Shown here in pieces: positions 1-64,000 of a stretch of DNA of 64,000 nt. Origin of the DNA: Sporopachydermia quercuum (Eukaryota); assembly GCA_001599295.1 (NCBI GenBank), contig BCGN01000006.1, forward strand, positions 372,001-436,000. The letters are read 5' to 3'. Under the pieces are notes generated by a model. That model was given only the letters and a program-made list of their open reading frames with translations, was not told the origin of the DNA and did not search any database. Made by a program: the position numbers and the translations under genes. Positions within the stretch are counted from its first letter, which is position 1; every line of letters starts with the position of its first letter.

Positions 1-11
1 TTTTGTTTTAG

Positions 12-802
12 AAATTCTTGGGGCGCCAAAGGATATGACTATGGGAGAAACTTCAGTCTAGGTATATGCTCTTCTCCCGTGAAACCAGGATCAGTTATTG
101 AAGATGCGAAGAATGAAACAGAAGTTGCCGCCTATTATACTGAATACGACGGTACCAAAATTTCAATTGGGTAAGTTAAGAAGGAAAACCATGCTGGAAC
201 TTAAACAAACGCGTACTAACAAAAAATTTCACAGTTCTATCAACACACAACCGAAATTCAGAGGTAGAAAATTAGTACTAGAATATTACAATGGGTCATA
301 CTGTTCTGCCGATCATAAAACTCGAAAATCAACACTTTTAACATTCACATGCGATAGAGATATAATGCAAGTAGCATCAGTATCATTCCTGGGAGTACTA
401 AACGAATGTGATTACTTTTTTGAGGTAAGAACAGTACACGCATGTCCTACAGCTCCAAATAATAATTCAGGACCTTTAATATGGATCTTCTTGTTGATTC
501 TATTTGCGGCCTTAGCTGTTTTCTTCGCAGGCGGTATGCTATATAAAAGGGTCATACAGCGAAAACGAGGTTGGAGACCAATACCTACCAATAACAAAAA
601 GTTCAGTGGATTACGATCTGCAGGCAAGGTCCTTGGTTCATGTTTTCCGTTCAACTTAATTGCATCAAGATTTATATCCGTAAATCTGGACAATGAAGCT
701 GCTAGCGATGATAGACTAGATGATAATTTTTCAAGCTATGAGCAACAAAACGATTTACTAGATGCTCTGGATATTGACAGCGATGCTGCTTCAATTCAGT
801 AA
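12..802 (+). CDS. MRL1: Mannose-6-phosphate receptor-like vacuolar sorting protein, 5'-partial; exons 12-170 and 235-802
   Basis: After TTTTAG at 11 the frame reads NSWGAKGYDYGRNFSLGICSSPV...KISIG. Intron 171-234 (GTAAGT, TACTAAC, CAG) joins it to SINTQPKFRGRKLVLEYYNGSYC...FTCDR...CDYFFEVRTVHACP, a TM helix and an acidic di-Leu tail. It lies next to TEF1, as in S. cerevisiae (YPR079W/YPR080W). Confidence 0.85.
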
Positions 803-1854
803 ATAACGCGCTATACATGCTTTCAAATACCTAGTTGTTAGAATATAGTGGGAACGCGCTAGTAGCCTCTCAAAAAAGTTCAATGTATAAACTACCCAGT
901 TCAATAGACAATCATCAGCACACTCAAAATATATTTCGTATCTCATATTATAATTATAAGGACTTTTTTCATGATCATGTACAACCTGCATACAGAGACA
1001 TAAACTCTAATATTTCATATCTTCAAATAGTTATGGCAGAGGAAGAACAACAGCAAACTGAAATAGTAAAAGGTGAACAATTTCATTATGTACAAATAAA
1101 AATATATATGCCCTTGAACCAAATAGAAAATTTCAGAATCCTGAAATAGCAGATGACTCATTCTTTGAAAAAACCAAGTCAATGTAACATACGGTTACTC
1201 ATTGCACCCTTTCACTCCAACGGAAATCACCCTCAACAGACAGACTGAGTGATGTTCTACAAGCACAACTGAATAAGAGTCCGAAAAGCTGTGAATTATC
1301 GCTTACAATAGTAGAAAAGCGAATATGTTATTATCGCATGTTCAGGTACATAATGAATCTTTCAAGTCAGTTGCTCATGTTGATTAGATCTGATTTTCCT
1401 TCCGAACGTTTCATCATACATCTCTTCTCATTAACTCTCTTATCTTTCTGGATAACTGCAATTGACGAAAACACTGAAACCTTACATATCCTCCTTCTGG
1501 TACGCCAGCCAAAACCAAAGTATTCCTTGACCTTCAATTGTTGCGATATGCATGAAAACATATACATGCTCCATAGTTGTCTCAAAATTTTATTCTAAAT
1601 CTCGTTGAACCTTCAAAACTATTCAAGTATATTCTCTTTTTGAATTTATTATTATCTTCTCATCATGTTTGGCTACTCTAAATCCATAATTACTGCCGTA
1701 GAGGCTCATGTACTATCCAGTACCGACAGCGAACGGCCTCCATAAACTCATCCTATTCCCAATCTTACGCTACCTGTAATTATCATACCGATAATACCAT
1801 GACCTCCAAACCAGACTAATAAAAGACACCTGGCTGATAACCCGAACAACTTCA

Positions 1855-2030
1855 GAGTAAAAATTTTTCCAGGGATTTTTCAATTCCCCTCACATTGAAA
1901 AATTCAATTCCTTATAGTCACAGCTTTTTCATTTCCTTTTTCTTCTTCCTCTTTTCTTCACATTTGTTTGATTTTCTTTTCTTTTGGTTTTCTTCTTTTC
2001 TTCCTTCTTTCTTTCTTATTAGCTACTATT
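1855..2030 (+). promoter_or_regulatory. TEF1 promoter with RRPE-like motifs and a long pyrimidine (T/C) tract
   Basis: AAAATTTTTC (~1860) and TGAAAAATT (~1896), then a T/C-rich tract ~1925-2020 just upstream of the ATG. Confidence 0.5.
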
Positions 2031-2071
2031 GTATATTTATTGTATATTAATAGAAATAACATATAATCAAA

Positions 2072-3777
2072 ATGGTATGCTTATAGAATGGTTTTAATTA
2101 GCAAGAAAAAGAGTCAAATGAGGTGATTTGGCCAGAATATGAGTCAACAAGTTCTTAGAACAATGGTTCGTACATTCTTCACTTCGGCAATCAATTGTAG
2201 TAGTCGATCTGATATGATCAAGAAGATATCAAGATAGTATCCGATTGATTTTTGATTGATCTAATTGTATAGTTATGAACCATTGTCAAAAGCTCTCTTG
2301 TCTGCCCAACTACGTCCGATTATCTTGGTAATGCAAAAAGCTATTTTCGTTACCTCAAGTGTTACCACAAATAAGAACTTGATAACTAACAATCACTCTA
2401 CAGGGTAAGGAAAAGACACACGTTAACCTCGTCGTCATTGGCCACGTCGATTCTGGTAAATCTACCACTACCGGTCACTTGATTTACAAGTGCGGTGGTA
2501 TCGACAAGAGAACCATTGAAAAGTTTGAGAAGGAAGCTGCTGAATTAGGTAAGGGTTCTTTCAAGTACGCTTGGGTTTTAGACAAGCTTAAGGCTGAAAG
2601 AGAAAGAGGTATCACCATTGATATTGCTTTATGGAAGTTCGAAACTCCTAAGTACTATGTTACCATTATTGATGCCCCTGGTCACAGAGATTTCATCAAG
2701 AATATGATCACTGGTACTTCCCAAGCTGATTGTGCTATTTTGATTATTGCTGGTGGTACTGGTGAATTCGAAGCTGGTATTTCTAAGGATGGTCAAACCA
2801 GAGAACACGCTTTGTTGGCTTTCACCTTAGGTGTTAGACAATTGATTGTTGCCATCAACAAGATGGACTCCGTCAAGTGGTCTGAAGCCAGATACGAAGA
2901 AATCGTCAAGGAAACCTCCAACTTCATCAAGAAGGTTGGGTACAACCCCAAGACCGTTCCTTTCGTTCCTATCTCTGGTTGGAATGGTGACAACATGATT
3001 GAACCCTCCGCCAACTGCCCATGGTACAAGGGATGGCAAAAGGAAACCAAGGCTGGTGTCGTCAAGGGTAAGACTTTGTTAGAAGCCATTGATGCCATTG
3101 AGCCTCCTACCAGACCTTCTGACAAGCCCCTCAGACTTCCTTTACAAGACGTCTACAAGATCGGTGGTATCGGAACTGTGCCTGTTGGTCGTGTTGAAAC
3201 CGGTGTTATCAAGGCAGGTATGGTTGTCACCTTTGCCCCTGCTGGTGTCACCACTGAAGTCAAGTCCGTCGAAATGCATCACGAACAATTGGTTGAAGGT
3301 CTCCCTGGTGACAACGTTGGTTTCAACGTTAAGAACGTTTCTGTCAAGGAAATTAGAAGAGGTAACGTTTGTGGTGACTCCAAGAATGATCCTCCTAAGG
3401 GTTGCGATAGTTTCACTGCTCAAGTTATCGTTCTTAACCATCCTGGTCAAATCTCTGCTGGTTACGCACCAGTTTTGGATTGTCACACTGCCCACATTGC
3501 TTGCAAGTTCGATACTTTATTAGAAAAGATTGATAGAAGAACTGGTAAGAAGATGGAAGACTCACCTAAGTTCATTAAGTCTGGTGATGCTGCTATTGTC
3601 AAGATGGTTCCTTCCAAGCCTATGTGTGTCGAAGCTTTCACTGATTATCCTCCTCTAGGAAGATTCGCTGTCAGAGATATGAGACAAACAGTTGCCGTTG
3701 GTGTTATCAAGGCTGTCGAAAAGTCTGACAAGGCTGGTAAGGTCACTAAGGCTGCTCAAAAGGCCAGCAAGAAATAA
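2072..3777 (+). CDS. TEF1: Translation elongation factor 1-alpha; exon 1 is the ATG only (2072-2074), intron 2075-2403, exon 2 2404-3777
   Basis: ATG|GTATGC...AACTAAC...CAG|GGT AAG GAA AAG gives [27 protein letters not shown]. The rest is full-length EF-1A with strong codon bias. Confidence 0.98.
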
Positions 3778-4040
3778 ATAAACTAATTCAATTTCTGCGA
3801 TGATATTTTTTTCCTCTCTGAGGTTTTATTTATAGTCGTATTGGTTTATTAGTTTCTCTTTTATTTCTATCTTTAGTAGTCCTGATTTTAATATAATAAT
3901 TTTCCTTGCGCATCATGTAGAAACTGTAGGGATCTGTAAAAGTAATTCGACAGAAAATCTTCTAATTTGGTCTTACATTAGCAAGTGCACTACACAATCT
4001 ATTCATTATTTCATCATTAGTATAAGAATAGCCTCCCCTG

Positions 4041-4079
4041 ATCTCAATTGACTGTCACTCTGTGACAGTCAATTGAGAT
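4041..4079. repeat. Perfect inverted repeat, 18-bp arms and 3-nt loop
   Basis: ATCTCAATTGACTGTCAC-TCT-GTGACAGTCAATTGAGAT, between the convergent TEF1 and YPT7 3' ends. Confidence 0.95.
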
Positions 4080-4457
4080 AGAATAGTATGAAGTCACATA
4101 TAACCTAAAACCAGTGTTGAAAGTAACATTCTTCAGAATGGATTATAATAGTCATATATGTCAAATCAGCAAGCACAGCGTCTGTTAACCATGTATGAGA
4201 AAAGGTAGGCTTAACACGTAAAAGTATGAATTGCATTGAACTTGCATATTTATTTCATTACATTCACCATTTGTAATAATTTGTTATGAGTTTATTACAA
4301 TAGTTGAAAAAAATAATACCATAGTGTTATAAAAAAATAATGATAATAATAGAAAAAGATTAAGGATTATATAAGACTGAATTAAGTAAATATTAATGGC
4401 AAGAAAGGCAAAACATAAGTATCAACTACATTAACCTCTGATAGATATCATCTTCTC

Positions 4458-5075
4458 TTAGCACATACAAGAAGAGTTATCAGAATCTAAATGAATATTT
4501 ATAGCGTCAGAATAGTCTTCAGTGAACTCTTCGTTTTCCTCGTGAGCCAAAGCATTCCTGGCAACCACTTCAAACACTTCATTAACATTTATAGCCTCTT
4601 TAGCACTAGTTTCGAAATATGGTACATTTCCCATAGATTGACAGAAACTTTGTGCTTTCTTACGAGAAATAACTCGTTTGCTATCTTCAATATCAATCTT
4701 ATTTCCTAGGATCACGAAAGGAAAATTATCAGGATCTCTTGGGTTTGCTTGAACCAGAAATTCATCCCTCCAACTACTTAAATGATCAAATGACTTCTGA
4801 TTATTAACATCAAACACCAAAACACAACAATCAGCCCCTCTATAGAAAGCAACACCTAATGACTGAAATCTTTCTTGACCAGCAGTGTCCCAAAGTTGCA
4901 TTGCTGCTATTTTATCATCGATTTGAATTTCTTTTGTTAGGAAATCGGCTCCAATTGTTGCTTTATATTGAGTTGAGAATTTATTATTGACAAACTGTTG
5001 CATCAATGATGTTTTGCCCACCCCAGAATCCCCTAGTATGATGACCTTTAGTAGGTTCTTCTTTCTTGACGCCAT
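4458..5075 (-). CDS. YPT7: Rab7 GTPase
   Basis: [57 protein letters not shown] and a C-terminal CxC prenylation motif. Confidence 0.97.
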
Positions 5076-7958
5076 TCTACCTAAATAAAGTTTCTTACTG
5101 ATTATTCTCTATCAGCTTCTAATCCAAGCCAAATAATAATCCACTGTAATGTCTTCGTTCTCTTAAGCCCAATCCTGCGTGGTGATTCCTGTCACAATAT
5201 TGGGATGCTGTTTTGAATATTGCGTGTGTATCGATATTAGTATTACCTAATGCCCCAAAAGCCAATATACCGTCCGCTAAAGAATTGATCTATCATCTAC
5301 TGTCAGCTAAGCTTAACTACAGTCTATAATATGATGGTGAAACTCGAAAACACTATCTATTCAACATCAGTTCATTGTTATTATTGTTGTTAAATGACTT
5401 CTTTGGTAATCTGCTGTTCTCTTACTTCTTTCATAACTTCATTATCAAAATTGTCTGGACTGAAAAAGGTAATTTGTCCGAAATAGTGGTTGGCTGGCGA
5501 GAACTGGAGGATGCACTGGACAACATTGGGGAGTATACATGAGACCTCTCAATTTCGGCCATTTCATTCTATCAAGAAAGAGTGGAGAAATGAGGAAAGT
5601 CTGGAGAATTTTTCTTATTACGTGATCATAAACTAGCTACGGTAATGTAGTATCAAACTTCAAGAGCTGAGAGAGCTGGGAAAAGAGATATGATATAGCT
5701 AGGATAGAGAATAGCAGCAGTATCTTAGTGGTATATGGCATGTGAAGGAATTGATACCGAGAAACTGATTTTTGTATTTTACTAGCAGTAGGATTCATTT
5801 TCTCTCTAGTTTGGTAGTTATGTGTTAGGATTTATGGAAAAGTAATACATAGTTTTTATACGTATCTGGCCATTACTGCTTAAGCGCTCGCTATATCTTT
5901 CTAACCCCCCAACAACTCCAAGTTAATGCGGATCTTTATGTGAGGGCAGAGCCGATAACCAGTTCCTTTTGTTCAACACCAAAAATCAATATATATCTAA
6001 AAGCTGTGTCAAGCATACCTTTGAACTTACTTTAGAATATTCAGTTCTTGCCATCTTTTTAATCCATTCAAGTAGAACCATAAGCTTGAATTCTATAATT
6101 AACATGATTCTTCGTTTATTAATTCAAATTTGGCCTATTTGTATACCTTTTTTGTTGGGACGACTGAAAAAGGATCAGCTGGTCCTTATTTGTTAGAGAT
6201 GATTGGTGAAACTTTTTCCAATTGTCCATAAATAACTTGGTTTACTTTATGTTCAAATTCATTCTTAATTCATTCCATCATCATAAATATTAATCAGCCA
6301 TTATTTTAATTTGTTCTTCCTGTTTTATTATTATATCAAGCATCTTCTATCTTTAAAGTTTATGCACAATGTCACGATGTGCATTGAGTTCATTGTTCCA
6401 TCACACCTTCTAGACCCTTTATTAATTAACTGTCTCTGCGACTAAGTTATGTATGCTACGCCCACTTCTACTTCAAAATCAGATAGTGTTTTAATGATTA
6501 GAAAAGGGGGTTCTTAGCATTGCTTAATCAAATCATATTAAGAACTCATTATTTTGCTCAGTTTTAATTTTATAGTTTTTGCTCGTATTATTTATGTAAT
6601 CACCTGTAATAGTAATTCATTACATGCTTTATGTTCATAGTACTCCTCCTCTTCGTTCATCTCTCACCGGAAACCGAAAGTCAACACAGAAAGATCCGGA
6701 ACATCGAGCCTTTTTATCCCTGTCTTCACCATATTTCTTGTGTGTGTGATGAATAAGATAACTAAAATCTTAACACAGAAGATCAACAAGTAAAACACCC
6801 GTATAAACATTTGTTTGTCCTTTCTGTAAATAAACCAAATTCTATATTCACAACCATTGATCTTAACTGAACATACTTTTTGAACATTTTATCAAAAAGC
6901 AATCCCCAGGTTATGGGTCCCGTCTTATGGGACTGAGCCCAAGAGACCCTAAAAGAGATCGCCTGTCAAACAGAGTCGGAGACCCTCTAGTCCCGACTTC
7001 CAAAGTTCAACTCATTTCCTAGTAGGTCATTTCATTATTATTGCATACAAAAAATCAATTCACTACTGTGCGTTTGTAACCACACAGAAAGTGAAACTAA
7101 AAGATAGTTATACTATTGAGAGTGATTATGAAAACTTGGGAGAAGCAGAGGAAAAATTGTCAATCAATATTGAATTATTGATACCATAAATCAAAGGAGT
7201 CGCCTAGAGAGATTTTCACCAACAGTGTTTGAAGATACGAAACAGAAAGAAAGAAATAACCCAGACTTCAAACATTGGTTGGCTTGCATTTATATTTTTA
7301 GATCAGACCAGAGCGAAGTTAGGAACGAAGATACAATTTAGAACAGTCATAATTACATGTGTGGATTTTGATATTTAGAAAAGTAGTTGTTCAACTAGTT
7401 ATTGAAATTGAATGCTTGCATTGGTTTGAAGGTCGGAAATAAGTGGAGAACTTGTTGTGAAACAGGTAGAAGGAATAAGGAACTTTCCTCTCTCTGCAAT
7501 CGAATGGGTCTATGGCGTATTGGTTTTGATACTGAACGGATCTGTTGTATACCGATTTTGGAGCTGAATAACGGGCTTACAGAAAGCTCTAATGTTTGCT
7601 CTGATCAAAGGAGAAGGCAGAGGAAAGGGAACCGTGAAGCGTATTTGAAGTATAATTTTCAGCTGTGAAGACTAAGATGACCTGACGAATGAACTAGCAG
7701 TTTAGATTATATTACTGTACTAAGCTCTAAATATATCATCGAACAAGTATTCAGCAACATTTTTTGTGAGCTGATAGCATAAGCCATAAGCCATAAGGTT
7801 TCAAGCAATTGTTTGCTGCATAATAAGTGATTATATGGTTCTGTGATATTTTATATTTATCAGTTTGACTAAGAGCATTCCGCTCATAAACTATCGATTG
7901 CATTAAGGCCGAACTTAAACAGGAGAAGTAAAACGACTATTTAGCTAAATTAAGGAAA

Positions 7959-9050
7959 ATGAGCTGGCCGGAAAGTACTAGTACAACTGGAGNTCACACC
8001 CAGTATCCACCCACAGGAAATTCACATTCATCGGAAACATCAGAGGAACCTTTTTCATCAAGAAATAATCCACATAAGGTTGAAAAACACAAAATTCAAC
8101 CAGAGAAGAAGCGTGTGTTACCAAAAAACTTTTTAAATTGTCCAAAAGATGATTTGATCGTATTGATAACTCGTATGCTAACATCACTGGTAAGGATCAA
8201 TGATTCGATGGCCATTGATGTTTCTCCCAATCATTTAACTAGATTTCATTCTAGAACTCCACCAAGCATTTCAATCTACTCTTATCTAGCAAGATTATCG
8301 AAATATTCTTCACTGGAAAATGCAATTTTGCTTGCCAGTGTGTACTACATAGATCTATTATCATCTACCTATCAGACTTTCTCACTCAACTCTTTAACAA
8401 TCCATCGTTTCCTTCTCACAGCTACAACAGTTGGTGCTAAAGGGTTGTGTGATTCTTTCTGTACTAATTCACATTATGCAAAAGTTGGTGGTGTGAGTGT
8501 CGGAGAACTGAATGTGCTGGAAATGGAGTTTTTGACAAGAGTGAATTGGAGGATTGTGCCGAGCTCTAGTAATAAGAAAGAAAGGGAAAAGCAAAAAGAC
8601 GAGTATTCAAGTGCAAATTACAGTAATAATAACAGTAATAATGGCAGTCTTGAAGTGCTAAACGGCTGTGCGACTTCTGAGACTCAAGTCAATGACAATA
8701 GTAATAACTCTAATAGCAGTAAAACAAGCTCGCCTCTAGATATGAACATCAATACACTTGCAAGTCAGAATAATAAGCGATGCTTGGTTGAAACGAAAAA
8801 ATTCAAGCGAAGGAAGAAGCAAACTACGATGGAGATGGATTTCAGGTCTAATAGCTTTGATTGCGGTGTTTTAGGATTGTATTATAGAAGAATTATTTTA
8901 TTAGTAGGTCGTGAAGTGAGTGATGCAGAGAAAGATTGTATATATGAACTGGATAATGATGGAAGAGGAGATGATGATGGTGATGAAGAAGATGATTCTG
9001 AGTCTGATGATTATGAAGAGGAAGACGTAGAATACGATGTCGAGATGTAG
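7959..9050 (+). CDS. PHO80: Pho85 cyclin Pho80
   Basis: LTRFHSRTPPSISIYSYL...YYIDLL...LNSLTIHRFLLTATTVGAKGLCDSFCTNSHYAKVGG cyclin box typical of Pho80, followed by an acidic tail. Confidence 0.9.
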   Translation: MSWPESTSTTGXHTQYPPTGNSHSSETSEEPFSSRNNPHKVEKHKIQPEKKRVLPKNFLNCPKDDLIVLITRMLTSLVRINDSMAIDVSPNHLTRFHSRTPPSISIYSYLARLSKYSSLENAILLASVYYIDLLSSTYQTFSLNSLTIHRFLLTATTVGAKGLCDSFCTNSHYAKVGGVSVGELNVLEMEFLTRVNWRIVPSSSNKKEREKQKDEYSSANYSNNNSNNGSLEVLNGCATSETQVNDNSNNSNSSKTSSPLDMNINTLASQNNKRCLVETKKFKRRKKQTTMEMDFRSNSFDCGVLGLYYRRIILLVGREVSDAEKDCIYELDNDGRGDDDGDEEDDSESDDYEEEDVEYDVEM

Positions 9051-9842
9051 GATACATTACTGGGATGAATGCTTAAATAAATTAGCATAAAGTGTCTGTA
9101 TATAGTGATTAGTGTTTTATATTGAATTGTGGTTATTAAGCGGTAGTGTGTTTAGGTGAAAAGACTCGAAAACAAGATATAGTACATTAATGTGTTTTTC
9201 TTACTGTCTAGCGTTTATCTTAATGGAAAAATGTAACTTTACTAAAAAGAAGGTCTCTCATATGTGTATATGCTGTTACAATACCTAGTCAATACTTACC
9301 ATTATCACAGGTTCANTTCTACTATCATCTTTGTTGCCAACTCTGACAATAGTATTGCTAATGTTCTCCTTCGGTTCCACTTTCTCACCTTTCTCATCTC
9401 AATATCCATTTAGTTAATTGAAGATGCTTTAAAATCCTAGATTTTTCAATCTACGAGCTGATCGTTGTAAATTTAATGAGCTATAAATAATTTCCAGTTG
9501 AACCAGCTGCTTCTAACTCATCAAAACGGTTGGCTCGTTAATTGATCATTTACGAGATGATAACAAGCAACATTGCTATACTTCTTTTTGTATCATCTTT
9601 TTCTGTCTTTCTGGTTAAGTATTCAGTATATTTCTGGATCGTTCATATTTGCACTATTTTGGTCATACATATTATTTATTTTATTGGATATTTATAGTTA
9701 GTCAATGCTACTAGAAGATACATCACAGTCTAGCCAATGCATAATATCGGAAAAATTATTGACAGAAAGTCCAGACGCTTATACAAACTAGGAACGGGTG
9801 AAAAATTCACAAGCGGTATATGAAATAAATCAAACTATTTTA

Positions 9843-9851
9843 ATGACTCAT
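9843..9851. promoter_or_regulatory. Consensus Gcn4/AP-1 site upstream of GDH2
   Basis: ATGACTCAT. Identical or equivalent sites occur at 1153-1161 and 27797-27805 (GTGAGTCAT). Function not shown. Confidence 0.4.
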
Positions 9852-11523
9852 TTTCTTTTATTGTGTCAATGACTTCCACTTGACTATTTCATTCAATTAA
9901 TCAACAAGCGGCTTCTTGAATAAAATTGATCAACAAAGTAGTAAAGGATTCGCCAATTAGCTAGCTGGAGAGGCCCCACCCAATTGGGAAAAGGCAACAA
10001 TTGATTTGAAACGACAAATCAACACCGCACAGCACAATACCATACAATAGCACGTTTCTTTGAATCAAACAACTCGATAACTATCATATTGACCGTAAAT
10101 ATTGAAAAGACATACCATACCATTCATTTAACAGTTAATTACTCAAGAAAAAAAGAAACTCCAGCCTAAAACTGCCTTTATATTATTGTTCACCTAAAAT
10201 GGTAGCATGCATCACTAATCAAGTATGTATGAATCATAGGAGTTATACGTTAAGTGAAAATTTTCACTCTTGTCGAGTATCAATTCCCCAAACGACTTTG
10301 TTCTTAATCTCCGTTAACTCTATAGTATTATCTCCCAATAATAGTAGAAAGTAAATCCTTTACTTGTTGGAAGCAATTCGGCATTCACTATTAAGAAATA
10401 GTCAATATTTTTTTTGAAACGAGGGGCTCGACTGTGAAAGCATGACGTTTATGTAATCAGGTATTCTAAAAGGGTAAAATAAACTTGTGCTAGAAACTAT
10501 CAAGAATTAGAGTAACGAGGCCTTGGTATTCAAAATGACGATCAAATGTGAAGAAATAGTATGGGATCATTGTTGGAAAAGTAATCGGCAGAACTAAAAC
10601 CAAAAACAAGAACTAAGAACCAAGGATGAAGAACCAAGAACCGAAGTGTTTAGATTGCTAAGCGATATTTTCTTACTCATAGTCTTGAACAGTTTTGAAC
10701 TTCGCCGATGAGCTGCTTCTAATAAGTGATACATTTTATTGACACAATTTTGCATTGAAACTTCCATTCTAGGAAATCTAGTTGTATTTCTTCCTATAGC
10801 CCTTAGCTTTTATCATATACTAAACATTACATATACGTATGTTCATTCACATTCCAATACATTTTTCATAAAGAAATAGAATAGAACATGTTGTAATAAA
10901 TTTTTTCTTTCCAATCTTCCTATCTTCTCTCTTTGTATAATTTNCTTCCAGTATTCGTGTTTTCAGTGCCGCGAAGCGATTCATTCCTTCCGTATTAGTT
11001 CCGCATGAACTACTAATCTATTTCAAATTCACTACAACTTCTAATTAAACTTTCTTAGTCTTGCCAATTACAGTCACTACCCGTACACTAAAAAACCTCA
11101 AAACTTAATCTTTCCTTACGTTAAAGCATCGCTAATAGCTTCTGCTTGTTGCTGCTTCCCCACATTCCAACAAAATGGAAGGGAATAAGGACATAGAAAA
11201 ACTATTAATAAACAAGTGAGGCACTAGAATTGACTGTCTCAATAAGCAAACATAAGGATAATCAATTCTTTACTCGGTATATAAAAAGGTTGAGAGAACA
11301 CTCTTCCACCATTTTGTTCCGCTCTGATGGGAGTTTGGCAATTTATGGTCCTTAATTAATCGTTGTATTTGTTGATACAGAACATTGTTGGGACTACTAC
11401 TACATTACAACCCCATGGTCATATCATTTGAACACATTCACAGAATATAGATCATTCAAACCTGTGAACCGTAGTATCTAAGGCTTTTTTCTAATAACTG
11501 AGAATCAGAAACTAGCATTCACG

Positions 11524-14500
11524 ATGGCGTTGCACGAACGAATGCACCATTTACACCTCCCTGATGAAGGTGGGTTTTCTACCCCTAAGTCTGAGACTTA
11601 CTCTATCTCAAGCTCTAAAGACTTCAAGCATTCAAGATTTGAAGGTAAAGAAGATCAATTTGATCAAGTACTTGATGCTATTGATCATATTGGATTTATT
11701 CCTGAAAATCTAATTGAAATCGAAACCAGATGGTTTTATGAAAATCTAGGTATTGATGATTCATACTTTGCCAAAGAGTCGATTGAGAACATTGTGAACA
11801 ATATACATGCTCTCTATGCAGCTAAATTGTCCGCTTTTGCTAGAAAAGACTCGCACGACTTGAATATTCAATTACAAGATGAATCTGCAAATCATGCTTT
11901 CTATATCGATACATCAGTACCCGGTCAGTCAAACCTAGATGGCCCTCAATACGAAAAAGTTATTGATGCCAAGTACCTTAACAGCACTGAAAGTACAACT
12001 ATTGGTGGCTCCTCAAACGCCGTTTCTAATTCAAACTGCTATAGAGTAGAAACGTTTAGATCTCCTGTTGGTTCATTACAGATTCGATCGTCTTCTTCTT
12101 CGGTCAACGTTGATAGTTCAGTTGCAGAATCCAGACTCGAATCAACTACTACATCTGATACTAAGCTTCGGTGCTATTTTGTTTACAAGTGTGAGTTTCC
12201 TAATGATGGAATAGACATCAGCGAAATTGAAACTGATTTAGAAAAGATCTCTGATAGGTCATTCTGGGAATGTGCCAGTGATAATACTAAAGCCATTTAC
12301 CAACGTATTATGCATTTGGTTGTCAACAGAAATGGTCCTGTGATTGAATACTATGACATTCAAAACTCACGTGAAAAAAGACTTGTGATTGGTTATAAAA
12401 GAGGTACTACTTCTAATTTCTTTTCTGCTCTAAGTCATCTTTACCACTATTATGGTTTGACTTCCACTATGAAATATGTTGAACAGTTTGCTAATGGATT
12501 TACAATAATATCTATTTACTTGTCACCAGCACCAAGTAAAACCTCATCTGATCTAAAAGAATTAGAAACATTCAAGAACTATCCACCAATTGAAAACTCT
12601 ATTCATCAAGTCATAAAAGAGGCTTCATTGCTTTATTGTATTCCATCATCTAACTTTTCTGACTGGTTTGCCAGAGGAAAACTATCATTACAAGAAACTG
12701 TGTACACTCATTGTGCAGCAATCTTTGTTTCACATTTCCTTAACAGACTTGGTTCAGAATACTTTACATTGAAAGATCTATTAGATAGTAACAACACTTT
12801 ACATCAAGAAATATTGGAGAACTTGAAAAAGAGACTGAGATCAGAAACATTCACTAACGATTATATCATTACGTTAATTAACAGTCAGATCGATCTTGTT
12901 TCTCAGCTTTATCTTAATTTTGCCAACACTCATTATATTCAAACTAACCGTGAAAGTAGCAATGAGTTCTTACCAACATTGTCGTATCAAAGAATTCAAG
13001 AAGCCACTGCTTTGAATGAAATTGAGTTAGCTGAAAGGATCAAAAAAACAGTGAGCAACGAGCATGAGGCTTTAGTTTTCAATGCTATGTTGTCATTCAA
13101 TCGTCATATTGTGAAGACCAATTTTTACACTCCTACCAAGGTTGCTTTATCATTCCGCTTGGTTCCTGATTTCTTACCAGTGTTGGAGTATCCTCAAAAG
13201 CTTTACGGTATGTTTTTAGTTGTTGGACAAGAGTTTCGAGGCTTCCATCTAAGATTCAGAGATATTGCTCGTGGTGGTATTAGAATTGTCAAGAGTAGAT
13301 CCGTGGAATCATACCAGATAAACTTGCGATCTATGTTTGATGAAAATTATAACTTAGCCAACACTCAGCAAAGAAAGAATAAAGATATTCCTGAAGGTGG
13401 AAGCAAAGGTGTTATTTTGCTCAACGATGATCAACAAGACAAAGAAAGTATCTCTTTCATGAAGTATATTGATTCTATTTTGGACTTACTTCTCAAAGGT
13501 GATACACCAGGTATCAAAGATAGAATTATTGATCTTTATGGTAAAGATGAGATTCTTTTCATGGGTCCTGATGAAAACACAGCACATTTAGTTGATTGGG
13601 CAACTCTTCATGCAAGAAAGAGAAATGCTCCTTTCTGGAAATCATTCTTCACTGGTAAATCTCCTAAGCTGGGTGGTATCCCTCATGATGAGTATGGAAT
13701 GACTTCATTAAGTGTTCGTGAGTATGTTGAGGGCATTTACCGCAAACATAATATTGATCCAAATAAAATCAAGAAACTTCAAACCGGTGGTCCTGATGGT
13801 GATTTGGGCTCTAATGAAATATTATTATCCAATGAAACTTATGTTGGTATAGTGGATGGTTCCGGTGTATTGTATGATCCTGATGGAATCAATAAACACG
13901 AACTATTTAGATTGGCTCATGAAAGAAGAATGATCAGTAATTTCGACATATCATTGTTATCGAAGGATGGTTATAGAGTTTTAGTTGATGAAAAGAACGT
14001 TCAGTTGCCATCTGGCGAGATTGTTGCAAGCGGCACACAGTTTAGAAATGGATTCCACTTGAGAAATGATTTAGGTGAAGATATTCTGGTTCCATGTGGG
14101 GGAAGGCCTAATGCAATTGATATTAATAACGTTGATAATTTGATTGTTGATGAGAAATCAGTTGTGCCTTATATTGTGGAAGGTGCTAATCTGTTTATCA
14201 CACAAGCAGCTAAGCTTAGATTGGAGAATGCTGGTTGTGTTATTTATAAAGATGCATCAGCTAATAAAGGAGGGGTCACATCTTCTTCATTGGAAGTTTT
14301 GGCTTCGTTGGCTTTCGATGATGCAGGATTCTTTGAAAACATGTGTGTCAAGGATAATGGAAAGGGTGAAACTCAAACGGCCTTCCCTGCTTTCTACCGT
14401 GCCTATGTTGAGCAAGTTCAACAGATCATCAAAACTAATGCTAGATTAGAATTCAATGCTTTATGGAAAGAACACGAAAGAACAGGCAAGCCTAGAAGCA

Positions 14501-14796
14501 TTTTATCTGATGAGCTTTCTTATAAGATTAATGATTTATCTGATGAACTCCAAGAGTCCAACTTATGGGATGATGTTGAATTCCGTAACTTTATTCTTGG
14601 ATCTGCTCTCCCCAACTTGTTGGTTGAAAAGCTCACATTACCTGTGATACTTTCAAGAGTTCCTGAAAGTTACCTGAAAGCAATCTTCGGCTCTTACTTA
14701 GCTGGTAGATTTGTTTATACTATGGGTATAGAACCTGGTCAATTTGCTTTCTTTGAATATATGATGGAAAAGAAGAAAGAGATGGGAAAGTTTTAG
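11524..14796 (+). CDS. GDH2: NAD-specific glutamate dehydrogenase
   Basis: GFHLRFRDIARGGIRIVKS, KNKDIPEGGSKG, MGPDENTA, TGKSPKLGGIPHDEYGMT, QTGGPDGDLGSNE, EGANLF, DASANKGGVTSSSLE; 1090 aa. Confidence 0.97.
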   Translation: MALHERMHHLHLPDEGGFSTPKSETYSISSSKDFKHSRFEGKEDQFDQVLDAIDHIGFIPENLIEIETRWFYENLGIDDSYFAKESIENIVNNIHALYAAKLSAFARKDSHDLNIQLQDESANHAFYIDTSVPGQSNLDGPQYEKVIDAKYLNSTESTTIGGSSNAVSNSNCYRVETFRSPVGSLQIRSSSSSVNVDSSVAESRLESTTTSDTKLRCYFVYKCEFPNDGIDISEIETDLEKISDRSFWECASDNTKAIYQRIMHLVVNRNGPVIEYYDIQNSREKRLVIGYKRGTTSNFFSALSHLYHYYGLTSTMKYVEQFANGFTIISIYLSPAPSKTSSDLKELETFKNYPPIENSIHQVIKEASLLYCIPSSNFSDWFARGKLSLQETVYTHCAAIFVSHFLNRLGSEYFTLKDLLDSNNTLHQEILENLKKRLRSETFTNDYIITLINSQIDLVSQLYLNFANTHYIQTNRESSNEFLPTLSYQRIQEATALNEIELAERIKKTVSNEHEALVFNAMLSFNRHIVKTNFYTPTKVALSFRLVPDFLPVLEYPQKLYGMFLVVGQEFRGFHLRFRDIARGGIRIVKSRSVESYQINLRSMFDENYNLANTQQRKNKDIPEGGSKGVILLNDDQQDKESISFMKYIDSILDLLLKGDTPGIKDRIIDLYGKDEILFMGPDENTAHLVDWATLHARKRNAPFWKSFFTGKSPKLGGIPHDEYGMTSLSVREYVEGIYRKHNIDPNKIKKLQTGGPDGDLGSNEILLSNETYVGIVDGSGVLYDPDGINKHELFRLAHERRMISNFDISLLSKDGYRVLVDEKNVQLPSGEIVASGTQFRNGFHLRNDLGEDILVPCGGRPNAIDINNVDNLIVDEKSVVPYIVEGANLFITQAAKLRLENAGCVIYKDASANKGGVTSSSLEVLASLAFDDAGFFENMCVKDNGKGETQTAFPAFYRAYVEQVQQIIKTNARLEFNALWKEHERTGKPRSILSDELSYKINDLSDELQESNLWDDVEFRNFILGSALPNLLVEKLTLPVILSRVPESYLKAIFGSYLAGRFVYTMGIEPGQFAFFEYMMEKKKEMGKF

Positions 14797-16246
14797 AGTG
14801 TGATTACTATTGATGATACTATTAGATGATAGATAGTCAATGTATCTTTATGTAATATTTTTGTTGACATTGTTGTATTATATTATTAATAAATGTTGGG
14901 TTTTTTATTTCTGTTGAGCTTGCTATTTTATTTACTTGTTGAATATTTACTCTATTTGAGTAATCACTGTAGTTCAGTTATGCTTGAAAAGTATTTGATT
15001 AAATGTTCTTTGTTTGATACAAAGAAATCTTGTCATTTGTTCTGGAAGTAGGTTGTTACACACGCAGATATATATAATCGTGAGTCTGTCAATTATATCT
15101 ACAAAGTCTAAAATGAAAGTCTAAAATGACATATAACGTCTATTACGAAAGTTCAACAGCATCAATTAGCAGCAATTAAATGCTTGTATTTCTGCAAGAG
15201 ATGGTAGCAATAATCATCTCTCGACCTGAATGACAACCCGTTGATTCACATGTTGACTACAGATAGCTTCAGCACTATGAAACCACTGACTACTCAAATA
15301 AATCACAGTGTCGAAAAATCTATCAATATTAATTTTTGCAACGCCGTTAGTAATCAAACTGTGATAATAATTTTTTTATCTTATTAGACTGATATGTCAG
15401 AGCAACTTAAACCAGAAATTACGATTTATGTGTCATCCTGGTAGAATAATCAACTGGATCAATATTCCTTCCTTAATCCTCCCATCTCATCTCACATACC
15501 TTGCTGATCACCAACCGCATCAATACCTTTCGGCATACCAACCATATAATCAAATCACCCACTATAATAACACGGCTCCCATTCCACAATAATCTTTTTC
15601 TCACCTCCAAAACCAGAACCATAGATTTCCTTACTTCCTTCTCTAAAACTGAAACCGAACGATCACTTATTCATCTTCACCAGCTTTTGCAATCCTATTG
15701 TCTTTCTCCCTCCCCCTTTACCTTCCCTTATCGTCTTTCTGATGACATAATCATCCCAACCTCGCATTTATGAACCAGATACCACTAATCAACGCAATGT
15801 CTGCTGAAATGTTTAGTGGTTCGAATGCGACTTCTATTGCAAACGACGGGAAGGAGAGTAGCGGATGAATTTTATAGTAACAAGTCAAACCAGGGAAACC
15901 CTAGCTCTATTTATCTACTTTGTTCTTCTTTCTTTCAATCTGAGGCTTAGATTTCGCCTTTGTGTTTATATTCAAATCCCATCCATCTTATCATATGTAT
16001 CGTATCTATGTAACATGTGTATGTTTCAATGGCAAATACACAAGTATACCTATACATATAGATAGATATTTCCGGAAGCTTATTATGATAGTTTAATAAG
16101 CAAAAGGAATATAAGATATACCAGCAGGGTGCATAAATTCATAAGGGTAAAATATTCCCCAGACAAAGAAGCTGCAACGCCAGGCAACAAAACAAAACAC
16201 AACACAGACAAACAGAGAGCCCTGCAATTCAACCTTATAGTCAAAA

Positions 16247-19200
16247 ATGGCGTCCAAATGGATGCCTCAAAATATTCAAAAGCGTTTATCGCTTTACATT
16301 TTATCTCAACTAGCTGTCTTTTCATCAATAGATTTATCAAACATATCATTATCATTAGGTACATCAAGCCACATAGCCTTACATTCTGTTGAACTAGATA
16401 CTGAAAAGCTACATCTTCCTGGGTTTTTCTTTAGAAATGGTACCATTGGAACTTTAGAAGTAGATCTGGTTGTTTCTAATGTTCAATTGAAGGCTCAAGG
16501 AATAGATTTGGTACTAGCACCAGATCCTGAGATAATATCACGTATGAGAGACGAAGAAGAGGATTTCAAAGCAACAATAGCTAAGCGAACGGCAGATCTT
16601 GCTAATAGTATAATGATGTCGGAAGATGAATATTTACATATGTCTCAGTCTATTATACTTGGTGAGTCTACCGACCTCTCTGCAGCTGATGTCGATATTG
16701 ATACTGAAGCTGATGATAATAATAATAATAATACTAGTAAAGGCATAATGAGTTCAGTGTTTCACAAGGCAGTTGATATGGCATTGGCAAGGCTGAACAT
16801 TGAAATAAAAGACATCAGGATAAAATTAATAGTAGATGATATGGTGATCGATGTGAATATCCCGCAGGTTTTATTCTGGGTGAAGAATGGAGAAAAGAAC
16901 GTGCAAATCGAAGGAGTGGAAGTTGTGTTGGTGGAGCCGAAACGGAAGGAAAATATAAGTTCAGAAGACGGACGGGAAGAGAAGAAAGGTTCAGAAGACA
17001 AACCATTGGAGGCTGAAGGAGATACAGGGACAGAGTTACCAACACAAGGCAAAGATACCACCGAAGCAATCGAACTGTCGGAAGCCGGCTCCGACTCTGA
17101 AGTTGATTCCGATTCCGGTTCCAATTCCAATTCTGGTTCCGACTCTGACTCGGAATCTGACTATGAAGGTTCAAAAATGATGCAAGCCAGCATGATGCTA
17201 TCACATGACGAAAAATCTATTTATATGAGTGCTATTTCGTCGGCTTTACTACCGAACTCGCAAAAGGATAACTCACTATTCACCCCATTAGGAACTGTTG
17301 CCGAAGATTCGGAAGATTCACCTAATGAGAACTTAAAACTTCCCGATTTAGCACCAAACATAAATTATACGGAGTTTCCGAGAATAGCACATATAAACAA
17401 AGTCAAAGTTGTATTTCCAGAACGGAAAAGAAATCTTAATACATTGGAAGCGGAAGCGGAAGTTCAGAAAGCTGACATTTTCGTTGACAATATAACCATA
17501 TCAACGGTAGATCTTCCCCCAATTATAGTTTCGGTATTGCAATGGCTAGAGCGGAATAAACCGGAACACAGGAAAAGAAGAGTCACAGACCTTAATTATC
17601 GGAAATCAATCGGTCAGCCAATCGGTAAAATTCGGAGGAGTAATCATTCCGATGTCTCATTACAGTGGAAAGAGAAAAGAACAAGCACAGGTAGCTTATC
17701 ACCAGCAAAGAATACATCGACAGACCCTTCTGCAGCCACCGGAACGCCGCTGGAGTTCTCAATAGGCATTTTCAATGTGGCACAACTTGAAATAAGCTTG
17801 AATGAGCCACTGCTACCTAAAGGCCTATTCGGGAAATGTAGAGAGAATCATAATCCGATTAGGATAACAGCATCCCAATTTAGTTCTACACAGACTAAAT
17901 CGGGACTGATATTTGGAACCTTGAATTCATTAAGCATACCCCGTACCGGCAACATTAATCCTAATTCGCAAGTCTCCAAACCGCTTTTGAAGTTTAAGTC
18001 CAATGATTCACAACAGCCAGATATTAAGTTTGAGATACTGAAATCCGAGAAAACCGACTCCCCTACTGAAATTACTGTTCTATTTCCTAACCAGGCAACT
18101 CTTTCTATCTCCAACGCCGACATAGTTTCCATTATTTCTGCTTTATATCCCTTTAGAAATGTTATTCCCGAATCGGCTATCACTCATTCCAAACGGACAT
18201 CAGGTTCAGGAGATATGCAGCCAGTTACCTCCGAAGATATTATGACTTCTTGCAAATTCACCCTACAAACGGCTTCTTGGAACGCTAGTTATCTCGGAGA
18301 TAATCCTAATAGAATCGGTGTCGAAATTATAATTTACCCCATTGCCTTCACGTCAGGGAATAAGGTTATAGAATGCGATAAAGTTCTAATTTCGCTTAAT
18401 CATGGAAATATGCGAATCTTAAGTGACTTCTCGGAGATATTCATTTCTCTTTTGGGTAAAAGCAACATTGTTTCCTTACATGATACTGGAGGTGCCCTGA
18501 AAGAGTACACTAGCGATTGGCGGGTTGAGGTTAAAACCGGTGGACTTCAAGCAGATTTAATTGGAATTGAAGCGGTACAACGGGAAATAGAGTTGATTTC
18601 ATCCGAGATTAGTCGAGATTTGCGAACAGTTCGGACTCATAAAATAGTACGGAACAAACCGGAAAAAATTACAGGTCTCGGAAGTACTCGGAAAAATAGA
18701 GTGCAACTGTCTAGCACTATAATGTTGGCATCTAACAGTTATTCCGTTATACAGTCGCTCGGATCGGTATTTGTTAACGAATTTAAATTTTCGGTAAATA
18801 CTGGAGAGGATCTCGGAACATTAGAGGGAAATTTTACCGCATTCTCGGCTTTGTTGCTTCAAGACACCGCTTATTTATTAGCTGTGCATGAAATAAATCT
18901 AAATAGAGTATACTCAGATACTACAAACCCATCGAAAGTGGGTGTGGTTCATACGGAAGAGATAGTTTCTCGTTATAAAGACGTTGGTGCTTCTTCAATT
19001 CCGATGTGTACGGTAGAATTAGGAAGTGAAGAGAACAATAAGGTTAAGCTCAGCAACGGCTTATTCACCTTTTATGGTAACTGGTTCCTTCTGGCAGACA
19101 AATTGTCGTCAATTGGGAATAATTCTGAACCACAAATACCCTCAAACACATCTATTACATCCACAAATAATAAACTTAACCTCAGCATAGAAGCTTGCGG

Positions 19201-21718
19201 TATAAACATTGTTCCGAGCGCATTGAACTGCACTCTACAATTATTTATAGAAGACGCTTCGGCACAAACTCTAACTACTTGTTCCGAAAATCACATAAAA
19301 TTTCTGATGCGGCAAGGTTTACTATTTCTTTCTGATAATAGTAAACGCAAAGAAGGTTCAAGCTCAGGAATCAACCTCAATGCTTCCTTCACCAGATGGA
19401 GTCGGCATCATCATTTCCCATCTAGAGAATTCGTTCCCATTGGCAAACTTTACTCGATGAACTCTCTATTCAAGAAGAAAGGGTCCGATCTGCTAGACCT
19501 TAGCTTATCCATAAACAGGTTAGTCTTGAATCTGTGTGCCGATTCGGCATTTACTTTAGTACAATTGCTAGGAGATATAAAACCAGAGTTAGCCGAGGAT
19601 CTAGAACGGAAGTTTCGAGTTCGAATACCCAAACTGGAAGTGTTTGCCGATATTGAGGAAAACCAATTTACTGAGCGAAGTATACCCGAAACAGGTTCCG
19701 ACTCTAGCCGAAGTAGTAGTAATAATGGAGAGCAGTCATTGGGTTTAAGTTCCGGCAACTCTGTTTTAGGATCAGAAGTTGGCGAGTCGGGAGAACGAAT
19801 CACCGAATTCGGCAACATATCAGTACAAGAAGACTATTTAGCCATTAGCCAGGAAACACCTCTTGAAATTGAGCCGAATTTGGACTTTACTGTGTCCATA
19901 GCTCAAGTGCAATGCCAGTTATGGGACGGATACGATTGGGAGAAAACCCGGCAAACAATATCAGAATCTATAAAGAGAGTTGCTGAGAAAGCAACAGGTA
20001 CAACGGAAATAATAACGGAGCCCTCGGATCCCTTGGATGAAAATGATGTGGAAACTAACGGAGATGATTCATCTCCAGTGGCTCAGGAGGCTTTGTTTGG
20101 GGGCTCAATGAAACTTGCTATGCAGAAAGGAGATAATGAAGAAAACTTCATAGCGGCAATCACAGAGAATCTACAAATGCCCAGTTCGGATTCTGATGGT
20201 CCTTATCAAGAAAGATTCGACTCCAATCTAGCGAATCTGGAGCGGTCCAGGAAACATAAAGTTCTTATCAACATGTCCGATATCAACATCTCTGGTAACA
20301 CATTTTCTCCGATTTCCAGTGAGGACCCCGACATTCCGGAAACTATAGCGGACATATCGTTAGAAATTGAGAACGTGGAGGTCATTGATAACGTTCCGAC
20401 TTCTGCTTGGCACAAGTTTTTAACATTCAACCGAAATTTTGGAGAAAGAGCCATCGGAGATCAAATGTTCCGCTTCCGAAGTATCATTTTCAAGCCGAAT
20501 AAGTCACTTACAGCAACAGAAATGTCCATAATCGGTTCCGTGTTGCCATTAAGATTACATGTAGATCAGGATACATTAGAGTTTTTAGCGAGGTTCGGAG
20601 AATTCCGGGATCCTAGAATGGAAAAGTCCGATAAATCTGAACCATTTATTGCTAAATTTGAACTGCAAGCTGTCCCTATCTGCTTAGATTATAAGCCCAA
20701 AAAGGTAGATTACCGAGGTATCCGGTCTGGTCATACAACGGAGCTTATGAACTTCTTTGTATTGGATGAAGCACAAATGGTACTAAGAGACATCCTTCTT
20801 TATGGAATCACCGGATTTTCTCGGCTAGGCCGAGAATTGCATGCTGTTTGGCTACCGGATATCCGAACCCGACAATTAGGACCGGTTCTAGCCGGAGTAG
20901 CCCCAGTTAAATCGTTAGTTCGGCTAGGAGTTGGAGTCAAAGATCTCGTAGCTGTTCCGGTAAAAGAGTATCAAAAAGACGGAAGAATTATACGAAGTCT
21001 TGGAGTTGGAGCAAGTACGTTCACTCGAAATACTAGCAAAGAGTTATTTCGACTCGGAGCTAAGCTTGCTGCGGGGACGCAATCGGTTTTAGAAACAGCC
21101 GAGGAAGCTTTGGGCGGAGAAGGATCAAAGTTTCGAGTTCGAGAAGTTTATCCTAGTCGGTTGTCGGATAATCCCGAAGTAACAATACGACAAACACGGC
21201 AATCTAGGGAACCTGGGAGCTCTCGCAACCTTATTAGTTCAGGGCGAACAAATTACTATGATGACACCGATCCGGATATCTCCGGCTTAACTATCGCATC
21301 GGATACAACAGCCTGGACAGGGAAATCAAGAGAAAGTACAAATAATCAAACAAGGAACTATTCCGGAGACTACAACAACCAAGCCACAAGCCCCACGGCC
21401 TCAAGAGATGAGACCCAGAAAGTAGTGAGTTTATATGCTAAGCCACCAGAAACTTTTGTAGATGGCTTGAAAGAAGCTTACGGTAGCTTTGGTAAGAACC
21501 TAACAGTGGCTAAAACCGCCTTTTACGGAATAAGCTCAGAAGCTTCCGAAAGAGGTAATGCTCGGGGCGCAGCAATAGCAGTGGCTAAGGCTGCTCCTAT
21601 CGCTGTAATCAGGCCTTTAATTGGTGCTACAGAAGCCCTTTCCAAAACATTCTTAGGCGCTACTTCACAGTTAGATCCAGATGAATCTAAGAATGCTGCT
21701 GAAAAGTATAAACCTTGA
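16247..21718 (+). CDS. ATG2: Autophagy lipid-transfer protein Atg2
   Basis: N-terminal WMPQNIQKRL (chorein-N), CADS motif, LWDGYDW, DNVPTSAWHKFLT, LPLRLHVDQDTLEFL, LDYKPKKVDY and a C-terminal IRPLIGATEALSKT...KYK. Confidence 0.95.
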   Translation: MASKWMPQNIQKRLSLYILSQLAVFSSIDLSNISLSLGTSSHIALHSVELDTEKLHLPGFFFRNGTIGTLEVDLVVSNVQLKAQGIDLVLAPDPEIISRMRDEEEDFKATIAKRTADLANSIMMSEDEYLHMSQSIILGESTDLSAADVDIDTEADDNNNNNTSKGIMSSVFHKAVDMALARLNIEIKDIRIKLIVDDMVIDVNIPQVLFWVKNGEKNVQIEGVEVVLVEPKRKENISSEDGREEKKGSEDKPLEAEGDTGTELPTQGKDTTEAIELSEAGSDSEVDSDSGSNSNSGSDSDSESDYEGSKMMQASMMLSHDEKSIYMSAISSALLPNSQKDNSLFTPLGTVAEDSEDSPNENLKLPDLAPNINYTEFPRIAHINKVKVVFPERKRNLNTLEAEAEVQKADIFVDNITISTVDLPPIIVSVLQWLERNKPEHRKRRVTDLNYRKSIGQPIGKIRRSNHSDVSLQWKEKRTSTGSLSPAKNTSTDPSAATGTPLEFSIGIFNVAQLEISLNEPLLPKGLFGKCRENHNPIRITASQFSSTQTKSGLIFGTLNSLSIPRTGNINPNSQVSKPLLKFKSNDSQQPDIKFEILKSEKTDSPTEITVLFPNQATLSISNADIVSIISALYPFRNVIPESAITHSKRTSGSGDMQPVTSEDIMTSCKFTLQTASWNASYLGDNPNRIGVEIIIYPIAFTSGNKVIECDKVLISLNHGNMRILSDFSEIFISLLGKSNIVSLHDTGGALKEYTSDWRVEVKTGGLQADLIGIEAVQREIELISSEISRDLRTVRTHKIVRNKPEKITGLGSTRKNRVQLSSTIMLASNSYSVIQSLGSVFVNEFKFSVNTGEDLGTLEGNFTAFSALLLQDTAYLLAVHEINLNRVYSDTTNPSKVGVVHTEEIVSRYKDVGASSIPMCTVELGSEENNKVKLSNGLFTFYGNWFLLADKLSSIGNNSEPQIPSNTSITSTNNKLNLSIEACGINIVPSALNCTLQLFIEDASAQTLTTCSENHIKFLMRQGLLFLSDNSKRKEGSSSGINLNASFTRWSRHHHFPSREFVPIGKLYSMNSLFKKKGSDLLDLSLSINRLVLNLCADSAFTLVQLLGDIKPELAEDLERKFRVRIPKLEVFADIEENQFTERSIPETGSDSSRSSSNNGEQSLGLSSGNSVLGSEVGESGERITEFGNISVQEDYLAISQETPLEIEPNLDFTVSIAQVQCQLWDGYDWEKTRQTISESIKRVAEKATGTTEIITEPSDPLDENDVETNGDDSSPVAQEALFGGSMKLAMQKGDNEENFIAAITENLQMPSSDSDGPYQERFDSNLANLERSRKHKVLINMSDINISGNTFSPISSEDPDIPETIADISLEIENVEVIDNVPTSAWHKFLTFNRNFGERAIGDQMFRFRSIIFKPNKSLTATEMSIIGSVLPLRLHVDQDTLEFLARFGEFRDPRMEKSDKSEPFIAKFELQAVPICLDYKPKKVDYRGIRSGHTTELMNFFVLDEAQMVLRDILLYGITGFSRLGRELHAVWLPDIRTRQLGPVLAGVAPVKSLVRLGVGVKDLVAVPVKEYQKDGRIIRSLGVGASTFTRNTSKELFRLGAKLAAGTQSVLETAEEALGGEGSKFRVREVYPSRLSDNPEVTIRQTRQSREPGSSRNLISSGRTNYYDDTDPDISGLTIASDTTAWTGKSRESTNNQTRNYSGDYNNQATSPTASRDETQKVVSLYAKPPETFVDGLKEAYGSFGKNLTVAKTAFYGISSEASERGNARGAAIAVAKAAPIAVIRPLIGATEALSKTFLGATSQLDPDESKNAAEKYKP

Positions 21719-23245
21719 TATGATGGTTGTTTATATTGGTGTTGAGGCAAAAATGATATTTGGGAAGAAACTGAAGTTTTAAAAATAATAATTCTATCGC
21801 ATTGATTCCCTATAGTTGTTGAGCTAAACTGCTGAAAACAAAGTATCATATTGTAATACATTCATTACACTATATATAATATAATAAATTTATCTTCAAT
21901 AAACTATATCAAGTTGCTACGTGACCATTCATATATCTTCTTCTACAGCAAGAGCTAATAGGAATCAAAGCACCAAAATACGTAGTTTCTCTACCGCTGA
22001 ATTGATGGTAGATCCCATTAGAAAAGAGATGAAAAAAATGTAAGAGTGTTCATTTCATTATTTTTTGAAAACAGCTGATCATCTATTTGAATATATATAT
22101 TATCAGAAGTAAACCTTAATAGGTTGATTCATCAGGATTTTGTAGAATTATAACAAGAATCATGAATAATTTTGAATAATTATCAACATAATAATACATA
22201 AGTGAATCAGCGGAGTATTTAAATACACCTTATATGTATATTTGCACGCAGCAAGAACATGACAACTATAAGCCAGGATTAGCCAAAGATTTTCCCTTGG
22301 TGAATAAATAATGACTTTTTTATGGATATGATATTGATATGATAATTAAACACTACAACTTCATAAGTAGTTATACAATATTAGTGCTGAGTCAATTAAA
22401 TCTGATAAACGGTTTTATTAGTTTTTGCTTGTTATATTATCTGTATTTATAGCCTGTGCTAATGCTGGAATAATAGTTACAGGAGACTACTTACTAGTTA
22501 CTAGTTATGGAACGTAAGAGCTATAGGAACCTTCAGATATNTCATTAATACACCTTATTTTGAATTTCACCAATGTTTTTCTTAGAACGTCTGCTACTAT
22601 CCATACAAATGCTACTGTTTTGAAAGTGGAGTACTGATTGAGAACTACTGGAGAAAGAAGCAGTGGTAAGGTTTCTAAGAACGTAGTTTCAAAAATCATA
22701 ATTATGGGAAAATGGAAATAGATTGCAATAAAATTAGGAGTTAAATGGTTCATGAGGAAAATTAATGTTAACTGGCAATAAGACAAATGACAGGATCTTC
22801 AATATATTTTGGCCAATCCACAGGGTTGTCTCAATAGCTATGACATTATCATTAAACCATACGTCTACTATTATTCATCTATTGTAATCAAACTTACAAT
22901 TCCATTAAATTATTACCCATAAATCAGCTAAATCAACTGAATCAAACCGGATCGTAGTTTTATCAAGTTTGAAATATAAACCAACTGAGTTCCAAATAGC
23001 AAATAAAGGCGTCATATATATGAAATACCAAACCAAACACTTATCAATACTCACTGATCATCAACATCAGTATCAGCCTCACACCGCAAGAGAAATATAG
23101 TTATTCTTATTAATTTCTGAGTTATCGTCGTTTGAACTTAATGCCTGTCATTCTCACACTCAAGCAACTACAAGCTTAATTAACTATACGCAATTCACTT
23201 TCCAATCCATAGCGAGTAATTCACAACTAGCAACTAACAAACAGC

Positions 23246-23897
23246 TCACATAACCACACATTTACTCTCATCTTCAACAACAGGATTCTGTATTTTCTCT
23301 ATTTCACCAATCAGCAACTCGAATGCTTTACCAACATTCTCATTATGCCTAGCGGAAGTCTCAACGAACGCACATCCAAATTCTTTAGCTAACTCTAATC
23401 CTTCAGCTTCAGTAACTTGTCGTTGTAGATGTAAATCATTCTTATTTCCTACAACAATCATTGGAATTGTTTCCGTACCAGTAGAATTCAGTATCTTATC
23501 TCTAATTACCCTTATCATTTCAAATGATGATCTCGATGCTATTGAATATACTAAAACATAACCATGTACACCTATCAAATGCTTTTGATTCATGATACTG
23601 AATTCGTCTTGGCCTGCTGTGTCAAGGATCTCAATAGCATAATCCTGTCCTTTATAGCGAATTGTTTTAGAGAATTGGTTTTCGATTGTTGGATAGTATG
23701 ATTCAACAAAATGGTCTTCAATGTATTGTACAGTCATTGAAGATTTACCTTTAGGCTTGTTAGTATGAGAAAATAACAGCTTCAGTGTATACTGTATAAC
23801 TTTATCACGACTATCATCAATTTTCACCATATCATAATAACTTACCAACAGCTCTAGAGCCCACGACAGCTATCTTTCTAGCCCTAACAGGTGTCAT
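23246..23897 (-). CDS. RHB1: Rheb GTPase; exons 23897-23846 and 23748-23246
   Basis: MTPVRARKIAVVGSRAVG|KSSMTVQY joined across a 97-nt intron (GTAAGT, TACTAAC, AAG). The Rheb-diagnostic Arg is present in the G1 box, with YYPTIEN, DTAGQDE and CAAX CVVM. Confidence 0.95.
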
Positions 23898-25052
23898 TGT
23901 TTATTTGGAATGTTAACAGATTGTTATCAATTGAATTTATCTCCAGATTCTTTAAAGATACTAATCTATCTTGATAATTAATTGATATTCATTCATTCAT
24001 TCATAGAATCAATCAATCAAGATAAGAGTCTTTACAGCCAATAGAAGTAGCAACTCTCAGCTCAGGATCAGTCAATAACGATCAACCTGAAGCAAAGACC
24101 GTCTGATTCCAACTACAATCTTATTGCTATTTCCTTCACAATACTCTATCAATCATCTGTATATGTATCTTTCTGAATCAGACGCAAATAGATATCAACA
24201 GTTAAGCGTTTATCATGAACTTATCAGTAAGAATGGGATGATAAGTTTTTCGGGACATACCGAGATTTTTGAAAGAGTTTGTGAAGGTAATTTTATTAGT
24301 GTGGTGTGTACACCTGATTTGGGACAATACAGGGTTCAATTTAAGAAGGGCTTACAGAAGATGATAACNTCAATAAAAAGGACCAAGATAACGGAGTACA
24401 TATATTATGGCCCAGGGAGTGAGTGGGATCTATTTAGAGTATATGAGTTTTAAAGACTCGAAAAGTAACAAATTAATATCCAATTAACTGTTTAATTTGG
24501 ATTTGTATATTAATACTAGAATTTAGGAGCTTTTGGTGTGCTGAAATGCTGAGATTTGCTTGCTTCAAACGAAAACTGACACTAAGTAATATCTGATTAT
24601 GTATTCAAAATACATATCCTCATACCTAGCAATTGATCTGAGTAGAATAGCTGGAAAACGAAATGCTTCAAAAGCCTTAAATCTACTATAAATGTGGAAA
24701 TTTGCTATCAGAAGCTCAAATAATTGTTTGATAATTAAGTGTTGTTCTATGACTGCTCATAATCTCCATTATATCATTGTATTTATAAAATATACTCCTC
24801 ATATATACGCTTGACATTGAGTAGAAGATAACGTGATCATAAATAATGTTGAAGCACATTCCCATTACTATGGAAAAGAAATGAAACAATCAATCCATAT
24901 TATCTTCTCATTGAATGTTTGTAACAATTGAATTGTTACATATCGTTTGGTATAGGATAACACCCTTTCTGTTGTATTACTATATCATATTATACTAGAC
25001 TTGTTTCGGAAACTGAAGCGCTTAGTTTACTATTCCAGTTTATTGTATCGTT

Positions 25053-27216
25053 ATGACAGACTTCAATGGTAAGTGAATTACTCTAAACCGATAACTGTTT
25101 CCAAGGATCAAACAATTCACAGATCGCCTACGAGAAAAAATAATGTAAAATTAGGGCTTGGTAGCTCTAGGGCGCTCATATAGATGCAATTGAGTTGAAT
25201 AACTAACTTCACTTAGGTTTCTGTCCAATTCTAGCTGTGTTCTATGCTACATTCCATCCAACTGAAGGCACTAAAGTGCTACATCAAGTGCCATCAGGCG
25301 CAATTGTTACGCCAACAAGGGTAGATTCCTCTTCTATGGAAAACCCTTTGTTTGATTTCAATGAAATTAAAAACTATGTTATTCCTAAGCCTCAGCTATG
25401 TAATCGATTGGTATCTTGTAAATTAGACAACTATCGGATAGTTGGCTATCCTGTTCATATTGTATCCAGCTCGTACCCACGAAATTCATTCAACTTCAAT
25501 TTTTGCTTCGTCTTCTACTACAACCATGATTGTATACCCTATGAAAGTGCAATTCGAAGACTGGGAAAGATGTTTCAAGCTTTAGAAGAGCAATCAAGGT
25601 TTTTATCTACTCAGCAGGAAGTTCAAAGCGTAGCAGAGAAATATGGTTCAACTGTGTTTCCATTAGAAAGCATAATACAGCAGATATATCAAGATCTTAC
25701 CAATTACTCAGAATGTCTGATTCCTATTGACTCCTATAACTCTGTTGACATAAAATTATTTCCTGTGCTCCAACAACCACCTGATTTGCAACCNTGTCAT
25801 GTACCTATATCTACTGTTCGTCTTGAAGCACTTATTGATGAGAACTGGGATCCTACTATGGAGAAGATTGTCCCATATATAAACGGCATAAATTCAATCA
25901 AGAAGATATCACTGTTGGCTGATGCTGAATATTACCTGACCAAACAATGTGTACAACATTTGATGCATTATAAATGTATCATTATTGTTGATATATTCCA
26001 GTTCAGTAACATTTATTCTCCTACTAACCATATAGGCAATTTTGTTTCAGATGACACATTAGCAGAAGAATGTCAAGCTTATGTTGTTTATCCTTCACAA
26101 CTGGCAACTATTCCCAAGGAAGAACAAATAGGAAACTCTCAGGTTGATCTGAAGACCAAATCGTTCTCTGAACCACCTTCGTCACCTAAAATTAGAGAAA
26201 CTACTACTGGTGATGATTCTATCAAAGAAGTTATCAATAAATTATATGGTGATTCTTCCAGAATGGCAGAATCAAGGACAGCACCAATTCAAGTTCAATC
26301 AGGGAACTCCTTGAACAGGAAAAACTCCATGAACTCTATTCTACGTAAGTCAAGTGGAAGCTATCGATCGGGTAAAAACTTCCTATCTTCAATGATGACT
26401 AGCATTTCTCCCAAAACGGGTGTCTCAATCAAGCTTGATCATCCTTTGACTACGGGATCAACCATAGTTAGTCCTGTAGATGGGAGAAGTATCTCCGATG
26501 ATAAAATGCATTGTTTGGACTCTGAGCTGGAATCAGATCGAGAACCACGAGAAGAAACTGAGTCTGAGCAAATTGATTCTGCTGGAAACTCTGTTGGAAC
26601 TTCACCTGCTATCACTCGTAAGAACACTGTTACTGATATTGGAGGAGAAAGAAGAAGAACCATAGTGGTTCCGTCTAAGTCAACACTATTTTACCTTTAC
26701 AGATCTCTTCACCAAGGACAAACAGTGAAAGAATGGTATATTGAGCATGAAGATATGTTGCAAAATATTGATATCAGAAGATTTCTTTCTTTTGGAGTTA
26801 TTAAAGGTCTGATTTATAGAGTACAGTCGTATCCGGTAATGGATAATATAGACAATATTGTCTTAGTTGGAGATAGTGCTAAAGAAAGATTAAGTGTTTC
26901 TGGAACTTCTTTTATACGAAGACGGCATACTTCAGCCTCCGGTATGCAATTTAATATAGGCTCTAATTCTGGGTCACCTAGTAATTTTAATGCACTTGAG
27001 AGAGGAAATATAATACAGGAAGGAAAGCAAACTAGAAGTGATATGCCTGATACTAGAAAGGATAAACGAACATTACAATTAGAAATTAGACTTCTACGTT
27101 TATTGAGAAGAAGAGCTCATTTTGACTCTATATGTACTGAGCTAAATATGAGCCGGAAGGAAGTTGAACATTTGTTGGCAGATCTCAACGAAGATTGGAA
27201 CATGGTTAGCTTTTAG
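25053..27216 (+). CDS. NPR2: GATOR1/SEACIT subunit Npr2; exons 25053-25068 and 25217-27216
   Basis: MTDFNG|FCPILAVFYATFHPTEG across intron 25069-25216 (GTAAGT, AACTAAC, TAG). Also KNYVIPKPQLCNRL, YPRNSFNFNFCFVF, NWDPTMEKIVPYING and IDIRRFLSFGVIKGLIYRV. Confidence 0.95.
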
Positions 27217-29116
27217 CTGTTTGGTATGTATATTCTATAGCTTAAATATTTCTATGCACTGTATATTATAATGAACTCAAAGGTATTACGGACATAACTC
27301 TTTTAAAACTGTGAATTCAAGACTTTTCTGTGAACAATATTGTAGGCAAACCATTTACTAGCGAGAACTGGAAGCATTACTTTAGAATTCACTTGCTGCA
27401 AACTGAAATTTGCACTTCCNTTTTAGTTTTAGAGATATTCTCAAAATGGTTTTTATTCAAGAAAGAAATACTCTCAAACCTTGTATTTACCTTTATTTCT
27501 ACGACGATTCCTGCAAATGAAGGTTCATTTGCATGAAAAAAAAAAAAAAAAGAAGGACGGTCCTGCAGTTGTTACTTGATCGGGATGTGGTTTCGATTAC
27601 ACCATAATTTGAGCTTTTTCCTCTTTCAAGCAAAGTCTCCGATATACAAGCCTATTAGAGTTGAGTGATGACAAATTCATTTGCAATCCGAATCCTTGGT
27701 TGCGGTTTGTGAATAATAGTTTTAAATTTTCTCCCTTATATACAGTTACAATATAGTGAATCAAGACCTTAAAATTGATGTTTAGCTGTTATTAGGGTGA
27801 GTCATGTCGTTCTTGTTAATGAATTGGACATTGGTCTGTAGTTCGCGTAAAGAATAGTAATCACATATGATCTTGTATATGCTGTTGAACATTTCCTGAT
27901 TTGTTTTAAATAATGAAGAAAAATGGGAAATGCAGATACTATAGCAACGAACAGAATTAATCTTTATTCAATTTTTCATTTTTTTATTTTCTAAGTGCTG
28001 ATAAGTAAAATAAAATAAGATTCATAAAACCGTTTGCCAAGGAAGGTGAAAAGAAAAGTTTATTCCTTTCTATTTGTTCTGTTCAGCATGATACATCCTT
28101 GAGGAGCAACGTGAGAAAGGTGTCATAAGATATAGGATGGTATGAAATTATGTATTCTTTATAAGTGATGATGTTATATTGAGATTCATATATACATCAT
28201 TCCATGTGAGTAGTATTTGAAATCATGTTGAAACAATGCTTTATCAACAAGTCATTCTATTCTCTCTCTCCTTACTTATTGACGCCATTAGTCTCACTAC
28301 ATACCTATTTCATCTTAATGTGAATTAAAACTTAACCTGTTCCAACTATCGTCTCCCTTTTCAAATAATTAAATACTATTAGTGGGTTCACTGCGCCACN
28401 AACACCTACTCCCAATACATAATAAGAACTTTCCATTCAGGGACAGCTTTCTATCTCATTATTAGCTAGCAGATGATGCTATTATTGCAGGAAAATGATT
28501 ACACATCTTTCTAATTCTAACCTTATTAGTATTGTATTCTCTCCATGTGCCATGCACCAGCTGTTCGTAATTCTACCAAAATAAACATGATATGCCAAAT
28601 AGTAAACTAGAAGCCAAATTAGCACAAACTTTAATCCCGATCAAGTGTTTATTTTGCAGCCGTCGATTGGGCACTGCATGTAAAACAGAATAAAAATAAG
28701 ACCAGGTAAAAAGCCTTAAGGCATTTTACTCACTCTTGTTTTGATTTGTTTGTTTCTTTTCATTTTTCTCTCGGGTGTATTATTTGAAGGATAAGCATAT
28801 TAGAAAGAGTTATTAAGAGTCTATAAAACTATTTGCAGTGCCTTGTAACAGGTTAAATCGTGGCGGTTTCCGGCAAAACTATCATTATTGCGTCGTTTGT
28901 ATATTACAACAAACAAAGGGGAACCAACCATTTATCTTTCAATTTAAATAAGAACGAAAGCAGAACAAGTTAAATAGTATTGGAACAAAAAGCATCCAGA
29001 CCCTATTCAAGAACTTCCAGAAATAAGGAAAAGTGCTCTCATTTTAACATTCAGCACTCAACTACTTTTCCTGTGTTCATTATTCAACCTCCATCAAAAC
29101 AAGTTACCCCCATATA

Positions 29117-30601
29117 ATGGCTGAAGGCTTATCAATCGGTAACCTTAGCTTTCTCACTTTTCAAGCAGTAGCTCAAGTTGTTGTGATATGTGTGTGCGGA
29201 TTTTGGGCAGCTAAATCTGGAATTTTATCCCCAGAAGGACAAAAGCATGTTTCACGCATTAACGTTGATTTGTTCACACCAGCATTGATCTTCTCTAAAC
29301 TTGCACCTTCATTGTCAATACAGAAGTTGGTTCAAGTTTCTATCATTCCTATGTTCTATGCTGTGACAACAGGCGTGTCATATGTTGCATCTATTATCAC
29401 TTCTAAATTTCTGGGATTGAATGAACCAGAAACGAATTTTGTCACAGCTATGGCTGTGTTTGGTAATTCGAACTCTTTACCAGTCTCTTTGACCATCTCA
29501 CTTTCTTATACACTTCCCGATCTATTATGGGATGACGTGGAAAACGATACTCCTGATAAGGTAGCATCTCGTGGTGTATTATACCTTCTGATTTTCCAGC
29601 AGTTAGGACAAATGTTGAGATGGTCATGGGGTTATAATAAGTTGCTTAGAAAGCTCACTCCGGAAGAAAAATTAGCAATTAATGCTGCTGATGGCCTTTA
29701 CGATGAGGAACATGTTCCTGAATTCGTTGAATCAATGAACGGCGAAAGAGTAGCACGAATTACTGAAACTACATCTTTACTAGATCCAAATAGCAAATCT
29801 GCCTCTTCTTATCAGAGTAGTACCGAAGGTGATGAGGAGTTCACACCTTCTCCAGCATCTTCTTCTTCTTCGTCAATCACATCTATGAATCAAGCGGATA
29901 CGATAGCGGGTAAGAACATCAATAAGGGCGATAAGGTTGATAACGATGGTTCATTTGAAGAAATCACCAATACTCAATGGTCATCGGACTCCTCATCGTA
30001 TAATCAGCCTATTACTACTACGCATTTTTCGACACCTGTATGGAAAGTGAAGCTATATAGCTTTTACAAAGGCTTCATGGAATTTATGAATCCTCCATTA
30101 TATGCAATGATTGTTTCCATAATAATTGCATCTATTCCAAGTCTACAGTTTGAATTTTTCGAAAAAGGAGGTTTTGTTCAAAACACTGTTTCCTCTGCCA
30201 TCAAGCAGCTAGGATCTGTTTCTATTCCTTTAGTGCTTGTAGTATTGGGATCAAACTTGGTGGTTGAAGATGTGGCGCCACCTTCAAAAAGGTACAACAG
30301 AATTGTATTTGGTTCATTGGTGTCAAGAATGATTATTCCATCAATGATCCTTTTGCCTGCAGTATCTTTTTGTGTTAAGTATCTAGACATTTCAGTGTTC
30401 AATGACCCTATTTTCTTGATTGTTGCTTTCTTACTGACGATGTCACCACCTGCTATTCAATTATCTCAAATTTGTCAGCTGAATGAGCTCTATGAACAGG
30501 AAATGGCGGGTGTTTTGTTCTGGGGTTACGTTGTACTTACTTTACCCTCAACCATTGCTATTGTTGTTGCATCATTAAAGGTTCTGGATTGGTCCATGTG
30601 A
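29117..30601 (+). CDS. Auxin-efflux-carrier/PILS-family membrane transporter (YBR287W-like)
   Basis: Two hydrophobic halves around an S/E-rich loop; NVDLFTPALIFSKL, FGNSNSLPVSL, RWSWGYN, FMNPPLYAM, SPPAIQL. Confidence 0.88.
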   Translation: MAEGLSIGNLSFLTFQAVAQVVVICVCGFWAAKSGILSPEGQKHVSRINVDLFTPALIFSKLAPSLSIQKLVQVSIIPMFYAVTTGVSYVASIITSKFLGLNEPETNFVTAMAVFGNSNSLPVSLTISLSYTLPDLLWDDVENDTPDKVASRGVLYLLIFQQLGQMLRWSWGYNKLLRKLTPEEKLAINAADGLYDEEHVPEFVESMNGERVARITETTSLLDPNSKSASSYQSSTEGDEEFTPSPASSSSSSITSMNQADTIAGKNINKGDKVDNDGSFEEITNTQWSSDSSSYNQPITTTHFSTPVWKVKLYSFYKGFMEFMNPPLYAMIVSIIIASIPSLQFEFFEKGGFVQNTVSSAIKQLGSVSIPLVLVVLGSNLVVEDVAPPSKRYNRIVFGSLVSRMIIPSMILLPAVSFCVKYLDISVFNDPIFLIVAFLLTMSPPAIQLSQICQLNELYEQEMAGVLFWGYVVLTLPSTIAIVVASLKVLDWSM

Positions 30602-31300
30602 GGATGTGGGATGTCATTTGCATATATTTCATAAGGTCCCAGTTTATTCCTTGGGGGGTTTTTTATGGTGATAGTAAATACTGATTTTATTAGAATTCGT
30701 CGAGCAGGTATTTTCATCATCTTTTACTGGTTAGTTTTTTCTTTCTACTTTGAAACAAATTCATTATAAAGCACTCAGACGGATGAGCAGGTATTTGGGC
30801 AGAGACGGTTGGTCATTTGATTGTCTTGACTGCTCGATTTCATCCATATAGAAAGCAGTTTCTATGCATTCTGTTTACACTTGATCATTTACATGCTATA
30901 TATTTATTTTGATACGCATTTTTATTCACTCTTTTACATGACCATTATTGATGTTCAGAGTTTTTTGTCATTTATGATGACAAATAGAAACATTAGTTTA
31001 TGTTCAATTACATAAGTTAGCCATTGCAACCCTTTTATTTCCTATTCTATATTTATTTCCTTTTCTTTTCCATTCATCTATTTATTCTATTCTTGTTCTC
31101 AGCATGGCCTTCTTCTTTCTACTTTGGCTGGTTCCGGATCTGAACGAAGTTCAGAAGACTATTGAGCTAGTCTTTACCTCAAGTTATTTGTTATACTTAT
31201 TTTGTTCACACTTAGTGTTAGACAGTAGCCTCAGGTTCAATTGCATGTTAATGTTTTACTCCCACTTTTTACTTTTTTGTCGTAGTGCTAATGCTCCGCT

Positions 31301-31340
31301 ATATGATACGATATGGTATGATATGATATGATATGATATG
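31301..31340 (+). repeat. (ATATG)n microsatellite, about 8 units
   Basis: ATATGATACGATATGGTATGATATGATATGATATGATATG. Confidence 0.85.
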
Positions 31341-31564
31341 AGCGCCCTATGTTATTATATTTGCAAGCAGTAATGAATGTGCAAGTTTATTCGAATCTAT
31401 GAACAATATGATATGTATTATATATACAAGAAATGGTAATTCATAGTTGATCAGGCATAAGCATTTGATGCTTGAGACANACATAACCAACCATGTGATG
31501 ATTGTGGCTAATTGAAAATATGAGGACAGTAAAGATACTGATGAAAACGATGTTACCATTTAAT

Positions 31565-31864
31565 TTATTTCTTGAGCAAGAAGTTATTTTGCTTGATTTT
31601 GATTTTGTTAGCCTTCTTGACTTGCTTCCTTCTCCATCTAAGGTAATCATCCTTCAGTTCTTGTTCTTGTACTTCTTTGTCCAGTAAAGTCCAGAGCCAG
31701 TCAGGATATTCACTATCTTCTAATGCTAAAACGTCTTTACCTGATTTCTTGATATTGAGATTCAAATTTGTTCCAGCCGGACAGCTAGAAGCATATCTGA
31801 CTTGAGAAGAGAATAACAAGNCTCCTGTGCTTCTAGTAGCTCTTCTGAATGTATTTCGTAGCAT
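31565..31864 (-). CDS. MRPL37: Mitochondrial large-subunit ribosomal protein mL54
   Basis: Arg-rich presequence, then [37 protein letters not shown]...IKQNNFL. Confidence 0.92.
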
Positions 31865-32980
31865 TTTGAAGATTTTCGTTGTGTATATATCTATCTAATC
31901 TTGCAAGTGGTTTGTTCAAAAGCGTTGAACTATATATTCTGTATTCCCTTGGTTTCCTGATGTCCACTATACCCCTGTAGTAACTCCTAAAACCCAACTT
32001 TTAGCGAAAAAAAAATTACTGGTGAAACCTCGTTTGTTCATAAGCTGTAAGTTATCGATTCAGATTAAATGTTCTGATCTGTTATTCTCTATCTCTGCCT
32101 ATTTGAATAACAAAAGCAACCTGAATTTCTGTTCCATCCAATCACGTAGTATAGACTTCAAAAGCGAAAATTTTTGAGTTTTCTCTCTGAATAAACAAAT
32201 AAAGAGACTATTGATTTCAATATACTACACTAATATCATCTATGATGATTTATCATAATTGCGGCTATACTCTATTTTCCTCTCCCGTTGATGAGCAACT
32301 TTCACCAATCCTTTTTCTTTACAGAATACAAAAAAACGCTACGCTACTATTTCCAAGCCCCGCACCCGTTCACCTCTGATCTGACATCCTGACATTAGTT
32401 CGCTTTTATATATCAACTCATGTCCCATAACTAAACTACCTTATTTTCCCGACATCATGTCTCCCCATAAATCATGCTCTTGTCCCAACACTAGTCCCAA
32501 AGAAATAAAAATGTTAATAACTTGTAAAAGAATGCTATTTGAGATCAATACAAATAGCAGCACAATACTATAACTTGTGTTATTGCAGTGGCATATCAAT
32601 TGATTATTGACAGGAGGAAATAGATGAATGTGCTTTGAATTATCAAATGGACTAGAAATAAAGACATTGAATAAATTGTCTATATTCTGATCTGTTGAGG
32701 CTTGANAACAATAATAATATCCAAACGAAAAATCAGTAGCTAACCTGAAGTGTGTAGTGTATACCAAGCATCACACCACAGGCAGTTCAATTACATTTCA
32801 TCAATTACTTGCATTAATATAGAAGTTGATTGCAGTCCTGCTAATCCGTCAAGTTGCATTTGATGTCAATGGTAATCTCGATAACGTACGATTGGAGTTC
32901 TAAGGTTACGAGCAAGCTCTTTTGTTATTGATAAATCTCCCTTCACACGACACACTTATTCATATTCATATTCCTATACT

Positions 32981-35146
32981 ATGACGTTTGATTTCTCAGA
33001 CGTGAAGATCCCCGCAATTGACAAATCGACGTCAAGTGAGCCCAGAAACCTGATATCCATACGCAACGGTTCCCAGTTGTGTATTTTCAGTAATGGAAAG
33101 ATATATATAACAGATTTGAGAAAGTCATGGTCGAAAGTTTTATCACTAACGGTTAATTTCGATGTGCGAGAAGTTCTGATCAATTCTGCAGAATCCTTAA
33201 TAGCTGTAGTTGGATTGGATCAAGTTACGATTGTTCATGTGCCTAATATACAGCTGAGCAAGAAGCAATCTGAATATTTTCCCAAGCAACAAAATATCAA
33301 ATTTGATCCGGCAAGAATTGTGAAATGTTTATGGGACCCCAGTAGTATTTATAATGCTCAACTTCTGGTACTCACTGATGATTCAATAATAACATCGTAT
33401 AATGTACTGGAAAGCACAATAGATGAATACGACTTTTCTATTGAAGAACATTTAGATATGGACTTCAGAATTGTTTCTATGACTTTTGGTTGTCCCGCAA
33501 CTGTCCATGGTCCTTTGGTCTTATTCATCCTTACGAAGGAATCTAATATATACGCTGTATATCCGTTTGTTTCTAGCAAATTTGCGATTAAGGAGGAGAA
33601 TATTGAAGCTTTACTCAAACAAGCCATTGTACACACAGAAAACAATCCTGTACCAGCTAATTTGATCCAACTATCCTTTATATCAAGGATTTATGATGAT
33701 CTGACAAGCAGGGTTCCAAAGTATGAGCTCAGATTCACTGATAATGGAGGATATGATAAGTACCTACATTTGACAGGTGGGATCAGAGGCAAGTTGCAAG
33801 GTCCTTTCAGGATTGCTCCATTTCCTGACGATATCGATGATATGTCAGGTGTTGATATATCAAGTCTTTTATCTAGTGACTTACTAGCATTGACTGCTGA
33901 AGGCTTCACTATGCTATTATATAAAGACAGTTTAACGATGAAATGGGATATTTCAGATGATGAAGATAGACCGGTCAAAGAAGATGATCCGAGTGATGGC
34001 CCATTGGTAAAAGCAGAAGATACTGATGCCTTCTCGTTGATAAATCAACAGAAGTTCGGTGGTAAGATATTGGCTGTATCAGATTATTCATATTTGGTAT
34101 ACGATCAAACATCTAAATCTACCAAAATGATCACCTTTGTTAAAGGCGAAGACTTTTCCAAGTTACTTCTTTATGGAGCTAGTAGTGATGAGATTGTCCA
34201 AGATAATGATGATATTTCATTTGAATCTGAAGAAGATTTTCGCTGTGAAGTTTCCAGTTTGCCTTTAAAGGAGCAACTGAATGGATATCTCTGTTTAAGC
34301 CAATATGACGGTAAAAGTCTGATATTGGAGTCTTTCCTATTGTTAGCTACTTTTCTTATTACGATAGACTTACGAAACAATCCTTCTGTTGCGGTTGAGC
34401 ATGAGGAATGGAGTGGCCAAACAGAATCGCAACTCTCTCCTTCAAGAATTGATGAACTACATGGCGGTGATTTTCCAATTCTCAAGGCCTCTACTTTGAA
34501 AGATTTCACAGTAAAGTTTAGAACCCTACTGCCAAAGATTGAAGGTGTGAAAGTGGAGTATAACTCTAGTGTGTTGAAGCAATTACAAGAAACAGTAGAT
34601 GTTGTTCTAGACACAATTTACGAACTTGATGAAAATTCATTCCGAATATATCAAATGGGTGCCAATAAGCTGGCGGAGTTGCACAGACAGGCTTTAGACC
34701 TGGATTCCATTCTTGGTACAATAGATATGCTAGTTGATCAAGATGATGAATTAAGTGAAAACATGAGTCACGAGGAAAAGGATGAAGTCCTGTGTGAGAT
34801 TCAGGCAAAGAATGATCAGCTGGAGGAAAGGCTCGCCAAACTTAGTTTGAAGATTTCCTCCTGTAAGCTTCCTCTAACGGTGCAAGAGCAGGCGGTTTAC
34901 GATAAGCTGATAGGTACTGAAAAACAGTTGGAAAATATGTCATCAAAACTTACAACGGTGTCAGCTACTGTCGACAGTTTGGAAAGTAAACTCTCTGAAG
35001 GAAAACATGTTCAAAATTCAAATTCACGTTCACGTTCTATATCTACTTATTTCGGTAAAGATTGGGATCGTATAAAATTATTATTGGATGAACTTTNTCG
35101 ACTCTCTTCTTCTTTGAAAGAGCAGGAAGAGCGTATTCCCGTGTGA
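32981..35146 (+). CDS. NUP82: Nucleoporin Nup82-like
   Basis: Beta-propeller N-terminus (IVKCLWDP...LLVLTDDS, LFILTKESNIYAVYPF, LQGPFRIAPFP) and a coiled-coil C-terminus. It lies upstream of BNA3-YHC3-BIT61, as in S. cerevisiae YJL061W-YJL058C. Confidence 0.8.
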   Translation: MTFDFSDVKIPAIDKSTSSEPRNLISIRNGSQLCIFSNGKIYITDLRKSWSKVLSLTVNFDVREVLINSAESLIAVVGLDQVTIVHVPNIQLSKKQSEYFPKQQNIKFDPARIVKCLWDPSSIYNAQLLVLTDDSIITSYNVLESTIDEYDFSIEEHLDMDFRIVSMTFGCPATVHGPLVLFILTKESNIYAVYPFVSSKFAIKEENIEALLKQAIVHTENNPVPANLIQLSFISRIYDDLTSRVPKYELRFTDNGGYDKYLHLTGGIRGKLQGPFRIAPFPDDIDDMSGVDISSLLSSDLLALTAEGFTMLLYKDSLTMKWDISDDEDRPVKEDDPSDGPLVKAEDTDAFSLINQQKFGGKILAVSDYSYLVYDQTSKSTKMITFVKGEDFSKLLLYGASSDEIVQDNDDISFESEEDFRCEVSSLPLKEQLNGYLCLSQYDGKSLILESFLLLATFLITIDLRNNPSVAVEHEEWSGQTESQLSPSRIDELHGGDFPILKASTLKDFTVKFRTLLPKIEGVKVEYNSSVLKQLQETVDVVLDTIYELDENSFRIYQMGANKLAELHRQALDLDSILGTIDMLVDQDDELSENMSHEEKDEVLCEIQAKNDQLEERLAKLSLKISSCKLPLTVQEQAVYDKLIGTEKQLENMSSKLTTVSATVDSLESKLSEGKHVQNSNSRSRSISTYFGKDWDRIKLLLDELXRLSSSLKEQEERIPV

Positions 35147-35409
35147 TTTTGATGTGCCGTGATTTTGTTGCTTACGCAATTGACTCGATTTTGTTCCATA
35201 CCACTACATCATGATGACGATATATTCTATCATGTAAAATAAATAATATAAAAATAAAATAACCATTCACGTCTGCCTTCTGGCGACACTATAATTCTTT
35301 CATATATACTAATCTAAACAAATGTAAATAATCATTAGTTCCAGTTTCCATTATCTATACAACTATCCAACCAACCCTAGAGTGTTCAATGCCTTTTATC
35401 TGTGCCTCT

Positions 35410-35832
35410 CTAAAAGTCAGTCACTCTGCCATTGAACGAATAATCACCATGACGCAAAGGATCTTGTTTAGGTCCACCTCTTTCGCCAGTTTTTGGATTC
35501 ACATCACCTTCGAATTCAGGAATGGTTCCGATGTAGTCAGGGTGAAACCCACCGACATCGTTCTTGGAGAGAATGGGGGCAAAGGGCTCACTGTCATCAT
35601 TGTCTTTATCTTTGATTTGACTGTTGTATTCCCTTATGATTCCCTGTGTATTTGCAGCATGTTGTAGCTGCTCAAACTCTTCCTGGTCCTCTTTTGGCAG
35701 TTTTGGTGGGCCTGCCATAGTACCAAATCTGTCGGAATAGAATCTCATGCCAACAAGATTATTTTGAGAGTATGTCTTGATAGCCTTAGCTGTTTGTCTC
35801 CAGCTTCTGTTCACAAAAGTTCGTTCAAGCAT
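35410..35832 (-). CDS. SDH8: Succinate dehydrogenase assembly factor 4
   Basis: GPPKLPKEDQEEFE and a C-terminal PEFEGDVNPKTGERGGPKQDPLRHGDYSFNGRVTDF. Confidence 0.93.
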   Translation of the reverse strand: MLERTFVNRSWRQTAKAIKTYSQNNLVGMRFYSDRFGTMAGPPKLPKEDQEEFEQLQHAANTQGIIREYNSQIKDKDNDDSEPFAPILSKNDVGGFHPDYIGTIPEFEGDVNPKTGERGGPKQDPLRHGDYSFNGRVTDF

Positions 35833-36058
35833 TATTATGATGTAACTTAAGGGATATTTACTGAATCTCTTGCTCCTTGAAGATGTAATATATGCAGTAT
35901 AGAATAATAGCGATACTCCCCTAGCTCTCCCATGGGATGATCGTTCCTATACATTAGTTGAAAATTCAATGTCAGTAAGATCATATCTCTCATTGATCAT
36001 TTTCAGGGGATGGAGATGGCCACTTTAGTAGATTGGGACCTCATATATGAATCATTAT

Positions 36059-36564
36059 ATCACGTGATCTGTGTTTGTCCTATAGCACTAAATTTTGTCT
36101 TAAGACAATTAAGTATGACATTAGTATTTCACTTGCTTGACTTCCAAATACTCACTGCCATATGTTGCCGAAGAGTATTGGTTTGTTAACATTAGTCCTG
36201 AAAGAGTACTGATAACAATCAAAAAGGAAATTAAAAGTNTAATATTTAGAAATAAAGTAACCGAAAACATTCATAGAGATAAAAAGTAGAAAAACTAGAG
36301 TATTTACTTCTATTCTTGCTGACTCTTAGATACTTAACCAATGAATAAGTAAAATCTCGAATACACAAATTCTTCAGAGCAAAGCAAATTTACCTACTGC
36401 AAGTCAAGGCAAAAAATATCCTACAGAAGATTTCCGGGCAAGCAATGAAAATTACTCAAAACTCCCTTTCATATCAATAAATATGTTAACTATTCATATC
36501 CCATATCCATACAAAGCTTGCTCGTGTGGTAATCAGTACACATCCTCCGCTGATTTCACGTGAC
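36059..36564. promoter_or_regulatory. Two TCACGTGA E-boxes (Cbf1/Tye7-type) in the SDH8-BNA3 divergent promoter
   Basis: ATCACGTGAT at 36059-36068 and TCACGTGAC at 36556-36564. TATATAAA lies at ~36676. Confidence 0.4.
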
Positions 36565-36923
36565 AGTAAAGTTTGGCCGTTGATTACTCAAAGTGAGTGA
36601 ATGACAAATTCAATTATTATCCCCAGTCGAGCTCAACTCATATATTACCAGGTTCAAATACTAGAGACGAAAACATATATAAAGGATGGTAAGTCTTGTA
36701 CTTGAAGAGAAAGAGGCACTGAAAGATAAGAAAATAAACAGAAAACATTATTAGAGACAGGGTTAGTTCTGTTGGTTACCTTTTATTGTAGAGATAGTTC
36801 CACAGCAGGTGACTTACGCTTAGATCGATATTCTTTGATTCAAATTCGATAACAAAGAATTAGCTATTCTAACGCAACGAATAGTGAAAAACGTTCATAT
36901 CATTAAGCCAGAACGACGAATAT

Positions 36924-38330
36924 ATGTTATTCACCACTTGTCTGAAATTCACAGTTAACTCAATTAGGATATTGTCTAAACCAACTGGAAAAGTCATCAG
37001 TACTAGTATCCCTAGTTGTACAAGAACAATGTCAACCAACGGAAAAACTGCATTTAAACCTTTACCAAAACCATCCAAAAAGTTTGAGAAATCAACAAAG
37101 GATGTATGGTCTTTGATCAACGAGGCTGCACATGCAGCTGAAGTAGAGAAGGGCGAGAAAGTAGTAAACTTGGGTCAAGGATTCTTCTCATACAGTCCTC
37201 CAAAGTTTGCCATTGAAGCAGCCAAGAAAGCTTTAGATAATCCCATGTGCAATCAATATTCTCACACCAAGGGTCGTCCATCATTGTTAAACGCATTGGC
37301 CAAATCATATTCGCCCTTACTGAAAAGAGACCTAGATATCAGTGAAATTGTCGTAACAGCTGGTGCAAACGAAGGNATGTTCAGTATTTTCACTGCATTT
37401 TTGAACGAAGGTGACGAGGTCATCGTATTTGAGCCATTTTTTGATCAATACATTTCCAATATCGAACTTCCTGGTGGGAAAGTTGTTTATGTTCCTCTTC
37501 ATCCTCCTAAGGATTTTGACAAAAGAACCATATCTGCTTCAGAATGGGCAATCAACTTTGATGAGTTGAAAGCTGCTATTACCCCAAGGACAAAGATGAT
37601 TGTATTGAACACCCCTCAAAACCCGGTTGGCAAGGTTTTCACCAAAGAAGAGCTTCTCAAGATCGGTGATTTAGCCAACGAGAATAACCTTTTGATCATT
37701 TCTGATGAAGTTTACGACAGACTCTACTACGTTGACTTTGTTCGTATTGCTACCCTATCACCGGAGCTTAGCAGACTCACTTTGACCGTCGGTTCTGCCG
37801 GCAAAACATTTGCTGCCACCGGATGGAGAGTGGGCTGGGTTATCGGCCACCCTGACTTGATCAAATACGTAACTTCTGCTCACACCAGAATCTGTTTCAC
37901 TGTAAACAGTCCTTTACAAGAAGCAACAGCTCAAGCATTTATTACTGCCGACAAGTCTGATTATTTTGAGAGGACTGTTGCAGAATTCAAGCATAAGTAC
38001 AAGATTCTGAATGCTGTATGGGAAGAGTTGGGTATTCCATATACAATTGCTGAAGGTGGTTACTTTGTTTTGGCTAACTTCTCAAAACTAAAGATCCCTG
38101 GTCCCGAGGACTACCCTTATCCGGAAGATATCAAATCTCGTGCTAAGGATTTCAGACTTGCTTATTGGCTGATTAGAGAGATTGGCGTTGTAGCAATTCC
38201 ACCTACTGAGTTTTATATTCCAGAGCACGAAAAGATTGCTCAAGATTGTCTTAGATTCGCTGTTTGCAAGGATGACGAGATGCTAGAGGAAGCAGTTGTA
38301 AGACTACGAAAGTTAAAGGATTACCTTTAA
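36924..38330 (+). CDS. BNA3: Kynurenine/glutamine aminotransferase (class I PLP)
   Basis: VNLGQGFFSYSPP, FEPFFDQYISNIE, NTPQNPVGKVF, SDEVY, GSAGKTFAATGWRVGW, LRFAVCKDD. Confidence 0.95.
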   Translation: MLFTTCLKFTVNSIRILSKPTGKVISTSIPSCTRTMSTNGKTAFKPLPKPSKKFEKSTKDVWSLINEAAHAAEVEKGEKVVNLGQGFFSYSPPKFAIEAAKKALDNPMCNQYSHTKGRPSLLNALAKSYSPLLKRDLDISEIVVTAGANEXMFSIFTAFLNEGDEVIVFEPFFDQYISNIELPGGKVVYVPLHPPKDFDKRTISASEWAINFDELKAAITPRTKMIVLNTPQNPVGKVFTKEELLKIGDLANENNLLIISDEVYDRLYYVDFVRIATLSPELSRLTLTVGSAGKTFAATGWRVGWVIGHPDLIKYVTSAHTRICFTVNSPLQEATAQAFITADKSDYFERTVAEFKHKYKILNAVWEELGIPYTIAEGGYFVLANFSKLKIPGPEDYPYPEDIKSRAKDFRLAYWLIREIGVVAIPPTEFYIPEHEKIAQDCLRFAVCKDDEMLEEAVVRLRKLKDYL

Positions 38331-39177
38331 TCGTGATCAAAGATTTGGAAGAAGGACTGATAGTATGAAAGACACAACGTTGGATTCATTTAGTTAAATA
38401 TATATTTTTAGATCTGATGACAATAAAAAATCAACCTATACAAATGTGGCCAAATGATCGTAAGTCGAGGCACTGGTAACGGAGACACCTCACGTCAGTA
38501 TGAATTTCCTCTCTTCGTTATGTAGAACCTATTGAATAGATACTAATAATTGCTTTTAAACTGAGCAACTATATCAGAACATATTCACAGTCTAACTGCC
38601 GGGATAACCCAAACATCACCATTCGTTGCTTTTTCAGTGTGCTCTCTATAACAGCTTCGTATAAATTCAGCTCCATCTCCTCCTTCATCAGTTGACTGAC
38701 ATTCACATGTCTCATATCCCATATGCTTAACAATTGGTAAAAACTATCTACTGATTTACCCTTTTCAGTATACTTTTGAGTCACTGCTTTTTATCCTTAT
38801 CAGATCACGATTGAAATTGAGTGAGTGGTTTAATTATGTATCAACCCAACTATCAGATGAAGGGATGGATATAAGACGAATCAACATAGCTCTTGTTTAA
38901 CAAGTAAACAAATGTCTTTACAGTGGCCCTGGAAATTTGTATAGACTTACAACAATATAAACTGATCTCTTTATCGAATGAGTAACTTTAATTGTCTTTT
39001 TTTTTTATAGCATATTTAACTTGATTCACTGAAGAGCTCGAATTGAATATATCAACACACTGGTATCGTTGATTTGAAGATTAATTAGATTAACATCGAA
39101 TTCCCTAAGAGATACTTCTAGCGGCATATTATTTGGGGATACTTACTAATATCATATTTGGATGCGATCTTTTGAAA

Positions 39178-40928
39178 ATGATTAAATTAACTACTCAAGC
39201 AAGAACATTCATATCATTCTGGATCTTTGGCCTGATAAACAATGTGTTGTACGTGGTTATTCTATCAGCAGCAGTTGACCTTGTTGGACCATTAGTACCA
39301 AAAGCTACAGTACTTCTGGCGGATGTTTTACCATCGTTCTTGGTTAAGCTTTCAGCTCCCTTTTATATCCATTTAATTCCTTACAAGTAAGTTACTTCTT
39401 CGTGAGTATCAAGAAGGACTTTTTTGTGTCGATAGGATAATTGATCGCCAGATGTAAAGCTAGATAATACTAACACACTATATAGAACGCGACTGGCCCT
39501 TTTGATTGCCCTTTCAGCCGGAGGGATGATTATAATAGCACTCGCGTCATCAATAGGACCAAGGATATTTGGCATTGCTCTTGCATCACTAAGCTCAGGA
39601 TTAGGAGAACTCACGTTCCTACAGCTAACTCATCATTATGGTGATTCAAGCTTGAATGGATTTAGTTCAGGTACTGGTGGGGCAGGACTAGTTGGTAGTA
39701 GGTGTTCTAATGTTTGTTCGATCTTCTCTATATTTATATTTCATATCATCACCTGCCTTAAATTCAACCTCAAAGATACTAACAGCGCAGGTTTTACATA
39801 CTTAGTTTTAACCACGTGGATTGGGCTTTTACCAGCAACCGCTTTAATCGTGTTTAGCGTAAGTGTTCAACATAGAATACTCATTAGCAATACTGTTGCA
39901 TAGTCATTCGCTAACATTCAAAGGTTGTGCCATTTGGCTTTATTGCAACGTTTGCATTCCTTTTACCAAAATTCTCTCAAACAAGCTCTCCAAGTACATC
40001 AGAATCCTTTCTTGCATACGAAAGCGTACCAACAGATGAAGTCGAGTATGTCGAAGAACCAGCGAAACCTAATATAACACTTGCATCCATAGTTGAAAGT
40101 ATAAAACAGGGAAATACCGATATTGTAAGAGAGCATGTTCTTCATACAATTGGGAAGCTGAAAATACTTCTTGTTCCCTATATGTATGTATAAAAATATC
40201 ATTGTCGTGCTGTTATGTCTGAAAGTAATGTTAATGCAGCGTTGAATTTTATTAACACTTTTGCTTGATAAATAGGTTACCTTTGATGACTGTATATATT
40301 GCTGAATACATAATCAATCAAGGGGTATCACCAACTCTTCTTTTCCCTTTGGAAGAAATGCCCTTCGATAANTTTAGAGATGCTTATGTCACTTATGGAA
40401 CATTATACCAACGTAAGTTCTTATTCACTTTTTTAGGGTGCTTCATGGGGCTCATATCGGAATATTAACATTGGTTTATTAGTGGGAGTTTTTATCTCAC
40501 GATCTTCAGGTGCATTCATAAGAATAGAGAATCTCTATATGCTTAGCGTCTTACAATGTATAAACCTGGCAGTATGTCTAATTCAAGCATTGTACATGAT
40601 TATACCCAATATTTATTGGATGTTCGTATTGATATTCTATGAAGGTAAGTGTGTTCTAGCTGAGAGTAATCGTTTTGAATAAAAACCAGTATCAAGAAAC
40701 ACACATTAACTAACGATTTCAGGTTTATTAGGAGGAGCATCTTATATTAATACCTTCATGAAAGTATCAGAGAAAGTACCCTTGAATGACAGAGAGTTTT
40801 CCATGGGTGCTGTTGGCATAAGTGATTCAGCAGGTATAGTTATTGCTGGTGGAATTTGCATGTGGCTTGAAAAATGGATTTGCCAATTCCAAAAGAGTAC
40901 AGGAAGGCCCTGGTGTGAGCTGCCATAA
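39178..40928 (+). CDS. YHC3: Battenin/CLN3 vacuolar membrane protein; 7 exons: 39178-39386, 39486-39697, 39791-39858, 39924-40183, 40276-40412, 40483-40644, 40723-40928
   Basis: The spliced frame gives [83 protein letters not shown] and REFSMG. All six introns have GT...AG ends and a branch point. Confidence 0.93.
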
Positions 40929-41014
40929 TAAAAAGAGAGGCCAGCTATCTTCTATTGTTGATGTTATACTTTCGTCTCCAAATGGGATTCAAGCTCCCTT
41001 CTTTACTATTTCAT

Positions 41015-42638
41015 TCATACCATGTCATAAGAATACCAGACTATATTATATCAGCATTTCTATAAATGATAGACTCCAGCATTCTTTGGTACTCATCGTT
41101 TGATTGAATAGAAACCAATAAATAGAAAAGTTGTCTCGCTCTTTTGACTATAATATCGTCTTGGCTCCATAGCATAGAAGAGAGAAAGGCTAGTAAATGT
41201 TAGTATTATCGAAGGTAAATAAGATTTTTGGGAGATAAAGAGCTATGTCCCAAACTTAAAATATATAATCATACCTAGCGCTCGTTCATTATGTTGAGAA
41301 AAAGGTACAACCAATCTATCTCGAAATTGACAAAGAAGTAATCTATTTGTTGATAAATTGTCTATATGTTCACTAGAGTAAGACCAATATGAACTTCCTT
41401 TCTCGCTTCCGGCTGCATTCTCAAATTCCAATTGAAGTGGCAATAGTATTCCTTCTAGATATGGCATAGCTTTATCATAGAACGTGATCCAAGAATTGAT
41501 TAATGAAGAGTCTAATCCACTATGAATCTCTTGTTTCTGTATATAGTCTTTCAATACTTTATTGCTATCAACCAAAGCTCTCAAACCTCGCTGTATAAGT
41601 TCGTTAAATCTGTTGAGAAGAACTTGAGCAGGAATACCATCTTTTATCTGCTGCCTTATATATACACTGTAGCATTGTAACTCAGTTAGTAATCAAAAAG
41701 CAATTCAAAAAATTTCTATACGTACTCCAGAAGATGACAAGGATAAAAAAAGATAAGAAATATCAACAACAGAACAGAACTTACGCCACTACCTGATTCA
41801 GGTCTTCAACAGGTACCCTCAAAGTCTTATCTTTACATAAAAGTTCTACCTTTTCTCCAAGTAAGCCCCACGATGTATCAATTCTTCTTCTAAATTCGTC
41901 CTTCAAAGAAATATTTGATTCTGCTGCGCTTTCTATCGAGTAGAACTCCTGTGAGACATCGAGTCCTGGGCTACTAGGATGAAAAGAGTATATACTACCA
42001 GATACAACCATTGAGTTAGAAGCACTTGAGGACAGCGCTTTAGATGAATCTTTTTTATCTTTTCTATTTCTGATTTTGAGATGGTGATGATGGTGTGTTG
42101 ATTGTCCAGATAGTATACCTTCAGTACCCAATATTGGCGACACGGGTGATTCTACCAAAGTAGCAGGTAGCTCTTTTGATTTCTCCGTTTTCTGTCGTCT
42201 TATAGACTGTGAGAACATTCTCGACTTTTTCGGCCGCCCTTCATCTTTCGTTTTAGACTTCATCGAGGCCGCTGAAAGACTAGTCATACTGCTCAGAGAT
42301 GTATTGCTCAACTTTGACAGCTTGTTTGAACTGTGGGTAGACTTTCTGGCCTTTGATGCCAAACTACGGGCTTTTGCTAAATAATTTTCTCTAGATTTAG
42401 ATGCAAAAGCTGCAGCTGAAGCAGCTACTGAACTTGGCCTAGGTCTTTCATGTTCAATATCAGGCTTCCCGGAAAGGGATAATCTATGAACTGAAGTTGC
42501 CAATGGTGAAAACCCCACATTAGAAACACTGAAGATTACTGGCTGCATGGGCCTTATGCTGAAGTCTCGATCTGATTTTCTCGCTGCTGCGATAGAATCA
42601 GCATTTTTTTCTGACACCACCTTGTTTGCTGGTGGCAT
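41015..42638 (-). CDS. BIT61: HbrB-domain TORC2 subunit Bit61/Bit2; exons 42638-41785, 41666-41275, 41189-41015
   Basis: VPVEDLNQVVA|VYI, SWITFYDKAMPYLEGILLPLQ, FRDRLVVP, SIQSNDEYQR. Introns are GTAAGT..TACTAAC..CAG and GTATGA..TACTAAC..TAG. It is convergent with YHC3, as in S. cerevisiae. Confidence 0.8.
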
Positions 42639-43728
42639 GACGACAACCTTGGTTGTTTGAGCTAATCTTTCATTGAAGTGTAATACCTATACCAAGTAAG
42701 ATAAACTCTCTAAACGTGTAAGAATGAATGTGTCTTTCTGTGATTGATTATTCCACTAATGTATGACTAACTACAACAAGCAGAGCTTATTACACAACTT
42801 TAAAGCAAACCATCAAACAATTGTTCATTTGATTTGCTAGATTCGAACCTCACAGCTAATAACCAATGGTAAAAGTGAAAGAGTATTGACATGGCTCTAA
42901 CCCATTATATAACTAACTCTAAGAGAAGTAACCGATGAATCTACATGGGGGTAAAATAAGGTTTATGCAAAGCGAATGTAAAGTTAAACGTAATCTCGAT
43001 TAACTATATCTTCACATCATTTGACTTGCTTTCATTTTCCTGCAACAAGGAGTAAAATCTACTTAATCTGTTAATTAACTATGAATACAATAAAGTAGCT
43101 GTGTGTGAAATTCTTGGTATATCCTTATCGTTGTGACTCTTTGCTTTGTTTTTAATATTTGCTAATTATTCGGTAATTTGAGTTTGACATTCCTTAATAG
43201 TAACCATAAGTAAACTCTAAGTGGCTAGGATTATCAACAGCCCTGATTTGAGACCAGTTGCTATCTCTTGGAGAACCATGTCAACAGATAGATCTCTTTG
43301 TCCAACCAATTGACGTCAATGATGGCATAGAAACGAGTACACTTCAAACGAACAAGTATGAAAAATAAAAATATTCTACGGTTGGTCATTAGAATTGATG
43401 TATATACTTAGGTCTTCTTGCTTTGAATCCCATGGCGATTGAAAGCAATCTCTGACAGACTTCTTATCAATCGCGCATCATATATATCATCAGTATCTCA
43501 GAGAAACGATCACATGCTACTATTTGAATACTTCGTTCACATTAACAGCAAACTAGTAGCAGAACTCGTTTTGGGTACTAAGGAAGGAGAAAGTAAAGTT
43601 TGGACCGAAATATTTTCATGAATATGTTTTTGATTGGCATATTCATAGTATTTGCATAATTCCCTTGACTAGTGGTGATAAAGCAAAAAACCAACTGTGA
43701 GGTGACTTCGGCCCGGTAAATCCTCACT

Positions 43729-45690
43729 ATGAAAGACATTGTAGAACAGTATATTGAACCAAACCTCAGAGATATTCCAATACATCCATTTCAGCCGTTA
43801 CCAGCACATGCAACTACTGGTATAACTCAAACCACAGTAACAGTTGAAGAAGAACGAGCTGAGTTTGATCAACATGATGATGTCTTTCAAGAGCATTCAT
43901 TCTATAACGACGATGATGAGCCAACCTCACCAGAACAGATATCAAGAACTTCTAAGCCTACGTTGACTGTTTTTACTGAAAGTGGGAATAGTAAAGATAT
44001 GATGGAGACACTATCAGAAGCAATCGAAGATGGTAATGATGGTGCAGAATTTTCTAATAGTCATACTTTGAAGTCAGAATTCTCTTCATCACCATTTGAT
44101 GAGGTTATGCTTGAGGCGGATATTGAAATAGAAGCGCCAGATGATGGTGATGGTACGTTAGAAATTTGATACTGATACTACTTTATATAAGTGACATTTG
44201 GACTAACAAGCATTTTGCTAATGTATACAGATACCCAGGAGTTTCTCAAGCGGCAGAAACAATATTTTATACTATCTTCTGCTGGAAAACCAATATATTC
44301 AACACATGGGTCGGATCAAGTGATATCTGCGTATATGGGGGTAATACAAACCGTGGTAGCTTATTTTGAATCACCTGAAGAGGGTGAAGATACAATACAG
44401 TAAGTATTCTAATATTTACAAATCTGAATGGCTAGATAAAACATAGTGTTTTTATACTAATCGCCTTCTTTTAGATGTGTTCGAGCTGGCTCAACTATTT
44501 TTGTTTTTCAGCATAAGCCTTATATTATTTTACTAGCTATCTCATCGATTGGAGAAACAGAAAGACAATTAATACAGCAACTTGACATGCTCTACAGCTA
44601 TCTTCTATCAACACTCTCCAAACCTCAAATATCTCGTGTTTTTCAGAATCGTGATAATTTTGACTTGAGAAGACTTTTGGGTAAAGCAGATACAGCTTGC
44701 CTGGATGCTCTCAGTGTGGATATGGGTACTATAGGAAATACTGGAATTACTCTTGGTGCTCTTGAATGTCTTTATTTACAGAAAAGTGTCAGGGAGAGAA
44801 TTCATAACTTGATGCTAGAGAAGAGATCTAAGACATTGTTGTATGGAATAATTGTTGCCCCTCGCGGAAGACTTATTAGCGTCTTAAGGCCTAAGCGACA
44901 TAAACTACACACAGCAGATTTACAGTTACTATTTTCCATGGTGTTCAACACTAACATTTTTAATCAACATGACTCGTTGATCTCATCAGACACAACTTCC
45001 GTTGACAAAAACGACAATGAAGAATACTGGGTACCCATATGTTTGCCAAAATTCAACGCCAATGGATTTGTCTATTGTTACGTTAGTTTTCTTGACTCTT
45101 CTGTTAGAGTTCCCCATGAATTCAATGAATTGGATGGTTACCCAAAAGTTGACAAAACAGCGATGGTACTAATAAGTGCCGAGAAAGACTCATTTTTCGA
45201 AATGAAGGAAATAAAGTCTAAGATATACGAGCGACTTGTGAAAGAAAACATAATGAAAGCTATAAACGACTCACTAGCAAAAGGAAGATTTTCCCCTCTA
45301 GATATTCCTATACCTTTGGTAAGACACTTCATATACAAGAACAAAAGTAACTTACAATTCATTTCTTCTTCTTTTAAGCCTCATTTCGAGTCTTTAAAAT
45401 CAAGACGTGTACTGAACATACTTTACTCTAAATTGCATGATTTGACTCACAATGCAAAAAAATTAGGTTCTAATGCAGTTCAATCTCGTGCTGCCTATGC
45501 AAAGTGGAGGGGGAAAGTGAAGGGAGGAGGCCTTTCAGGATTGGCATGGGTGACACCAAAGTTTGAACTATATTTAATAACAGGAAGTTTGGTACGGAAA
45601 GATATGTTAGCTCAGAGTGCTCGTTCAATCACCGAATGGGTAAATAAATATGAGCAAAGAATATTTGTAACAAATGGAGCAATCTTCTGA
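43729..45690 (+). CDS. MON1: Mon1, subunit of the Mon1-Ccz1 Ypt7 GEF; exons 43729-44152, 44231-44399, 44475-45690
   Basis: Acidic N-terminus, then KQYFILSSAGKPIYS, NFDLRRLL, LRPKRHKLHTADLQLLF, WVPICLPKFNANGF and a C-terminal RIFVTNGAIF. Introns are GTACGT..CAG and GTAAGT..TAG. Confidence 0.92.
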
Positions 45691-45929
45691 ATAATAGAGT
45701 CCACTGATATAGGGAAATTAAAATAGGAAAAATGATGAGCTGAATAACAAAAGGTGTTATTGCTATAGATTATGTTTACGGCATTTGTTGAGAATGAAGA
45801 AGTATTTGTATATTTGTATAATCTCATTAAAAACTATGTATGATATGATGGAAAATGAAATATATCTCCTTTGGTAATATCTTCTGTTCATGAAAGGAAA
45901 AAGTACTTTGGCGTGGTGAGAACGAAGAA

Positions 45930-48143
45930 CTAAGACCTTCTGGGTGTTTTGTAAACAATGTTTCTATTAACTGCTGTCGATCTCCTCTTCTTAGCACCCT
46001 TAATGTTATCATATTCTTTATCAACAGTCCTCCTATTAGGTTTAGACTTCCTTTTGAGAGACTTCTCGTTCAGTAGAATCTTATCCTCATAGACAACTGC
46101 GTCTTTCAACTCAGAAGATATGTTTTCTGAAGATTCACTGATATCCATTGTTTCTGCAACCATTTCTCCGACGGTTTTATTTGTTCCACGTTTCCTAATA
46201 ATAACCGGTCCAGTTACGCTAGGCTTTTCATTATCATCAATTTTACCAACTCCAACAGTTGACTCTTCTGTTGGTGAAATGAATGGATTCTGCATTAACT
46301 TCGAATTTATTATATTCAAAGTTGACAACTTTTGAAGTGCACTCACTGTTGCTCTATCAACTTCTGCTGATGAATCATTCGTACTATACACTTTACCCTT
46401 ATCTTCTGAAACGTTAATCAAACATTCAATTTGAACAGATGGATAGCTTTTCGGTTCAGACCGTAAAAAAAATAATGAACTAGACTTTAGGAAGTTGCTA
46501 ACAGAAACAACTACGTTATTTCTAGAATCTGAATGTTTAGAGTTCATGTCTTCCTTGATATCTATGTCCTCTTCAATAGCTTTCTCTCCAAACGCTCTGA
46601 TGAGCGACGCAATCTCTTTACTATAACGCCGAACATGAGCGGTGATATTATTACTCACAGATAACACACCTGAAACATCAACAGGCATAGATGACACTAA
46701 CGACACCAGTAGTTGATTTGGCATCACATATCTAACAGACTCATCATCTTTCCTTGCCCTTGAGTCTCTCCATTCAACCAGTTCTTTCACAAGCTGTGTC
46801 TTAGATTTAGGTATGTTATACTGATACGATAGACGCAACCATGAATCACCAGAAGTCTCAAAACTATTCTGCCTGGTATTTTGAAATTCACTTTGATATT
46901 TCTTGAATTCAGTGTACTCAAATCTCTTTAATGCTACTCCTCTAGAATCGTAAAGCACATCTTGTAGCTTTTTCTTAAGTATCAATTCATTCCTCATACA
47001 GTCGTAGATATATAACAGAAAATGAGTATCTGATCGGGCATAGCTCATCATTTTTTCAGGCAAGGGCCTAATTCTCCAATCTGCCAGTTGATACTTTTTG
47101 GATGTTTTGAATCTCACATAATGTTCTAATAGGTAAGCTAAACTAAACTTAGGTAAACCCAAAGCCTTAGATGCATGAAATGTATCGAATAAACTAACAA
47201 CATAAATACCCAAATCCCTTTGTAACCAAACAATATCCATAAATGCACCGTGAAAAACTTTGACAATACTGGGATCAGTAAACACCTCGTTCAGTATATG
47301 CAGTTCATCTCTAAGGCTAAGTGTGTCGACAATATAATCCTGTGTTCTTGAACTGATTTGCATTAAACAGACTATCCCATAGTAACTTCTATAATCATGA
47401 TGTTCTAAATCAACAGCTATTTCTGTTTCTTTCTTTAAATCAGTTAACATGGACTCTAGAAGTGAAGAATCATTCACCCATATAGCCGATGTATTTTCCC
47501 ACCGTTGAGATTTCACTGGTTTTTCCTGCTGGAATATTGATTCTGGATAAGGTTGATTCTTGATTTCCATTGAGTAAGGATGAGGAAAATATGGGTGATT
47601 GTTGTGATCCACATCAACAAGTTTCACACTCTCTTCAAAAGGTATTAGTGCATGTCGTTTGGAAGTAATCAGTGGCTTAAAAGGATGTTGGTCATTGTTA
47701 TCAAGCCTGCTCTTGAACTTTAGTTGCGGTTTCTCCATCTTTTCATGAATAACTGCTTTATCATCACTCCCTGTATCAAGGTAGGTATAGGATGTATCAT
47801 TGCTAGAACCTCCTGATTTTCTCTTCTTATATTGATCCAGAGCTATATCTGAAGCTTCGAAAAGTCCGTCTAGCGTTTCATTTATCTTTGGCCAAGAACT
47901 CTCAAGCCCTCCATCTGAGATTCTCAATACTCCCTTATCGGTACTTCCTAATTCATGTGAGCTTTTAGCATTATTGATCAAGGTATTTGCTAGATCTAAG
48001 ATACCATTCGCACACACGTCAATATTTTCAGCTGTGTCAGGATCAATCTGTTTGAGAAACTTAACATCTTGAGATGCCAATGCACTTGAGGCTCTAACTG
48101 TTGTCATGAGCCCCATTAGAAGAGGTTTCAATTTTTCATCCAT
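45930..48143 (-). CDS. RRP6: Nuclear exosome 3'-5' exonuclease Rrp6
   Basis: IAVDLEHHDYRSYYGIVCLMQIS, FHGAFMDIVWLQRD, YQLADWRIRPL, YARSDTHFLL and the HRDC motif DESVRYVMPN. The first ATG is at 48143. Confidence 0.96.
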   Translation of the reverse strand: MDEKLKPLLMGLMTTVRASSALASQDVKFLKQIDPDTAENIDVCANGILDLANTLINNAKSSHELGSTDKGVLRISDGGLESSWPKINETLDGLFEASDIALDQYKKRKSGGSSNDTSYTYLDTGSDDKAVIHEKMEKPQLKFKSRLDNNDQHPFKPLITSKRHALIPFEESVKLVDVDHNNHPYFPHPYSMEIKNQPYPESIFQQEKPVKSQRWENTSAIWVNDSSLLESMLTDLKKETEIAVDLEHHDYRSYYGIVCLMQISSRTQDYIVDTLSLRDELHILNEVFTDPSIVKVFHGAFMDIVWLQRDLGIYVVSLFDTFHASKALGLPKFSLAYLLEHYVRFKTSKKYQLADWRIRPLPEKMMSYARSDTHFLLYIYDCMRNELILKKKLQDVLYDSRGVALKRFEYTEFKKYQSEFQNTRQNSFETSGDSWLRLSYQYNIPKSKTQLVKELVEWRDSRARKDDESVRYVMPNQLLVSLVSSMPVDVSGVLSVSNNITAHVRRYSKEIASLIRAFGEKAIEEDIDIKEDMNSKHSDSRNNVVVSVSNFLKSSSLFFLRSEPKSYPSVQIECLINVSEDKGKVYSTNDSSAEVDRATVSALQKLSTLNIINSKLMQNPFISPTEESTVGVGKIDDNEKPSVTGPVIIRKRGTNKTVGEMVAETMDISESSENISSELKDAVVYEDKILLNEKSLKRKSKPNRRTVDKEYDNIKGAKKRRSTAVNRNIVYKTPRRS

Positions 48144-49077
48144 TCTCAAAGACTAGAACAAAACTGATGTTCTCTTCTCAATATCAAGTATGTTACAGTC
48201 GTGACAATGTGGAAAGTAATTCACAGTTGAGTATTTGTATTCGCTTTCCTTTCTTTACGTTTCTATCCCACAGCTACTTTCTTTCCAATTCATGCCATAT
48301 TCAGTCAATTTATAACCTCAGCAACAAAGTCAATTAAAGACTTATAGATCTTCCTCAGGTTTTCAACAATAATATATTACTTGATTTCAATATGAAAAAG
48401 TACTTTTTTTCCTCAACTACCTTTTACTTTACAACAGAAAGCTTTCTATCTGCCTGGAAACGTAAGTGCCTAATAGAAATAACTTTTGTTCATGTTACCC
48501 GGAACTACACTGAAGTGAGATGTAATGGTTCGAATTCAAGTCAGGAGAATAATTTTTTTTTTTTTTTGGGTGGGCGTCCAACAAGATACCACCAACTGTT
48601 TCTTTTCCGGCTATTCTAACAGTGCACTAATCAAAAATATAATAGGGTACGTGCAAAAAGGCGTCTGTTCTCTGATAATGCAAGCTATCTCTATTTTCTC
48701 GGGATTATCAATAACAAGCCAACTAACTCTTTGAGTCGATATTCAGTATGACGCGAATTGATAAGAAAGAAGTAAACGAAGAGTTTCCTATTTGAGCTGT
48801 GTGAAGTCCCATAATGACATGTAGAGATTGAAGATAGTTGGTTGTTGGGTCAGATAAATGTTGGAATGGAGGAATATGCTAAAGATTTTTTAAGAGAAAG
48901 ATATATATGAAGATGATATTTGAGAAGTAGTTCAATAAAATCCAGAAAGTGAGAGTAAATTTTGGGACCGAAAACTTTTCCTTTTGAGTCAATTGAATGG
49001 AATTTAAAACCAACCAACCAATTGAATCTTCTAATGGTGAGAGTAATGGAGTAAGGGTCTCTTAAAATCGTATTGCT

Positions 49078-50383
49078 ATGACGAGCGATTTATCGACATC
49101 TCAATCAGTAGAAACATTTGACGGGGCTTCAATTAATATAAAGCACCGGAGAAGCCCTAGTACAACAGCATGTAATAACGAGACTGAAAGATCGACTTTG
49201 CTGTCTAAAACAGTAGTAAGTAGAATATGCAAGCTCTCTATGCCACTGAACACCACGTGGAAGAGACGATATTTCTTCGAGTGGTGATGATAGATCAGGA
49301 ATCATTAATTAACATGATGAATTTAGCACAAATTTGAAGAAAAATTGATTCATACCTGGCACGAAATTCCCGTGTGGCAACAAGATAATCACTATATATT
49401 ATCAGGCTATATAAAGGAAACTAAAAGCTTCAAAAAGTGTATTCACTCTTTACTATTCTTGCACAATGAAACGGGTATGTAACGTTATATACTATCTTGA
49501 GTTTTCAATTCAAAAGATTTACTGACACATAATAGGCAACATTTACTCGCATTTGATACCGTCTCTCGTTTACCTTGGATGTGCTGTTCTTGGGTGGAAC
49601 TTTCTGGTTGAAAAGTACCCTACTACTTCTTTTGAGGACTTCATGATGTACTTTTTTTTTTTTTCGGGCGCTGCGNTGTGTCTAGGTTGTAGTAGCGCTT
49701 TTCATTGTTTCAAATGTCATTCAGAACATGTATCAAAGATTGGAAATAAGCTCGATTACCTGGGAATAGTCTTTCTGATAGTTGGTTCTTCAATCGGTAT
49801 AATTTATTATGGATTCATCAATGAGCCAAAATACCAAATATTCTTCATGGGGCTAACTATAAGCTTGGGTGGTGTATGCGCTGTAGTGAGTCTCAATAGT
49901 ATGTTTTCCCATCATACGTGGAGACCTTTCAGAGCCGCCATGTTTATTTTGTTCGGGCTTTCAGCAGTATTTCCTGTGATTACTGGCATATGTTTGTATG
50001 GAGTATGTGAAAATTTGAGTATTAACTTCACTTTCTGATTGCACAGCTAACATTGATTGTTATTTTAGTACGAGGAGTCCAGAAAAAGAGCCCAACTTCC
50101 TTACGTTTTTGCAGAGGGTGTTCTATACATATCTGGAGCATTACTGTATGCTTTAAGAATACCAGAGAGGTTCAAGCCAGGAAGTAAGTATATTCTATGT
50201 GACAACATCTATTTCATAATAAGAATTACTAACATTTCGGCAGGATTTGATTTCTGGGGTCATTCGCATCAGCTTTTTCATGTACTAGTAGTTGCAGCAA
50301 GTATATCGCATATGTTAGCGCTTCTTTTTGCTTATCAGTATGCACATGAGACTTCTCTTAACGCAATTGACAGTCTAGATTGA
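49078..50383 (+). CDS. IZH2: PAQR/hemolysin-III family protein Izh1/Izh2; 5 exons: 49078-49215, 49327-49474, 49536-50002, 50069-50183, 50244-50383
   Basis: [76 protein letters not shown]. IZH1 versus IZH2 orthology is not resolved; IZH2 is preferred only because of the linkage to RRP6 and PHO80. Confidence 0.8.
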
Positions 50384-50994
50384 TTATGGCTGAAAGAGTG
50401 ACCAGTCTAAGTCTGAATCGAAAAAGAACAAGTAATACAATTATCCTGACGATAGACCATAATTCAGCCAAAGGGATAGACGTTTCTGTTATCCAAACAT
50501 TTGAGTGCTCAACTGTTCCAAAGGCTTAGTACAATCTGCTCAACATGTGGTATGTTTATACTGGAAAAGTCGATGCTCGGTGCTAACAGGTGTCACTAAA
50601 TAGGTTTGACTTGAAAATAGAAGCATTAGTTTTATTCGTGTAACTGAATTTATAAATTCTTCGTCGAGCGATGATGAACTCAACTTCGAATCAAGCACCA
50701 ACGGAGAAAATGAATATAAATGGAATAATCCTTCAATATGATCATATCATGTTCAATCCCTTCATAAAACTATTTAATTTATCTATATTGCATAGAAGCT
50801 TCACTATCCATATAGCGACTTTACTTATAGTAAGATATATAGATCAAGAGGTCCCTATATTATACTGGTTAGAAGAATTTAAATAAAGTGTCCCATGAAT
50901 CGGGCCTAATAATATGAATTACTATCAAAATGACTATTATGACATAAATGTAAGCACGAACCTATAAGTGATTTGATCTCCCTGAGTGGTCTTC

Positions 50995-51260
50995 AACGAA
51001 ATACGATATTGTTAAGCTTTTGTAAAGCATTTGTAAAGCAAAACCCTTGCACTTCTTCTTGTTGTTCAAACATTCAAATGGAGAACCGGCCAACAATTGA
51101 CTTCTCAATTTCTTGAGTTTTCAGTTCTTGCAGAAATTTCATATCTCTAGAAGCAAGCATAGGCCAAGTAAGTAAATCTTTACCATAACCTTTGCGTTTC
51201 AAATCATAAAACAGAGCAGAGTTCGTTTGAACGTATGAACTCAAGGCGATTGATTGGTAT
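50995..51260 (-). mobile_element. Probable decayed gag C-terminus of an LTR retrotransposon
   Basis: About 60 open codons (SALFYDLKRKGYGKDLLTWPMLASRDMKFLQELK...), a stop, then with one frameshift C-Y-K-C-F-T-K-A-*-Q-Y-R-I-S. This has CX2CX4HX4C spacing with the H and the last C mutated. Confidence 0.35.
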
Positions 51261-54225
51261 CAAACTGAGGAATTAGCTGCTATCCTCGTCACTTAACTCT
51301 ATGTATACAATAATTGTCTTACTTACTAATTGATTGGGCCATTCAAATACGATTCCTCAGTTCTCCTGCTTTCCGTATAATGGAGAGCTGGCACTCGAAT
51401 AAAATGAACACAGTTCAAAAGTTGTTTTTATCAACAAATGTGGATATATATGTAACTGAACTTACAAAAATGTACTAGTTTATCAAATTAGTTAACTGGT
51501 CGAATAGAAATTTTTTTGAAATAAATTCATCCCAATAAGAAGCTACTAGACTATGTTTGAGTTTGTACTTCAGTCATTCATTCCTTCATTTTATTAGTAT
51601 TATTATTAAATTTTTCTTTTTCTTTCCTAGAAATAATTAATTTAAAACAAATTCAAATGAAATCCAGAATTTTCTTTAACTTACAAACTTACATAGTCGG
51701 TAGTAGTTTGTTGCCATATATTCAAGATATTTTATTCCCCACCCATATCATCTCATTTGACTTGCCTATTAGTTGCGCTATTTGAGCCTTGAAACTTGAG
51801 AGCTAATTAATTCCTCACGGTCCCCTTGAAAACCCTAGCAGCTATGAGAAGCGGATCATATAATTTTGCTGATTTGGAGTTTAAAAAATTGAATGAGACA
51901 CACGATGATANAGATTAAGGCAGTCTTGTCGAAAAGTAGAATTTGAACTGATAGAACAGAACAGAACATTTTCAAAACATTTAAACAAGTAATTAAGTAC
52001 AATACGCTACATTTAACTATGAATATGATCAACAACAAATGTACAGCCAGCTTAGCTGCCTCCTGAATCAAACAAGCTATTCTAAAGAGTCAAAGAGAAA
52101 GATAGAATGAAAGACTAGAATTTGAACCTAAAAAAAGTCAGTTTACTTTACGGGAAAGTTAACTTGTTCCATCTTTTAGGCATCGTTTCCTGCATCCATA
52201 AATTAACCACAAGTCAAAATAAAATATAGGAGTTTGTTAGCGAGATGGTGATGAGGAATAAATAGTCAAATCCTTAACTTCACCATCGACAGGAGTGCAG
52301 GGATGCTTGAAGATATGATGACCTTCTATTAATTTCAACTGATCTAGATAGATAGTACATATAGGGCAAGAAGACAGAGAGAAATTGGTAAATTACAAAC
52401 CGATAAAAAGGTATGTAAATTAGTTCTTGTGGCTAAGGCAATGTCTGGAAATGAGATAAATAAAAAGGAATACTAAGCTGCGGACTCTANATAAATATTC
52501 TAGTAGAATATAGCTGCACATATAATGAAGAGTGTTGTAAATGAATATTCTACTACGTTCTGTGTTAGTTGTAATGGAAGACTTGTTGATGAAATGACCG
52601 CGCACCTCCACCTTCATTGCCAGAGAAAATGACTTTTCTGCAGAGAAGCCAGGAGAATGAGCATATAATTTTGCGGAGCTATTAATGTTGCATTTGATGT
52701 TATTGAGCGCACAGATGTATTGTTTAGCAGTTGTGAAGGATCAGACCCACCAGTATACCATCATCCAAAAAGTGACAATCAATTACTTTTCACTATCAGG
52801 TCCTTCCTAGCTTCCTATATTATACTCATGTTTCCTCTAACGAATGCATGTGTGTCCCATGTGTGTCCGTGTCCATTGATCAAATGAACAAAAACACAGT
52901 GGTTGAAAGATGAATCTTAAGGGCTTCCTCATAGCTATGACAAAACATGTACTATTTTCTCTACTTCAGTTTTATGACTAATTTTGATTGTTGCGAGATA
53001 TATACCTACTGGCAAGTGGAAGGAAACTACTGATTTTATTGCCTCAAGATATTTCTTATCCTCTTTCTCCATTTAATACGTTGTTTGTATGGATACTGCA
53101 TAGGAGGATTCTAACAGGATTGAAAACCTCTCTAGGAGAGCAAGAACACAATTTGATAGAGTTTTTTAATTCTTTTTCATTTTTTTTTTCATGCACTTCC
53201 TTTAATTTTGTATTAAGGACCTCATCAATAAAATTTTGGGCAGAGGCTATACCAAGTTTCAAGAATGTGCTAAAGGGGCAGTATTGAAACTGAATTTGAT
53301 TATTCATTGTACATTCTTCAAGAAGTTTGTGGCCCATATTTTTGCTAACACTAATCTGACTTATTCTAACTTCTATTTGGTATTGCTAAATAAGTATTCT
53401 AAATGCGTGCTGGTGACATTCAAAATATTAATTCTGGCGTTTAAGAAACCTTATAAGGGCAAATGTAGAAGTGCATCCACGGCTATTAAAAAATCCATTG
53501 TTTAAAGTTGTCCCAAAAACAGAAGAAATTGTACTGTTAGCATGGCTCTAATTTCTAGAAAAAATATCCTTAAGGCACCTAAAGCACAGAAGAAGCATAT
53601 TTCAATCTGAGGTGGACGGTGACTTATCACCATGTATCATGTTATGACAGATATTGCATTTGAACTATACAAATAATTTTACCGAGAGATTTAAAGAGCC
53701 GCATTTACTGTCGTGCATAGTTATTGCCTGGGCAATTGAGCTGTTGTTGTAGTGGCTGCTGTGATATTTAAAACGCCTTTCTAGAATATCTGTCAAACAG
53801 AGTACTTGAATGATTATATCCTTGGACCCTATCCCGGTTGTCGGCCATTTGGTATATTGAAGCCAAAACACTTCTTCACAACACCACTCAGCCCAATAAC
53901 AATAATGATAATTAGTCTTAGAAATTGGAAAATTTCTCTATCTATATAGTAATATAGATAGATAGCGTTGGAAAATAATCCAACTCTAATAAACAAGTTG
54001 TTCTTGCTGAAAATAAAGACTCTGTTGATGATGCTTGTTAATCATCCAGTCTGTTCCTAGATTTGAAATAGTTACTAATAAAATTTGAGAACTAAAGAAG
54101 CGGCAAGTTTATAATTTCTTGAAAAGTAGCTGTTGTTCTGTACACCTTAGTTTTTATAATTCCTTGAGTAAATCTTTTATCTTTTTTTATTGTTTGAACC
54201 GAAGGGTAGAATTCGTAAAGATTAG

Positions 54226-56790
54226 ACTGGAGTTAGACATGGGTATCTGAATGAATATCTATCTGAATAATGCATTAATTTATGGGTAAGTGAGAAGGAT
54301 ATTGGTGGTTTGGAAGTGAAATACTTGACAGTATTAGATGTGATTGTTTCTTTGCGTATTGGGAAAAGACACGCTTCTGCTTGTAAACAATTCCTTCAGC
54401 CCTTTGTATTGGTAGAGCATTAGAACTTGTACACGCTGGTGCTATGTGCCCTTCACTCTAAGGAATGCCAGTGGCCACAAGTAAGCACGGAAGCTTCCTT
54501 GACGACTACTCCACCTTTATATATGAAGTTATATTTGTTGAAGTACAAGTTCGAGGCTCTTGAGAGTTCCAAAATGTATGTTGGCGCTGTAGAGCTGTAT
54601 ACCAGCTCCACATTGGAACCTCTATTATTTATTATATTGGAATGAGTGAAATAAGATTTTACAGCTATCCACACAGTTCAGAGGAATGATACATCGAAAC
54701 GTCTCAATGGAACTTTGAAACATTTAACCAGAGCAAAGCATGATAGACTCTGGTTTGCTAAACATTAATGGTCATTTGTTTTTTGAATTGCGCAGAAACT
54801 GCACTGGTACGGTTTAAAAGAGCAAAACTACATTAGCTTCCTGGGATTACTTCCTTTCTGTGCGGCTCAATAGGCAAAGGCGGTTATTGCTCCAACTGAA
54901 ATACTATAGCTTTCAGCTACTGTGTTCATTCATTATTTGAGAAAGGTTACTTTCACGAATGATAATGATCTTCATTCTAGTACTTTATTGATATTGCTTT
55001 TCTTCCAAACATTTAGTGATTTACTGCTGATCGCTTTGCATGTCATTCATGACAAACTTCAACCAAACTCGCACCTAGGGTGCATTTCTGATTTAACATA
55101 TATCTCCCTAATCTCGGTGAGATGGAGAGATTAATTTAATTCGGTCCGATAAAGTTTAGAACAAAATTACTAGTGTCGGAGTAGTACTATCAAGTACTTT
55201 GCAATATTTTTTTTCAACCCAACATCTTGCTCGCCGAAATAAAATTAAAACTATGGATAGCTTAGCTTAGCTTTGCATGCGGTAGTCAAGCTTTGTTTCT
55301 ATAAGTACCGAAGATCGCAAAGACAAAAGTTCCAATGCAAATCAGTATGTACATTTGTGATGTGATTCGTACTTCGTAGCCGAATGAAATGAGCGTAGAC
55401 TTACCTACTTACCAACTCGTGGGGATTTGAGAAGAAACAAAGTAATGGAGGCTAAGTAACCAGTCAGTGCTTGTTTTTGTGCTTCTGCTTCTATTTAATG
55501 TTAGCTATTAATGTTCTTATTCCCGTATGATATTGAATTATCAATATAGAATTGAAAAAGTTGAATTTGTAAGTGGTGAACTCAGTAGCACTTTGACGTC
55601 TCAGAGATAATCTGTCTTAACTACATCCGTCGGGGGACCCCCAATGTTACTATACCAACTAACTTCGGGCCGATACCATCAGAACTTGCTGCTAGTGCGG
55701 ACCCTGTGCCATTTACTTTTGCTGGCCGGCTGATCGTTTTCACAATTAGAGCCTCGACCCTATTATTGATAACGCAGTTGTTACCATGCGATCTTCATTG
55801 ATAACATTACATTATACATTATGAACAAAAAACTTCAAAGAATATTGTAATTACTCAAGAACGAGCATAATAATATACGCAACTCGTGGCAATTTTTTCC
55901 GTAATAACCGCTAATGCGAACTATATCTGCATGCTATATGATATGGATTTACAGAGCTAAAGTAACTCTGACATATCACTGAACTTTCGTGAAGCACATG
56001 TTGTTGGCCAATAATCATCGCCAACTGGTAGTCAGCTGTCTGATCACCTCTAACAGAATATTTGTCATGCAATGTTAGTCATTCGCCCGGTTAGCGTTGC
56101 TATTTACTAGAACCTCAAATTCCCATTTATAAAAGTCAGACGAATATTTTGTGCCGAAATAGCCTCCTTTCTTGTTGAAACATGATCTTTCCTAAAACAA
56201 TCCCAAAGTTGGATGTATCAATTCCTAATCTTATGGCATATATCTTAGTCTACGGCATTAAATATGTTACTCCTGGTGTTTCTGTAGATGGTATGGTATC
56301 TTGGTTGCAGTTGGATTCAATTCTAAAGCCACCATCTAGGGTAATGTGATTGATATCTTTACAAGTTTTCAAACAAAGAACTTCATAATGCAACTTGCGT
56401 ACCAGGAATTGAAATCCACCAAAATGCAACTGGATTCTCCTATTACAAGAAATATTTGAACAGGTTGATCTTCTCGGTGTAATAAATTTGAACTATACCG
56501 TTGCGGCCTTATTGAACTCCTCAAGCACAAAACTATTAGCCTATTGTTTCTTTAAGACAATTGATTATCTGACTGTCGATAACCTTACTAGCTAATATTT
56601 GATGTGCTTTGTATTTGCCAATAACCTTACGACATTTGATATCGTCCAGCTACTTGGTTTGGTGTTCTACTCCGCTTGCTGCTGAATATAATGAATGATA
56701 AGACATTAATTTAACAAGCTCCTCACTTATTGGTCATTCTGATACTCTCCTGGAGATAAATCCATGTAATCTGCCATTGGTTGTTTATTA
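54226..56790 (+). mobile_element. Heavily degenerate Ty1/copia (Ty5-like) pol relic: integrase, RT, RNase H
   Basis: Motifs occur in order. Integrase: RHGYLNE (HHCC start), RALELVHAG (54414), SFLDDYSTFIY (54492), LYLLKYKFEALE, *VK*DFTAIHTVQRNDTSKRLNGTLKHLTRA, MIDSGL, WYGLK...LLPF. RT: EAHVVGQ/HRQ (~55991), VIRPVSV, FVPK*PPFLL (=YGLKQAPxxW, 56148), PGVSVDGMV (=GVYVDD, 56272), GIEIHQNATGFS..KKYL (56405). RNase H: LIGHSD..GDKSM*SAIG (56726). Many stops, frameshifts and deletions. Confidence 0.88.
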
Positions 56791-57189
56791 TATTATTATT
56801 TTACTCATTTGTGTTCAAGTAAGTATATAGGAGTACACTCTGAGGTTTATCAACTTAGATCGAAATTATTCTTGAACTAGATATTGCACTAGAGAATTCT
56901 GGAAATCATAAGGAAAGTTACAAGGATTTATGGCTATATTTGTTTTTGGTTATAGACCGTATCATATCAGATTCTCAGTAACCATCAACTCTCTTGAACA
57001 TGCCTTGTATTTTTAAAATAAGGAAATTTGGACATATCTGGAATGATAGTCTATATGCCTGAGCTGAACCCTGTAGTTTGTTTGTAGTCAAGAGTGCCGA
57101 AAGAAACGTCTTTGTTTCATCAATTTCAGATAACCCGTGCACAACCTGTAGGCTTGAATTTACTTCCGTAATTGATATCTGATCCTCTC

Positions 57190-57620
57190 CAATAGTAAGT
57201 AAATGGAATTTAGATATTCATACTAAATTAGGGATATACCATATCAAGTTCAAAACCTGTATCCATATATTGTACTACAGTTCTCTCGCTACGCTTGATT
57301 TGCTGTGATAAGGTTGATACCAAAATCCGACGGAAGCACTCTAGGGATTTTATATTTCCTAACATATAACCTCTAACTGTATCTCCCGCATGTTTCTAAT
57401 TTATAGAGTAGTACAATTGTCAACGATACAATTGGCAACTACAATCCGACTGCTCAATCAACTTCAACCTCGTCTTAACTCAAGATTGTAAGCTTATCAT
57501 GCCTACCCCTTCAGGAAATTTTCCTTTCGTTGGCACCAGCTGGCAATGAAGAGGAAGACTTATTATTTCTTAATAAGCTTACCAGATTTCTCATATTGAG
57601 TGTATTGAGCCCGATAATTC
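57190..57620 (+). mobile_element. Possible second integrase N-terminal fragment
   Basis: IHTKLG(h)IPYQV at 57216 (one-base deletion), ICCDKVDTKIRRKH, QLQSD and YYFLISLPDFSY*VY resemble the HHCC finger and the start of the core. Very decayed. Confidence 0.3.
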
Positions 57621-60052
57621 AAATATACACTTTGTCAGAAATACAATTGAAAGATTCACCTTTTCTTCCATCGTGCTTTATATCTCGAGGCTGCTTTTAC
57701 ATACTACACTGTATACAATAGTATTTTTTCCTTTTTTGGTGGAGTTGTAGATAAGCAAAACACGACAATATTAGATAGTAAGATTATATTTTGCAACTTA
57801 ACTTGTATAAGCCTCAATACTAACTAAAAAGAAATAAAAGAAAGAAACAACAACTTGAGGAAGCGATTGTCTTATTCTGTTATCTATACCTAATGATCCT
57901 GGTAATTATGCCTATTCTCTATGCGTTGTTTTCAAGCTCTACTCAATCAGTGAACAACCAACCAAGTTTAGATCCCTAGTTATTTATTGAATGGGCTAGT
58001 AATGTCGTGAAATTTCCCATCGGGTGCTTTAACGCCATCCAGAACATCCTACTGAAAAAATATTAATATTTCTTATAATGAATGATACCTATCAGTAATA
58101 TTGAATGTTTCTGTTCTGTCTTACTTTTGATTCACGTTCAATTTTCTTTTTACCTAGTGAGCAACTTATTAAACTGAAATTCTGATGCTTATGATGTATA
58201 TTTATTAGATGTCATATTTCGATATCTGCCTCCTACTAATGGTTGAAATTTCAATTATAAAATGCGAAATTCATTAATTATATCTTGCTGAAATGGATCT
58301 TAATGGTCTCTCACAACGGTCACTGTCAACGGACATTAAAAGACAATTGTTGTTTAGGTATCGTATAGCTTTCGGAACTAGTTATGAAATGAGTAGAGTA
58401 TAGTATACTCATGTGAGAGTATATTATAGGAGTAAGCTGATACATATAATACATCATGCAATATAATTTATTATTTATGATAAGCTAAGAAGAATTGAAA
58501 AACATAAAAATATTAGCTTTGATCTCTTCATGCCGTCTGTCATGTCATCTTCATTTCATTTATGGTTATTTTGGGTTTCTTTTTCTTTCACGTATCGTAG
58601 CAAAACTATGGAGCGAAATTACACGTCAAATACTCAGATCAAAGTGTTCATTTGTAACTATCTTCTTCTTGAGTCTCAAAAATAAGTGACTCCTACACCC
58701 TATCTGCCTCGATGTTGGAGTTAGGCTATAACTATGACCTTGAAATTTTTAGACACACCCATAAGTATTGATTCATTAAGCACGTATATTTTCTGCTAGT
58801 GAATTTAATGATATCATAAGTTTTTCTTTCCCTTCAGGAAAAAGGAGAACTCTCTAGTTCATAGCTTCAAGACATAGCAAATATGAACAAATCTAGAGTC
58901 AGCGGATTTGGTATACCTCCTCTTCTACTCTAGATAATATAATGTGAAAAGTTCCCCATCTCTCTCCATTTTATTCAGTATCATTAAGCAATCACGTGCT
59001 TCGCGTACGAATGATTTATTTAATAAAAGGACCACTACCGCAAAACGCTTACATTGCTCAAAGACACAACATAAGTTTCAACAGGTCACCTAACGAGGAT
59101 TTGAAGCTACTTACTTAACTTAGAAAGTATTGAGATCTCATTAATCTATCTAAATTTCTCTCATTTTCATTAATTCCTAAAACCACATGGAGTTCCTTCT
59201 TCGCCTCAACTCAGCTTTTGTTAGCAACAACACCTTTGCTAACAAGAATTGGTACTTCTCAATGGCCAGAGGAAGCATCACCATCATCTATCTGCTAGTG
59301 GTCAAATGAGTGAGCTCCTCTGCTGCCAGCTACTATCACAACTCATTCTGCAACTCTTTGAAAATAAACTTGATTTTCCAGCCGAATCCTGAAACACTGC
59401 ACTAATTCTAATTACGTCGTGAAGTACTTTCATCACAATTAGATAAATTAAGTGATAAATCTTGTTCGGAAGGCACGGATTATTTGATTATTGTTTTATA
59501 CAGTCATATTAACATTAATTCCAAAAGCAATTGCCCGCTCGACAGAGATGCTTAGTTCAAATCTTCGAAGTCGGAGAGAGGTGCAATTATTCTGGCTAAG
59601 TCAACAGGTTGTGAGAAAAAATTGACAGAGCAACGTTAACTTGAACATTATTGCAAAAAAAGTGTAGTATGATGTCCTCAGATCGCGATGCCATCCATAT
59701 AAACTATGACATTTATTTGAGGAAGCAAAAGATGAATCAAAATTGGAATTTAGGATGTTTTCATATGTTACAATATGACTGTTTATCCTGGTAAGACAAT
59801 TTTTGGGGCATAATTGCATGCTAATCTATGTTTAATTATTCTTATTGCATTCTTTTGAAATGTTGAGAATGATTTTTCAGTTGTACTGTTATCGAGTTAT
59901 AATAAGTCACATGACTATTTGATACTGGTAACAAGTTTCTATATATTGACTGACTACGTGTTATGGGACTATTGGAATGTGCAAACATTCGAAATTGGTA
60001 CATCTATTTTTTATTACTATATAAGGAAAATTCCAAATCTTTAATACGCGTT

Positions 60053-60460
60053 TTAGTATAGCTTGAACTTCGAGTTTAAGCCTGTTTTGTTTTCCAGCTC
60101 TACCAGTGTAGTGGAAGTAGTACCTGATTTCCAGGGGCATCTGCCTCCTACTATGGGGAATCTTATTTGTAACAAGAAATTAGCCGATTTCATGATTCTA
60201 GTAATATTGTCTTCGTTTGTTGATGTCCTTTTTTCATTTTGTTATGTTCCTGGACAAGATTTTGTACCCAACGATTTTTCAGTTGAATTCATTTGCAAAT
60301 CACTGATCCACCATAGCATTTAATGCAAATCATTCCTGTATCCATCAGGGTCTTGGAGGAGAAGAAAGTACTCTTGCATAAATGTACCTATGTCAATCTC
60401 TGCATCGAAATACTTCACGCGTAGTTTCTGTAGTTTTCTCTTAGTGATTGGTGTTATCAT
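60053..60460 (-). mobile_element. Decayed gag-like relic
   Basis: A 136-codon frame from an ATG with two internal stops. RKLQKLRVKYFDAEIDIGTFMQEYFLLLQD resembles the copia gag helix, and an alternative frame gives CYK*DSP**EAD (broken zinc knuckle). The region is repeated at 58224-58272. Confidence 0.5.
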
Positions 60461-61076
60461 TCAAAATCATCGTATTCATTAATTAATGCAAGACGTTGAA
60501 AATAATACTACCCTTTTGTGTAATTCAACAAAATATTCATGAATCAAAACATTAATGCAAATATATTGTAAGCACCAAAGTCTTCTCCTCCTTTGATTGA
60601 TACTCCCAAAGATTCAAGATAGCATACATCTAAGAATTTAAAGTTCAAGAGTAGTCGCGTTCGACATGAAACCTTGTTTCAAAATCGTTTGAGCTTAGCT
60701 GCAATAGATACGATTGTATTGAGTGCTCAAAAGAAAATCATTTTTGTTCGTTCGTGTTGCAATGGAGGGAGATATTCTTTTTTTGTTCTTCACTGATTTC
60801 TCAAAAGCCATCGAAAATGAGTCTCGAAAAAGTGTCCAAAAGTCAAAATAAAAAATAAAAAATAAAAAAAAAAAGGAAAAAATTGATGATTAAAAAGAGT
60901 TCAATCAATATTGAATCTAGTAAACAGTCAATGCAAGAAATTCAGTGTCGATCTTGTTTGTTTTCTTTGTACAATTCAAAGAAGTGAAAATTACAAGATT
61001 GAAAGAGCAAACAAATAGAAAGCAGAAGTTGTAGTTTCTTTGTAAACAGCACTGAGCTATCTTATTTTGCCACAGG

Positions 61077-64000
61077 ATGTCATATATTGGTGCTGTAGCC
61101 GTTGGGCATATCCCTGATACTGCGTTTACAAAAATCAGACCAGCACCTAGACCACCGGGATACAAGGGAAACATAATCGTTCAGAACTCTCAAGATGCAT
61201 CCAATACTGACGTACCGAGCACTTCACCCCAATCGAATGAGAGATTTTTAGAAGCAAACAAAGGAGACGTTTCACAAAGCCATCAAATCNGTCATTCAAA
61301 TAACTCATCGTCATCTTCAATTGGCAGTTCGGGTTTTGGTTTAGATTTTACAAATGCTACAAAACAGAAAGTTCGAAACTCCAATTCCTTTGATAGAACT
61401 GATAATGTTACAACGAGTAAACCAGTAGATTTACCAGCTTTGAGAACAAGTAATTTACCATCTTCGAGTGGCCCATCTTCGGCTGGTTCAAAAATGAAGA
61501 AAGAAGGATGGGTTTATATCAGAGACGAGAACTCATTACTGCCAACTTGGAATAAACGTTTCATGGTCCTGAAAGGGTCGGTTCTCTATTTGTTAAAACG
61601 TGAACCCTTTGACATAGAAGCTAGTGCTCTGTTTGTTCGCTGGGACGACAATGACTCCGAATTCTATCCTTCACCTCATTTTCAAGAATTGATCTCCGGT
61701 AGTATTCAGCTGAATACAGTGATAACTGCTTTCAGAATCGATAAATCATCAAAAAAGAAGAAATTCTCTTTCCAAATGAAGACCATCAAAAAGCCTGTCA
61801 CTGTTTCTTGCAATACAATGGAAGAAGTCGACGGGTGGATAAATGTGGTCAACTCAAAGTGCTCTGGGTCAACTGTATCTAATCCTTCGAACTTTAGGCA
61901 CGTAGCTCATGTGGGTTTCAACTCATCAACTAATCAATTTTCTGGATTACCAGAAAATATGGAGAAACTTCTGATAGGTTCAAATATTACTGAAGAAGAT
62001 ATGAAAGAAGATCCGAAAGCAGTTGAAGGTGCTCTCAGATTCTTCAACAATTATATTGAGAACGACAATAACATGGGAATGGTCAAAGTAACTGGTGATA
62101 GTACATTACCTACAAATGCTTCTTACACTATTCTCCAAAAAAAGAAGCCTGTAAACCATAACATAATTACCGCAACACCGATCACTCTCAATTCATCACC
62201 TTCTTATCTTGCGGCACCTCAAACTGTTGAACTAAAGAGACCATCTGTCCCGGGTGACAGGTCTCAAAAAACATTCTCGCAATCATCTTTTTTGAATTCA
62301 ACTGCACATACTATAAAATCTCCTGTTGATTTGACAGGTGCTTTTCCTTTCCTTACAAAGGCACCTTGCAAAGGTGGAAATGAAATGAAAAAAGTAACCA
62401 GTTTAAATCCCGGACCAAGACCAGTAAATACGAAGAATCATAGCCAAAGTCCGTTAATGAGGCAGCATCCTAACCAGTTTGCTGACGAAAGGAAAAATAT
62501 AGTAGCTGTTAGGCCGGCTCCTAGAGTACCTGATTTAGGTAAGTCAGCATTGCATCGGCAAGAGCACGGCACTTCCCCTATTAATAGATCGCAACAAAAT
62601 CAACATATGCAGGAACAGAGGATCAATCAAACCACCTACGCTAATCAATACTCTGGTGTGTATAGCCAAACCGCTAAAAATCCAGAAAGTAATCAAACCC
62701 AACATAAGGATCAATTGTCCTTAAAGATTTCAACAAATAATGATCAGCTATATTCTATGTCGAATCCTTACTTGAATTCCCCGTTCAATTCACCATCACC
62801 TGGGGAGAGTAAACCTAGTTTTGAATCCTTCAATGGTAAGGAAAACGTTTACTTACAACGTGAGCCTACAAAACCTCTGCAACCTCTTCGTATTGCACCT
62901 GCTGTGCCAGCTAGTCATTCGGTTACTCACCAAGGCTCGCCCAAAGAAGCATCACCTCTGGCTATTAGAAGGAATGATGCTGATAATGTCCCTTCTTATT
63001 CTCAGAATAATCAAACTCAAGCACTTAAAGTTCATACTGAAGTCAGCAGGACACCAGAAAATCAGACTAATAGAAAAGAAAGTAGTCGATCGGGGTCAAA
63101 TGATGCTAAAAATATGGCTAATCTACGTGCTTTAGTCAATAGGACTGTATTACCTCAAGATTTCTATCAGAGAAAGCAGAAAATTGGACAAGGTGCCTCT
63201 GGGTTAGTTTACGTGGCTGTGACGTTGAAACCTATTAGTATCAATAACACCAAATCTCATTTCAGAGTCGAGAAGCCTGTTGGATCAAAAGTGGCTATTA
63301 AACAAATGGACCTTAGCGCTCAGCCTCGCAAAGAACTTATAGTGAATGAAATTTCTGTAATGAAAGAAAGTCAGCATAAGAATATTGTCAATTTCTTGGA
63401 CTCATTTTTGGTACGAAATGAGAAAGAACTGTGGGTCATTATGGAATATATGGAAGGCGGGTCCTTGACAGATATCATTGAAAATAATCCACCATCTTCT
63501 ATCTCTGAAAGTCAAATGTCATATATCTGTAGAGAGACTGTTGAAGGATTGCGACATCTACATCATAACAATATTATTCATCGCGATATCAAATCCGATA
63601 ATGTTCTGTTAGACTCTAATGGAAATGTTAAGATAACAGATTTTGGTTTCTGCGCTAAATTAACAGGGCAAAGATCTAAGAGGGCTACAATGGTTGGAAC
63701 TCCTTACTGGATGGCACCTGAAGTTATTAGAAGGGACCAATATGATTCTAAAGTTGATGTTTGGTCTCTGGGCATTATGATTATAGAAATGATTCAATCT
63801 GAGCCTCCTTATCTCAACGAGGAACCTTTGAAGGCTTTATACATTATTGCAGCCAAAGGAACACCAAAGCTTGAAAAGCCAGAACTACTAAGTATGGCTC
63901 TAAAGTCGTTTTTGAGTATATGCTTGTGTGTTGATGTGAAATACAGAGCCTCAACTGATGATCTCATCAAACATGAGTTTTTGAGAAAAGCGTGTGATAG
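61077..64000 (+). CDS. CLA4: PAK-family kinase Cla4, 3'-partial
   Basis: The ATG at 61077 is in frame with FTKIRPAPRPP, a PH domain (KKEGWVYIRDE..WNKRFMVL), CRIB (VSNPSNFRHVAHVGF) and the kinase domain (KIGQGASGLVY, VAIKQM, HRDIKSDN, DFG, RATMVGTPYWMAPE). There is no stop before the window end. Confidence 0.95.
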   Translation, partial: MSYIGAVAVGHIPDTAFTKIRPAPRPPGYKGNIIVQNSQDASNTDVPSTSPQSNERFLEANKGDVSQSHQIXHSNNSSSSSIGSSGFGLDFTNATKQKVRNSNSFDRTDNVTTSKPVDLPALRTSNLPSSSGPSSAGSKMKKEGWVYIRDENSLLPTWNKRFMVLKGSVLYLLKREPFDIEASALFVRWDDNDSEFYPSPHFQELISGSIQLNTVITAFRIDKSSKKKKFSFQMKTIKKPVTVSCNTMEEVDGWINVVNSKCSGSTVSNPSNFRHVAHVGFNSSTNQFSGLPENMEKLLIGSNITEEDMKEDPKAVEGALRFFNNYIENDNNMGMVKVTGDSTLPTNASYTILQKKKPVNHNIITATPITLNSSPSYLAAPQTVELKRPSVPGDRSQKTFSQSSFLNSTAHTIKSPVDLTGAFPFLTKAPCKGGNEMKKVTSLNPGPRPVNTKNHSQSPLMRQHPNQFADERKNIVAVRPAPRVPDLGKSALHRQEHGTSPINRSQQNQHMQEQRINQTTYANQYSGVYSQTAKNPESNQTQHKDQLSLKISTNNDQLYSMSNPYLNSPFNSPSPGESKPSFESFNGKENVYLQREPTKPLQPLRIAPAVPASHSVTHQGSPKEASPLAIRRNDADNVPSYSQNNQTQALKVHTEVSRTPENQTNRKESSRSGSNDAKNMANLRALVNRTVLPQDFYQRKQKIGQGASGLVYVAVTLKPISINNTKSHFRVEKPVGSKVAIKQMDLSAQPRKELIVNEISVMKESQHKNIVNFLDSFLVRNEKELWVIMEYMEGGSLTDIIENNPPSSISESQMSYICRETVEGLRHLHHNNIIHRDIKSDNVLLDSNGNVKITDFGFCAKLTGQRSKRATMVGTPYWMAPEVIRRDQYDSKVDVWSLGIMIIEMIQSEPPYLNEEPLKALYIIAAKGTPKLEKPELLSMALKSFLSICLCVDVKYRASTDDLIKHEFLRKACD

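Follow-up and report, generated by a model that had tools for sequence, protein, structure and literature searches.

A 10.7-kb single-copy non-coding interval beside an RRP6 orthologue and an IZH2-like gene is a candidate regional centromere in Sporopachydermia quercuum

Results

The window, by which we mean the whole 64,000-nucleotide stretch analysed here (positions 372,001–436,000 of S. quercuum contig BCGN01000006.1), contains a candidate centromere-bearing non-coding interval of 10,693 bp (50384–61076; no strand assigned). This single-copy interval, hereafter the gap, extends from the stop codon of an IZH2-like gene (TGA, 50381–50383) to the ATG, at 61077, of a CLA4-like kinase gene. The left-hand neighbour (49078–50383, + strand) is of the IZH2 type (AdipoR-like, HlyIII) and carries at least three short introns of ~60 nucleotides; the Pfam HlyIII profile was matched over its positions 8–224 across introns, and intron signals (GTATGT/GTAAGT ... 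ACTAAC/ACTGAC/GCTAAC ... AG) lie at 49475–49535, 50003–50069 and 50184–50243. Among the named matches of this gene are E. sinecaudum HCL002C and proteins called Izh2 or PHO36, and the Ascoidea rubescens IZH protein is just 46% identical to its product. The right-hand neighbour (61077–63998, + strand) encodes a PAK kinase with PH, PBD and kinase domains and runs off the window. Next to the IZH2-like gene lies an RRP6 orthologue (45930–48143, − strand; Pfam PMC2NT, 3'-5' exonuclease and HRDC), with matches named 'YOR001W RRP6', E. gossypii ACL001C and Ecym_3030 and an identity of at most 53% to any match listed. The window also holds orthologues of YPT7 (Rab7; 4458–5075, − strand; PDB matches Rab7, 3e-107, and S. 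cerevisiae Ypt7, 4e-83) and of PHO80 (7959–9050, + strand; Pfam Cyclin PF08613), the latter with S. cerevisiae Pho80 as its only PDB match (3e-57) and with matches named 'YOL001W PHO80', ACR001C, HCR001C and Ecym_3029. CUG is read as Leu in the host, an argument against membership of the CUG-Ser or CUG-Ala clade, and the best matches of RRP6, IZH2 and PHO80 point to different yeast orders. The host genome is roughly 17 Mb.

The 18 other inter-ORF stretches of the window measure 239–2883 bp (median ~1.3 kb); the gap is 3.7 times as long as the largest of them and ~8 times as long as their median. The two next-largest stretches, 5076–7958 (2883 bp) and 9051–11523 (2473 bp), both border PHO80. 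An earlier note on this DNA had described a gene-free interval of ~10.7 kb among other gaps of under 3 kb, a description that is borne out, since no other stretch exceeds 2883 bp.

Gene order in the window is YPT7–PHO80–[12 genes, 37 kb]–RRP6–IZH2–gap, and the four named genes follow one another as they do in Eremothecium; RRP6 and IZH2 stand beside the gap, with PHO80 and YPT7 at a distance of 41–46 kb. Locus tags place PHO80 and RRP6 directly on either side of the centromere in Eremothecium, Lachancea, Torulaspora, Zygotorulaspora, Zygosaccharomyces and Vanderwaltozyma. Under the Ashbya naming convention, ACL001C (RRP6) and HCL002C (IZH2) are numbered first and second leftward from CEN3, and ACR001C/HCR001C (PHO80) is the first gene to its right. 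As PHO80|RRP6 holds the centromere in the tagged genomes, the gene order of the window puts its collinear equivalent at 9051–45929 and the gap two genes past that junction. The junction itself is gone from the window, since PHO80 and RRP6 are parted by 12 genes, the orthologues of which are scattered over other S. cerevisiae chromosomes. The flanking genes that the earlier note had named (RRP6, PHO80, YPT7 and an IZH2-type gene) are therefore all present, but the gap is beside, not at, the PHO80|RRP6 junction; likewise, the position conserved with a point centromere that it had proposed holds for the neighbourhood and is approximate only, because the collinear site excludes the gap. A literature search for at least three of RRP6, YPT7, PHO80 and the centromere together found no related work.

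No gene was found in the gap. Its longest stop-to-stop ORF is 109 aa, against a mean maximum of 108.7 in composition-matched random (Markov) sequence. None of its 22 500-bp bins had a codon-usage score within the range of genes (−4.2 to 11.4 in the gap, 12–33 in gene bins), the sole exception among gene bins being bin 49501 in the IZH2-like gene, with a score of 2.0. One of the 15 candidate intron signals of the window fell in the gap, the chance expectation for the whole window being 7.8 ± 2.8. Pfam searches of the 99 gap ORFs of at least 40 aa and of six read-through frames, in which stop codons were read as X, gave no accepted domain: nine ORFs had 10 weak, unrelated matches, all under the Pfam cut-offs, and the frames had a single match, to DUF4528, which at 17.3 bits fell short of the cut-off of 27. 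As a positive control, read-through recovered the HlyIII and MON1 longin domains across the introns of neighbouring genes, MON1 being interrupted twice and the genes here being intron-rich. There were no tRNAs across the window, no Rfam matches at gathering score over the window and none at E ≤ 1 over 50000–61300. ORFs of 50–70 codons were in modest excess over the Markov model (57 versus 39 ± 5; 21 versus 8.9 ± 2.8).

One reading frame of the gap is depleted of stops. At 51856–54108 (− strand) there are 22–23 stops in 750–751 codons, compared with 42–71 in the other five frames, and a 750-codon segment this poor in stops arose in 0 of 300 second-order Markov sequences and 0 of 300 block shuffles. 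At the 300-codon scale only the segment 53059–53985 (− strand) reaches the 5th percentile of shuffles, and at the 150-codon scale no segment does. Among 1.84 billion proteins, an exhaustive phmmer search with the X-masked frame returned no homologue at E ≤ 0.001; the frame had no Pfam match, and its codon positions were without GC periodicity. The depletion suggests that part of the gap DNA was formerly coding; the frame is possibly the relic of one very old dead ORF.

The earlier note had taken the interval for a retrotransposon graveyard with several decayed copia-type fragments in both orientations. These fragments were not reproduced: within the reach of Pfam (E ≤ 1), reverse transcriptase, integrase, protease and gag remnants were absent from all 99 gap ORFs and all six read-through frames, and a sensitive blastn comparison between the gap and the window gave a best score of 39.7 bits, with 10 shuffles reaching up to 44 bits. 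Nor was there an LTR-like repeat by blastn and repeat scans of the gap, the longest direct repeat being 34 nucleotides in a scan of 48000–64000. A Ty5 tRNA-iMet primer-site motif, derived from the tRNA-iMet anticodon arm, had no match in the gap, and its five matches in the window (at up to two mismatches) are at chance level. A centromere of the Ty5/copia cluster type is thus unsupported, coding remnants within the reach of Pfam, repeats and the primer-site motif each having been looked for in the gap and not found; coding remnants of greater decay would escape such a search.

In composition, poly(A/T)-tract density and ORF-length spectrum the gap resembles the ordinary intergenic DNA of the window. 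Its GC content is 0.345, compared with 0.29–0.35 in the other intergenic DNA, and the GC3 values of the flanking genes (0.30–0.39; RRP6 0.317, CLA4 0.321) are mid-range for the window, so that the GC or GC3 trough for which the earlier note had suggested looking is not seen within these 64 kb. Published GC troughs of the Lynch et al. 2010 type are said to span tens of kb, and the whole chromosome is therefore needed for such a test. The lowest-GC part of the gap (51300–51900; GC 0.27–0.30) contains the second most AT-rich 120–160-bp stretch of the window (79–83% AT); the most AT-rich one (4236–4400, 84% AT) is outside the gap and adjoins YPT7, and is not extreme against a background of ~66–71% AT. 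The most AT-rich 80-bp stretch in the window is 86% AT. CDE-like arrangements were absent from both strands of the whole window, and no CDE-like motif was found beside the AT-rich 51300–51900 region, where 51380–51920 was also inspected by eye. A point or proto-point centromere was rejected on these grounds, the window having no AT core above 86% and no CDEI- or CDEIII-like flanks. An inverted-repeat centromere of the C. tropicalis, Komagataella or Barnettozyma type was likewise rejected, the longest inverted pair in 48000–64000 being just 48 nucleotides at 71% complementarity. The 21-bp centromere motif of Wickerhamomyces anomalus had no match at up to three mismatches, and k-mer enrichment and hidden periodicity showed nothing beyond shuffles. 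Tandem repeats in the gap amount to five short arrays of at most 39 nucleotides each, and two of the eight Cbf1-type sites (RTCACRTG) of the window lie in it, about the share expected by chance. GC skew switches near 55.3 kb. The skew switch of replication origins has the opposite sign, and the coding regions of the window show no consistent skew; the switch was accordingly given no weight.

Discussion

A unique non-coding gap beside genes that flank the centromere in relatives of baker's yeast is a fair centromere candidate, and we put at about 50% the probability that the gap contains the centromere of this chromosome, which would be regional and featureless and lie in a large intergenic region. 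The gap combines two properties of featureless, unique-sequence regional centromeres: it is locally the largest gene-free region, and its sequence is unique. Such a centromere would be epigenetically specified, with a Cse4/CENP-A domain occupying part of a stretch of unique DNA devoid of inverted repeats, satellite, recognisable retroelement and compositional trough. We infer this function by analogy, from the conserved neighbourhood and from published centromeres that lie in the largest local intergenic region in neighbouring orders. In favour of a centromere, no gene, intron signal above chance, RNA family or coding bias otherwise explains the gap, and its unique, repeat-free sequence matches the unique-sequence type. 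Against it, the collinear PHO80|RRP6 site would lie at 9051–45929, with the gap beyond both RRP6 and IZH2, and the gap has no GC or GC3 trough, AT core above 86%, CDE arrangement, Ty5 relics, inverted repeats or motif arrays. The centromere proposed by the earlier note is therefore reasonable in that the gap is the sole outstanding gene desert and adjoins RRP6–IZH2, but its graveyard is unsupported, its conserved position is approximate only and the GC trough is not seen within the window.

The closest parallels come from Hession et al. (2025; PMC12711049), excerpts of which describe how Saccharomycetales, Saccharomycodales and Phaffomycetales have kept their centromere neighbourhoods. All Hi-C peaks in W. 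anomalus (3.7–7.9 kb) and W. canadensis (2.2–9.3 kb) contain a large intergenic region, one W. anomalus isolate is reported without any Ty5, and the centromeres of Hanseniaspora menglaensis 'appear to be featureless'. Like the loci of these three species, the gap is one outsized intergenic region (theirs 1.1–9.3 kb) beside genes that are centromere-linked in Saccharomycetaceae, and like those of some isolates and species in the excerpted text it has no Ty5 element, inverted repeat or shared motif (PMC12711049). It is slightly larger (10.7 kb), its lineage is not close by best matches (RRP6 at most 53% among those listed), it lacks the 21-bp motif arrays of W. anomalus, and it is known from sequence, whereas that study used Hi-C to map its loci, and ChIP-seq for H. 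uvarum (PMC12711049, excerpts). The centromeres of Candida albicans and C. dubliniensis are also non-repetitive and without a sequence motif, and differ between chromosomes within a region of 4–18 kb, a size range quoted in the bioRxiv version of Haase et al.; unlike the host, in which CUG is Leu, these are CUG-Ser yeasts, and Cse4 binding has been shown in them. Ty5-cluster centromeres, the model of the earlier note, occur in Debaryomyces hansenii, Scheffersomyces stipitis, Ogataea polymorpha, Cyberlindnera sargentensis, Saccharomycopsis fibuligera and Saccharomycodes ludwigii; like the gap, they occupy a sizeable gene-free region close to genes of ancestral centromere linkage, but they contain Ty5 pseudogenes or LTRs that are often >90% identical between chromosomes, whereas the gap is single-copy and without these (PMC13017519 and PMC12711049, in the passages drawn upon). 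Unlike the gap, the centromere cores of Saccharomycopsis schoenii are 26–34 kb long and 75–76% AT, according to part of PMC13148404. With the Saccharomycetaceae point centromeres at PHO80|RRP6 (CEN15 in S. cerevisiae) the gap shares the YPT7, PHO80, RRP6 and IZH2 neighbourhood, but the window has no CDEI–CDEII–CDEIII-like arrangement, PHO80 and RRP6 are 37 kb apart, and the gap is outside them.

A bolder reading, to which we give somewhat less weight, is that the gap functions as a centromere although it consists of unique DNA of ordinary composition, free of repeats and retroelements, two genes from PHO80|RRP6, in an intron-rich, standard-code lineage not close to the three orders studied so far (no listed match of RRP6 exceeds 53% identity). 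If so, conservation of centromere location would extend to another lineage, one more that keeps the centromere neighbourhood while structure changes, as in the excerpts of PMC12711049, here with no trace of Ty5. A Ty5 cluster would then not be a required state at the ancestral site, which bears on the disagreement between Haase et al. (PMC13017519), who regard Ty5 clusters as ancestral, and Hession et al. (PMC12711049), who call Ty5 'centromere-associated', not 'centromere-making', in the respective passages. That centromere location is conserved across yeast orders despite changing structure, and that Ty5 clusters were forerunners of point centromeres, was published in 2025–26 (PMC12711049 and PMC13017519, in the parts cited), which reduces the significance claimed by the earlier note. 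With the general idea in print and a single candidate locus, the value of the gap is that of a lead, not a discovery.

It is possible, if somewhat doubtful, that the gap is a non-centromeric gene desert, made of dead-gene remains, an old insertion or an exceptionally long 5' regulatory region of the CLA4-like gene, and that its location is coincidental. Some regulator genes of Candida albicans have unusually long upstream regulatory regions, and the CLA4-like gene has the entire gap upstream of its ATG, on the same strand. A desert would also account for the resemblance to ordinary intergenic DNA described above, and for the finding in the gap of no sequence feature of any known centromere class; the ~750-codon stop-depleted frame suggests decayed coding sequence, and the modest excess of 50–70-codon ORFs counts the same way. 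That frame has neither homologue nor Pfam domain, however, which makes the dead gene itself only putative, and with 18 of 18 other inter-ORF stretches below 3 kb a desert of this size is unusual in the window.

It is unlikely that the centromere instead lies between PHO80 and RRP6, the candidates being the stretches flanking PHO80 (5076–7958 and 9051–11523), with the gap as pericentric junk. Locus tags do place the centromere between these two genes throughout the Saccharomycetaceae genomes whose tags were compared, the two stretches are the largest ordinary intergenic ones in the window, and the most AT-rich stretch of the window adjoins YPT7. Centromeric intergenic regions of related orders are as small as 1.1–2.4 kb in excerpts of PMC12711049. 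The 12 intervening genes mean, however, that the junction itself is gone, and neither stretch is distinct from other intergenic regions, 84% AT being not extreme.

An unrecognised functional gene in the gap, such as an orphan protein gene of many short exons or a long ncRNA, for example telomerase RNA, is improbable. Intron-rich genes such as the IZH2-like gene and MON1 do cause ORF lists to undercount genes, and yeast telomerase RNAs are poorly covered by Rfam; nevertheless, the gap has a single, chance-level intron signal in 10.7 kb, intergenic-like codon-usage scores in 22 of 22 bins and neither Pfam nor Rfam matches, and one RNA gene would account for just 1–2 kb of it. An assembly artefact, whether from mis-joining or from the collapse of a repeat, has a negligible probability: there are 19 single N positions in the window, two of them in the gap, but independent contigs from two runs of two studies traverse the gap from end to end at the depth of its flanks. 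The assembly itself may derive from either of the two samples. With one contig per run (49677–63999 in X1, 44000–63999 in X3), the gap is single-copy and correctly assembled. Over the 20 kb compared, X3 differs by one 33-nucleotide and one 1-nucleotide indel, both inside the gap, and X1 and X3 have in common one short joint within the CLA4-like gene.

A gene desert in the neighbourhood of an ancestral centromere

The interval at 50384–61076 (10.7 kb, hereafter the gap) extends exactly from the stop codon of an IZH2-like gene to the ATG of a CLA4-like gene. The earlier note had described it as free of host genes, with all other intergenic gaps of the window under 3 kb, and both points were borne out. 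The longest stop-to-stop ORF was 109 aa (composition-matched random sequence gives a mean maximum of 108.7), and the 18 other inter-ORF stretches in the window measured 239–2883 bp. Log-odds scores of codon usage, with the window's genes as training set, were −4.2 to 11.4 in 22 of 22 gap bins, and ordinary intergenic bins looked no different; gene bins scored 12–33, with the exception of one bin within the IZH2-like gene. No tRNA genes were found in the gap, nor any Rfam match at the gathering score or at E ≤ 1, and 1/15 of the window's intron-signal candidates fell within it. This desert is genuine and, for the window, an unusual one.

Contigs from two sequencing runs cross the gap. Single contigs at flank depth span 49677–63999 in run X1 and 44000–63999 in run X3, the latter differing from the window over 20 kb by two insertions within the gap, one of 33 nt near 53003 and one of 1 nt at 57384. 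Because the assembly may derive from either sample, these contigs show consistency and a single-copy gap rather than independent confirmation.

Gene order was compared using the source names in the homologue tables, which are locus tags that encode position. Tags for RRP6 were 'YOR001W RRP6', E. gossypii ACL001C, Ecym_3030, LALA0_S08e01288g, LAFA_0F02080g, ZYRO0C07678, HG535_0G02900, HG537_0G04560 and Kpol_1037p29; those for PHO80 were 'YOL001W PHO80', ACR001C, HCR001C, Ecym_3029, LALA0_S08e01266g, LAFA_0F02058g, ZYRO0C07634, HG535_0G02890, HG537_0G04550 and Kpol_1037p30; and IZH2 was represented by E. sinecaudum HCL002C. Tags were turned into positions beside the centromere by the naming conventions for Ashbya and S. 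cerevisiae. On that reading, PHO80 and RRP6 adjoin across the centromere throughout Saccharomycetaceae, and the Eremothecium order is IZH2-RRP6-CEN-PHO80. We take YPT7 to be YML001W and IZH2 to be YOL002C; CEN13 and CEN15 are duplicate centromeres.

In the window, YPT7/Rab7 (4458–5075, minus strand) and PHO80 (7959–9050) are followed by 12 genes over 37 kb, then RRP6 (45930–48143, minus strand), the IZH2-type receptor gene (about 49078–50383) and the gap. With Eremothecium read in reverse, the two orders are collinear, which clearly makes the region the orthologous neighbourhood of the ancestral centromere. The synteny with CEN13/CEN15 proposed in the earlier note is upheld to this extent, but not as to exact position: the counterpart of the PHO80|RRP6 junction, the site of the point centromere in Saccharomycetaceae, is the 12-gene segment, and the gap lies two genes further out. 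The gap and the point centromere do not occupy exactly collinear positions. RRP6 is also inverted in orientation relative to Eremothecium.

PHO80 is flanked by the window's two largest ordinary intergenic stretches (5076–7958, 2.9 kb, and 9051–11523, 2.5 kb), which lie across the ancestral centromere junction from RRP6 and are alternative centromere candidates.

Search for retroelement remains

The gap had been read as a retrotransposon graveyard containing decayed copia-type fragments, and such fragments could not be reproduced. Pfam searches of all 99 gap ORFs of ≥ 40 aa yielded no retroviral family, only 10 weak, unrelated matches in nine ORFs, all under the curated cut-offs. When the six frames of the gap were read through, with stops written as X, the sole Pfam match was DUF4528, whose 17.3 bits fall short of the cut-off of 27. 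On the neighbouring 43600–50387, the same procedure picked up all three longin domains of MON1 as well as HlyIII, the latter at 158 bits and across introns; read-through Pfam therefore works on interrupted coding sequence. Within the gap there were no direct repeats > 34 nt, no inverted repeats longer than 48 nt at 71% and only five tandem arrays, all short. Sensitive blastn of the gap against the whole window gave a best score of 39.7 bits (shuffled controls reached 44), and neither k-mer enrichment, hidden periodicity nor a Ty5-type primer-binding motif was seen in the gap. Elements may have decayed to a point roughly past what Pfam detects, but they would be an assumption and not an observation. 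The gap is not a demonstrable retrotransposon graveyard.

One minus-strand frame (51856–54108) was depleted of stops, with 22–23 in 750–751 codons; the other five frames had 42–71. It holds four of the longest ORFs in the gap (77, 106, 109 and 90 aa). Stops that few in any 750-codon window occurred in 0 of 300 second-order Markov sequences and in 0 of 300 block-shuffled versions of the gap (null means 32.1 and 35.1, null minima 24 and 26, respectively). The frame is A-rich at the first codon position and T-rich at the third; it has no GC periodicity and no Pfam family, and in an exhaustive phmmer search the X-masked frame had no match at E ≤ 0.001 among 1.84 billion representative proteins. 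One long, very old dead ORF without a known family, whether retroelement or host gene, may be the ancestor of part of the gap. The 33-nt insertion polymorphism of X3, an in-frame length, falls inside this frame.

The gap as a candidate centromere

Within the 64-kb window there was no sign of the GC3 trough that the earlier note expected to be centred on the gap, nor of a GC trough. No AT-rich core > 86% AT and no CDE-like arrangement were found, and the lowest-GC part of the gap (51300–51900; GC 0.27–0.30) had nothing notable by eye. The W. anomalus centromere motif was not found at this one locus, and a motif common to several centromeres is not visible from a single locus.

Hession et al. 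(2025; PMC12711049) mapped Saccharomycodales and Phaffomycetales centromeres by Hi-C, reporting locations syntenic with 7 of the 8 ancestral Saccharomycetales centromeres, shifts of 12–60 kb, a large intergenic region as the typical setting, and widely varying structures (Ty5 clusters, LTR-derived motifs, short motif arrays, inverted repeats or featureless). Genes flanking ancestral centromeres that this study names include DOM34/MRPL32, RER1/SSL1, MRP17/PUT2, PCL1/HTB2 and URM1. Haase et al. (2026; PMC13017519) argued that centromeres made of Ty5 clusters are ancestral to both Pichiomycetes and Saccharomycetes, and that genes ancestrally linked to centromeres are still linked to these. The S. 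schoenii genome paper (PMC13148404) describes centromere cores of 26–34 kb with 75–76% AT and decayed copia remnants; further literature includes Helsen et al. (2025; PMC12925627). The evolutionary message meant for the gap is already in print. RRP6, PHO80, YPT7, IZH2 and CLA4 are unnamed in the main texts of PMC12711049 and PMC13017519, where gene-level maps are in figures and supplements, and a literature search for RRP6, YPT7 and PHO80 together with centromere found nothing relevant.

Given its analogy with published cases, the gene desert is a reasonable centromere candidate, to which we assign a probability of about one half, a figure that depends heavily on the rarity of such deserts across the rest of the genome. 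What survives of the proposal that the gap is this chromosome's centromere is a real desert in the orthologous neighbourhood, but not a demonstrable retrotransposon graveyard or the exact point-centromere position.

Genes and genome of the window

The window has a GC content of ~36% and about 21 recognisable genes. MRL1-like (104–802) and eEF1A (2704–3777) precede YPT7. Between PHO80 and RRP6 lie GDH2 (11524–14796), ATG2 (16247–21718), a Ras-family gene (23246–23830, minus strand), NPR2 (25336–27216), an ECM3-like transporter (29117–30601), mitochondrial L37 (31565–31864, minus strand), NUP82 (32981–35146), a DUF1674 gene (35410–35832, minus strand), BNA3 (36924–38330), a CLN3/BTN1-like gene (from 39526), a 285-aa ORF without a Pfam family (41781–42638, minus strand) and MON1 (43729–45690). 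The 285-aa ORF has gene-like codon usage and a candidate intron signal at its 3' edge (41667–41784). Two small gene-order blocks match S. cerevisiae, namely MRL1-TEF1 (104–3777) and NUP82-(DUF1674 gene)-BNA3-BTN1 (32981–39903), so that synteny is preserved only in two- to three-gene runs.

Genes in the window are intron-rich, with short introns (~60 nt) carrying yeast-type signals, a richness unusual among budding yeasts. At least three introns of ~60 nt, bearing GTATGT/GTAAGT and ACTAAC-like signals, lie in the IZH2-like gene (49078–50383), and MON1 has two interruptions; eEF1A and the MRL1-like and CLN3-like genes look split as well. Gene counts from ORF-only lists are too low in this genome.

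Six of the nine CTG codons of RRP6 fall at columns with Leu in 38–40 of 40 homologues, so that CUG has its standard reading as leucine in S. quercuum; membership of the CUG-Ser or CUG-Ala yeast clades is unlikely by the same codons. Best matches of RRP6 (≤ 53% identity), IZH2 (≤ 52%) and PHO80 came from different yeast orders, and the nearest relatives may not show up in the database. The runs carrying the window sequence have contig sets totalling ~17 Mb.

There are 19 single-N positions across the window. One (49676) lies within 49587–49706, in a poly-T tract of an IZH2-like exon, where X1 contigs split into small alternative pieces of differing depth, which suggests length heterogeneity or heterozygosity of the tract. 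X1 and X3 each have one short joint at 63593–63690, in the CLA4-like PAK kinase gene (from 61077). At 63574–63724, short pieces of a second contig match its kinase domain over 20–35 nt in both runs, with unlike flanks, and probably come from a paralogous PAK kinase gene at another genomic location.
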